Shown piece by piece: positions 1-64,000 of a stretch of 64,000 nucleotides of DNA. A program made the translations under genes and the position numbers. Below the pieces are notes generated by a model. That model ran no database searches and was not told the origin of the DNA. It saw only the letters and a program-made list of their open reading frames with translations. Every line of letters starts with the position of its first letter. Position 1 is the stretch's first letter. Source of the DNA: Macrostomum lignano (lineage: Eukaryota); contig NIVC01002224.1 in the NCBI GenBank assembly GCA_002269645.1, forward strand, positions 1 to 64,000, in the 5' to 3' direction.

Positions 1-299
1 TACCATTTTTCATCAGCAGTGTATTTTCGTTGTATTATACAATACAATAAGCTAAGTGTCTGTGACTCAATTACGTTAGAATCAATGTATATGTATTGTA
101 TTGCTTTTTGTAAGTACAAATAATTAAGCTGCAGGCGCATAAATATATTATTGTTTTTGTTGTTTTTGCTGTGATGCTGCAATTCATTTTTAATTTAATT
201 GACTTTTGAGACTAAAGAGGCTAAAGAATGACATAAAGTATGCGAATTGGCAGTTGTTACTGGTGGCTAGTACAGTTGGCTCTTGTTTTGAAACTCATG

Positions 300-1060
300 C
301 AGAGTAGATTTGGTCATAGATATTCATATGCAATCAAAAGTAGATTGGTCATAAATATTCAATCAAAAGTAGATTTGGTCATAGATATGTAATTGAAAGT
401 AGATTTGGTCATAGATATGCAATGGAAAGTAGATTTGGTCATAGATATGCAATGGAAAGTAGATTTGATCATAAATATTCAATCAAAAGTAGATTTGGTC
501 ATAGATATGCAATTAAAAGTAGATATGATCATAGATGTTCAATGGAAAGTAGATTTGGTCATAGGTATGCAATGGAAAGTAGATTCGGTCATAGATATGC
601 AATGGAAAGTAGATTCGGTCATAGATATGCAATGGAAAGTAGATTCGGTCATAGATATGCAATTGAAAGTAGATTCGGTCATAGATATGCAATGGAAAGT
701 AGATTCGGTCATAGATATGCAATGGAAAGTAGATTCGGTCATAGATATGCAATTGAAAGTAGATTTGATCATAAATATTCAATCAAAGTAGATTTGATCA
801 TAAATATTCAATCAAAAGTAGACTTGATCATAAAATATTCAATCTAAAGTAGATTTGATCATAAATATTCAATCAAAGTAGACTTGATCATAAATATTCA
901 ATCAAAGTAGATTGGTCATAGATATGCAATGGAAAGTAGATTTGGTCATGGATATGCAATGGAAAGTAGATTTGATCATAAATATTCAATCAAAGTAGAT
1001 TGGTCATAGATATGTAATTTAAAGTAGATTTGGTAATATATATGCAATCGAAAGTAGTTT
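300..1060 (+). repeat. 30-bp minisatellite (GTAGATTTGGTCATAGATATGCAATGGAAA)n
   Basis: Tandem copies seen directly; they explain the 10-aa periodic ORFs 393..791 and 422..847. Confidence 0.95.
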
Positions 1061-1599
1061 TGAGTGGATTCGGTCATTCAACGTTCATTTGGTCATAGAC
1101 AGTTTTTAATGCAACAGTGCTCATAGACCAGTCAACCGAAATCAATGTTCATAAGTCATTACTAGCAACTGTGTCAAAGTTTGAAATTCTGCCTTTTATT
1201 GACTGCATTCCAAGCGCTTGTAAGTTGGGCTCAAAACACATTCTTTTACTATTTTTAGCATTTATTTTTTGAAACTTTTGAACCTTTGATGGTTTTTTGC
1301 TACCATTTTCATGCTAGCTTACTAGCAGTAGTAAAATTTGCGCAATAAATTTGTTGTTTTGTAATCTAGATTTTGTTAGGTTTTTTGTCTTGCCTGTTTT
1401 CTTCATGTCAGTGTTAGTTTTGTCAGAATATATGCTACTTTTCTGATCATGTAAAATTTATGATTATGTTGTTGGACTTTTTCAATTTCGCTATTTTTGT
1501 ATCAAAATCTTACCATAGAATAGAATAATCTAGGTCATGGAAAATTCATTGGTCATTGAACAAATTTCGGTCATTGAAAAAAACTAATCAGATATAGAC

Positions 1600-2912
1600 G
1601 GAACAGTCATCGGTCATAGACAAAACAGTCATCGGTCATAGACAAAACAGTCATAGGTCATAGACGGAACAGTAATCAGTCATAGACAAAACAGTCATCG
1701 GTCATAGACAAAACAGTCATCGGTCATAGACAGAACAGTCATCGGTCATAGACAGAACAGTCATTGGTCATAGACAAAGCAGTCATCGGTCATAGATAAA
1801 GCAGTATCGGTCATAGACAAAGCAGCCATCGGTCATAGACAAAGCAGTCATCGGTCATAGACAGAACAGTCAGTCATTGGTCATAGACAGAACAGTCAGT
1901 CATTGGTCATAGACAAAGCAGTCATTGGTCATAGACAAAGCAGTCAATGGTCATATACAAAGCAGCCATCGGTCATAGACAAAGCAGCCATCGGTCATAG
2001 ACAAAGCAGTCATCGGTCATAGACAGAACAGTCAGTCATTGGTCATAGACAAAGCAGTCATTGGTCATAGACAGAACAGTCAGTCATTGGTCATAGACAA
2101 AGCAGTCATTGGTCATAGACAAAGCAGTCATTGGTCATAGACAAAGCAGTCAATGGTCATATACAAAGCAGCCATCGGTCATAGACAAAGCAGCCATCGG
2201 TCATAGACAAAGCAGTCATCGGTCATAGACAGAACAGTCAGTCATTGGTCATAGACAAAGCAGTCATTGGTCATAGACAGAACAGTCAGTCATTGGTCAT
2301 AGACAAAGCAGTCATTGGTCATAGACAAAGCAGTCATTGGTCATAGACAGAACAGTCAGTCATTTGTCATAGACAAAGCAGTCATTGGTCATAGACAGAA
2401 CAGTCAGTCATTGGTCATAGACAAAGCAGCCATCGGTCATAGACAGAACAGTCAGTCATTGGTCATAGACAGAACAGTCAGTCATTGGTCATAGACAAAG
2501 CAGTCATTGGTCATAGACAGAACAGTCAGTCATTGGTCATAGACAAAGCAGCCATCGGTCATAGACAGAACAGTCAGTCATTGGTCATAGGCAAAGCAGC
2601 CATCGGTCATAGACAGAACAGTCAGTCATTGGTCATAGACAAAGCAGTCATCGGTCATAGACAGAACAGTCAGTCATTGGTCATAGACAAAGCAGTCATT
2701 GGTCATAGACAAAGCAGTCATCGGTCATAGACAAAGCAGTCACTGGTCATAGACAAAGCAGCCATCGGTCATAGACAGAACAGTCAGTCATTGGTCATAG
2801 ACAAAGAATTCATTGGTCATAGACAAAGCAGTCATCGGTCATAGACAGAACAGTCAGTCATCGGTCATAGACAAAGCAGTCATTGGTCATAGACAAAGCA
2901 GCCATCGGTCAT
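1600..2912 (+). repeat. 22/26-bp minisatellite (GTCATTGGTCATAGACAAAGCA / GTCAGTCATTGGTCATAGACAGAACA) in the intron upstream of the Maf exon
   Basis: Tandem copies seen directly; the array ends about 20 bp before the acceptor CCACAG (AG at 2931-2932). Confidence 0.95.
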
Positions 2913-2932
2913 ACGCACCGCTGCATCCACAG

Positions 2933-3439
2933 GCGAGCGCCCTGCCAACCTTTGAATCCTCCGAATCCTCGGTCGCCCCGACCGATTCGGACGACTGCAG
3001 CTTGGCCGGCATCCCACTCTGGCTGTCCGACGCTCAACTGGCTGGGATCCCTGTCCGGGATCTGAACCGGCTCATGGAACAGCAGCGCCTCACGGAGGAC
3101 CAAATCGCCCGAGTGAAGCGCTACCGCCGCATGCTGAAGAATCGCGAATACGCCCTGTCGTCCAATCGTAGAAAAGACGAACTGTGCGCCGATCTGGAAC
3201 GGCAGCGCGACGAACTGCGTCAGCTGGCCGCGTCGCAGGCGGCGTCGCTTCGTGCCCACCGTGGCCGAATTGAAGATTGGCAGGTGAAAATTGCCGGCCT
3301 TGAAGCCCTGCTAGACGGTCGGGCTGAGCTGCAGCAGTTGCCCGACGGCTTCTCCATGATGCGTCCGAAGGATGAGGCTGCGGATGCTGCTGGGGACTGC
3401 AGCACAGTGCCCAAGTCTACTGGCTACCAGTATCACTGA
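2933..3439 (+). CDS. MAF: Terminal coding exon of a Maf-family bZIP transcription factor (5' exon(s) not found, probably outside the window)
   Basis: GIPVRDLNRLMEQQRLTEDQIARVKRYRRMLKNREYALSS resembles the Maf extended homology plus basic region (SVRELNR...[23 protein letters not shown]) and is followed by a Leu heptad. Acceptor CCACAG|GCG is in frame; stop TGA ends at 3439; AATAAA at 4582-4591. Confidence 0.8.
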   Translation, partial: ASALPTFESSESSVAPTDSDDCSLAGIPLWLSDAQLAGIPVRDLNRLMEQQRLTEDQIARVKRYRRMLKNREYALSSNRRKDELCADLERQRDELRQLAASQAASLRAHRGRIEDWQVKIAGLEALLDGRAELQQLPDGFSMMRPKDEAADAAGDCSTVPKSTGYQYH

Positions 3440-3544
3440 GTCAATGGGGGCTCTGTTTACTGTTAGCATTTCAGCATTGTAAATTGAATGGCGTGTTTTC
3501 CTAGTAATCGTACCTGGTATATTAACTAAACAAACTCTGTCTAA

Positions 3545-4400
3545 TCCCATCTCCCCTTCAATTGGATCCCATCTCCCCTTCAATCAGGTCCCATCTCCCA
3601 TTCAATCAGGTCCCATCTCCCCTTCAATCAGGTCCCATCTCCCCTTCAATCAGGTCCCATCTCCCATTCAATCAGGTCCCATCTCCCCTACAATCTGATC
3701 CCATCTCCCCTTCAATCAGATCCCATCTCCCCTACAATCAGATCCCATCTCCCCTTCAATCAGATCCCCTCTCCCCTACAATCTGATCCCATCCCCTCTT
3801 CAATCAGGTCCCATCTCCCCTAAAATCTGATCCCATCCCCTCTTCAATCAGATCCCATCTCCCCTTCAATTAGATCCCATCTCCCCTTCAATCAGATCCC
3901 ATCTCCCCTACAATCAGGTCCCATCTCCCCTACAATCTGATCCCATCTCCCATTCAATCTGATCCCATCTCCCCTACAATCTGACCCCATCTCCCCTTCA
4001 ATCAGATCCCGTCTCCCTACAATCAGATCCCATCTCCCTTCAATCAGATCCCATCTCCCCTACAATCTGATCCCATCCCCTCTTCAATCAGGTCCCATCT
4101 CCCCTAAAATCTGATCCCATCCCCTCTTCAATCAGATCCCATCTCCCCTTCAATTAGATCCCATCTCCCCTTCAATCAGATCCCATCTCCCCTTCAATCA
4201 GATCCCATCTCCCCTACAATCTGATCCCATCTCCCCTACAATCTGATCCCATCTCCCCTACAATCAGGTCCCATCTCCCCTACAATCTGATCTTATCTCC
4301 CCTTCAATCAGATCCCGTCTCCCTTCAATCAGATCCCGTCTCCCCTTCAATCAGGTTCCATCTCCCTACAATCAGATCCCATCTCCCTTCAATTAGGTCC
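3545..4400 (+). repeat. 22-bp minisatellite (TCCCATCTCCCCTTCAATCAGG)n in the Maf 3' region
   Basis: Period of 22 bp seen directly (copies at 3546, 3568, 3590...). Confidence 0.95.
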
Positions 4401-4751
4401 CAAGTCTAATTGCATTGGTTGCCCTCACAATGACATTGCGTAGTACATGATGAAGTCTGCAAGTTATATGCATGATATGTATGTTCAGATTTTAACAATG
4501 GTTATGTCTATGTTTCATATCTTCAATTCCATGTACATATAAAAGATCTGTCCGTTGCTTTAATTTGTTTATACTGTGCTCAATAAATAAACGTCAATGA
4601 CTTTTCTGATATCGTAAAGGTTTTTTAGTTATTTTCTAAAATGGCGTTGGAATTTGTTTCCTAGAAAAAGTTGTTACCAATTGGCTTTAAACTTCACCAT
4701 TTAGATTGTGAATTATTTACATTTTTCCCGCAGCTGAGCTGACATATTAAC

Positions 4752-7700
4752 ATGACCGCTCTATTAAAATCTGTTACGGTGAGTTACATTTCTCGAATAA
4801 TCACATCATGTTCTAGTATCTAATCCACCCTAATAATCATCCCTAATCCACCCTAATAAGCATCCCTAATCCACCCTAATAAGCATCCCTAATCCACTCT
4901 AATAAGTATCCTTAATCCACTCTAATAAGCATCCCTAATCCACCTAATAAGCATCCCTAATCCACTCTAATAAGCATCCCTAATCCACCTAATAAGCATC
5001 CCTAATCCACCCTAATAAGCATCCCTAATCCACCCTAATAAGCATCCCTAATCCACCCTAATAAGTATCCTTAATCCACCTAATAAGTATCCTTAATCCA
5101 CTCTAATAAGCATCCCTAATCCATCCTAATAAGTATCCTTAATCCACCCTAATAAGAATCCCTAATCCACTCTAATAAGCATCCCTAATCCACCCTAATA
5201 AGCATCCCTAATCCACCCTAATAAGCATCCCTAATCCACCCTAATAAGCATCCCTAATCCACCCTAATAAGCATCCCTAATCCACCCTAATAAGTATCCT
5301 TAATCCACCTAATAAGCATCCCTAATCCACTCTAATAAGTATCCTTAATCCACTCTAATAAGCATCCCTAATCCACCTAATAAGCATCCCTAATCCACCC
5401 TAGTAAGCATCCCTAATCCACCCTAATAAGCATCCCTAATCCACCCTAATAAGCATCCCTAATCCACCCTAACAATCATCCCTAATCCACCCTAATAAGC
5501 ATCCCTAATCCACCCTAATAAGCATCCCTAATCCACCCTAATAAGCATCCCTAATGCACCCTAATAATCATCCCTAATCCACCCTAATAAGCATCCCTAA
5601 TCCACCCTAATAAGCATCCCTAATCCACCCTAATAAGCATCCCTAATCCACCCTAATAATCATCCCTAATCCACCCTAATAATCATCCCTAATCCACCCT
5701 AATAAGCATCCCTAATCCACCCTAGTAGGCATCCCTAATCCACCCTAATAAGCATCCCTAATCCACTCTAATAAGCATCCCTAATCCACCCTAATAAGCA
5801 TCACTAATCCACCCTAATAAGTATCCCTAATCCATCCTAAAAACCATCCCTAATCCACCCTAATAAGTATCCTTAATCCACCTAATAAGCATCCCTAATC
5901 CACCCTAATAAGCATCCCTAATCCACTCTAATAAGCATCCCTAATCCACCCTAATAAGCATCCCTAATCCACCCTAATAAGCATCACTAATCCACCCTAA
6001 TAATTATCCCTAATCCATCCTAATAAGCATCACTAATCCACCCTAGTAAGCATCCCTAATCCACTCTAATAACCATCCCTAATCCACCCCCGCAGGGCCT
6101 CCGCGTGATGGTGACGGGCGGTGCCTCTGGCCTGGGCGCGACAACCGCAACCCAGCTGCTCAACCGAGGTGCTCGCGTCCTCATCGTTGACGTGGCCGAG
6201 TCCAACCCGACGACAAATGCCGGCTTCTGTCGGGCCGACATTACGGACGAGTCCGGCGTCGCCAGCGCGATGTCGGTCGCCGAGAAACAGCTTGGCGGAC
6301 TGGACGCCGTGGTCAACTGCGCTGGCGAAGGCCTGGCCGCTCGGATGTACAACTGGAACAACGACACCGTCTTCAACCAGGATGACTTTCGTCGACTCCT
6401 GCAAGTCAACGCGCTGGGAACCTTCAACGTTTGCCGACTGGCTGCTCAGCTGATGGCAAAGAATCAGCCTGCTGCTTCTGCTGCTAGGAAAGACAAGAAG
6501 GCTGCGAAAAAAGCTGCTGCTGCCACTGATGCTGCTCAGCGAGGCGTGATTGTTAACACGTCATCTCTGTCTGCGTTTGATGGACAGGTGAATGTTTATG
6601 TTGGGATAGGCTTGCTGTTTGAGTAGGTAATCTGGTGTCTAAGTAGGTAGGCTCTGGTCTCTGAGTAGGTAGGCTCTGGTCTCTGAGTAGGTAGGCTCTG
6701 GTCTCTGAGTAGGTAGGCTTTGTGTCTGAGTAGGTAGGCTTTGTGTCTGAGTAGGTAGGCTTTGTGTCTGAGTAGGTAGGCTCTGGTCTTTGAGTAGGTA
6801 GGCTTTGTGTCTGAGTAGGTAAGCTCTGGTCTCTGAGTAGGTAGGCTTTGTGTCTGAGTAGGTAGGCTCTGGTCTCTGAGTAGGTAGGCTTTGTGTCTGA
6901 GTAGGTAGGCTCTGGTCTCTGAGTAGGCAGGCTTTGTGTCTGAGTAGGTAGGCTTTGTGTCTGAGTAGGTAGGCTTTGTGTCTGAGTAGGTAGTCTTTTG
7001 TGCCTGAGTAGTCAGACTTGGTGTCTAGGTAGGCAGTCTTTGTGTCTGAGTAGGTAGGCTTAGTGTTGAGTAGGTAGTCCTGGTGTCTGAGTAGGCAGGC
7101 TTTGTGTCTGAGTAAGTAGGCTCTGTGTCTGAGTAGGTAGGCTTTATGTCTGAGTAAGTAGTTTAGTTGTCTAAAGATGTAATAGCTGTGTTTTATGAGT
7201 TTTAGGGAGCGCCAATGTGGGCGGTTTAAAGTTGTAAACGGAGGAGACTTATTTCGTTAGAAAAAAACTTCATTTTTTTTTCACTCTCGCGGCAGGCAAC
7301 CCAGACGATGTACTCGGCCAGCAAGGCGGCGGTGGCCGCAATGACCCTGCCTCTGTCCAGAGATCTGGCACCGCTGGGTATTCGTGTCTGCTGCATCGCT
7401 CCGGGTGAGATCTCAACTGAATAGTCAACTTTAGAGCTTCCTGATAATCACATAGAGACACCCGGATTATCATCATTAGATCACCTTAAACGCGATCATT
7501 AAAATATCATGATAGCAATCCGATACCGCATGATAATTAACCTAATCACCCAAAAAAATCTTTCTCAAACTAACTCAAATATTAATCATCAAATTGCCTT
7601 GATGATCATCATCAACTCGCTCTGAGAATCATAATAAAATCACCCTGATAATCATCATCAAATCTCCCTGATAATCATCATCAAATCACCCTGATAACCA

Positions 7701-8342
7701 TCACCAAAGCACTCTGATAATCATCATCAAATCGCCCTGATAATCATCACCAAATCACTCTGATAATCATCATCATATCGCCCTGATAATCATCACCAAA
7801 TCACTCTGATAATCATCATCAAATCGCCCTGATAATCATCACCAAATCACTCTGATAATCATCATCAAATCGCCCTGATAATCATCATCAAATCACCCTA
7901 AAAATCATTAGACGGTCATTAGATTACTGTGATAATCATAAAAAATCTTCTTGATAATCATGAAGTCACCCTGATAGTCACTGGGCTGTGATTAAATTAT
8001 TGCAATAATCATCGAATCCCATTCTCCCCCAAACCTCAAACCGCAGGCTACTTCGACTCCCCGATGTGCGTACGCGACTCCTACCCGCCCCGGGTATTGA
8101 AGTTCCTCGCCGACCACAACCGCGCCATCTACCGGCTGGGTCGGCCGACAGAGTTCGCGGACGCGGTAGAGATGATCCTGCTCAACCCCATGCTCAACGG
8201 AGTCTGCCTCCGGTTGGACTCAGCGTCTAGGGGATTTTTCTATCACCGACGCCAGAAAGCCGTGCCGCTGGTTGCTAGGGACGCTCCGGCAACTGTTGAG
8301 GACTCAGGGGCTGGTGATACTACTGCTGAAGTAGCTCAGTAG
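4752..8342 (+). CDS. HSD17B10: HSD17B10/ABAD-like short-chain dehydrogenase/reductase, 4 exons, ~307 aa
   Basis: Exons 4752-4778 (MTALLKSVT), 6096-6587 ([14 protein letters not shown]...NCAG...RGVIVNTSS...FDGQ), 7296-7404 (YSASK catalytic motif, [18 protein letters not shown]) and 8047-8342 (RLGRPTEFA...[12 protein letters not shown]). All joins are GT-AG and total 924 nt in frame. Confidence 0.88.
4820..6086 (+). repeat. 23-bp minisatellite (CTAATCCACCCTAATAAGCATCC)n filling HSD17B10-like intron 1
   Basis: Tandem copies; the last degenerate unit merges into the acceptor CCCCGCAG ending at 6095. Confidence 0.95.
6630..7160 (+). repeat. 21-22-bp minisatellite (TGAGTAGGTAGGCTCTGGTCTC / TGAGTAGGTAGGCTTTGTGTC)n in intron 2
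   Basis: Tandem copies seen directly. Confidence 0.93.
7640..7900 (+). repeat. 23-bp minisatellite (CTGATAATCATCATCAAATCGCC)n in intron 3
   Basis: Tandem copies seen directly, with degenerate flanking units. Confidence 0.9.
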
Positions 8343-8891
8343 TCACATCAGTTTATTTTTCCGCCAATTTGCATTGCATCATCGGGATCGTATGCATTTC
8401 ATATGAAAGAAACGAACTAAGCTTTTATAACTGTGTGGCTTAGATTTTATTTTGGCAAAATTGTCAAACAATAAAATTCAACACATTTTGTATGCATAAA
8501 GTAAACTAAAGTTGCTTCGAAAGCGCTGCACGCGTGTTTATTTATTTCTTAATTTGCATAGAAAGCTAGTGGACCCATTGAATGTCAGCAAATTACACGG
8601 AAAAATACTTTATATCCTAGTTGGTTGAGTAGTTGGCAGAGTTTGAATAGTGTCATAACAAAAACTGAAGTTCTCTTTTTTACGCGCACATCTAAAAATA
8701 GAACTGGGCATACCGAACTTGATTGTACATTTATTTGTACGAGGGCGTACCCGGCTGGTTTACAGTGCCAGTGTCAGTCTTCTGCCTTAACAGTACGGTG
8801 TTTCTTTTATTTTACTTCTCTTTCTTTTATGTTATGTTGCACATAAAATGCGTGTTATTTTTTATTTAACAAGATGAGGGAAAACGATGTT

Positions 8892-9911
8892 TCAACTTGA
8901 CTCATAAGGGACTCGTCCAGGTTGCGACTCGAGCTGGGCCACCCGACGGTTCAGCCTTTCAATCTCCGCATCCCTCTCTCCCAATGCGGCAGTGTTGTGA
9001 TCTTGCTCTGCAGCCAGTTGAATGTTCTCCTGCCTCAGCTGCTGGTTCTCTTCGTCCCTCTCGTGCACCATGCTGTACACCTGCAACACTTGAGTCATAG
9101 AGCCAATGAGCTGCTCAGTCAGGTGCATGGGTCCCATGAGGACCTTCTCCTCCAGGAATTGTAACTCCCTGTCGTAGGCCTGTAAGGTGGCTTCAACTTG
9201 ATGGAGAATCTCAGCTTGACGCTCCAGTTTAGGGACGCTCAGCTGTGTCTCTGAGACAGCTCTGGTCGTCCCGAATGCAACTGCGGCGCCGGCAGCTCCT
9301 GCAGCTACGGCCAGCGGAGCCCCTCCACCAAGGGTGGCAATGCCGAGAATGGCAGCTATCCCAGCTACAGCTGCCATCGCTGCTGCCTTGCCGTAGCCCC
9401 ATCGCCGCGTGCTTTCTGCTTCTTGGTACAGCTGGGTGAACTTTTGTTCAAATTCTTTGATAGCTTTTTCGAATAACTCTCGCAGGTTTTCAATTTCCTT
9501 TAAAAAGTTCGACAAGTGACTCCCGTAGCGCTTCGACGTGCTGGTTGTTTTCTCCAGCCCCTTCTTCATCTCTGAGACCTCGTCTGCCGTTATCCTGCGA
9601 CCTTCAATCATCTTGCGAAGGCAGTCTTCAATCTTCTTGTGCTGCTCTTGTAATGGGAGACCAAATTCGTTAATTTCATCGATTCTCTTTTTGCAATCGT
9701 TCAGTTTAGACATTGCTTCTTGGAACATTGTCGCGTCGAAATCTTGCAGTCTTTCGCACTTTTCGTGCAAAGCTTGCAGCCTTTCCTTTGTTGCCTTGAT
9801 CTCCCTTATGGCTTCAGTCATCTTGTGCGCTGCTTTTAACACATCGGCCCAGGCTTGGAAGCTTTTAGCCATCTCCGAAGTCTGCTCCTGGCTGGACAAG
9901 TTGTCAGACAT
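8892..9911 (-). CDS. Orphan ~339-aa alpha-helical/coiled-coil protein with a central ~39-aa Gly/Ala hydrophobic hairpin (ApoL- or ClyA/Hbl-like architecture)
   Basis: Uninterrupted non-repetitive ORF with first ATG at 9911 (MSDNLSS). Charged amphipathic helices flank AAAMAAVAGIAAILGIATLGGGAPLAVAAGAAGAAVAFG. The family assignment is inference only. Confidence 0.75.
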   Translation of the reverse strand: MSDNLSSQEQTSEMAKSFQAWADVLKAAHKMTEAIREIKATKERLQALHEKCERLQDFDATMFQEAMSKLNDCKKRIDEINEFGLPLQEQHKKIEDCLRKMIEGRRITADEVSEMKKGLEKTTSTSKRYGSHLSNFLKEIENLRELFEKAIKEFEQKFTQLYQEAESTRRWGYGKAAAMAAVAGIAAILGIATLGGGAPLAVAAGAAGAAVAFGTTRAVSETQLSVPKLERQAEILHQVEATLQAYDRELQFLEEKVLMGPMHLTEQLIGSMTQVLQVYSMVHERDEENQQLRQENIQLAAEQDHNTAALGERDAEIERLNRRVAQLESQPGRVPYESS

Positions 9912-10793
9912 TATTCGGGTTGTAGCAGTGTATTCTAGCGTATAACAGGACAATTTTCCGTTTTGTGGTCTGGAGTGCCTCTCGTGTCCGATTGTACTGT
10001 TATATATCTACTGAGAAAATAGAACCAGTTAAAATTATCGTCTCGGACAAATTCTATTGGCTGCTCCGAGATCATAAAGCATATTCTTTTATGTACAGAA
10101 CAACTGTATGTATCCAGCAGCACGGCAGTATCTGTCGTGTCGTCCTAATTTCGCGTCTTCTTCATGGACAGTCGTCGGTGACGCGTTTCATCTTCAGCAG
10201 TCTTTGCTAATGCGCCATGTTTGTCGCGGCTAGCATGCGTCCGCAGCCATCGATATTGATCTGTATTCCTCTCGCCTCCCGGGGCCGTATCGTCTTCGCC
10301 GTGTCGACGAATCACCTGAGCTTTTCCTTGCTACGTTGAGCAACTTTCGCTGACGAAGGATCATTGGATGCCGAAAAAATTCTTCGATCTGAAACCAAGC
10401 TCATCGATGTCTGTCCCATAATAACCAAGGTTCTTATTGGCCAATGGTTATCTTTGCTATTTAATTTTGCAGTTGTCCGATATTTTTACTTTAGTCTCCA
10501 CGAGTAGATTATGAAAACAATGACTGCCTCGGGGACAGGGATGCTTTCTACTGAACCGTTCCGTCTTCATGGTCAGTGTTGCGTCAGACTTTTTATTCTT
10601 ATTTGAGAAAACTCGATCTATATGCAACATGCAAGGTTAGCCTGGTTAGCTATACTGACTACTGACTAAGTAGCTAGCTGAAGTCTCTTATACACGATAT
10701 TGCATTTACCGAATCACTGACAGCAGTTCCTGATTGGGAGTTTCAAACCAGGTGGCAATTCTGCAATTCCGCCTCAGTGCAGCCTTGCCAAGC

Positions 10794-11010
10794 CTCCAAA
10801 TTTCATCAGCACGTCGACCGCATGCGTCTGCATCAGCTCTGACTTTGTTGGTCACTGGCCTTCAAGAGCTTCTAGACATTCAACAGGTGGCACCAGGTGA
10901 CTATGAACACCCTGTTGCGACTTTCTCTGAGTTCGCTGGATCTAGCCTCGACAGGGAGAATACCTAAAGTGCTGTGTATCCTCAAACATCCCGTCATTAC
11001 CCCGACGCCT
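10794..11010 (+). repeat. Dispersed repeat copy 1 (homologous to 16977-17220)
   Basis: Shared CTCCAAATTTCATCAGCA...CTGCATCAGCTCTGACTT...CTGGCCTTCA...TGGCACCAGGTGACT. Confidence 0.8.
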
Positions 11011-11947
11011 ACCTTTACCGGGTACGGGTGACACCTGGCGATCGACGGGCCGAGGTATTCCATCATACCTTTTACATGTCTGACGCTCTTAAAAATTATT
11101 TTCAAACACAAGGATGGCTACTATAATTGCGAGTTCGCTTAAAGGTATTGCTACTCATCGGCTATTAATATTTTAATTGGCAAGTTGTTTACCTCGTAAA
11201 CTGTTAATTGAATCGCACTTTTAAAAAGGGTCTCGCTTTTAAAAAACTACTAAATATTTATGAATTGACTGTGATGCAAATTAAACTTAAGATCTTAAGA
11301 TCAAGTATCAATTACTTTTTCGTTTAAAAACGAAGGAAGTTTTACGCAAAAAGGCCGAAGGATGAGGGCTGCTACCAGGACACAAAAATTCCTGCATTCG
11401 AGTCTGCAGTTGCAAGTAGCTAGCTATATGATAGAAATATATACTTGAGTGTAGTGAGCATATTTCTAGTGCAAGAGCTAATCGCTTTGGGCAAGCAGAT
11501 CAGGAAAGCACGAGCACCCCCCGAGGAGAAGAGAAGGTTTGCATCATGTACAGCTCTTGCACTTACGAGTTGGCTGCAAGCAGTTGCTGATCTAGTTTGC
11601 CTAATACCCGTCTGAAATGCCGCCCAATTTCCTTAGCAGAATCCTAAGTTGAGGCCCCCATCCCGCCGCATGTCTGTCTGCTTAGGGCGGCTCCCAGAGG
11701 GCAAGCGAGAGATTGGCCGCAAATGCATGCAAATTCAATTGGGAAATTGCTGTGACATGTGAATGCATGATTACAAGCACAAGTGAGAATTATGTTGCTT
11801 ATTTAGTTCCGGGGGCAATGCTCCACGTTTATTCATCAAAAAACGGTTGTAGTGCTGAATTCTATAAACTTTTGCCTCAATTGTCCCGCTAGGCAGGATC
11901 TTAATTTAGGCCTAGTGAAAGTAAAGTTCTACCAAGGTGTATGAGTA

Positions 11948-12330
11948 GGGGGGGGGCGTAGTGGTTAAGTGCGGCGCCCTGATGTATCAGTGGCGCAGGC
12001 TCGATAATTTTGGGACTAAATTGAAATCTCGGCTTGGCTCTGCTCGTGCAATCAACGCCCTTGAGGACCAACCCCCAAGGCACTGTGAAGTGTACATGCG
12101 TAACGATAAATGTAGTTAGGACCGCTGTACACTCCTGTGTGAGTGTGTGCCTGTGCGTATGACTGCGTACGTATCCGCGCGCTTGTGTGCCTGCTCAGGG
12201 GAGTCGGGTGGGAATGGGCAGTAATACCTCTTGGCGTTTGTGCGACAGTGTCGTTTAAAGTGCGCCAGGGTGCACACAGCCCCCTGCCTCTAATAAATTT
12301 TTTATCAGTGACTTGATTACTGTGTAATTA
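11948..12330 (+). mobile_element. Possible tRNA-derived SINE
   Basis: G-run start, A-box-like TAGTGGTTAAG (11959-11969) and degenerate B-box GGCTCGATAAT (11998-12008) at tRNA-like spacing. The 3' limit is uncertain and only one copy is present. Confidence 0.35.
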
Positions 12331-13046
12331 CTATTGAATACCTCTTGAAACCCTCTTACTCTTACCAAGTTACCAACTATGGGCTCCAGAGCACGAGGCC
12401 CTTCTAATACTGTATTGATACTGAATCACCCTGTTATGATGCTCTGAACCATGGCAGAAATAGTCACAGCTGTCAGTTCAATCAAATGCATGCAATTTAC
12501 ATGCAGTTGGACACCATGAACTTCGATAAGGAAACTGCACACACGCTATAGGCCTGCGATTGAGAAAGTTATTAATCAAGAAATAACAGCTTGTCATGGA
12601 ATAAATTGATATTGCACCCTAAAACTCTCATAAAGAATCGGAGGAGTAGGGATATTGCTGTGAGTAGGTTGGAAATTCATTCTAATAAAATGGTGTGCAT
12701 ATACGAGTGTACAGAGTGAACTAATATATTTGTACGTGACCATATTGCCGATGGTCACCTCCCAGCCGTATAGTTGGAGAGAGGAAAATACTGGGTGTGG
12801 GAGACGGCCGAGAATTTATTAGACTGCCGGCCAATCCTCGATGAGCGAATGACGGTGGAGAAGAGGGCGAACGATAGAAAAAGGCAAGTGTATAAAATAA
12901 TAATGCGGTTCAAGTCATAGCGCTGCCTTCCAGACCTGATTTCGCGCTCACCAATTTATGCTGAAACTGCCATTGTACGCACGAGTTGGCCATGCGCGCG
13001 CGCTGCAGACAGTCCAGCATCTGCTGATCCTCACTGCTCCATCGAG

Positions 13047-16000
13047 ATGCCGCTGCAGAATGCAGCCTCCAGGCGGAAGGGCTGGTGCACTCGGCTGAAC
13101 ATTCGCGCCGACAACGCCAGATTCCTGCTGCTAGCTGTGCTGATGCTGGTGTACATGCTTGCTGGCGCTGCCGTCTTCATGGCCATCGAAGGCCCCAGAG
13201 AGCGGGTGGAGAAAGCCAAGTACTTCAAATTTGCTCAGGACTTTCGCGCTCGCTACGCCGCGGTGCTCAATCTCAGCGAACTGGACGACTACCTGAGCTT
13301 GCATGCTGACGCATTCACATCCGGCTACCTGACCGACAGGCGACCCCGGTGGGACTATTCAGGCTCTTTCTACTTTGTTGGCACTGTTGTCTCTACCATT
13401 GGTGAGGCCAAAACAGAGTACTTTTTAAATTTAAACTGGTGGCAGCTAGGTTCCCAGTCTAGTTCAACAAAGCTGATGTAAAATCTCGCCATTACATTAC
13501 TTGGATCACCATTTAAAGTTTATTAAGACGGGCCAACATCGAATTCTGTCACCGGCATGAGGTAGAACTCAGTTTTGTAGTAAAGAACTGAGAGTGAGAG
13601 AGTGTGTGTGGGAGAGAGGGGGAGAGAGAGGGAGAGTGAGTGAGAGAGTGTGTGTGAGAGAGAGGGGGCGAGTGAGAGTGAGTGAGAGAGTGTGTGTGAG
13701 AGAGAGGGGGGGAGTGAGAGTGAGTGAGAGAGTGTGTGTGAGAGAGAGGGGGAGAGAGAGGGAGAGTGAGTGAGAGAGTGTGTGTGAGAGAGAGGGGGGG
13801 GGAGTGAGAGTGAGTGAGAGAGTGTGTGTGAGAGAGAGAGGGGGCGAGTGAGAGAGAGTGAGAGCGAGGAGTGACAGAGAGAGGTATAGAGAGAGAGGGT
13901 GAGTGAGAGTGAGTGAGAGTGAGAGTGTGAAAGAGAGAGTGAGAGAGAGTGTGTGTGTGAGAGAGTGAGAGTGTGTGTGAGAGAGAGAGGGGGAGTGAGA
14001 GTGAGAGTGAAACACAGAGAGAGTGACTGAGAGAGAGTGTGTGAGAGTGAGAGTGTGTGTGACAGAGAGAGGTATAAAGAGTGAGAGAGAGTGAGAGAGA
14101 AATGGAGAAGGCCGGGGTGTCATAAATCTGGTGCGGGAGAAAGCAAAAGCGCTGCTGATTTCTGTTGGGAAACCGGCAGGGGATCCAGCAGCAGAATTTA
14201 CTGTGCCACATACGCAGTTATGATTTCCCGGCACAACCAGATATTTGCTGCTTAGCCCCCACCCAGCTGCATTCTATCCACTAGCAAGCATTCTGACCCG
14301 GCAGAAACACAGGCGCACAAAGCAGCACAGAGAGGCGGTATCGGATTCGTTGCCAGGAATTCTCCTTGCACCATTGCGACTCCTCTATCGCAGATTTTTC
14401 CGCCAAAGTGATTAAGCGTGTTTCGCCTCGACCTCGCCATTGCCTCCCGCTACCCTCAATCTTTTCTTCTCCTGGTTGTAAAATATTATTAAAAGTCGCT
14501 GCCCTGTGAGTTTGGCGATTCTTGAACCTTTTCGGCTAGTTGAATTATATCTGTGTGTGTGGTCTGTCATTTATAAATGTTCGCCTCTCTGTGTAATCAC
14601 TCCGTTCGTCAATCAAAACTGGTTTTGCGGAACTGGTGCGTACTGATCTGTACCAGCAGCTGCGAATGCCGCTTTCAGATCAGATCGCCAAGGGCCAGAT
14701 AGGTAACCTAAGTGCATTGGTACGGGCCAGAGGAGGGGACAGAAAGGAGAGAGAAGAGGGGAAAGATCAGAGTAAGAGGTGAGGAGAGGGAATAAAGTCA
14801 AAGAGAGGAGACAAGGGGAGAGGAGAGGAAAGGAAAGGAGAGGAGAGGAGAGGAGAGGAGAGGAGAGGAGAGGAGTGAGGAAAAAAGGAGTGGAGTGGAG
14901 AGGAAAGGCGAGAAAAGAGAAGAGAGAGGAGATTCGAGAGAAGGGAGCTGAGAAGAGACAGAAAGCTTGAGCCCTTCCGGACCTTGAGCCACCTGGTATC
15001 AATGCTTTACTGCAGACAGCAACTTATTTTGTATGCTAGGATCTTAGCAAAACTATCAGCGTCCATCCCAAAGTCTAGACCCACAGTTACTAAGTCGCAT
15101 ACGAGTTGCTGTGTAAGGAATTCCCAGGAGAAATCGATCCAGCAGCGAACTGAGATGTGTGAACCGATTCACTGGGATCGTGAGGATTCTATTAATTGTT
15201 AGCTTTGCCTCGATCGGAAATGCCAATTCCAAGAATTGCACATCTCCGGAAAATTGGCGCCATCCATCCTAACGAATTGAGTTTTAGTTCCATGGCGACG
15301 TCTCTGATGGTAGTCTGAGATTGTAGAATGCTCGCTTCCCGAAGAAAAAATTCCCCAGCATCGAGTCAAGTGGCCCAGAAACTGGAAACTGAGAGCGCAC
15401 CCGGGGTTCTGTTTTCCTTATCTGAATTATTCACAGCTTCTTCAGGTGAAGAAGTGGGTTAAGCTGAAGTCAGTCAGTAGGTCAGTGCACTGGTACACTC
15501 ACACTTTTCACTCACCGCTCTTCTTGTTCACCTGCTGCTGGGAAACATGCTGGTGAACCTTTGCCGAGGGTTCGTGAAAGAAAGAGAACAAGGGACACCT
15601 GCAGTTTTTCCCAAGCCTCTTTCGACTTCGGGAAAAAAACAGTTTAAAAATCCTAATTTTTCCCTATAGCTACTCTCGAACTTGCATTTCGCTTCGTAGG
15701 TATGACCGAAAGCGTTTTTATTTACAAAATATTCAAAAAAATTGTCAATTAGATATCGGAAAGCTAAAAATAGCGAAATTTTTGTAAAGAAAACAAAAAC
15801 CTTTTCGGTCCAGGGCTTTAGAGAAGCGACTCGATCTGTATTCCCAACAGGCAGAAACGAAATCAAGTGATTTATTTTCATCAACTCTCCTATAAGCATA
15901 TACAGACACACTGAGAGAGAGACGGGGAACTGTCAACACACACCCAGAGCATCGTCACGAGGCTATTGCGTGCGTCTGTCAGTCTGCCAGTCAGGAATTC

Positions 16001-19000
16001 AATATCAGTTTATCTGATGCATTACACACAGACAGTTCTACCAGCTAATAATGTCAGCGGCTTATTGCCGGCAGTGTCAGGCTCGTGTCTCCAGCTTTGA
16101 TAAGACAAATAAATGTGTAGGTCGACAAGGGACGTGAGACTGGATACTTGGATGGATAAATTAAAATGGCTTAGAGTCTGTACTGTATCGTAAAGGATTC
16201 AGCAACCGACTTAGAAGTGAAATGGACTACTCCAATTCCACAAACCACTTGTAGCCTAAATGTGCTTGGACCATCTTATAGTCTTCGTTATCTTAATCTT
16301 CGTTAACTGTCGATCTTACCTCTTGATTAAGTTCGCCATGCAGAAATTAAAGTGACCCGAACTAAGCTTTTAAAGGGCCTCAGGAAAAAAATGGAGTGAA
16401 GTCACGCAGCTCCACTTTTGAGCAGGTTTTAACCAATTCAAGGAGCACGAAGTCGGGCTCAATTTTTGTTGCGCACCTTCTCAAACAAGAATCCAGTCTC
16501 CAACTCTCCCCATTAGCGCCATCTATGCGCCAATCAGCACTACGCCTCTGTGCTGCCTTTGCCAAGCCTAGAAGACATTGACTTGTTGATTCTTAACAGA
16601 TCTTGTCTATCTTCTTGGGTTGCTGCGCAAGTACTTTCAAGAACGTGCAAGATCTTCGTTATGATAATATCACTATGATATGATAATACTTAGGTAAACT
16701 TACCAGATCTGGGCCACTTGCTACATCGTACAAGATCTTAACTTTTAAAATCTTTTTATAACTTCGAATCGCATATTTTATTAAATTTATTGTCCCATTT
16801 TGCCATAAAATAAAAAAATAATAAAGCTAGAACACTTAAGCCAAATGAATGACAAAACAAATGTACCTCCCTTCTTAGAAGTCCTGCAAGAACCGAGCAG
16901 ATTGAGAAGATCTGCCAACAATAGCACAGAGACAAGATCTGCTAAGTCTTAGAAACAGAATCTCCTCTAGGGAAGTCTCCAAATTTCATCAGCAAGTGGA
17001 CCACGTGTGCCTGCATCAGCTCTGACTTCGTTGGTTACTGGCCTTCACCCAGGCGGAGCTTCTGGACCTTCATTCAACAGATGGCACCAGGTGACTGGTG
17101 TGGATACCAGCTGTTGCAAATTTGATCTCTGGTCAAGCCTCGAAAGTGGACAAGCCTCAACTGCTAGACATCCCTAGCTAGTCTCTCAAGCATTCGATCG
17201 TCATGCAAACGGATTCGCCTCCTTCAACGATAACGACACCAGGCAACTATTTATAGAAACCGGAAGCTATAGTCTATGGCCAAGCCTGCAAATTTAAAGC
17301 GTCCTCTTGTTCGCACTACGGCTCTTTTCGGTCGCAATGTTGACACAATGTTGAGCAATCTAGGTGTCTTAAGACCGAACAAACCGTGCACTCAGAGGCC
17401 ATTTTCTCTACCACCAAATTGTCCCGAAACCACCTCATTTGGCTAAAGAAGGGTGGCGCGCCAAAACTCGATTTGTTTTCCTATGTGAGCGTTCGCTTAT
17501 CCATCTTATTTTGCCGGATCAATTGTGAACTGAGAGTTGGCTAGAGCTGGTGCAGCTGCAGTCTTAGTGGAGTCTGATTGCCTTGTTGTGAAATTAGGAG
17601 TGGCAGGCGTGGCCAACAAGGATGCTGCAGTGATGGTGTCGTGCAGAGAAATTATTGAGCAACTCGCCAAGTAATGTTATAGTAAGCAGATCGATGAGTT
17701 AAGAAGCTGAACAGTTGTGTCGGCTTTTTGTGCGGCGTGCTCATCGAGCTGAGAGAGGGAGTGTGCGGGGAGGGTGAGAGAGGGAGGGAGAGGGAAAGTG
17801 AGAAGGGAGAGTAAGAGAGGGAGTGTGGTAGAGGTAGAGGGAGCGAAGGAAATTAAAAGTGAGTGAGGGGGAGAGTGGGAGATGGAGGTTGAGATTGAGA
17901 GTGAGAGAGGGAGAGTGAGATAGGGAGAGGGAAAGGGAGAGTGAGAGAGGGAGAGGGAGAGTGAGAGAGGGAGAGGGAGAGTGCGAGAGGGAGAGGGAGA
18001 GTGAGAGAGGGAGAGGGAGAGTGAGAGAGGGAGAGGGAGGGAGGGAGAGGTAGAGGGAGAGAGGGCGAGGTAGAGTGAGAGAGGGAGTAGAGTGAGATAG
18101 AGTGAGATAGATAGGGAGAGTAGAGTAGAGTGAGATAGGGAGAGGAAGAGGGAGAGGGAGAGAGGGAGAGGGAGAGTGAAAGGAAGAGGGATCAGAGTAA
18201 GAGAGGGAGAGGGAGAAACGAAGGTTGAGATTGAGAGGGGAAAGTGAGATTGAGAGGGAGAGTGGGAGAGGGAGAGGGCAAGGGGAGTGAGAGTGAGAAA
18301 TTGAAAGAAGGATACACATCATTAAGGGAATAAATGCTGAGATCTGCAGCTCTGTTAAGACCATGACCAGATCGAGTTAGGCAAAAGATCGCAGCCAATG
18401 AGACAGGAAAAGACAAATTTACTTTCCAAGAACGGATCGATTCCTCCAGTCGCGTGCCGCGCACAACGCAACGCTCAAAAATCTCAGTGAAAGTGCAATT
18501 CAATTAGATGGCTGGGTCACAATTGCATTAGCAAGTCAAATTCACCAGATTGATGGCTGTTTCGCTTTTGGGGAGCTGCCGTCGCCTGGAGGGCAGACGA
18601 TATCTCGTAAGATGCTTAATTTGAAAGAAACTTCTTCGCAATGAAAAACAACTTGAGAGTAAACAGCGAAAGTTCGTTTAGATGATTTCATGAAAACGTT
18701 TGCTCAATTCAAGATGAAGAATACCAGATTCAGAATCCTATCAGGCTATCAGGGAAATAAAAGGTTAAATGAATTGCATAGCACAATGGCTTGAAAATAA
18801 AATATTGTAACTCCAGTCAGACACCCACCCCACTCCAGTCAGACACCCACCCCACTCCAGTCAGACACCCACCCCACTCACATTAGACACCAACCCCACA
18901 CCAGTCAGACACCAACCCCACTCCAATCAGACAGCAAACCCACACCAGTCAGACACAAACCCCACTCCAAACAGACACCAACCCCACTCCACTCAGACAC

Positions 19001-21130
19001 CAACCCCACTCCACTCAGACACCAACCCCACTCCATTCCCAGGGTTCGGAATGACCACGCCACGCACCATCGCTGGAAAGGCCCTGGTGATCTGGTACGG
19101 CTTCCTTGGCTGCTCAGGAGCCATCCTGTTCTTCAACCTGTTCCTGGAGAGGATCATCACCTTCTGGGCGCTGATCCTCCGCCAGCTGCACCAGCTGTCC
19201 AGCCGGCTCAAGGCGGCTCGCAAGCGTCGGCGAGCTCGGCAGTCAGGCGAGCTGCAGTACGAAACGGCCACCGTGACAGCGGCGGCTACCGCCCAGTCCT
19301 CAGCAGCCTCACCGTCGGGACCTTCAACAGACAAGACCGTCGGAGAAGGCTCTGCCGACTCGCTAGACAGCTGGAAGCCTTCAGTGTACAAGGTGCAATT
19401 CCTGCTGCTATGCACCGCCTGTGGCATCGCATGTACAGCCTCGGCCGTGTACCAACCTGTTGAGTCGTGGACCTACTTCGACTCGGTGTACTTCTGCTTT
19501 GTCGCCTTCTCGACCATTGGATTCGGCGATCTGGTGGTCAGCCAGCGGTCGGATTACGCATTTAGCACGCTGTACCGTGTGGGCAACTTCTGCTTTCTGA
19601 TGCTGGGCTGCTGCTGCATCTATTCCTTCTTCAACGTGACCTCCCTGGTGCTGAGAACCATGCTGGACAGGATGATCCGGAGGCTGGACTGTCGGTGCAC
19701 CAACTGCCTGCGGCCCAAGGCCAAGATGAGGACGCTGCCGCCGCCGCCAAGGTTCAGGAGGAATGCCATCACGGAGAGAGACGTGGAGGAGCAGGTGAGC
19801 CCCAATACCCGCTCTATCATTACCCCAATACCCACTCTATCATCGTCCCAATACCCACTGTATCATCGCCCCAATACCCACTCTATCATCGTCCCAATAC
19901 CCACTCTATCATCGCCCCAATACCCACTCTATCATCGTCCCAATACCCACTGTATCATCGCCCCAATACCCACTCTATCATCGCCCCAATACCCACTGTA
20001 TCATCGCCCCAATACCCACTCTATCATCGCCCCAATACCCACTCTATCATCGCCCCAATACCCACTCTATCATCGCCCCAATACCCACTCTATCATCGCC
20101 CCAATACCCACTCTATCATCGCCCCAATACCCACTCTATCATCGCCCCAATACCCACTCTATCATAGCCCCAATACCCACTCTATCATCGCCCCAATACC
20201 TACTCAATCATAGCCCCAAAATCCACCTCTCCACTGCCCCAATACCCACTGTATCTCGCCCCAATACCCACTATCATCGCCCCAATACCCACTCTATCAT
20301 CGCCCCAATACCAACTCTATCATTCCAATCACTCTAATACCCAATCAAGAATCGCCCCAACACCCAGTCAAGAATCGACCCAACACCCAGTCAAGAATCG
20401 CCCCAACACCCAGTCAAGAATCGCCCCAATACCCAGTCAAGAATCGCCCCAATACCCAGTCAAGAATCGCCCCAATACCCAGTCAAGAATCGCCCCAACA
20501 CCCAGTCAAGAATCGCCCCAACACCCAGTCAAGAATCGCCCGGATACCCAGTCAAGAATCACTACTCCAATACCCAGTCAAGAATCACTACTCCAATACC
20601 CAGTCAAGAATCACTCCAATACCCAGTCAAGAATCACTCCAATACCCAGTCAAGAATCGCCCCAACACCCAGTCAAGAGTCGCCCCAATACCCAGTCAAG
20701 AATCGCCCCAATACCCAGTCAAGAATCGCCCCAATACCCAGTCAAGAATCGCCTCAATACCCAGTCAAGAATCGCCCCAACACCCAGTCAAGAGTCGCCC
20801 CAACACCCAGTCAAGAATCGCCCCAATACCCAGTCAAGAATCGCCCCGATACCCATCGCGCAACCGCAGGCCAAAGACGCGGTTCACGAGGCCCGGAGGC
20901 TCAAGCGCCAGTCGTTCGACTCGAATTACGACTCGGACCGGTCGGACTTATCCGACGAGCTCATCTGCATGCAGGACTTCCTGCGACCCAACAAGGTGCA
21001 CCTCATCCAGCTGCAGAAACAGCTGTTCGAGACCGCCCAGCGGGCGCGAGAACCCGACGACGGTTTCAAAGGCGGCGTTGGTCCGCTGGCCGTGGTCAGT
21101 CAGAAGTTCGACGCTGAACCGGCGTACTGA
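13047..21130 (+). CDS. KCNK13: Two-pore-domain K+ channel, THIK subfamily (KCNK12/KCNK13-like), 3 exons, ~455 aa
   Basis: Exons 13047-13401 (DNARFLLLAVL...WDYSGSFYFVGTVVSTIG), 19043-19794 (FGMTTPRT...WKPSVY...YFCFVAFSTIGFGDLV) and 20870-21130 (ELICMQDFLRPNKVHLIQLQKQL...FKGGVGPLAV). Two TIGFG filters and THIK-type C-terminal motifs; 1368 nt in frame. Confidence 0.92.
13590..14105 (+). repeat. Compound (GA/GT) microsatellite, purine-rich
   Basis: Runs of GAGAGTGA/GTGTGT seen directly. Confidence 0.9.
14735..14960 (+). repeat. (GAGAG/GGAGA)n polypurine tract
   Basis: Seen directly. Confidence 0.85.
16977..17220 (+). repeat. Dispersed repeat copy 2 (homologous to 10794-11010)
   Basis: Shares the anchor sequences of copy 1 in the same orientation. 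Confidence 0.8.
17745..18310 (+). repeat. (GAGAGG/GAGAGT)n polypurine tract
   Basis: Seen directly. Confidence 0.88.
18810..19035 (+). repeat. 22-bp minisatellite (CCACTCCAGTCAGACACCCACC)n abutting the K2P exon 2 acceptor
   Basis: The last unit CCCACTCCATTCCCAG forms the acceptor itself (AG at 19041-19042). Confidence 0.92.
19800..20860 (+). repeat. Two adjacent 23-bp arrays (CCCAATACCCACTCTATCATCGC)n then (CCCAATACCCAGTCAAGAATCGC)n filling K2P intron 2
   Basis: Starts right after donor GT at 19795, switches unit near 20340 and ends just before the acceptor at 20869. Confidence 0.95.
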
Positions 21131-21249
21131 CTGTTTGCGAATGACCAATTCGTGTACTTTTAAATTATCGACATACATGTATTAAACATTAATCTTATGC
21201 GTCATTAAGTGGCCATGGCGATAGTAGTATACACTGTATGTCCATGTAG

Positions 21250-21875
21250 GTTAACAGGTTGGCGCCACTCTCCCTGTGTGTAACAGGTTGGCGCCACTCT
21301 CCCTGTGTGTAACAGGTTGGCGCCATTCTTCCTGTGTGTAACAGGTTGGCGCCACTCTTCCTGTGTGTAACAGGTTGGCGCCACTCTTCCTGTGTGTAAC
21401 AGGTTGGCGCCACTCTTAGTGTGTGTAACAGGTTGGCGCCACTCTCCCTGCGTGTAACAGGTTGGCGCCATTCTTAGTGTGTGTGACAGGTTGGCGCCAC
21501 TCTTAGTGTGTAACAGGTTGGCGCCACTCTTAGTGTGTGTAACAGGTTGGCGCCACTCTTCCTGTGTGTAACAGGTTGGCGCCACTCTTCCTGTGTGTAA
21601 CAGGTTGGCGCCACTCTTAGTGTGTGTAACAGGTTGGCGCCACTCTCCCTGTGTGTAACAGGTTGGCGCCATTCTTAGTGTGTGTGACAGGTTGGCGCCA
21701 CTCTTAGTGTGTAACAGGTTGGCGCCACTCTTAGTGTGTGTAACAGGTTGGCGCCGTTCTTTCTGTGAGTAACAGGTTGGCGCCATTCTCCCTGTGTGAC
21801 AGGTTGGCGCCACTCTTCCTGTGTGTATAACAGGTTGGCGCCATTCTTCCTGTGTGTATAACAGGTTGGTGCCGT
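21250..21875 (+). repeat. 29-bp minisatellite (AACAGGTTGGCGCCACTCTCCCTGTGTGT)n in the K2P 3' region
   Basis: Tandem copies seen directly. Confidence 0.95.
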
Positions 21876-22604
21876 TCCGTAAGTTGATGATTTTGCGCTT
21901 CAGAAATTGTTGTTCGAAGTTACTTTTGTCTGACCTTTGCTAGTTACAATTTTATGGTTTGTATTCGCTAACTTATCAAAATGATTACATAAGTGGTCAA
22001 AGCTGTACACTTTCAAAGAATGCATACAATAATTATTAGTGCAATATGTACTGACAAAGTAAACCAGTATACAATGTCATAAACATGAAAATCATTCTTT
22101 CCGTGCGAGTTTCTCAGCCACTTGCTTTCTAATTGCTTAGAGTTTTCCAATGCGTTTAAATTATCCGCCAGCAATGCTACTAAATTTTCACCATTAAGTA
22201 GACAAGTAGCGCATTTTACAGTCGAAAAATAAAATAAAACATCAAAATATGTAGACTAAAATATTGAAACGTGCACTCATCAACAAGAACCACAGTTGGG
22301 ACAATGCGAGAAGCAATTAATATAATTTACCTCATCAAATAAACAAAAGCAATCAGATGGGGCTGACAGTATTTCACTGCAGAGCAAAGCTTTCACAATG
22401 AAATCAGAACAAGCAGTATAAGGTAGAGAATGGCATCAAGGACTGCAAAATTTTACAGACTTGCTTGCTTCAATACAGTATCATGATCTCCAGACTTTGC
22501 TTCAAGGGGTCATCAAGAAATTGCAACGCTAATATAAAGTGGCCTGCGTACAGGATTACAGAATAAAGCTGTCCCTAAATATTGCGTCATTTAACTGAAC
22601 TTTA

Positions 22605-23415
22605 TCATCGCGCCAATACCCACTCTACAAGCGTATCATTACCCCAATCCCAGTCTATCATCACCCCAATACCCACTCTATCATCGCCCCAATACCCACT
22701 CTATCATTACCCCAATACCCACTCTATCATTACCCCAATACCCACTCTATCATCGCCCCAATACCCACTCTATCATCGCCCCAATACCCACTCTATCATC
22801 GCCCCAATACCCACTCTATCATCGCCCTAATACCCACTCTATCATCGCCCTAATACCCACTCTATCATCGCCCCAATACCCACTCTATCATCGCCCCAAT
22901 ACCCACTCTATCATCGCCCCAATACCCACTCTATCATCGCCCTAATACCCACTCTATCATCGCCCTAATACCCACTCTATCATCGCCCCAATACCCACTC
23001 TATCATTACCCCAATACCCACTCTATCATCGCCCCAATACCCTCTCTATCATTACCCCAATACCCACTCTATCATCGCCCCAATACCCACTCTATCATCG
23101 CCCCAATACCCACTCTATCATCGCCCTAATATTCACTCTATCATCGCCCTAATACCCACTCTATCATCGCCCTAATACCCACTCTATCATCGCCCCAATA
23201 CCCACATTATCATCGCCCTAATATCCACTCTATCATCGCCCCAATACCCACATTATCATCGCCCTAATATCCACTCTATCATCGCCCCAATACCCACATT
23301 ATCATCGCCATATACCCACTCTAGCATCGCTCCAATACCCATTCAAACATCGCCCCAATACCCACTCCATCATCGCCTCAATACCCACTATCATTACCCC
23401 AATACCCACTCTAAA
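22605..23415 (+). repeat. 23-bp minisatellite (CCCAATACCCACTCTATCATCGC)n, same unit as K2P intron 2
   Basis: Same consensus as 19800-20340. Confidence 0.95.
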
Positions 23416-23924
23416 GTGGCTCAATAGCCACTATAGAGTCTGAGATACCAGCTGAAATATTTTCAAGCAAATAATTTCCTAACGTCCCAGCCATGTTACT
23501 TACAGTAGCAATGTAGCATTATAGATATAACATGTCTTCAAAAAAGTTTAACTTCTTTTCTAAATATATACATCAAGAGACACACAGAACAAAATCAGAA
23601 ACGAACAGAAGAGGCCATAGTATTATTCATAGGTAAAGTGTGAATCAATCAGCTCTCAGGTCTCGGGATTCTAAATCCAACAGAAAATTACAAACTTGGT
23701 GAGGGAACAAAAAAACAAAAAAATGACAGAATGAAGTTGAAGACGCAACAAGTAAATAACTAGTAGCAGAGTTTCACGAACCCGTAACCTACAGAAACTG
23801 TTTAGACAAACGCGTTGTGTGCTTCGGTTTATTATATTGTTACTAAACTGAAACACAAGTTATCACTGAATGTGTAAAGGGCACGATAGATTAGGAATGA
23901 CAGAAACATCAACAGATTAGAGCC

Positions 23925-24125
23925 TTTCGAGACAGACAGACGGACACAGAAGAGGCAGACAGACACCAAGGCAGGCAAAGAGACACAGACAGATCTAGAC
24001 AGACAGATGGACAGACAGACAGACGACAGACAGACAGACGACAGAAAGACATACAGACACAGAGGAGGCAGACAGACACTAAGGCAGGCAGACAGACAGA
24101 CAGGCAGACGGACACACTCACACAG
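23925..24125 (+). repeat. Degenerate (GACA)n microsatellite
   Basis: Seen directly. Confidence 0.8.
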
Positions 24126-24304
24126 ACGCATGCAGTGAGCGGTTCCATAGCCTACAGTAAGCATAGCGCAGACTTGAACAGCTAAATCAATTCAATCCAA
24201 GCCGTCAAAGCGTATAATTGGAAAACTATTAATAACTGAAGCAATCAATATAGAGAAATAGTTATAATCAAAGTTCAGTTTGGTACAAAGGCAAACTCCA
24301 GCCC

Positions 24305-25898
24305 TCACCGGAACACGTACACAATGAGCAGCACCAGACACAGAGCCGTGACCCCGGCCACCACAATAGCATCGCGCCGCTTCCTCAGGTTGATCTTGTG
24401 AATCAGATTGTTCATAGTCGGGAACCTGGTCGCTACGGCGTTCAAACGATTCTGCACGCCTCGAACGACTCGATTCTGACCGAGCAGATTCTCTTTAACA
24501 GACATGGCCAAGTCGATCTGCTGGTCGGCCAGTCTCTCGCTAGACTTCAGCGACTCATTCTCGGACAGAATCAGGCCGGTCCGACCTTGAGCTCGGAAAG
24601 CGTTGATGTCGGTTCGAACCGAGCCGAGAAGTTCCTCTCGCTCCCTGGCAGCTTCAATGTTGTGCCGGGTGCGTTGGAACTCTTTCTGATAGTCGGTCAG
24701 GATGTCCCGGTGCCGCTGCAGGGTGTGCAGAGAGCCGGCGCCGCTTTCCACGCACTCGGTCATGGCTGAGTGGCAGGAGGACAGCTCGCCTGTGGGGGGG
24801 GCAGGTAAATTTGAAGGTCATTCATTTCAAAATCAATGGATTAGTAGATTGTTTTCCGATAACGAGACTCTCGTGAGCCTGGAATTCCTGCGTTTTAGAG
24901 GTTGATCCAGGTCTTAGGTATTCTCTTTTTTAGGGTTAAGGAGAATTTCGGAACCTCAAAAATCGAGAGAAATTTCCGAACCTCAAGGATCAACGGCAAT
25001 TTCTGATCGTCAAGGATCAAGGGGAATTCCCGAACCTTAACTGATCAAGGATTAAGGATCAAGTAGTCAAGGATCAAGGGGAATTTCTGATTATTAAAGA
25101 TCAACGGCAATTCCTGATCGTAAAGGATCAAGGGGAATTCCGAAAGTTTAAGGATCAATGGGAATTCCCGAACCGCACAGATCATGGGGATTTTCCGAAC
25201 CGCAAAGATCAAGAGGAATTCCTGATCGTCGAGGTCCTAGGGGAATTCCTAAACCTCAAATATCAAGGGGAATTCCCGAACCTCAAAGATAAAGGGAAAT
25301 TCCCGATTATCAAATATCAAGGGGAATTCCCGAACCTCAAAGATTAAGGGGAATTCCCGATCATAAAAAAAATCAAAGGGAATTCCCGAACCTCAAAAGA
25401 TTAATGGGAATTCCCAAACCTCAAAGATCAAGGGAATTCCCGAACCTCAAAGATCAAGGGGAATTCCTGATCATAAAAAATCAAAGGGAATTCCCGAACC
25501 TCAAAACCTCAAAAGATTAATGGGAATTCCCAAACCTCAAAGATCAAGGGAATTCCCGAACCTCAAAAATCAAGGGGAATTCCTGATCGTAAAGTTCCCG
25601 GGGGAATATCTGATTTTCAAATACAAAGACAAATGCTTGCTAGTTTCCTATGCTACTAAAATTCCAATTTCTCACACCCGCAACTCTCACTTAACAGACG
25701 CTCCACCTCCGCGCTCATAGAGGCCAGCATGTGACCGCCAGTTTCGCTGCCGCCGCCGCCGCCGCCGCGACCCGAACTGGCGCCCAGCTTGGACAGGCTG
25801 ACCAGCTTCTGGTCTAGCGAGTTCTCCAGCTGACGCGCCCGCCGTCGAACTTCTTCCCAACGCCTCGCCTGCTGCGCCGGGCCGCTGGTGGCTTCCAT
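24305..25898 (-). CDS. GOSR1: Golgi SNARE GOS-28/GS28, 2 exons, ~230 aa
   Basis: Exon 1 at 25898-25691 (WEEVRRRARQLENSLDQKLVSLSKL) and exon 2 at 24789-24305 (HTLQRHRDILTDYQKEF...REREELLGSVR...RFPTMNNLIHKINLRKRRDAIVVAG plus C-terminal TM). GT-AG intron; 693 nt in frame. An alternative ATG lies at 25904. Confidence 0.95.
24950..25600 (+). repeat. 27-bp minisatellite (GATCAAGGGGAATTCCCGAACCTCAAA)n in the GOSR1 intron
   Basis: Degenerate tandem copies seen directly. Confidence 0.9.
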
Positions 25899-26165
25899 AA
25901 ACATTTATTTATTAAATAAGTAATTATTTTTTAGATAATCAGTTCAGGCGCCAATAATATTAATACTTGTGCAGCGCAGAAAAGTGTTTGATATTGGAGC
26001 AATAGTTTGAATTCATATTTTATAATTTTCACCATACATGGGATGGAATATATGGTGCTGATATTAATTTTATTCAAATGAAAGACATAACTTTAAAAAG
26101 CATATTTGCATAACAAAATGAATATGACTTTAGTTACTTTACTATGTAGTGAGCCGCTAGTTTAT

Positions 26166-27045
26166 TGTTAGGCGTCGCCCTTGTCAGCTTTTCCTTCGCC
26201 TCCGCCCTGGGTTGCTGTCTGCCGCTGGTCAGCTTCCCGCCCCTCCCTTTCGCGTGTCTGCTGCTGCCTGTGGCCTGTTCTGGCCTTCTGCGTCTCCGTT
26301 CTCAGCCCCCAGCCTCTTGGCTGTGGGCTGTCTCTGTTTCGCTCCCGTCCCGTTTTCCCTGTCTTGTGAGCAAGTCACATGACAGTTCTTGCGTTCTTTG
26401 AGTCTTAAAGTGCAGTAAACATGTTTACTGCACTTGTTGGCCCTGTTTACCGGGTGAGTCACGTGCTTTCGGACCCCTCCCTTCTCTAAGGAGAGGAGTG
26501 ACTCATGTTGCTAAAAATAGCAACTGAGTCACAGCCGCGTGTACTCTGGCCGGGGACCTCAAGTGACGTCAGTTCTAAAAATAGAACAAGTCACGAGGTC
26601 TTCCGCACGCTTGTACCCTGCCCAAGACTCTCGAGTGACGTCAGTTCTAAAAATAGAACAAGTCACAAGGTCTGGAGCATGGGAATTTCCCGGCTATAAA
26701 TAGGAGCCCTCTCCCCCTTGTTTCCGTCAAGGAGTCTTCCTTTAGTTCTTGATTCCAGAGTTTTAAGACCCATGTGCATTAGCGTCTGAACTGAGTGCCC
26801 GACTGCATACATTGAGTCTGTTCGTATTGGTCTGACTGAGACCCGACCAAAGCGCCCCAAGCCTACGAGAGACTAACTCAGCCCTCCCTCTGCCATCCAA
26901 GCCCGGCAGGTACTGCTGACGAGACGCCTTATACGTTGAGCTGCAAATCTGCACGTTGTGCTGTGTTCGTTGACTTCATTATTTCGTTCTAACGGGAAGC
27001 TCACCTCACCGAAGGCCGAGACCTGAAGGAACTGGTGGCAGCACT
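26166..27045 (+). mobile_element. LTR-like segment followed by tRNA-Leu PBS-like motif (retrotransposon remnant)
   Basis: Starts TGTTAG; has a 32-bp direct repeat (26563-26594, 26635-26666), TATAAA at 26695 and TGGTGGCAGC at 27033-27042. Homologous to 32590-32910 through exact 18- and 17-mers. No gag/pol follows. Confidence 0.55.
26408..26700 (+). promoter_or_regulatory. Dense enhancer/promoter-like motif cluster (FOX palindrome, 3 AP-1, 2 CRE, kappaB, TATA)
   Basis: 28-bp perfect palindrome at 26408-26435; TGAGTCA at 26455 and 26525, TGACTCA at 26499; TGACGTCA in both direct repeats; GGGAATTTCC at 26681; TATAAA at 26695. Confidence 0.5.
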
Positions 27046-27310
27046 ACCTACGCTACTAAAGTTAAGAAGGCTTTTAAGTAAGAGGACGGAGCCCAAGTCA
27101 CTGCGCTGTACAGCAGGACAACCACAGGTACAACAACTAAAGCAGACTAAATTTGGCATATAATTTTTTCCTTGCACTATGCACTAATATTTAAAGTTGT
27201 TATAGCCCAAAACTAAGTTATGTTTGCTTTTTATAATATGCAATTGCATTGCAAAGGTTTTTATTTGCAAAAACCTACTATGAATTCAAATCTGCTTTTT
27301 GCATACACAT

Positions 27311-29254
27311 TGGCCAATCCGGCCAACCAAGGTAAGTTGCAAAAATGCCCACCCCAAAAAATACAGATGTAGTACTAATTAGATGATGAGGCATTTAGCC
27401 CTTATAATACAGTTATAGTTACTTTTGCCATTTACCCAAAATTGCATTAATTTTGCTTTAGGGTTTTTTCACAGGTAAGTTGCATTTTTTGATAAAAACT
27501 GTCACATTTTTTGTTAAAACTAAGTTGCATGGCCAAGCAAATTTTGGAGGTTGCGCATATATGGACAAGTCATTGGACATTCATAGAATTTCCTACTTCT
27601 AGTTTGTCCAAGCCTTTATTTAAGTATGAATTTGAACTTTTGATATTCATGTTTGTAAGAAAATTAATAATAATCATATCATAACAATTTTTATAAAATT
27701 GTATTCAAATTAAATTAAATACAAAAATAATATAGATTCACAAAAGATATCACAAAAAATAAACAATTAATAATTACTAATCAATGGAATCTATGAATGG
27801 TACTAAGCTGCATACTTTCATTTCTTTCTTTTGTGCTGATTGCATTAAGTGCATTGGAGAAATGGCCAATTTGTACTAGAAAAGTTAATGAAACCTACTA
27901 CTTTTCTGACTATAAGGGATGATCAAAAAGTTCTGCAACCTACTCTTCTATAGTCATTTTGGCTATACCAAATGAATAAAATTCTATACATAGCTGGCTA
28001 ATTTTGTTATTAATTTAAGTGTGGAAATTTGTTAAAATTAAATATTAGTTATATGGCTGGATTCCAACCATTTATATTTTTTGCTTCTGCATAGAACCTT
28101 TCAAAGACCATATTTGCTTCTTTATCTATATGTATATACAGCTAAGTCAAAGAGCTATAGACATCCACCAATTAATTTGGATTTAGTTTTTCTTGAATTT
28201 GTACCATATTTTAATATTAAAGCACATTGGTTTGATAGTCAATTGAGTATCTGAGATAAACCCAGCCTAGGCAACCTTGGATATCTATGACTAAGGGGTT
28301 AGTAACCTATGCAGAAGCCATTGTGCATGAGGATTAAAGAATTATACTGAGATTCATCGCTTATAAGCTTAGAATGAGCTATGGTAGCACTCACAACATT
28401 AAATATGCATAAAAAGCTAATGCACTATAGTAAGACTTATGCATATTGGTTGTTACATTTGCTTATAGTAGAGCAATGAGCTAAGCATATAGGCCTAAGC
28501 ATATGCTGACTATGGCAATAGATATTTAAACCTAATAGCCCTAGAAGGTTGTCTGATATTGTAATAGACAACAAATAATAGATTCCTTTTTTAGAATAAA
28601 GAAAAGCAGTCCAACATAGTCTAGTTGACCAAAAAAGGCTAGGCTAAGTTTTAAAGAGCCAATGAACTGTGAAGGGCTAATGCACACTAGAAAAATCTGG
28701 CATATAGGATACCTTCTAGACCCAAGAAGATAGAAAATAGAAAGAAAAATACTTTGTAAAAGAGAAAAAAGAACTTTTTTTAAATATTCATTTGGCTTTT
28801 CTTGAGATGATAACAAACTAAATAATCTTTCATAGAAATGCACATTTAAAAAACTATAATGTGCTATCTATAAAACTAGGTGTTATTATATTTTAAAATT
28901 TAAAATAAGTTATAATATAAGTCATTATAAAATATAAAGCCAATATAATAAACTATTTGTTTCAATTCTTAAAAAGGTATAACTAATCTTTTATTTTAGA
29001 TATAGTCCCATACATGCACAACCTCCAAAATTTGGTCAGCCGTGTGACTTAGTTTTAACAAAAATGTGACATAGTTTTTGGCCGAAAATGGGACTTACAT
29101 GTAAAATGCAATGAATGCAACTTTGGGTAAACGGCAGGAGTAACTATGACTGTCTTATAAAGCCAAAATGCCTCGTCAGCTACTTAGTACTACTACTTTG
29201 TGTTTTTCTGGTGGGCATTTTTGTGACTTCCATGGTTGGCTGCCAAATTGGCCA
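27311..29254. mobile_element. Pair of ~250-bp inverted repeats (27311-27566 / 29005-29254) enclosing ~1.4 kb; MITE/foldback-like
   Basis: The reverse complement of 27311-27566 aligns by eye to 29005-29254; a partial third copy lies at ~31115-31180. Confidence 0.65.
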
Positions 29255-29524
29255 GCCAGATCAGCCGACTTGGCGACTGTTGGCCCTGGTCTAGTTTCAA
29301 GATGTGATTTTTGAACCTAGGATACCATAGTTTGGAAGTAGTGGATTTTGGGTTGGCTTTGGCAGACATATAGACATAAATAATTGAATATACTTATATA
29401 TTAATACGAGGCCAACTCCTCTTTTGGAGAAGAAAGGGGAAGAACTCCCATCACCGGAATTCCATTCCCTGAACTCCATCAGCCTAATCCCATTTTCCAA
29501 CAGCTCTCCGCGCAATAGAAATCA

Positions 29525-29700
29525 TCTCTGTGAAACTGAACACTATCAAAATTGTCTCCGTGAAACTGAACACCATCAAAATTGTCTTAGTGAAACTGAA
29601 CACCATTGAAATCGTCTCTGTGAAACCGAACACCATCAAAATCCTCTCTGCAAAATAGAAATCCTCTCCATGAAACTGGACTCAATCAAAATTTCTCCGT
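29525..29700 (+). repeat. Short decayed ~30-bp tandem repeat (TGAAACTGAACACCATCAAAATTGTCTC..)
   Basis: About 5 degenerate copies. Confidence 0.75.
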
Positions 29701-31651
29701 CAAACAGAACTCAGCTCTTAGAATTCATTCTATACACAGCTGCGTGTTGAAAGGGGCTGGTAGAAAAAGCATTTTTTTCTCATTCAGTCAATATCATGGT
29801 CTCAGTTAGAGTTAACAAAAAGATTGTGCAATCTAATTCAACCCTCCAATACACAGCGACCAATTCCCTTCCAATATGCAGTGGCAATTAAAGAGAAATA
29901 TTTATTTATTTTTAGCTCATAGCATCCAAGCTACAATAAGTTGAAGTTTAGTCTATGGCCATAGACATATTGAGCTCTCACTGCGGAAAAATACACTAAT
30001 TAGATAGGGAAAATACAGTTTTTTGAATATTTAATCCCTTTAGCAATGAGCTAGAGCTCATTAAAATAGCTTAAAGCCTGCTCTGGAAAATTTGCAGTTT
30101 TCCCATATAAGTTTCGACGCTGACTTGGCAGTATTGTAGGAGTTCACTTGCTACATATATACAGACAGACAAACAAACATTGCACTACTTTTAGTATTAG
30201 GAGAGAAGAGAAGAGATAAGGATAAGGATCAATCAACATTGCTATGCTAATAATATATATTTATGTAATGTTAGGCCTAGGAATTTATTCTTTTGTTTGT
30301 TAGAAAGTTGTTAGGGCCTATTATTGTTAAAACACTTGCTAAAATAAAAATATTGAATAAGGCCTTACTTATTATAATAAAACATGAAATATTTGATAAT
30401 ATATAAGCCTAAAACATCATTCTTATGTTTTTATCCTGATTTTTTGCAACCTTTCTACTTGTCTCTATTTTCAAAACAGGCCTACTTTATCTTCATTCCA
30501 CTGTTTAATTTTAAATGTCAACTTTATTTTGTTGCATTTATGAATTCTTTGGCATTAGCCTCTAAAACATGATAGCACTTTTATAAGGTGTTGTGCTGCC
30601 ACAATGCAAAGGCCTAATCAAAAGGAATTAAGGAAACTCTTTGTAAAGAGGACAGTTCAAGCATAGGAACATCAATATATCAAGAGTCTTGATCCATAGT
30701 CAATAGTTCTTAGGAGACTTTAGTCCAGTAAAAAGCAAAAAGCCTTGCTTCACAGTGGCATTCTCTGCAGTGAATGTCAGCACTACCTTAGCTAAACAGG
30801 ATAGAAGTGGCCAGTGACTGGATCAGCATGCAGCCATGATCAGAAGTTTCCACCAGCCAGCTTGATGTCTCTGGCTTGCAGTTGACCACTCAGAGCCACT
30901 TCTGGCTCTACAGGATCTCTATATGCTGCTTGAGAAAATATCTTGGGCCTGGGCGTAAGCTCACAGTTTAGCTTTAGAACGGTCGCTACCATAGGGCCTA
31001 CATGCGCAACCCCCTGATTTGTGATTTACAGTGGGTAGGTACACCGTGCGATCCATGCGACTCACTTTTTGATAGGTAGGGGCCTACTGTTTCCCTACCT
31101 ATATAAAAAAGCAAAAATTAACGTAATTGTGGGTAAACGGCGGGAGTAAATATGACTGTATTGTAAAGGCTAAATGCCTTTACACTCAGCAGATCTCGGT
31201 TTATCTTAAGTTCTCCGTAGCGGCTACATTTCTGCATTCGGCATTCCGAATCTGAAATACGGCATTTAACTAGACCGCTCAGCCACGATCACATCACAGC
31301 TACCCTCCCCTGAGCCTGAGGAACTCAGCAGATGGAGCTCCCCCTTATTTCGCACCCCGAGTTCGTTCAAGTTTGTTTAAATCGCAAAACCGAACAGCCA
31401 AACCCGAAGTCTCCGAGCCGCCACCCCAAGAAATTTTATCTCAAACCACCCCGGTCGTTCTCAAAATCATCGAATCATTCCACTTTTGAATTGTTTTTTA
31501 GGTCTTAGAATATTTTAACAAAAAAGTGCAACAAATTTTATAGTTTTAAGCGTTTTAAGCAGAAAATACAGATATCATTTAAATCATAAAAAATTTTGTA
31601 TTATTTAAACTGTTTAGTATGGGGTTGATCCGGTAAGATTAAATAGGATTA

Positions 31652-32910
31652 TGTGGTAGGCCGGTCTACCACTGGGGAGAACGACGGCAGGCCTCTAGCG
31701 CGAACACCGGCGGGACATTCCACCCAGTTCCACGGACGGATTGACGTCATTTTTTTCAATTTTTGTTCCCTGGTTTGTTCCCCCGGTTGTTCCCGCCCTT
31801 GCTCCCTCGTCTGTTCCCTTTTCTGTTCCCTCCCTTGGCCCCTGTTGTTTTAATGTTTCCAGCGGCCGGGTTTTCCTTTTTCCCTTCGTTGTCCCTTCCC
31901 TTGTCCCATCCTCCGTCCCACCCCTGGGATCCTTCCCGCCAAAATGTTATTTATATGAGTTTTCTCTGGAGACCTTTTTTCCTTTAGTTCTTTTTGTTCG
32001 GTAGTTTTAGTTTTGTGTGTGTTAGTTTAGTTAGTTTTAGTTTTAATTCTAGTTCTCCTTTTCTGTTTCTGATCGTTTCATCTCGCGTAGCAGTAATAAC
32101 AATCGGTAACAACAATTAACGTTATAATAATAATAAGTTCGCCACATTTAATTATTCATTCAGTTGTTCAGAATCGAAGCCTTTAGTTTCTATTGAGTCA
32201 TTTGCCCGCGGGGCGTAAAATAACCAATCAGTCTCATCTCAAAGAAAGCTCTGAGACCCTAAACGTTCCGTAAAACGACATTTACGGTGGTGGCAGCGCT
32301 ACTTTACTACTGAGAGTAACACAACTAGCAAACCTCGACGAATTACGAGTTTACGGTGTCTGAGGACCCATTCTGAACGACTCGGGCCGCTACTAGACCG
32401 CTCGACTACGATTACGACTACCCTCCCCCCGGAATTGAGGACCCGGCAGACGGAGTAACCAAGGAGAAGAATCAACGCATCAATTGCACAATTTTCCGGC
32501 TTTACGTGCCGACGACAAACCCAAATTTTATTCTCCCAATTTCAAATTTTTCTTTTTATTTTCTTCTCCACCCCCACCTCAATTACCCCTCAGCCTTGTT
32601 TCCGTCAAGGATTTTCTCATTTATAAGATCAGTAATCGGCATCACTTAATTCAGTCCAAGTTCTTTTTCCGACTTATTGTGTGCTTAATCAGTTCCCGTC
32701 CGAAACCCATCAGACCCCTGAGTCTGATCTGAGACTACTGCACCACCCTCTCAGCCATTCCTCATTGAGCCCAGAAGGATCTGCTGACAAGTTATTTTTT
32801 GGAATCTTAATCAAATCTGCACGGAGTCACTCGACCTGTTTAATTTTGTTCGAACGCGGACCCTAGCTCACCTCACCGAAGACGTCCCCAAGGGCCAGTG
32901 GCAGCACTAT
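31652..32910 (+). mobile_element. Nested or degenerate LTR-retrotransposon remnants (TGTGG...ACGACA, then PBS TGGTGGCAGCG, then a second LTR-like piece)
   Basis: TGTGGT start with a hairpin at 31653-31672, TGACGTCA at 31742, ACGACA at 32275-32280 and an 11-nt tRNA-Leu complement at 32288-32298. 32594-32908 is homologous to 26716-27048. Confidence 0.5.
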
Positions 32911-34761
32911 ATCGAGCTACATTACTATTGAAAGCTACTATTAAAGAGCTTTAATTAATTAATAATTGTATGACGTGCTTAGCCGTGCTAGGACCTAGGC
33001 TGCTCGCCACACGATCAAGCTAGATCATGGGGATGACCATCTGACAGGAGTGGGGGGCCGGCCAAGACTCACTGATTTATTTGTTAGACCTGAGGCCCGA
33101 AGGCTTCCCCACAAGGGGGTCGAAACCCATCAATATGGACTACCTAAAGAGAGTCATTTCGTCATCCACCAATCATATTACTCGTAGTTCCAACTTCAAG
33201 TGAATTAATGTGACAATCAAACATATTTATTACTTGGAATCCTATGATCCCAGTCATTTTGTCATCTCGATTGATAAAACCTGTCGATCGATCGGTTCTG
33301 CTCAGCTTGCCGCAGCTTATAGAGTTTACACTAACTTGAATCCCATCCCATACAGATTGATTGGTTGATGACGAAGTATCCAGCATAACTAAATATTTGG
33401 TCACTTTGCCATATTATTTTTCAAGCTACTTTGCTTCTAGTCACTTTGTGCGGACAGCAAATGGGGCTGCTTTACTTGCCATTGAAACTGCAACTGTCAG
33501 AAGCAAGTGTATTTTTAAGTCATTAAACTTAGGTAGTCAAATTAGCATTTAGGTGTATTACAAGCTACAATATTAATTTGTTTTTATGTATATTTTCTGT
33601 GAAATCGATTACCAAAATTTAAATGTGTTGAAATCAATAACTTAAAATATAGTCGTCTGCTTCTTCTTATAAAAAACTTCTAAAAAGGACTAAAATCTAT
33701 ATATAGCTATATATTAATTATTGTCGATCATTATACTCTTTTATGTAGCTAGTTATTAAAAATCTAAAAAAAACTTGACATTCAATAAATTTTTATCTGT
33801 CAAAAAATGTCATTAGCCATAGCCAATAGCCATGTACACATATGTAAAGATTTCTTCTGCTACATTTGAGTTTGTAACTTTTGTTTCCATTGATTTTAAA
33901 TATATTAAAGTTAATATGAAAGAGAGTTGAACACTTAATTGGTGCAAAATAATGTTATTTGGATCATTAGAATAAGAGATAGGGCCTAACTATATTTATT
34001 CACTTATATTGTGCTAGGGGTAACTTCTGTCCTTACAAATGATTCCTTAGCTGTCACTAAAGTTGTCAAAGGGCTAAACTCCTGTTTTTATAAATGTTGG
34101 TAGCTGCCACCAGGATTATCTTATTAATAAATTATTAGTTTATCAATCTTAGAATAATCCGAGAAATGTTTCTTAGAATTGATCTGAGTATATATCTTAG
34201 TATTTAGTCTGAGTATTATCTGATTCCGGTAGCATTTACTGTATTTTTGGCCTGAGTGGTCTATTGGCTATACTGGTATATGTATTCCATGTACTTTGCA
34301 AGTCCTTGGGTGTTACCGAGATCAGAGGGTCATAGCCTCCACTTATTCTTACATATATCACTTCAGATCTGCTTTGTATTCTCTCACTACTTAATACTGC
34401 TGCTTCTCAATAGTATGTACTGTATACACTTTAGTCTATTTCACTCTTATTTTGTAAAAGGAATTAACACAGAAAACACTTCTTCAATTCTTATTTTCTT
34501 GGAACTCTTACTATTCGCTATCAATTACTTATTGCGGAACTGCAATGCGCGAGGTTGTCTTCTCATTTGCTGAAATTGCTTCTATTTATACTAAAATTTG
34601 CTATAGTTTTAAATAAAAATTCATTAGTGCAAAATATTATAGAAAATATGAGTATTAAAACAAAATACATTTCTTAGTTTTGGCATGAATTCAAATTGAC
34701 TAAATGGTGACTATTTTATAAAGAAATTGGCAGGGGCCCTGCACAATATTTATAGTAACTA

Positions 34762-35363
34762 GTTGTTTCGCCCATAAACCGTTTTGGCCATGGACATTTT
34801 GCCCCCAGATCATTTCGCCCATAGACCATTTTGGTCATGGACTGTTTCGCCTCCAATTCGGACCAGGGTTGAAATGAACAAAGTCATGAGCTGAGAGTAT
34901 GCGAGATGAGACAAAAGTACCAAAGAGCACTGACAACCAACAATACAATTTATTATTGCTTCTTCCTTGCTTCTGTTGCATAACCAAAGCCAAAGATTGA
35001 AATGACTTACATGTACAGCAGTTTTTTACTTTACTTTACCCTTTCTCATCCTCTGTACAAATTGGCTATAATTATCACACTTTTAAAAGGAATGATTTTA
35101 AAAAACTCGTAATAATTCATAATCGTAATAAACAAAATTACGATAATGCAATAACACAATTGTTGTGGCAACAATTCAGATCATATTTTATTACAAATTA
35201 AAACTAAAAATAAGCTTTAAAAAAAATAACAATGTATATATGGCTACCATTGTGGCCAAAATGCCAATTGTCGAACTGGTCTATGTATATGCAAAACTGA
35301 CAATGGGCAAAATGGTCTGGGGGCAAAATGTCCATGACCAAAACGGTTTGGGGATGAAACAAC
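34762..35363. mobile_element. ~600-bp MITE-like element with ~70-bp imperfect terminal inverted repeats
   Basis: GTTGTTTCGCCCATAAACCGTTTTGGCCATGGACATTTTGCCCCCAGA matches the reverse complement of TCTGGGGGCAAAATGTCCATGACCAAAACGGTTTGGGGATGAAACAAC. No TSD was resolved. Confidence 0.7.
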
Positions 35364-37164
35364 CGGAATTCATATTTATTCCTTAGGCTTAAAGGTCTAA
35401 AACATACATTTTACATATATTGGTTAGGGAAAATAGACAAGGGGGATTTGATTTGAATACTTGCAATACACTTAACCAAGATAGTCACAACTGTTTATTG
35501 CAGCTTTTTGGTTTGACAATTGTATACTTTTTTTATTGTTTGATATTTTTATATTTATATAAACATATTATTTTTATAAATAAATTTATATTATTTTTAG
35601 TTTTATATTTATTTGATAAGTATATTATATTTTTGATATTGTTTCTTGTTGTTGACAATAGAATTAATATAATATAAATCATATATACACAAAACCCAGC
35701 TAATCTGGTTAGGTAAAAAGGCTTCTAAGGCAAGTACATTTCAAAACAACTTATTATGCTACTTATGCTATTGCTATTTTTTTCTATTAGATTTTCATCT
35801 TGTTTAAAACCAAAGCTATCATTTTAATAATAAGTTATATTTAAAGCTAAGTACTATAGGCATAGTCCAGGTCATGTTGAGTGCATGCCAGAATGCTCTG
35901 AGCGAATGCACGCCAGTGCCAAGCAACTGCGCATCAAACTAATATATTATACTTATACATAACTTTTTACATTTAAAAATAGCATTTCAAAAAATGCGTT
36001 TTAAAACTTTTGTAGCATGCAAATATACACTGTTTATTTTTGGTACATTAAAATTTGCTTGTCATTTTGTAATAAAAAATAAATATAAATTCTTGACTTT
36101 ACAAGACCATGTCTTTTTATGAATTTTTGTCTCAACAAAACATACCCCAGTATTACTCCAGGCCATATTCTAGGCTAGCTATTCTATGCCATAGTATGCT
36201 AGCATGTCACTTTTGGTATACAATACCTAAATACATGCCAATATATGCCACAATTTTTAGGCCAAACAAAATACATGCCAGAATTTTCTAGTATGATATA
36301 TGCTTTCTAGAATATAGGCTGAATGGATCAATTGATTGATTGACTAGCTAGGTTAATACATATTTTATCCTAGATGGCTGGCAACTCAAATGCAAGACTT
36401 ATATCAATATAAATATAAATATATCAATTTAGAATTTTCTTAGACAACAACCTTATTTGGCTACTTTGCTTTTCTAGTGAAGGGATAATAGCACATTTGT
36501 AAAACAATTATCACAACCTTAGCTTATAGGTTGCTATGTATTAAAAGGGGTAGGTAACACATGTTCTAGGTTCAATGCAAATACTTTTCCCATAATGTGT
36601 TGGGGCTGCAATAATTAAATTTTGAATAATTCCCTTAGAACAAAGGAGGATAGTTAGGCTAAGTATACAAAGCAATGTATAGTATAAAACATAGGCTAAG
36701 GATAGCTAAGACTATGTTGAGATTCAATTGGTTTTATTAGCTCATATTGGCACTTTTTAATAGACAGCCCTGTGTACTAGCTAGATAGTGAAATTCAATG
36801 AATAAGCTTGCAAGCCTCTTATTGTAGCAGGCAGTGAATATATACTCAATATTTTAATGCTTTAAATCAGAAATTTCGAATGCTAATTGTTCTTAAGTTT
36901 TAAGTTTTGAGAGAAAAGAATTATATTGCTAGAAAGATCTTGCAACACAAAGTTAGGGAATATAAGTTGTTTGCTTTAAATATGAAAACAAAAAGCATAG
37001 CATTAAAGAAACAATTCCTATACTTTTAAGCTTTCTGCAAATATTGTATTTAGGGAGGGGGTTGTGTACACAAATTCAAGCTAGCTATCATTTCAGTAAT
37101 TTCAGTTATGGAGGAGGTGGGTGACAAATTTCAATTGGTTTTATTATTGGTGCTTTCAGTCAGT

Positions 37165-37770
37165 CAGATAAGAGAAGAAAAAGAAAAGAGATTTCAAGAA
37201 GAGAAAAGAGATAATAGAAAAGTCGTAAATATTATAGAGGAGAGATTAAAGATGACAGAGGAGAGATAAGGGAAGTGAGGTGAGAATGAAGAGGGATAGA
37301 GAAGAGAAGAAAATGTAGAAGGAAGAAGGGAGAGGAGAGAGGAAGGATGTGAGAGCAGAGGAGAGAAGAAAGATGAGAGATGAAAAAGTAAAGGGTAAAG
37401 AGATATGAGACATGAGGGCAGAAAGGAGAGGGAAAAGAAAAGAGAGAGAGACATGGTAGAGGAGAGAATAGATAAGAGATAAGAGATGAAAGAAAGAGAC
37501 AAAAGAAGAGAGGTGAGGCAACGAGAAAGAAGCAAAATCAGAAGAGAGGCAAGAAAAGGGGAGAGAGAAGAGAAGAGAAGGAGGAAAGAGAAAAGAGGAG
37601 AGATGAGATAGGGGAGAGGAGAGTAGAGATAAGAGAGGAGAGAGGTAAGAAGAAAGAGGGAGTAGAGCCAAAAGATGAGAGAGAAGAGATAAGAGAGTAG
37701 ATATGAGGGGGGAGAGAGAAGAGAGAAGCGAGATAAGAGGGCAGAGAAGAGAGAAGATGAGAGAAGAAAA
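37165..37770 (+). repeat. Degenerate GA-rich polypurine tract
   Basis: Seen directly. Confidence 0.85.
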
Positions 37771-38444
37771 GTTTGTTATATAACTTTTTTTATTTATCCA
37801 TTCCTAGGTCTGCCATTGTAAGTATTATAGTTGAATATCTAAAATGTAATAGTTTTGGAAAAACAGATAAAAGCCTATAGAAATGGAAGTTTTATATGGA
37901 ATGGAAATAAGTTGCCAAATAAAATTTTAAGTTGATTTGTAAGAGATAAAAGAGGTTAGATGGGATACTGTAAATTTTGGATTCTAACCTCTAAAATTCT
38001 CTAAAATCTTTAAAATTTTGGAGAATAGACATACATTATATAGAAAGTTTTTCTATTTTCACTACTAATTAAGTAGCAAAGTTTGTTCACTTCAATCCAC
38101 ATATACTAAATGTCTTACATAAAAATATTTGCTTTCATTATGTGTTTTAGCTGTAATAATTTGCACTAACTGATTATGTATGACCAATAGGATGTACTGT
38201 ATGCATTGAGTAATTGTAGGTATCTAATTGCATATTATTAAATGAATATAGCCATCTATATTCTATTAAGGACGTGGCCTATATATAAAATATAGAATTT
38301 TATCCATGCATGCAATTTGCTTTGATTACAACAATGATGCTAATCGCCATTAATCGCATGGGCAATATAGAGAGAGTCTCAAGCCACCTGGAAACTGGAC
38401 CAAATAGAGACTCATAAATATCGATACTAATAAACGTTAAAATC

Positions 38445-41400
38445 ATGGCCGATGACACAGCTGACGGAGCTGTGGGTAGCAAAGATGGCAGCCGGAACAG
38501 TTCTGATTGGCCAGCACCAGCCGGAGGGGTTGAGCTTGTCCGTATTGGCCAGCGCGATTCCCTGACAGTATTTGATGGCAGCAGTGCTTTAAGCAGTGGC
38601 TCAGTAGCCGCCGCTAATGATAGTCCACTGCGTAGGAATCAGTACTTGGCTCAGACTAGTTCGAATGGTCGAATGAAGAAAATTGATTTTGTGCTCACTT
38701 ATCATCAGAAGCATGACGACTCTGCAGTCGCCAGCGCTGGCATGGAGTCCAGCGAGCAGCGCGAGAATGAATTAAGAAATGCTCTTATTGATGCTCTACG
38801 CATTGAAGGTGTCGATATTGAAGCGCCTAGTAGTAGTGGTAGCAAAGATCTAACCAATGGCGACGATAGTAATGGAAATTATAACGGCGAAGATGATATT
38901 GTTGAGAATGGTGGAGACTCAAGTGAAACTAAAATTAAATATCTATTGTTGCACGCTACTTTTCCTCTGCTTGCTAGGTGAGTCAGATATAATTAGCATT
39001 CATACGGATATTATTGAGTTATTTTTAGTTGGATCTATGACTTATTGGCTTTATTCTTTCTGACAAAATGAATTGTCTTACCGAATCTCCTTTAGCTTCT
39101 TTCTAAGGAAATGTTCCATTCTTCAAGAATAATGATAAACCTTTTAATAACAATACCAAATCCTTTAAGTAAAATCTCAAATCCATAAAAAATAGCGTAA
39201 ATCCATCAAGAGCAATGCCAGATCTATCAAGAATAATGTCAAATCCTTGAAGAATATTGTAAAATCCTTAAGGAAGAATGTCAAATCCATCAAGTATAAT
39301 GTCGAATCCATCAAGTATAATGTCGAATCCATCAAGAATGTCAAATCCATCAGGAATGTCAAATCCATAAAAAATGTCAAATCCATCAAGAATGTGAAAT
39401 CCTTCAAGAAGAAAGTCAAATCCATCAAGAATGTCAAATCAGTTAAGAATAATGTTAAATCCATCAAATATAGTGGCCGATCCTAACCGGAGAAGCAGTG
39501 TAAAAATAATTTGAAATAGTTTCCAATTCACAGTGTCGTTTCTAAGTAGAGCGCAAATTCCTAGCTAAACAAGCTTATAAAAAAGTCAACCACAATAACG
39601 CAGATACGCCGAAGCCATCAAACTACAGATGCCGTTGCGCGATCAGAGCCTTGTCGATGATGCCAACGCGGCTGAAGGCACCCCAATAGATGTTGAGCAG
39701 GCTCAATTTGACTGCGCCCTGTGGCGCCTATTCCGACACTCCAGCGACAATGCCGGCGACAGGAACGACCTGTTTACGGCGCCGTTTCAAAAAGATCGAC
39801 CGGAAATGTTTGCCATGGGTGATCGCCCAGAGGATAGAGAAGATTTTTTTACTAGCGCTCAAAGATCATTACTGTTGCACACGGCTCTGGTGTCTCTGCC
39901 GGAGTTCAACCGGTGCGTCTCTACCGGAGCTATTAAAGAGGCCTATCCTCTGCACGACGGCAGTCACAAGCTGTCTGCGTCAGTGTCAAGCGCTCAGGTC
40001 ACTGGCTGCGACAATGACAGGCAGGAGCTGAATTTGCTGTGGGTTTCGGCTAGGAATTGGTATCGATTCCAACCGTTGATGCTCATTAGGCGGTACTTTG
40101 GCGAAAAGGTATGCTGTTGATATTATCGAATAATATTCATCACTGATTCACCTGTTCTGTCACATGTTCACCTATTTTATCACTGATTCACCTATTCAGT
40201 CACTAGTTCACCTATTTTATCACTGATTCACCTATTCAGTCACTAGTTCACCTATTTTATCACTGATTCACCTATTCAGTCACTAGTTCACCTATTTTAT
40301 CACTGATTCATCCAGTCTCTCTGATTTAGCCATAAGTTTTCGCTCTCATCAAACATCTTGAGGGTTGGTCGCTAAAGGTCCTGAGCCCTTGACCAATTCA
40401 CTCATTCATTTACTTTCAATTCACTTTTCGCCTAACTGTACTTTATGGTGAAGCTCAACTCCTCGTTGAATTCCACTTTTATTATTTAGGTCGCCATGTA
40501 CTTTGCTTGGCTAGGCGCCTACAATATGTGGCTGCTGCCAATCTCGGTGCTAGGCCTGGTGGCATTCATATACGGCATCGCAAGCGTCTGGTCAGATCAA
40601 ACTGTCAATCAAATTTGTGACGATAAAACTGGAGCCGGAAATTTGTTAATGTGCCCTGTGTGCGATCAGGCCTGCGACTATTGGAGGCTGAAGGAGAGCT
40701 GCGTGTACTCCAGAATTGTGCACGTGTTTGACAATAGCGCCTCTGTGCTGTATGCCGGCCTGGTTTCACTGTGGGCCACCTGCTTTCTGGAGTTCTGGAA
40801 ACGGCGTCAGTTTGTGCTGCAGTACCAGTGGGACGTGGCCACCTGCGAGTTGGATGAGGTTTGGCTCTTTCGCTTGGCTTTGTTGTACGCTTTTTGTCGC
40901 GCCATTCTTAGAAGTCCAAATTTTTGGCGCCAATTCTTAAGACCCCATTTGTTTTTGGCGCCATTCTTAGTAGGCCATGTGGTTTGTGGCGCCATTTTTA
41001 GGAGACCATGTTGTTTGTGGCGCCATCCTTAGTATACCATGTTGTTTGTGGCGCCATCCTTAGTATACCATGTTGTTTGTGGCGCCATCCTTAGTAGGCC
41101 ATGTGGTTTGTGGCGCCATCCTTAGTAGGCGATGTTTTTTGCGGCGCTATTCTTATTAACCAATCACACCCCAACAGCAACTGAGACGAACAGCAAGCAG
41201 GCAAAGGTCTATGGCCCGAAGCAGCGCGAGAGGTGGGGAAAGCGACCCCAACCCCGAAAAAAGGAGGAGAAAAGGAGAGAACAGGAAAATAAAAGCAAGG
41301 AGGCAGCAAAAGTAAGCGAAGCCAGGCCACAAACGCCAAGGTAAAACGCCAAAGGGTCAAAAAAACGAGCGAGTAAGCAGTCAAGAGTCCAGGCAGGCAG

Positions 41401-44400
41401 CAACCCGCCTAGCTGCTGCCCGACGGCAGGCAAAGGACGCCTCACCAAAGAAATACCGAAAGACGCAGTCTGAACGCCAGTCGCCCATGCCTAGGACAGA
41501 AAACAGGGACTGTTACGCGTAGATTTGATTCTCGCGCAGATGTGTTGCTAGTGCGGAAGCGGGACAGATAAGCAGGCATTCGGAGGCCTGCGGCAGAAAA
41601 ACTTCTAGTTGCCGCTCCTTGAATTGGTTTGTCTTTGACCTGTTGAGCATCAGCCGCAGACCACCGGGGCACGCTGATAGGCAGCTCCCGGGAAGAGCGT
41701 CCGCAGCGGTGGATGGTAAGAGCTCGCCGAGCCTAAGGACTTCCCACCAGGCCACCAGCAATGCTGCCTTGAAGGCGGCCAGCAGACGGGGCGGCAGCGA
41801 ATGACGTAGCTCGGTGGAGCTGCAGAGCAGGCGGAGGTGGCTGGGCTTCAGCGGCGTCGCACGCCGAGGCAGCCGGCTCAGAAGACGCCGAGCCCTGCGA
41901 CACACGAGAGCCAGGCGAGCGCTGCCCTTGGTCAGGTCTGGCGACGCGGAAGCCCTATGTAGGAAAGACACCGCGCTGAGGCTTGACTGCACACTGGAGT
42001 AGGACGCCGGTCCACGTTGTAACAGAAACGAGACAAATTGGCAGACATCAGACTCGGAGGCGGCGGTCGCGGGAATTCGACGCTGCCGGCAGAATTCGTT
42101 TAAGACTTGTAAGTGGCTCGCATAGGACTTCCTGGAACTAGGCGCTAGTGACAGGCGGCACAGAGCAGACACAGACACGGTGGAGCGGAGCGGAGCGCGG
42201 CTGCGACCTGTGAATGAAGAGCGGTGCGAGACACGGCAGAAATGGTGTGGGAAGCAAATTCGATAGGGCAAATGCATAAAGAGCCGTGAAGACGGCAGCA
42301 AAAATTAATGAGCTCTCTGCTCGAGCCCCCCATTCTAGAAGCGGAGTCGCTCAGCAGCTGCATCTGGCCAGGAAGGTGGAACGCCTGGAGCTGAATTCCC
42401 GACGTGAGGCACACGAGAGCAACGGTCTGATAAATGCGAATGAGCAGAGGATGCCGACAGGACAGCTTATTGACCATGCCGACGGCAGCAGTGCTATCCG
42501 AGTAAATCACCACGCGGCTGTTCCTAAGCTGCTCGCGGAGGTGCAGGATGGTAAGCAGCTGAGCCAGCGCCTCCTTGTGGTTGATGTGAAGGTCGCGGAA
42601 CTTGCTCTCGAAGTCCTTCTCCCAGTTGAAGTACGTCCAGTCATTGAATTCGCTGCCAAAGACGATGCCAGCAGCACCCTCGCAACTGCTATCAGATTCG
42701 ATGGCCACAAGTTGACGAAAACCAGGGCGAATGACCGTCGGCGGCAGAGAACTCACGACGCGCAGCCACCAGAAGAAGAGGTTGCGAAGCTCAGATGGCA
42801 GCCGGGTGTCCATTCTGTAGCTGAGGATGTCGAGGAGTGGGCGCAGGAAAGGATGCAAAAGCCTGTTGATCTGGCTGAGCCAGCACAACTTGCCGGCCAG
42901 TTTTTCGAGCTGCTTCAGCTTAACAACGTCACGTGACAGGCAATCGTTCAGCAGTTTCCGAATGTCGTCTTTCTTGTTCATTCGAAGTGACAGAGTGCCG
43001 TTCACAGTGCCAAAAAGGACGCCAAGAAACACAACGTGTTGAGCTGGAGCCACGGTCTTCTGCCAGTTGATGTCGAAGCCTAAGTTCTGCAGCAGATCAA
43101 CGAGATAATTGAAGGCCTCCTGGGCCGCTTCTTCAGTATCAGCGGCTACTGCCCAGTCGTCCAAGTAGTTGACGGTAGCTGTGAAGCCAATGCTGAGCAT
43201 GTGGCGCTTGATGCAGGCCGATAAGCGATGGAAAATTTCACATGACGCTCGAGCACCAAAGGGCAACCGAATGTCAACGAGCACCGAGTCATCGCTGTCG
43301 GCAGCAAACCGCCAGCTGAGGCCCGTGAGCACCTGGTCGTCTGGGTGAATACCGACAGAACGATAGGCCTGTTTGAGGTCGATTTTGCCGATAAACGAGC
43401 TTGGGCGAAGATAGCGGGTCAGGTCTTGGACAGAGGCGAAGCGCAGCCCCTTTCCCTGCTCATAGCTGTCGTTGACGGAGGACCCCGAAGGTCTAGAAAG
43501 GTCATGAATGACCCAGACACTGCCGTCAGATTTTGAAATCGCCCCGATGGCGTTCACCATGACAGGACCATTGGCAAGCTGCAGGCGGCCGAGACGGAGC
43601 TCCTCGGCGAGCTGTTCATCAACCTGCTTGGCTTGGTCCAAGGCTGAGCGGTAGTTGGCGGAGCAGGCAAGAGAAGGCGGCGACCTATTGACGAGCCGAA
43701 AGCCGTAACTAAGGCCACTGCGAAGAAAATTTTCGTCTTGGTCACCCAGAAGCAGCGGCTCCCAGGCGGCAAGGTTCATGTCGGACGACAGAGAGCGGCG
43801 CGGAGGAGAGAGCAGGGTTGGAGCTGGGCAATGAGCAGAGGGAGGCAAGATAAAAGGCGATGGCGAACGGGGGTTAAAAGCAGGGCGGCTATAAAAGATC
43901 TAGTTTTTGCTCCCTCCACAGCGTCGCCGCCGACGCTGGCCGGACGGTGCTGTGCGCGGGTTGCGGCGGCCGCAGTCGCGCAGCTTGCAGACGTGACGGT
44001 ACCTACAGGAGGACCGCTGGCAGCCGGCAGGGGAGTTGTAGCTTAGGCAGATGGGAGCTTGCAACTGGTTGGATGCTGGCCTGCTCAGGGTGACTTTTAA
44101 GTTTCTTGGTGCGTTAAGGTGTCGGTGGTACAGCTGTGGAGGCTCGCGGCCCCATCGATGCGAATCCGAGTCTGCGATCAACTTTCTGTAATCCTCATCG
44201 AATCCCACACGACACTTGGACTGTAGTTGGCGTCTAAGAGCTCGCCGATCTTCTGTGAGTACTCCAGATAGCCTTTTAGTTCGTCAACATTGACAGATCC
44301 ATCCTCATTCATGTGAATTAGCGACCCATCATCAACTAGTCAAAGCAAAATCTTAGAGTTCCCTGCAATCCACTGGCCGACAGAGATTTTCCCCAAGCTG

Positions 44401-47400
44401 GGTGGCTGCTTCTTAAAGACCAGGTTGCCGTTCTCCATGCAGGCTGTGAGGGCTCTCATTAGGTTGATTTGAACTGGGCTTGACAAAATCGCGAATCAGA
44501 TAAGCCCTGCGAGGCTTTTTGTCACACTGGCTTCTGCCGGGATCTGTAAGAGCGCCGCCTAACAAAAACGCCTCATGCAAGCCAGCATTTTCTCTCCGCT
44601 CACCTTGTTGTGGAGGTTCCTGAGACCGGTGATTCTGCGACTGATTGAGCTCGCTTTGCAGTTTGTGCGCGCGCGCCGAGTCAGGGCTTCAATCTCCAGC
44701 TGCTCGACCTCATTCCTCAGAGCCGCCAGGTCGCTCGTCGCGCTCCCTGAAGCTCCGTGTCCACCCGTCAAATGTCCGCCGTCGATGGTGTCTGAGTTGA
44801 GGCTTGCGTCGTGACTTTTTGCTGCAGCTGGATACTCAGACATAGCACGCAGGTGTCTGTGTAGACGCTCATAGAGTTGTTGTTTACGACCAGCTTGTGA
44901 GAGGCCTCGCTGAGCTAGCTCTTGTTTGAGCTGTTTAGTTGTAAAATTGCGTGCACTTTTCAAGATGTTAAAAATTTTGAGTTGCAAAGCCAAAGCGAGC
45001 GACGGGGCACAGAGGGCGGCTTGCATATAAATAAGCGGATGAGCAAACCCCTCCCCACCCCACGGGGGGGGGGGTAGAGAGGACTGCGCACAAAGGCGGC
45101 ACAATGTACAGCGCGAGAGGTGGATAGCTAACACTCCAGGCTAACATTTCACCCCAGGCTCACAAAAGAGCCTAAGAGAAATAGTTGGCAATAGGCCATG
45201 TTGTTTGTGGCGCCTTTCTTAATAGTCCATTGTGTTAATGTTAATTGTGGCCGCTATTCTTATGAGGTTATGTGTTTTTGGCGCCATTCTTATAGGAGGC
45301 CATGTTGTTTGTGGCTCCATTATAAACCATGTTGTTGTGGCGCCATTATTAGTAGGCTATGTTGTATGTGCGCCATTCTTAGTTATGTGTATTGTGGCGC
45401 CATTCTTAGTAGGACCGTGTGATTTGTGACGCCCATTTTTAGTAGGCTTGTTTGTGCGCCATCCTTAGTAGGCCATGTTGTTTGTAGCGCCATCCTTAGT
45501 AGGCCATGTGGTTTGTGGCGCCATTCTTATAGGAGGCCATATCGTTTGTAGCGCTATTTTTAGGAGGCCATATCGTTTGTGGCGCTATTTTTAGGAGGCC
45601 ATGGGGTTTGTGCCGCCATTCTTATAAAATCATGTGGTTTGTGGCGCCATTCTTATAAAATCATGTGGTTTGTGGCGCCATTCTTATAAAATCAGGTGGT
45701 TTGTGGCGCCATTCTTATAAATCATGTTTTGATGCCTGTTTCTAAGAATTGTCTGCTTCTCTTTCTAAGAAACTCTGACGTACATATTTCGCTCTCGCCA
45801 GGTGCCTCGGCCTGAGTACACCAAATTGCACGCGCTGTTACGCGGGTCACGCTACTGCTTCAGCATGGTCACCGTCGTGTTCATGGTGGCCCTTGTGCTA
45901 GCCGTATTAGTCGGGGTGATCACCTATCGCGTTGCTATGCTAGTGGTGTTCTCCTCAATCTCCGGCCTTGGCGTGTTCATGAGTAACCTGCGGCTAATCA
46001 CTACTGGCACTGCAGCTTGTATCAACTTTGTCTGCATTCTGCTGCTCAACCAGCTGTACAAGCGTCTGGCCATGTGGCTGACTAAACTGGAGCGACCTCG
46101 TACGGAGACTGACTTTGAGGATTCCTATACTATCAAGATGTACTGCTTTCAGTTTGTTAACTATTATTCGTCACTGTTTTATATCGCTTTTCTCAAAGGC
46201 TCGTTTGCTGGTAGGCCCGGAGATTATGCCAGGTAAGACTTGAATGTGAGATTTTCATGATTTCTGGGTGAGATTTTCTTGAGATTCTCATGATTTCTAG
46301 GTGTGAGATTTTTTTGAGATTCTCATGAGTTCTGGTGTGAGATTTTCTTTGAGATTCTCATGAGTTCTCGGTGTGAGATTTTATTGAGATTCTCATGAGT
46401 TCTGAGTGTGAGATTTTCTTGAGATTCTCAATTTCTGGGTGTGAGATTTTCATGAGTTTTGGCGTGAGATTTTGTTGAGATTCTCATGAGTTCTGGAAAT
46501 GAGATTTCTTGAGATAATGGAAAAAATTTAACGGGAAATTTTCACTGAAGATTTTGTGGGATTTTTGTGCTATTTTTTGATACTTCGCATATCAGATATG
46601 ATTGTAAGAACCCCTACGTACCTCATTAACCATGGCAACCACTTCAATCACCCAAAGGTTCCCAATGCTTGACGGTGTCCGTCTGGAAGAGTGCGACCCA
46701 GCTGGCTGCCAAGTGGAGCTGGTGGTCCAAATGCTCATCGTGTTCGTTGCTAAGCAACTGCTCAACTCCGCCACCGAGGTTGGTCCGCCTCTAATCCGTA
46801 GAATACTGGGCAGCCGCCGGCAGAAGCAGTGTGCAGCAGCCAATGCTGCGGACTCTAACAAGCCGCCCTGGCTGAAAGACCACTGCCTGACACCTGTTGA
46901 TCACCTGCAACTATTCGACGAATACCTGGAAATGGTGCTACAGTTCGGTTTTGTTGTGCTGTTTGTTGCCGCAATGCCGCTGGCCCCGCTGTTTGCCATG
47001 CTAAATAATGTCATTGAAATCCGGCTGGACGCTTGGAAAATGGTCGCCCTGATGCGTAGGCCGGTTGCTAGGCGGGCCAGAGACATTGGAGCCTGGTTCG
47101 GCATCCTTACCAGCATCAGCGCTCTGTCTGTAGTGACCAATGCTGTCATTGTTGGCTTCACATCCGAGCAGATACCCAAGCTGGTGTATCAGTTCACTGA
47201 TGGCAGAGGCAGTCTGGATGGCTACATGAGCTGGCGTCTGTCTCTGTTTAATGTGTCCGATTTCGAGACCCAGTCTGTCCCTAGAATAGCTGACAGTGCA
47301 GCTGAGGTAAACGTGACTCAATGCCGCTATCGGGACTTCCGTTATCCGCCTGACAGCGCTAACAGGTACGAGTACAGCACCGCTTACTGGCACGTGCTTG

Positions 47401-47564
47401 CCGCTAGGATGGCTTTTGTGCTGGTGTTTGAGCACTTTGTACTGGTGCTGAAGGCTCTGATTGATCTAGCTGTGCCAGACAAGCCTGGCGTGGTTAAAGA
47501 GGAGATGAAGCGAGAACGGGAGCTGCTGAGGAAGGCGCTGTTTACGCATGCTAAAACTAATTGA
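38445..47564 (+). CDS. Anoctamin/TMEM16 (ANO1-7-type Ca2+-activated channel/scramblase), 5 exons, ~914 aa
   Basis: Exons 38445-38977, 39604-40108, 40490-40858, 45802-46232 and 46658-47564. Motifs: IDFVL, [118 protein letters not shown]. 2745 nt in frame. Confidence 0.95.
39175..39475 (+). repeat. 18/21-bp minisatellite (AATGTCAAATCCATCAAG[AAT])n in anoctamin intron 1
   Basis: Seen directly. Confidence 0.88.
40140..40312 (+). repeat. 20-bp unit / 40-bp dimer minisatellite in anoctamin intron 2
   Basis: CACTGATTCA recurs at 40141, 40181, 40221, 40261 and 40301. Confidence 0.92.
41381..42301 (-). pseudogene. Tyrosine recombinase ORF of the element; in-frame stop and apparent loss of the HxxR segment
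   Basis: Reads ...CPASALATHLRENQIYA*QSLFSVLGMGDWRSDCVFRY...; the TAA at 41513-41515 is followed by the same frame carrying the GxW and catalytic Tyr motifs. Confidence 0.8.
42145..43848 (-). CDS. Reverse transcriptase/RNase H ORF of the DIRS/Ngaro-like element
   Basis: Open 567-aa frame with IHDLS, KIDLKQAYR, LPFG, YLDD, FLGV and RNase H acidic residues. Confidence 0.88.
   Translation of the reverse strand: MPPSAHCPAPTLLSPPRRSLSSDMNLAAWEPLLLGDQDENFLRSGLSYGFRLVNRSPPSLACSANYRSALDQAKQVDEQLAEELRLGRLQLANGPVMVNAIGAISKSDGSVWVIHDLSRPSGSSVNDSYEQGKGLRFASVQDLTRYLRPSSFIGKIDLKQAYRSVGIHPDDQVLTGLSWRFAADSDDSVLVDIRLPFGARASCEIFHRLSACIKRHMLSIGFTATVNYLDDWAVAADTEEAAQEAFNYLVDLLQNLGFDINWQKTVAPAQHVVFLGVLFGTVNGTLSLRMNKKDDIRKLLNDCLSRDVVKLKQLEKLAGKLCWLSQINRLLHPFLRPLLDILSYRMDTRLPSELRNLFFWWLRVVSSLPPTVIRPGFRQLVAIESDSSCEGAAGIVFGSEFNDWTYFNWEKDFESKFRDLHINHKEALAQLLTILHLREQLRNSRVVIYSDSTAAVGMVNKLSCRHPLLIRIYQTVALVCLTSGIQLQAFHLPGQMQLLSDSASRMGGSSRELINFCCRLHGSLCICPIEFASHTISAVSRTALHSQVAAALRSAPPCLCLLCAACH
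43900..45026 (-). pseudogene. gag-like ORF1 of the element, broken by frameshifts and a stop; N-terminal SAP domain and C-terminal CCCH-type finger
   Basis: Pieces in different frames: NFTTKQLKQELAQRGLSQAGRKQQLYERL; YLIRDFV; ISVGQWIAGNSKILL*...YSQKIGELL; FDEDYRK...WG...CLSYNSPAGCQRSSCRYRHVC. Confidence 0.75.
46245..46515 (+). repeat. ~33-35-bp minisatellite (GAGATTTTCTTGAGATTCTCATGAGTTCTGGTGT)n in anoctamin intron 4
   Basis: Degenerate tandem copies. Confidence 0.88.
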
Positions 47565-47689
47565 CCATTTTTTGTGATAATTTGAGCAAATTTTTAACCT
47601 TTTTTTCACCTGGTATCAATCTATTATCTATCTCAGAGTTCTTAACTCTCACATAAATCTGCAACTAATTTCAAATCCCTAAATCAGTT

Positions 47690-48242
47690 ACCTAAACTGA
47701 TCCCAAATCCCATAATTATTTAGTCTCTAAACTGATCCCAAATCCCATAATTATTCAGTCCCTAAACTGATCCCAAATCCCATAATTATTCAATCCCTAA
47801 ACTGATCCCAAATCCCATAATTATTTAGTCCCTAAACTGATCCCAAATCCCATAATTATTCAGTCCCTAAACTGATCCCAAATCCCATAATTATTTAGTC
47901 TCTAAACTGATCCCAAATCCCATAATTATTTAGTCTCTAAACTGATCCCAAATCCCATAATTATTTAGTCTCTAAACTGATCCCAAATCCCATAATTATT
48001 TAGTCTCTAAACTGATCCCAAATCCCATAATTATTTAGTCTCTAAGCTGATCCCAAATCCCATAATTATTTAGTCTCTAAGCTGATCCAAAATCCCATAA
48101 TTATTTAGTCTCTAAGCTGATCCCAAATCCCATAATTATTCAGCCCCTAAACTGATCCCAAATCCCATAGTTATTTAGTCCCTAAACTGATCCCAAATCC
48201 TATAATTATTTAGTCTCTAAGCTGATCCCAAATCCCATAATT
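47690..48242 (+). repeat. 35-bp minisatellite (CTAAACTGATCCCAAATCCCATAATTATTTAGTCT)n in the anoctamin 3' region
   Basis: Period of 35 bp seen directly. Confidence 0.95.
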
Positions 48243-48899
48243 GCCTTAATCTAAGACCTGAGGTTTGCACGCTGTATTGCCACAATTTTAAACGGTATTT
48301 TCGTCTGTAATCGATAGTATTTAGATGTGTTTTAACATTATTTTACTAATTATTTGGTTGAAAATGGTTTACAAATACTTGAATGTACGCATACCAAAAC
48401 TGTTTTACAATTTTTTGTTAATGTTTACATGATGACGCAACATTCCTGAGCACCAGCTTCCGAACAAACTATATACATTTTTACCTGATATTTATTTGAC
48501 ATATTTATAACTTCTAAAATAACCAGAAATCTCAATTGTTATTATTTCTGTCTTGCGGTTTCCACAATCAATGAAATTTTCTTATAAATTATTGTTGTGG
48601 CCTAACTGTTAGCCGACTTTATTATTTTCATATCGACCAAACTAAATATTATATTATACTATAATCTGTTGTGTGCACAAAACAAAATTGTTTATTCACT
48701 GTTTTGCCAGACTTTTAAACACAATTTTTGTGTCATATTTAAATTATTGAGCCTTTTGTGTCTCAAATATATATAACGGTATACATTCACCAAACAGTTT
48801 TCTACTGCTACCTGTCGGCTTGTATCTCTCTGTTGCTTCTTTCATAAAAATTGATAAATGTTGAAAAAATGAACAGTTAACTTTTAATGTTGCTGAGCC

Positions 48900-50030
48900 A
48901 CTGCCGGCCTCCCAGATCCCCAGTTGCTGGGCCAGCCTCCCAGATCCTCAGTTGCTGGGCCAGCTTTCCAGATCCTCAGTTGCTGGGCCAGCCTTCCAGA
49001 TCCCCAGTTGCTGGGCCAGCCTCCCAGATCCTCAGTTGCTGGGCCAGCTTCTCAGATCCTCAGTTGCTGGGCCAGCTTCCCAGATCCCCAGTTTCTGGGC
49101 CAGCTTCCCAGATCCCCAGTTGCTGGGCCAGCCTCCCAGATCCTCAGTTGCTGGGCCAGCTTCCCAGATCCTCAGTTGCTGGGCCAGCCTCCCAGATCCC
49201 CAGTTGCTGGGCCAGGCCAGCCTCCCAGATCCTCAGTTTCTGGGCCAGCTTCCCAGATCCCCAGTTGCTGGGCCAGCCTCCCAGATCCCCAGTTGCTGGG
49301 GCAGCCTCCCGGATCCTCAGTTGCTGGGCCAGCCTCCCAGATCCTCAGTTGCTGGGCCAGCTTCCCAGATCCCCAGTTGCTGGGCCAGGCCAGCCTCCCA
49401 GATCCCCAGTTTCTGGGCCAGCTTCCCAGATCCCCAGTTGCTGGGCCAGCCTCCCAGATCCCCAGTTGCTGGGGCAGCCTCCCGGATCCTCAGTTGCTGG
49501 GCCAGCCTCCCAGATCCCCAGTTTCTGGGCCAGCCTCCCAGATCCCCAGTTTCTGGGCCAGCCTCCCAGATCCCCAGTTGCTGGGCCAGCTTCCCAGATC
49601 CCCAGTTGCTGGGCCATCCTCCCAGATCCCCAGTTGCTGGGCCAGCTTCCCAGATCCCCAGTTGCTGGGCCAGCTTCCCAGATCCCCAGTTGCTGGGCCA
49701 GCCTCCCAGATCCCCAGTTTCTGGGCCAGCCTCCCAGATCCTCAGTTGCTGGGCCAGCCTCCCAGATCCTCAGTTGCTGGGCCAGCCCCAGATCCTCCCA
49801 GATCCCAGTTGCTGGGCCAGGCCAGCCTCCCAGATCCCCAGTTTCTGGGCCAGCTTCCCAGATCCTCAGTTGCTGGGCCAGCCTCCCAGATCCCCAGTTG
49901 CTGGGGCAGCCTCCCGGATCCTCAGTTGCTGGGCCAGCCTCCCAGATCCCCAGTTTCTGTGCCAGTTTCCCAGATCCCCAGTTTCTGGGCCAGTTTCCCA
50001 GATCCCCATTTGCTTTTCCAGCCTCCCAAA
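48900..50030 (+). repeat. 28-bp minisatellite (CTGGGCCAGCCTCCCAGATCCCCAGTTG)n upstream of the RBM5/10 start acceptor
   Basis: Period of 28 bp seen directly; explains ORFs 48887, 48924 and 48952. Confidence 0.95.
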
Positions 50031-50079
50031 GTGTCAGCTGCTCAGTTAATTTTAATTGCATTGCATGCAACACCGCAGT

Positions 50080-53000
50080 ATGGCAGAAGCATCTTCACAG
50101 CATACTACTTACAATAGTAAATCTCCATCGCGAGAGGACGAGTTATCCAGCAATGCCAACGCGAATAACGGCGGTGAAGAAGCTGCCGCTGTCGCAGATC
50201 CCGACGCTCGGCCGTCTAGCAGCAGTCGACGAACTCGAACCCGAAGCGGCAGTCGCAGCCGCAGCCGATCAAGAGGTCGGGATCGTCGCCGACGGCGTCG
50301 CAGTCGTTCCCGCAGTCGGACTAGAAGTCGCAGCCGAAGTCGTAGCCGCAGCCGACGTAGGAAATATCGATCGCATAGGCACGATAGAGACCGGGATAGA
50401 GATCGAGATACAGATAGAGACCGGGATAGAGAACGAAGAAGAGATCGCGACCGGTCCAGATCGCGTGACCGGGATCGGAATCGGGACCGTGACTGGGATC
50501 GGGACTTGGGTGGCAGCTTGTCCTGGGGCGAGCCGACTACTACCGTGATGGTTCGCGGCCTGCCAGACGCTGTGACCGAGGATATGGTGAGCGCTGATGG
50601 CTTTTTGAGTTATCGATGTTGGATTCTTGAAGGATGGGATCTCCTTTGGGAGTTGGATTCTCAAGGATGGGATCCTGTCTGTGAGCTGGGTTCTCAAGGA
50701 TATGGCATCCTGTCTGTGAGTTGGGTTCTCAAGGATATGGCATCCTGTCTGTGAGTTGGGTTCTCAAGGATATGGCATCCTGTCTGTGAGTTGGGTTCTC
50801 AAGGATATGGCATCCTGTCTGTGAGTTGGGTTTGGGTTCTCAAGGCTGGGATCTATATGCTGGAATGTGATGCACTAATGAGTGGCTTACCTTATGCGAG
50901 CGTAAAGCAGCAACTCTGTGACAAACAATTGCAGATCTGCGCCCGTCTGGCCCAAGACAGCATCCTGTCCAAGGAGATTCGGCTGGTTCGAGATAAAAAG
51001 ACAGGTTAGGTCCACTTCTGTAACTGAGGGATTAACAATATCAGTATTCCCTGTATAAGTTTTCTGCACCAGGTGTTTCGATATACTTTTGCAAAACTAA
51101 TCACGCTATCGCTGGTAAGTAGTATAGGGAGCTATCTCGGATCCCGGATCTACCTGCCTGTTGGAGCGACGCAAAAATGGCAAAAATCAGTCAATCAGTC
51201 AGTCAATCAATCAATCAATGAATCAACGAATCACTGAGCAATTTAACCGACCCGGTCGCCGCTCCCCCGACCACCAACCCTTTCTCCTTAATTAATTCAG
51301 GACAATCGCGCGGATTCGCCTTTGTGGAGTTTGACACAGTGCCGCAGGCCCAGGCTTGGATGGAGTCGCAACAAGTAATTCGAATTTTTAAAGAGGCCGA
51401 AGTTTCGCCATTCAAATTAATTTATGCTATCTTTATAAACAAAAAGTCGTCACTCCGGCGGCGCGTCGGTTCTGCTGGCGACACCGGCTAAGATGCGAGC
51501 GGAGCTTTCAGATTTTTGTGTGCCAGTTTTTGTGGTAGCTCGGTGCGGTAACTCCGACTGGGACTGCGGGGTGGGGGATCCTCGCGTCCCAATGGGATCG
51601 CGGCACTGAGCCCGGCTGCTGCTCTTCAGATTCAACTCCACCTCTGCTGCTGTCCTGTTCTCAGTGCAGACTCATTCTTTGTGTACGGTTGTTCTCAGTG
51701 CAGACTCATTCTTTGTGTACGGTTGTTCTTTGTGCAGACTCATTCTTTGTGTACGGTTGTTCTCAGTGCAGACTCATTCTTTGTGTACTGTTGTTCTCAG
51801 TGCAGACTCATTCTTTGTGTACGGTTGTTCTCAGTGCAGACTCATTCTTTGTGTACGGTTGTTCTCAGTGCAGACTCATTCTTTGTGTACGGTTGTTCTC
51901 AGTGCAGACTCATTCTTTGTGTACGGTTGTTCTCAGTGCAGACTCATTCTTTGTGTACGGTTGTTCTCAGTGCAGACTCATTCTTTGTGTACTGTTGTTC
52001 TCAGTGCAGACTCATTCTTTGTGTACGGTTGTTCTCAGTGCAGACTCATTCTTTGTGTACGGTTGTTCTCAGTGCAGACTCATTCTTTGTGTACGGTTGT
52101 TCTCAGTGCAGACTCATTCTTTGTGTACGGTTGTTCTCAGTGCAGACTCATTCTTTGTGTACGGTTGTTCTCAGTGCAGACTCATTCTTTGTGTACGGTT
52201 GTTCTCAGTGCAGACTCATTCTTTGTGTACGGTTGTTCTCAGTGCAGACTCATTCTTTGTGTACGGTTGTTCTCAGTGCAGACTCATTCTTTGTGTACGG
52301 TTGTTCTCAGTGCAGACTCATTCTTTGTGTACTGTTGTTCTCAGTGCAGACTCATTCTTTGTGTACGGTTGTTCTCAGTGCAGACTCATTCTTTGTGTAC
52401 GGTTGTTCTCTGTGCAGACTCATTCTTTGTGTACGCTTGTTCTCTGTGCAGACTCATTCTTTGTGTACTGTTGTTCTCAGTGCAGACTCATTCTTTGTGT
52501 ACTGTTGTTCTCAGTGCAGACTCATTCTTTGTGTACTGTTGCACACTGCTCCCCTTTCCCCTCCTCTCCTGGTCTCCCCTCTACTCCCTCCCGTGTCTTT
52601 TCCTTCTCCCTTCTCTTCTCTCTCTTATCTCTCTTTCACTATCTTATCTCCTCCGCTCTCCTTTCCTCTCCCCCTCTCCTCTCTCCATCTCCCTCTCCCC
52701 TACTCTCCTCTCTCCCTTAGGTCATTGAGATGTAGTCTAGGACCAGAGCAGGAGACTATTTATGCATAATCAGACGATCTGTTCACTAGGCGGGTTTACT
52801 ATATTACTTCCTAATGATTTTATTGGAGATATTAAACTCCAATAAACAAAATAAAGTTTAAAATCAAAAAGGCTTCCAGTTGACATCAGGTTTGGCCGAA
52901 TCAGCAGCAGTGCACAGATGATGAGATAACTGCCCGATCTTCTCGGTCGCTGTTGCTAACCCTCGGGCTGGTCTAACACGCTGCTACCCCTCCCTCTCCT

Positions 53001-56000
53001 CCCTACTGCATTTTAGGGCAGCCTGCAGCTTGGCGACGTGCTACTGTCGCTGCAGTACAGCATGCCTAGGAGCGAGTCCAGGCGGCTTGACGATGCCAGA
53101 TCCGATTGGATGTGCCTGAGGGTTGGTGGCCTGTTTATTTGATATCTCTGTCTCTCTTTATGCCTGAGAATAGATCATATTGGTCACGTGTAATTATTGT
53201 TAGCACTGGCATTAGACTGGCATTAGTCATCAGACTCTAGACACTTGTCTCTGGGATACATGATCATCGATAATCACCCCAGAAAATTGACAATCACCCT
53301 AGACACTTGATAATCGCCCCAGACACTTGATAATCACCCCAGACACTTGATAATCGCCCCCAGACACTTGATAATCACCCCAGACACTTGATAATCACCC
53401 CAGACACTTGATAATCGCCCCCAGACACTTGATAATCACCCCAGACACTTGATAATCACCCCAGACACTTGATAATCACCCCAGACACTTGATAATCACC
53501 CCAGACACTTGATAATCACCCAGACACTTGATAATCACCCAGACACTTGATAATCACCCCAGACACTTCATAATCACCCCAGACACTTGATAATCACCCC
53601 AGACACTTGATAATCACCCAGACACTTGATAATCGCCCCAGACACAAAATCATCACAGTCACGACAGCCCCTTTTCCCATCCTCCCCCATCCAGTGCAAC
53701 GGTCACAATTTCCGCAAGCGCGAGGCCTGCTACAAGTGCGGCGCCTCCAGAGCGGAAAGCTGCGCCAGCCTCGCTAGCGACGGCAGCGAACTCGTCTCGT
53801 CTGGCATGCCCTGCAACACGCTCGTACTGAGAAATCTCGACGCCCTGACAACCGAAGAGTCAGTTGCAGCCTTTGCCGAACAGATGGTATCGGCTAAACC
53901 GAAGAATGCTTGCATCCTGCGCGATCCCCTCACCCGGTCCAGCAAATGCTGCGCTCTGATTGAGTTTGACAGCGTCACCGACTCCATGCAGCTGGTGCAG
54001 ATGACTCGAGAAATGGACATTGTGGAACTGGATGGGAAAGCTATTAATATTGACTATGCTAAGTGAGTTCTTGTTGACCTTTTTTGTCCCTCTGAATCCT
54101 GTTCAATATCCTCTTATTCTGCCACGACCCCCTCTGAGCACCCGTGATTCCCACTGATCACCCATGATCCCCACTGAACACCCGTGATCCCCACTGAGCA
54201 TCTGTGATCCCCTCTGAGCACCCGTGATCCCACTGAACACCCGTGATCCCCACTGAGCACCCGTGATCCCCACTGAGCACTCGTGATCCCCTCTGAGCAC
54301 CCGTGATCGCCACTGAGCACTCGTGATCCCCTCTGAGCACCCGTGATTCCCGCTGAGCATCTGTGATCCCCTCTGAGCACCCGTAATCCCCACTGAGCAC
54401 TTGTGATCCCTGCTAAGCACCCGTGATCCCCACTGAACACCCGTGATCCCCACTGAGCACCCGTGATCCCCACTGAGCACCCGTGATCTTCAATGAGCAC
54501 CCGTGATCCTCAATGAGCACCCGTGATCCCCACTGAGCACTTGTGATCCCCGCTAAGCACCCGTGATCCCCTCTGAGCACCCATCATCCCCACTGAGCAT
54601 CTGTGATCCCCTCTGAGCACCCGTGATTCCCACTGATTACCCATGATCCCCACTGAGCACCCGTGATCCCCACTGAGCATCTGTGATCCCCTCTGAGCAC
54701 CCGTGATCCCACTGAACACCCGTGATCCCCACTGAGCACCCGTGATCGCGACTGAGCACTCGTGATCCCCTCTGAGCACCCGTGATTCCCGCTGAGCATC
54801 TGTGATCCCCTCTGAGCACCCGTGATCCCCACTGAGCACTTGTGATCCCCGCTAAGCACCCGTGATCCCCACTGAACACCCGGGATCCCCACTGAGCACT
54901 TGTGATCCCCGCTAAGCACCCGTGATCCCCACTGAACACCCGTGATCCCCACTGAGCATCTGTGATCCCCTCTGAGCACCCGTGATCCCACTGAACACCC
55001 GTGATCCCCACTGAGCACCCGTGATCGCCACTGAGCACTCGTGATCCCCTCTGAGCACCCGTGATTCCCGCTGAGCATCTGTGATCCCCTCTGAGCACCC
55101 GTGATCCCCACTGAGCACTTGTGATCCCGCTAAGCACCCGTGATCCCCACTGAACACCCGTGATCCCCACTGAGCACCCGTGATCCCCACTGAGCACTCG
55201 TGATCTTCAATGAGCACCCTTGATCCTCAATGAGCACCCGTGATCCCCACTGAGCACTTGTGATCCCCTCTGAGCACCCGTGATCCCCACTGAGCACTTG
55301 TGATCCCCGCTAAGCACCCGTGATCCCCACTGAACACCCGTGATCCCCACTGAGCACCCGTGATCCCCACTGAGCACTCGTGATCTTCAATGAGCACCCT
55401 TGATCCTCAATGAGCACCCGTGATCCCCACTGAGCACTTGTGATCCCCGCTAAGCACCCGTGATCCCCTCTGAGCACCCGTGATCCCCACTGAACACCCG
55501 TGATCCCCACTGAGCACCCGTGATCCCCACTGAGCACTCGTGATCTTCAATGAGCACTCTTGATCCTCAATGAGCACCCGTGATCCCCACTGAGCACTTG
55601 TGATCCCCGCTAAGCACCCGTGATCCCCTCTGAGCACCCGTGATCCCCCCACTGAGCATCTATGATCCCCTCTGAGCACCCGTGATTCCCACTGATCACT
55701 CATGATCCCCACTGAACACCCGTGATCCCCACTGAGCACCCGTGATTCCCACTGAGCATCTGTGATCCCCATTGAGCATCTGTGATCCCCAATGAGCACC
55801 CGTGATCCCACGCAACCACCTCCCAGGCACACCTACAAGACCATCATGGGTGATTCTGCAGCAGCAGCCGCCGCAGCCGCTGCCGTTGCAGCAGCAGCCG
55901 CTGCTGGAGCCTCCTCCTCGACAATTGTCGCTCCGCCGCAGCCGTCGACCACAATTTCGACGACTGATTCCTCCTCAGCAGCCGCCGTCGCCGCCTGCGT

Positions 56001-59000
56001 CGCTGCCGCTTCAGCCGCCTCCGCCGCCGCAGTTGCCGCTGTCGGCGTCCCGCTGATGAGCCTGGCCACCACGCCGACCTCCCTGCTGCTCACCAGCGCA
56101 GCTCCCGGCCTCCTTGCCGCCATGAGCGCCGTGCCGTCGCACCATCTGCTGCAGGCGCATCACCAGGCGCTGCATCAGCAGCAACAGCAGCAGCAGGCTG
56201 TTCAACATCTGCAACTCATGGCGCACATTCAACAGCATCAGCGACAGCAGCTGCAGCTGCATCAGTTGCAACAACTGCCGATGCAACAGCAGCAGCAACT
56301 GCAGCAACCACCAGCCACCGCTGCTGAAGCCAAGCCTCAGCCTAAGTGAGCGATTGTGAATAGGTTGCTTTTATTGAATAATGAGAATCAATATGGAAAT
56401 TTTAGTCTGGGAATCCAAATGAGGGAATTTCAATGGAGAATCTTATGAGGGAATTTCAGTTAGAGAATCTTATGAGGGAATTTCAGTTAAGAGAACCTTA
56501 TGAGAGAATTTTAGTTCCCTCATTCCCTTATTTAGGGAATCTAAAATGAGAGAAATTCAACTAGGGAATCTTAATGAGGAATTTCAACTAGGGAATCTAA
56601 ATGAGGGAATTTCAATTAGGGAATCTTAATGAGGGAATTTCACTTAGGGAATCTAAATGAGGGAATTTCAATTAAAGAATCTGAAAGGAAGGAATTTCCA
56701 TTTAGGAATTTGAAAGGAGGGAATTTCAAAGAATCTAAATTTGGAAATTTCAATTAGATAATCTGAAATGATGGAATTTCAACTAGGGAATCTGAAATGA
56801 GAGAATTTCAACTAGGGAATCTGAAATAAGGAATTTCAACTAGGGAATCTGAAATGAGGAAATTTCAACTAGGGAATCTGAAATGAGGGAATTTCGACTA
56901 GGGAATCTGAAATGAGGGAATTTCAACTAGGGAATCTGAAATAAGGAATTTCAACTAGGGAAATCTGAAATAAGGAATTTCAACTAGGGAATCTGAAATA
57001 AGGAATTTCAACGAGAACCTCAGTCACGCTCGGAATGCCCCCAAAACCGCTACCGGCAGGCAGCCGCAGCCGCCCGTGCTCAACCAGCCCTGCCAGGCGC
57101 CGGACACCAGCAAGTTAGTGAAGGAGCCCACCTCGGGTTACTACTACGACTCCGACACTGGTCTGTACTACGACGCCAATACTCAGTACTTCTTCGACCC
57201 GAGCAGAAGCGGCTACCTGTACTGGGACTCCGAAGCCGGTTGCTATAGAGACGCAAATGAGTTACAGAAGCAACTGCAGGAGCAGCAACAGGACGGCAAT
57301 AAAAAAGACGCATCAAATTCTAAAGAAGCGAAGCCGTCAAAGCAGCAGACTTCAGCATCCGCTGTAGCCAGCGAGCCCTTTGGCAAGGCGTCATCAATTC
57401 AGAAAGACATGGAGCGCTGGGCCCGGATGGTAAATAAGCAGAAGAACAAGTCCAAACAGCAGGCAATGCCAGCCGCTATGGAGCAGCAGATTCTGCAACA
57501 ACAGCAGCAGCAGAGCGGAGCGGCCGATACTGCTTTTGCTATGCTAACCCAGATGTCTTCTACTGCGGCTAAGCAGTCCAGTTCTTCTGCTGCTGCCGCT
57601 CCAGCCGCGGCTCCTGCCATAGCGCCGCCTGTGCTGTCAGCCGTGGCAGCCGCCTCACTTGAGGAGGAAGAGGAGAAACTCTTGGATTGGACTCGGCTGG
57701 CCTGCCTGCTGTGCCAGCGCGGCTTCCAGGTTGGTTTGCGGGGATCGCTGACGCATGGGGGAGGCGCCCACTGAAGCATCTGGGAGGAGGCTACCACTGA
57801 AGCATCGGGGGAGGAGGAGGCGCCCACTGAAGCATCTGGGAGGAGGTTCCCACTGAAGCATCTGGGAGGAGGTTCCCACTGAAGCATCTGGGAGGAGGCT
57901 ACCACTGAAGCATCTGGGAGGAGGCTACCACTGAAGCATCTGGGAGGAGGCTACCACTGAAGCATCTGGGAGGAGGAGGTTCCCACTGAAGCATCTGGGA
58001 GGAGGCGCCCACTGAAGCATCTAGGAGGAGGTTCCCACTGAAGCATCTGGGAGGAGGTTCCCACTGAAGCATCTGGGAGGAGGTTCCCACTGAAGCATCT
58101 GGGAGGAGGCGCCCACTGAAGCATCTGGGAGGAGGCGCCCACTGAAGCATCTGGGAGGAGGTTCCCACTGAAGCATCTGGGAGGAGGTTCCCACTGAAGC
58201 ATCTGGGAGGAGGTTCCCACTGAAGCATCTGGGAGGAGGCTACCACTGAAGCATCTGGGAGGAGGAGGTTCCCACTGAAGCATCTGGGAGGAGGTTCCCA
58301 CTGAAGCATCTGGGAGGAGGTTCCCACTGAAGCATCTGGGAGGAGGCTACCACTGAAGCATCTGGGAGGAGGAGGTTCCCACTGAAGCATCTGGGAGGAG
58401 GCGCCCACTGAAGCATCTAGGAGGAGGTTCCCACTGAAGCATCTGGGAGGAGGTTCCCACTGAAGCATCTGGGAGGAGGCGCCCACTGAAGCATCTGGGA
58501 GGAGGTTCCCACTGAAGCATCTGGGAGGAGGTTCCCACTGAAGCATCTGGGAGGAGGCTACCACTGAAGCATCTGGGAGGAGGCTACCACTGAAGCATCT
58601 GGGAGGAGGCTACCACTGAAGCATCTGGGAGGAGGAGGTTCCCACTGAAGCATCTGGGAGGAGGTTCCCACTGAAGCATCTGGGAGGAGGTTCCCACTGA
58701 AGCATCTGGGAGGAGGCGCCCACTGAAGCATCTGGGAGGAGGCGCCCACTGAAGCATCTGGGAGGAGGTTCCCACTGAAGCATCTGGGAGGAGGTTCCCA
58801 CTGAAGCATCTGGGAGGAGGTTCCCACTGAAGCATCTGGGAGGAGGCTACCACTGAAGCATCTGGGAGGAGGAGGTTCCCACTGAAGCATCTGGGAGGAG
58901 GTTCCCACTGAAGCATCTGGGAGGAGGTTCCCACTGAAGCATCTGGGAGGAGGCGCCCACTGAAGCATCTGGGAGGAGGCGCCCACTGAAGCATCTGGGA

Positions 59001-62000
59001 GGAGGAGGCTCTCACTGAATCATCGGGAGGAGGCGCTCACTAAAGCATCGGGGAGGAGGAGGCGCCACTAAAGCATCGGGGAGGAGGAGGAGGCGCCACT
59101 GAAGCATCGGGGAGGAGGAGGAGGCGCCCACTGAAGCATCTGGGAGGAGGAGGAGGCGCCACTGAAGCATTTGGGAGGAGGAGGAGGCGCCACTGAAGCA
59201 TCGGGGAGGAGGAGGCGCCACTGAAGCATCTGGGAGGAGGCGCCCATTAAAGCATCTTGGAGGAGGTTCCCACTGAAGCATCAGGGAGGAGGTTCCCACT
59301 GAAGCATCTGGGAGGAGGCTACCACTGAAGCATCTGGGAGGAGGCTACCACTGAAGCATCTGGGAGGAGGAGGTTCCCACTGAAGCATCTGGGAGGAGGC
59401 GCCCACTGAAGCATCTGGGAGGAGGTTCCCACTGAAGCATCTGGGAGGAGGCTACCACTGAAGCATCTGGGAGGAGGCTACCACTGAAGCATCTGGGAGG
59501 AGGCTACCACTGAAGCATCTGGGAGGAGGAGGTTCCCACTGAAGCATCTGGGAGGAGGTTCCCACTGAAGCATCTGGGAGGAGGTTCCCACTGAAGCATC
59601 TGGGAGGAGGCGCCCACTGAAGCATCTGGGAGGAGGCGCCCACTGAAGCATCTGGGAGGAGGTTCCCACTGAAGCATCTGGGAGGAGGTTCCCACTGAAG
59701 CATCTGGGAGGAGGTTCCCACTGAAGCATCTGGGAGGAGGCTACCACTGAAGCATCTGGGAGGAGGAGGTTCCCACTGAAGCATCTGGGAAGAGGTTCCC
59801 ACTGAAGCATCTGGGAGGAGGTTCCCACTGAAGCATCTGGGAGGAGGCTACCACTGAAGCATCTGGGAGGAGGAGGTTCCCACTGAAGCATCTGGGAGGA
59901 GGCGCCCACTGAAGCATCTAGGAGGAGGTTCCCACTGAAGCATCTGGGAGGAGGTTCCCACTGAAGCATCTGGGAGGAGGCGCCCACTGAAGCATCTGGG
60001 AGGAGGTTCCCACTGAAGCATCTGGGAGGAGGTTCCCACTGAAGCATCTGGGAGGAGGCTACCACTGAAGCATCTGGGAGGAGGCTACCACTGAAGCATC
60101 TGGGAGGAGGCTACCACTGAAGCATCTGGGAGGAGGAGGTTCCCACTGAAGCATCTGGGAGGAGGTTCCCACTGAAGCATCTGGGAGGAGGTTCCCACTG
60201 AAGCATCTGGGAGGAGGCGCCCACTGAAGCATCTGGGAGGAGGCGCCCACTGAAGCATCTGGGAGGAGGTTCCCACTGAAGCATCTGGGAGGAGGTTCCC
60301 ACTGAAGCATCTGGGAGGAGGTTCCCACTGAAGCATCTGGGAGGAGGCTACCACTGAAGCATCTGGGAGGAGGAGGTTCCCACTGAAGCATCTGGGAGGA
60401 GGTTCCCACTGAAGCATCTGGGAGGAGGTTCCCACTGAAGCATCTGGGAGGAGGCGCCCACTGAAGCATCTGGGAGGAGGCGCCCACTGAAGCATCTGGG
60501 AGGAGGAGGCTCTCACTGAATCATCGGGAGGAGGCGCTCACTAAAGCATCGGGGAGGAGGAGGCGCCACTAAAGCATCGGGGAGGAGGAGGAGGCGCCAC
60601 TGAAGCATCGGGGAGGAGGAGGAGGCGCCCACTGAAGCATCTGGGAGGAGGAGGAGGCGCCACTGAAGCATTTGGGAGGAGGAGGAGGCGCCACTGAAGC
60701 ATCGGGGAGGAGGAGGCGCCACTGAAGCATCTGGGAGGAGGCGCCCATTAAAGCATCTTGGAGGAGGTTCCCACTGAAGCATCAGGGAGGAGGTTCCCAC
60801 TGAAGCATCTGGGAGGAGGCTACCACTGAAGCATCTGGGAGGAGGCTACCACTGAAGCATCTGGGAGGAGGAGGTTCCCACTGAAGCATCTGGGAGGAGG
60901 CGCCCACTGAAGCATCTGGGAGGAGGTTCCCACTGAAGCATCTGGGAGGAGGCTACCACTGAAGCATCTGGGAGGAGGCTACCACTGAAGCATCTGGGAG
61001 GAGGAGGTTCCCACTGAAGCATCTGGGAGGAGGTTCCCACTGAAGCATCTGGGAGGAGGTTCCCACTGAAGCATCTGGGAGGAGGCGCCCACTGAAGCAT
61101 CTGGGAGGAGGCGCCCACTGAAGCATCTGGGAGGAGGAGGCTCTCACTGAATCATCGGGAGGAGGCGCTCACTAAAGCATCGGGGAGGAGGAGGCGCCAC
61201 TAAAGCATCGGGGAGGAGGAGGAGGCGCCACTGAAGCATCGGGGAGGAGGAGGAGGCGCCCACTGAAGCATCTGGGAGGAGGAGGAGGCGCCACTGAAGC
61301 ATTTGGGAGGAGGAGGCGCTCACTGAAGCATTTGGAAGGAGGAGGCGCTCACTGAAGCATTTGGGAGGAGGAGGCGCTCACTGAAGCATCTGGGAGGAGG
61401 CGCTCACTGAAGCATCGGGGAGGAGGCGCCACTGAGGCATCGGGGAGGAGGAGGAGGCGCCACTGAAGCATCTGGGAGGAGGCGCCCACTGAAGTATCGG
61501 GGAGGAGGAGGAGGAGGCGCCCACTGAAGCATCGGGGAGGAGGAGGCGCCCACTGAGGCATCGGGGAGGAGGCGCCCACTGAAGCATCGGGGAGGAGGCG
61601 ACCACTGAAGCATCTAGGAGGAGGAGGCGCCCACTGAGGCATCGGGGAGGAGGCGCCACTGAAACATCGGGAAGGAGGAGGCGCCCACTGAGGCATCGGG
61701 GAGGAGGAGGCGCCCACTGAAGCATCGGGGAGGAGGAGGCGCTACTGAAGCATCGGGGAGGAGGAGGCGCCCACTGAGGCATCGGGGAGGAGGAGGCGCC
61801 CACTGAAGCATCGGAGGGGAGGAGGCGCCCACTGAAGCATCGGGGAGGAGGAGGCGCCCACTGAGGCATCGGGGAGGAGGAGGCGCTACTGAAGCATCGG
61901 GGAGGAGGAGGCGCCCACTGAGGCATCGGGGAGGAGGAGGCGCCCAGCCCACTGAAGCATCGGAGGGGAGGAGGCGCCCACTGAAGCATCGGGGAGGAGG

Positions 62001-62866
62001 AGGCGCCACTGAAGCATCGGGGAGGAGGAGGCGCCCACTGAAGCATCTGGGGGGGGGGGAGGAGGCGCCACTGAAGCATGGGGGGGGAGGAGGCGCCACT
62101 GAAGCATCGGGGGGAGGAGGCGCCACTGAAGCATCGGGAAGGGGGAGGCGCCCACTGAAGCATCGGGGGGAGGAGGCGCCACTGAAGCGTCGGGAAGGGG
62201 GAGGCGCCCACTGAAGCATCGTGGGAGGGGGGGGGGAGCAGGTACCGAGTATTTCCAGCCCCACTCGATCCCCTCAACCTCGCCGCCCCGCAGAGCGAGG
62301 AGGCCCTCCGCAAGCACAAGGAGCTGTCTCAGCTGCACAGGACCAACTTGGAGCAGCTCAGCGAGCGCCTAGGCCTGCCGCCATTGCAGCAGCAGCAGCT
62401 CATGGACCTGCCCGGCTCCGGCGGCGGCATGAGCTACGAATACCGGGACCGAGCCAAGGAGCGCCGGGAAAAGTACGGCCTGCCGCCTCCGCCAGCCACG
62501 GGGCGGCGTCGGCCGCCTCAGGAGCAGCAGCAGCAGAGGCATCAGGCAGCGGCTTCATCAATACCGCAGCCTCCGCAGCCTCAGCAGCAGCCGCAGCAGC
62601 AGCCGCCACAGCCAGCGGCAGAGGACAGCGGAGGCGTAGGCAAGAAGCTGCTAGAAAAGATGGGCGGCTGGCGCGAAGGCCAGGGCCTCGGGCGGCTTGG
62701 CCAGGGCCGGGTGGCCCCGGTGGAGGCCGAGGTTCGACGCCCGGGCGTAGGTCTGGGCGTGGCCTCGGCCAGCACCGGCACGGTGGGCTCCGCGGCGGTG
62801 TCCGGCAGCTACATGGACAAAGTGAAGAGCTCTATGATGGCCAGGTATCAGGAGTTTGACGAATAG
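50080..62866 (+). CDS. RBM5: RBM5/RBM10-family splicing factor, 8 coding exons, ~961 aa (RS/RD-rich, RRM1, RanBP2 ZnF, RRM2, OCRE, C2H2, G-patch)
   Basis: Exons 50080-50586, 50935-51004, 51301-51374, 53017-53121, 53695-54062, 55827-56345, 57060-57729 and 62294-62866. Motifs: SRGFAFVEF; WMCLR|CNGHNFRKREACYKC; TLVLRNLD; SGYYYDSDTGLYYD; CLLCQRGFQ|SEEALRKHKELSQLH; GKKLLEKMGGWREGQGLG. 2886 nt in frame. RBM5 and RBM10 cannot be distinguished. Confidence 0.93.
50640..50845 (+). repeat. 35-bp minisatellite in RBM intron 1
   Basis: (GGTTCTCAAGGATATGGCATCCTGTCTGTGAGTTG)n seen directly. Confidence 0.9.
51655..52545 (+). repeat. 34-bp minisatellite (CTCAGTGCAGACTCATTCTTTGTGTACGGTTGTT)n in RBM intron 3, followed by a CT-rich tract to ~52720
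   Basis: Near-perfect period of 34 bp. Confidence 0.96.
53270..53645 (+). repeat. 20-bp minisatellite (GATAATCACCCCAGACACTT)n in RBM intron 4
   Basis: Seen directly. Confidence 0.94.
54125..55810 (+). repeat. 20-bp minisatellite (GTGATCCCCACTGAGCACCC)n in RBM intron 5
   Basis: Seen directly; runs to within ~16 bp of the acceptor at 55826. Confidence 0.96.
56400..57015 (+). repeat. ~29-bp minisatellite (GGGAATTTCAACTAGGGAATCTGAAATGA)n in RBM intron 6
   Basis: Degenerate 5' part and more homogeneous 3' part. Confidence 0.9.
57755..62225 (+). repeat. ~26-bp minisatellite (CCACTGAAGCATCTGGGAGGAGGTTC and variants)n filling the 4.6-kb RBM intron 7, with 1501-bp higher-order duplication
   Basis: Seen directly; ORF pairs are offset by exactly 1501 bp. 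Confidence 0.97.
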
Positions 62867-63724
62867 CAACTGGTGTATGTTGCCGATATGTTGCGTAAAC
62901 AACTTTTTAAATTAAGAATTGTCCGTACTATAAATATCACCACTCTTACTAAAAATACAAAAGCAAGGTGATAATCTCCGTATAGGCTAGCTACCAGGAC
63001 TCAGTTTGACAAGCAACTGGGCTTATCCACCGATATGTAGCGTAAATAACTAAATATGGATCAAATATCTAAATGAGAGAATAACCCACTGATAAGATAG
63101 TTTAATTCAATAAGCTAGGGTGAAGAGCTCTATAAATAACGGTGTTTATCTACCGATATGGTGCGTAGAAAACTTAGTGAATTATTTTTAAAACAATATA
63201 CTTAGGCAGAAAAGATCCCTTTGAAAACTGGCGGGATGCTTGAGTAAATAAGCGACTCCCCTTGTAGTTGTACTGTTCATTCAGTAATCATTTGTTAATG
63301 TTTATTAAATCCCTTCGGCTAGCCCCCATCCAGATCATTGCTTTTCAAAGCTGCATGCTTTTTCCTGTTTATAATACGCGAGTTTATGTGTGGACAGTTT
63401 ATAAAAAGTGTGTAATCTTTTATCTTAAAATAAAAAATAGTTGCAACATTCATTTAGCCTACTGTTAGTTAGTACTATACTTTATACGTGTCGCTAAGTT
63501 ATATAATTTTTGTGTTCTTGCGCGTGGTTAAATGTAAACTTCTCTATAACCAAAAATAAATTCAATAATTTCAAATTTAACTGCTTGCATTGGATGGACT
63601 GCGACCTGTGCGATCGCCTCATCCTGTTTAGCCATGTTAAACTGATTGGAGTCTGTGCTCTGCCGTACTCAAACTGATTTATGGTAAAAGCACCCGTCCA
63701 CAGGTCCAGAGAAACTGAATGAGA

Positions 63725-64000
63725 GAGCAGAGATGGTGAGGTAGTGGGTGGAGATGATAAGGTAGTGGGCGGAGATGATGAGGTAGTGGGCGGAGATGAT
63801 GAGGTAGTGAGTGGAGATGATGAGATAGTGAGTGGAGATGGTGAGGTAGTGGGCGGAGATGATGAGGTAGTGGGCGGAGATGGTGAGGTAGTGGGCAGAG
63901 ATGCTGGGGTAGTGGGCAGAGATGATGAGATAGTGAGTGGAGATGGTGAGATAGTCGGCGGAGATGCTGGGGTAGTGGGCAGAGATGATGAGGTAGTGGG
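63725..64000 (+). repeat. 21-bp minisatellite (GAGATGATGAGGTAGTGGGCG)n downstream of RBM5/10, continuing past the window end
   Basis: Seen directly. Confidence 0.93.

Follow-up and report, generated by a model that had tools for sequence, protein, structure and literature searches.

A lineage-restricted gene family of Macrostomum lignano encoding predicted helical-bundle proteins with a Gly/Ala-rich hairpin

Judged by its sequence, an intact and unannotated protein-coding gene of the flatworm Macrostomum lignano lies in the stretch of DNA analysed here, the first 64,000 nucleotides of contig NIVC01002224.1 ("the window"). It belongs to a multi-copy, partly tandem family with intronless coding bodies that is found only in M. 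lignano. The family is probably one of lineage-restricted, tandemly expanded, membrane-inserting helical-bundle proteins, with five long antiparallel helices predicted and a hydrophobic hairpin between helices 3 and 4. The reading put forward for the window protein, with a probability of roughly 0.4, is that it would insert into membranes conditionally, acting in the manner of the ClyA-type pore-formers or of apolipoprotein-L (ApoL) while belonging demonstrably to neither family.

The frame is on the minus strand, with its ATG at 9909-9911 and its TGA at 8892-8894, and encodes 339 amino acids with no stop inside (Table 1), as the original prediction of an intronless 339-aa frame had it. Within the repeat-free stretch 7909-13588 no other ORF comes near it in length, and when 200 random 64-kb sequences were generated from that stretch, the longest ATG-initiated ORF was shorter in every one (161 aa on average, at most 279 aa). 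Tandem Repeats Finder places no array within 7909-13588, whereas 21-30-bp minisatellite units fill the neighbouring genes, a difference that had been noticed from the letters. Equally sound was the placement of the gene tail-to-tail with an HSD17B10-like gene at 550 bp: this SDR gene (adh_short match, E = 2e-21) lies on the plus strand, and its final ORF ends, stop included, at 8342. The codons had been described as visibly more AT-rich than those around them, but a codon check finds them ordinary: their GC3 of 0.59 falls inside the 0.39-0.79 spanned by 13 neighbouring exons, of which two, from anoctamin, stand at 0.59 and 0.61. Two other M. lignano contigs are colinear with the window, at about 79-99.8% and 76-97% identity over the aligned pieces, the compared stretches ending about 4.4-6.3 kb short of the ORF. 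M. lignano is a neopolyploid with three subgenomes (PMC10733133), and two additional colinear contigs fit that number, the homeologous stretches being those on NIVC01001493.1 and NIVC01000725.1. Elsewhere in the window, a GOSR1-like exon (24305-24763) matches an M. lignano protein at 99% identity, and the locus of the species' second GOSR1 copy agrees at 100% with window 14305-35904 and has the same coordinates in the record, which places the window on NIVC01002224.1 of assembly Mlig_3_7 (GCA_002269645.1).

Table 1. Features of the window gene and its product, and paralogs in M. lignano. Positions are those of the window unless a locus is named.
Feature	Position	Strand	Basis and remarks
Complete intronless CDS, 339 codons + TGA	8892..9911	-	ORF list and translation, random control, paralog match; unannotated paralog in a Macrostomum-restricted family
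Predicted long helix 1, aa 2-53	9753..9908	-	AlphaFold2, pLDDT mostly 70-85
Predicted long helix 2, aa 61-104	9600..9731	-	AlphaFold2
Predicted long helix 3, aa 109-170	9402..9587	-	AlphaFold2; runs into hairpin
Uncharged Gly/Ala-rich hairpin, aa 176-216	9264..9386	-	Hydropathy and charge scan; arm 1 = 176-194, GGGAP turn, arm 2 = 198-216
Predicted long helix 4, aa 217-257 past the hairpin	9141..9263	-	AlphaFold2; modelled helix (199-257) begins within arm 2, at aa 199
Predicted long helix 5, aa 266-329	8925..9116	-	AlphaFold2; heptad-like
Most conserved block versus closest paralog, aa 275-302, start of helix 5	9006..9089	-	23/28 identical, versus 45% over the whole aligned half
AATAAA, polyadenylation-signal consensus	8861..8866	-	Consensus match only; 26 nt past the stop codon
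TATATAA, TATA-like motif	10000..10006	-	Consensus match only; about 90 nt upstream of the ATG
Closest paralog	L001:10001-10971		Full-length coverage, 40-47% identity; two reading frames, one frame change in the assembly
Paralogs P0004/P0008			Two homeologous copies, 98% identical
Paralog P0005	L003		20% identity to the window protein
Two more intact paralogs, 317 aa and 296 aa	L003		In tandem with P0005
P0006/P0002 lineage	on three contigs		Coding body one exon, preceded by a short 5' exon

The relatives of the window protein were found by an exhaustive phmmer search of 1.84 billion representative proteins, which returned five matches: four from M. lignano, the best of them a paralog fragment at E = 3e-30, and one from Pelomyxa. 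The Pelomyxa protein (P0003, 845 aa) matches only a repeated coiled-coil stretch and was set aside as spurious. Word-indexed searches, with the single protein and with a 5-sequence profile, brought nothing new, probably because low-complexity Ala/Gly words swamped them. Counting the window copy, at least seven paralog lineages are present in M. lignano, and the six others compared share 13-47% identity with the window protein and 13-63% among themselves. The protein first called an orphan is thus one across species, all matches bar the weak Pelomyxa one being from M. lignano, but not inside its own genome, where it has at least six other paralog lineages. Three intact intronless paralogs stand in tandem in one locus (L003), with P0004 on the same contig about 50 kb away. 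The closest paralog was searched and aligned as two separate reading-frame pieces that were never joined. An intronless coding body is a trait of the family and not peculiar to the window copy: all paralogs share it, and none has an intron-rich coding sequence. The genes that flank the paralogs are unrelated from locus to locus, and no synteny was found between the window and the locus of the closest paralog, only 150 nt of coding similarity; this sole nucleotide-level similarity falls in the conserved block at the start of helix 5. For the only close pair of paralog copies, which are homeologous, dN/dS is 0.48, an uninformative value drawn from 8 differences. One source labels P0002 "I/LWEQ domain-containing", an assignment that Pfam does not reproduce, its best match being Dor1-like and just below threshold.

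The AlphaFold2 model of the window protein, built on a 5-sequence alignment (the family alignments hold only 5-9 sequences), has a pLDDT of 74 and a pTM of 0.56. A small modelled bridge joins the loops at residues 106-107 and 262-263, so that a single antiparallel bundle is predicted, the chain folding back on itself and the hairpin lying at the tip away from that bridge. Over residues 173-208, that is, most of the hairpin, the pLDDT falls below 50, and this part is not tucked into the bundle. Paralog P0005 shares 20% identity with the window protein, and its model repeats this plan at a pLDDT of 62, again with a low-confidence hairpin. The architecture originally read from the sequence, long helices followed by a hydrophobic hairpin and further helices, is thereby recovered in the predicted models of two family members. 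The C-terminal part of helix 5 is weakly like the C-terminal coiled coil of Hv1 in a PDB sequence match (E = 0.011, not significant).

The hairpin itself is 41 residues long, carries no charge and is 63% Gly+Ala, with arms of about 19 residues each and with Arg/Lys and aromatic residues (Trp/Tyr/Phe) on both flanks; the earlier estimate of about 39 uncharged residues at 9270-9387 was close. The N-terminus of the protein is acidic and polar, so that it has no mitochondrial presequence and no signal peptide, the latter having been reported missing before. In six of the eight distinct family loci there is still an uncharged stretch, 36-49 residues long and 44-63% Gly+Ala; one tandem copy has it in eroded form, and the P0006 lineage has lost it but retains the flanking helices. 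On the insertion scale of Hessa et al. 2005 in a position-independent form, the energies sum to -0.3 kcal/mol for arm 1 and +5.0 kcal/mol for arm 2, and the best 19-residue windows of the paralog hairpins reach +1.5 to +2.4 kcal/mol. The best Pfam match of the window protein is to the hydrophobic N-terminal domain of RTX proteins (PF02382), over residues 137-270 and thus across the hairpin, at 19 bits and E = 0.0012, below the gathering cut-off of 26.8 bits. It is not reproduced in any of the five paralog sequences or pieces scanned, and is probably compositional.

The model preferred here is one whereby the helical bundle would be the soluble, cytosolic form of the protein, and the marginally hydrophobic Gly/Ala hairpin its membrane-active element, entering a cellular membrane as a two-helix hairpin on some cue. 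The small-residue faces of the hairpin would favour tight packing of protomers. The protein may then act as a conditional membrane-inserting, -permeabilising or -remodelling protein, like AhlB, AhlC, SmhB or an intracellular ApoL, and pore formation by it would be plausible. Conditional insertion is favoured by the marginal hydrophobicity, by the missing signal peptide and by the survival of the bundle in the one lineage that lost the hairpin, whose retained flanking helices suggest that the bundle can stand alone as a soluble domain. The high sum of arm 2, the minima of the paralogs and the sub-threshold PF02382 match over the hairpin count toward it; the positive and aromatic flanks and the low sum of arm 1 count against it, as they fit an ordinary integral membrane hairpin equally well.

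Could the hairpin be a permanent anchor instead? A constitutive integral membrane protein, held by its 19+19-residue hairpin with both ends in the cytosol, its long helices serving as a cytosolic coiled-coil or bundle scaffold on an organelle and with no pore or toxin-like role, is a possibility to be taken seriously. Either arm has the length to cross a bilayer, the insertion sum of arm 1 is near zero, and the residues at both ends of the hairpin are those that the positive-inside rule and the aromatic belt predict. AlphaFold2 leaves the hairpin outside the bundle, and the Foldseek matches described below lie at noise level, with syntaxin/SNARE-type proteins among them. Such an anchor sits less easily with arm 2 and with the paralog hairpins, whose hydrophobicity falls short of that of typical stand-alone TM helices, or with a lineage that lost the hairpin and retained the remainder; a fast-diverging, tandem-duplicated, species-restricted family would also be unusual for a housekeeping scaffold. 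Even if the protein proved an ordinary hairpin-anchored scaffold, the known gene set of M. lignano would still be enlarged by a gene missing from the annotation and by a defined orphan family. Transgenesis is established in M. lignano (PMC5730564), so the localisation of the protein is directly observable.

The exact 339-aa product is absent from both protein indexes looked up, no protein more than 40% identical to it occurs among the 1.84 billion representatives, and none identical or more than 50% identical in any collection searched, from which the ORF is taken to be unannotated. Gene IDs of the paralogs were likewise not found in the literature full text or in the M. lignano paper supplements examined. 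A silent or decaying paralog, with an intact ORF that is unexpressed and has no function of its own, would be expected to have no such product on record and to be missing from a transcript-derived GenBank annotation, as this gene is, and the closest paralog is split over two reading frames in the assembly. This explanation is nonetheless improbable. The annotation was derived from transcripts, after which models overlapping repeats were dropped (PMC5730564); it also omits a plainly real K2P channel gene that adjoins (Ion_trans_2 exons) and one intact paralog in L003, so that absence from it says little about expression. The window gene, for its part, keeps 339 stop-free codons with the architecture fully preserved, and AATAAA and TATA-like motifs at the expected places.

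Outside M. lignano, no relative was accepted among the 1.84 billion proteins, which include bacterial, archaeal and viral ones; the other flatworm proteomes in the protein collection gave no match, and scanning GTDB genomes, IMG/VR and JGI metagenomes for the pattern of the conserved C-terminal block (a 2-sequence alignment) yielded no relatives. Sampling accounts in part for the apparent confinement of the family to M. lignano: no other Macrostomum species is among the matches, so transcriptomes of such species may lie outside the collection. Around the ORF, no poly(A) remnant or A-tract, target-site duplication or flanking direct repeat was found. The original prediction had allowed for a retroposed or horizontally acquired gene, and the intronless coding sequence and a predicted plan resembling bacterial alpha-pore-formers would suit either a domesticated ClyA/Hbl/Xax-type toxin from bacteria or a recent retrogene of an intron-bearing parent; both are highly improbable in view of the empty bacterial, archaeal, viral and metagenome searches, a GC3 within the range of neighbouring exons, the missing marks of retroposition, and paralog bodies that are intronless throughout, none with an intron-rich coding sequence.

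How far, then, does the likeness to bacterial pore-formers go? What defines the ClyA family is a bundle of five helices whose membrane-active moiety sits where the central helices are connected (PMC6162564). The hydrophobic head of AhlB combines the C-terminal end of helix 3 with the N-terminal beginning of helix 4, and AhlC-type heads are 15 residues long and rich in Leu/Ile (PMC6602965). Both AlphaFold2 models predict a five-helix bundle, and the 41-residue hairpin of the window protein, modelled at a pLDDT below 50, takes the place between helices 3 and 4. When the models were compared with the PDB by Foldseek, ClyA-family chains made up 36 of the 50 best matches of the window protein (best E = 4.3e-3), representing nine proteins (AhlB, AhlC, SmhB, MakA, MakE, ClyA, Hbl-B, Hbl-L1 and NheA), and 31 of the 50 best matches of P0005 (best E = 2.2e-2). 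Neither model has a match at E <= 1e-3, however, and the TM-scores are mostly 0.2-0.4; values of 0.5-0.6 come only from normalising to short AhlC chains. Scattered among the ClyA-family matches are de novo helical bundles, axonemal inner proteins, an F-BAR domain and syntaxins, and in a control against a viral structure library, unrelated tail fibres, tape-measure, SNARE and TelA-like proteins had E-values between 7e-3 and 0.3 and probabilities as high as 0.99. Given these weak scores, and equal E-values for unrelated viral helical proteins, the ClyA likeness is not evidence of homology; it is reproducible as predicted gross architecture and is not statistically significant.

Sequence comparison points the same way. 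Pfam, NCBIfam and PDB sequence and profile searches, run with the window protein, four paralog sequences (one as two pieces) and family profiles, and in the PDB up to E = 10, gave no significant match and none to ClyA/HlyE, Hbl/Nhe, Xax or ApoL; similarity to HlyE, Hbl, Nhe or Xax in sequence or profile is thus not seen. What stands of the ClyA-like layout proposed at the outset is the plan itself and the rank of ClyA-family chains in the Foldseek lists of two models, while significant structural, sequence or profile matches are missing. The ClyA-like plan is the best available analogy for the modelled fold, one that stops short of showing membership in the ClyA or ApoL families.

The ApoL proteins offer another comparison of layout. 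In ApoL1-6 a helical N-terminal domain and a zipper-like helix at the C-terminus accompany a hydrophobic helical hairpin that inserts into membranes; some members stay inside the cell and have no signal peptide, and the family has expanded lineage-specifically and evolves fast. That the window protein is itself a divergent ApoL is barely credible, for all that its layout is similar to that of ApoL1 (N-terminal helical bundle, hydrophobic helical hairpin, C-terminal zipper-like helix) and that several ApoL paralogs also do without a signal peptide: Pfam PF05461 has no match in any of six sequences, namely P0003 and five family members or pieces (searched at E <= 1 for the window protein and at E <= 0.1 for the others), PDB sequence and profile searches return no ApoL chain, and none is among the best 50 Foldseek PDB matches of either model, the solved ApoL structures being, to our knowledge, only partial. 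The earlier ApoL-like reading accordingly found no counterpart in domain, PDB or best-50 fold matches. The predicted helices of the window protein are, moreover, much longer (44-64 residues) than those of ApoL, and the flatworm family has no relatives found outside Macrostomum.

Two further systems share parts of the design. A coiled coil - TM hairpin - coiled coil layout occurs in the C-terminal regions of mitofusins and in MCU-type proteins, which also place a central two-helix hydrophobic hairpin with positive flanks between long cytosolic helices. The flatworm protein has no sequence or fold match to either, its hairpin is only marginally hydrophobic, and one paralog lineage dispenses with it. 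The N-terminal domain of RTX proteins (PF02382) has in common with the window protein an Ala/Gly-rich, hydrophobic helical region of membrane-inserting type, but the window protein has no RTX repeats.

The closest parallels in plan remain the ClyA-family proteins, above all the tripartite-toxin components AhlB and AhlC of Aeromonas and SmhB of Serratia, but also ClyA, Hbl-B and NheA. The differences are plain: the flatworm protein is encoded by an animal nuclear gene, has no secretion signal and no bacterial relatives, and its head, modelled at low confidence as part helix and part coil, has no beta-tongue and is much richer in Gly/Ala (63%). ClyA-type five-helix-bundle pore-formers outside bacteria have not been described in the literature searched. 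Shared are a length of about 260-360 aa, the five long antiparallel helices (predicted in the flatworm protein), and a hydrophobic, putatively membrane-active element where helix 3 ends and helix 4 starts (PMC6162564, PMC6602965). Multi-component ClyA-family toxins also have their likeness in the flatworm family, which has paralogs with and without the hydrophobic head.

A bolder reading, unlikely as it stands, would make this a family of cytosolic ClyA-plan alpha-pore-formers of the macrostomids' own, not recently imported from bacteria, that diversified in tandem into headed and headless paralogs and serves as cell-death, immune or predation effectors. Animal alpha-helical membrane-permeabilising effectors such as ApoL are poorly understood. 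If the bolder reading were true, a ClyA-plan flatworm family would be notable for having no sequence relatives anywhere, for its tandem expansion and for its two kinds of paralog, and it would mean either that the soluble-to-membrane helical-bundle design arose convergently or that an extremely diverged relic of that design has survived; the headed and headless paralogs would then echo the multi-component toxins of bacteria.

The block that opens the last predicted helix is the part of the protein that the two closest paralogs hold most nearly in common: 23 of its 28 residues are identical between them, which makes it near-invariant against 45% identity overall, and nucleotide-level similarity between the two is confined to it. 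This stretch may be an interaction site. The closest paralog itself, BOX15_Mlig021359g1 (locus L001), continues beyond its annotated length in a second frame, with a single frame change that may be either genuine or an error of this long-read-based assembly. In the tandem paralog cluster at L003, an intact intronless copy flanked by two annotated paralogs has no gene call in its record, and is therefore a second unannotated member of the family.

Features located in the window and at the paralog loci
Feature	Location	Strand	Basis or remark
28-residue conserved block, start of last predicted helix	window 9006-9089	-	two closest paralogs compared
Intact intronless family paralog, 296 aa	L003:4988-5878	+	M. 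lignano tandem cluster
Closest paralog, BOX15_Mlig021359g1	L001:10001-10971	+	annotated length only 171 aa
Two-pore-domain potassium channel (K2P) gene	window 13047-13481 and 19051-20337	+	Pfam Ion_trans_2, two exons
23-bp array	window 19799-20855		
bZIP_Maf transcription-factor exon	window 2813-3439	+	E = 2e-13
Dense minisatellite arrays	window 326-7908, 13589-14100, 17750-23413, 24938-25593		
Very long arrays, longer repeat units	window 48887-50548, 51664-52769, 54103-55832, 57399-62338		in/around G-patch (RBM5/10-like) gene
Retroelement inside anoctamin gene	window 41513-43848	-	Pfam scan

Genes that overlap repeats are passed over by the GenBank annotation, as illustrated by the K2P channel gene, which lies head-to-head with the gene under study and is absent from the called genes of the record for this stretch. 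The 23-bp array extends into the ORF of the channel's last exon, and for this reason long ORFs appear there in several frames. The ORF of the bZIP_Maf exon starts within a minisatellite array of 22-bp units. Minisatellites pack the introns and intergenic DNA of the window, with units of 21-30 bp repeated from 9 to about 57 times at 82-92% matches, and GA-rich arrays are present beside them. The longer-unit arrays give rise to repeated-peptide ORFs of 100-550 aa in several frames and on both strands, none of which looks like real coding sequence. The window itself corresponds to M. lignano Mlig_3_7 contig NIVC01002224.1, positions 1-64000: locus L008 matches it at 100% identity across 14305-35904 and shares its coordinates. 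Minisatellite arrays are also the main difference between the window and the two homeologous contigs colinear with it (L009 and L006).

The retroelement within the anoctamin gene has ORFs 567 and 262 aa long that overlap each other. In the Pfam scan they show a reverse-transcriptase domain together with a SAM-like phage-integrase domain of the tyrosine-recombinase type, which suggests a DIRS-like element.
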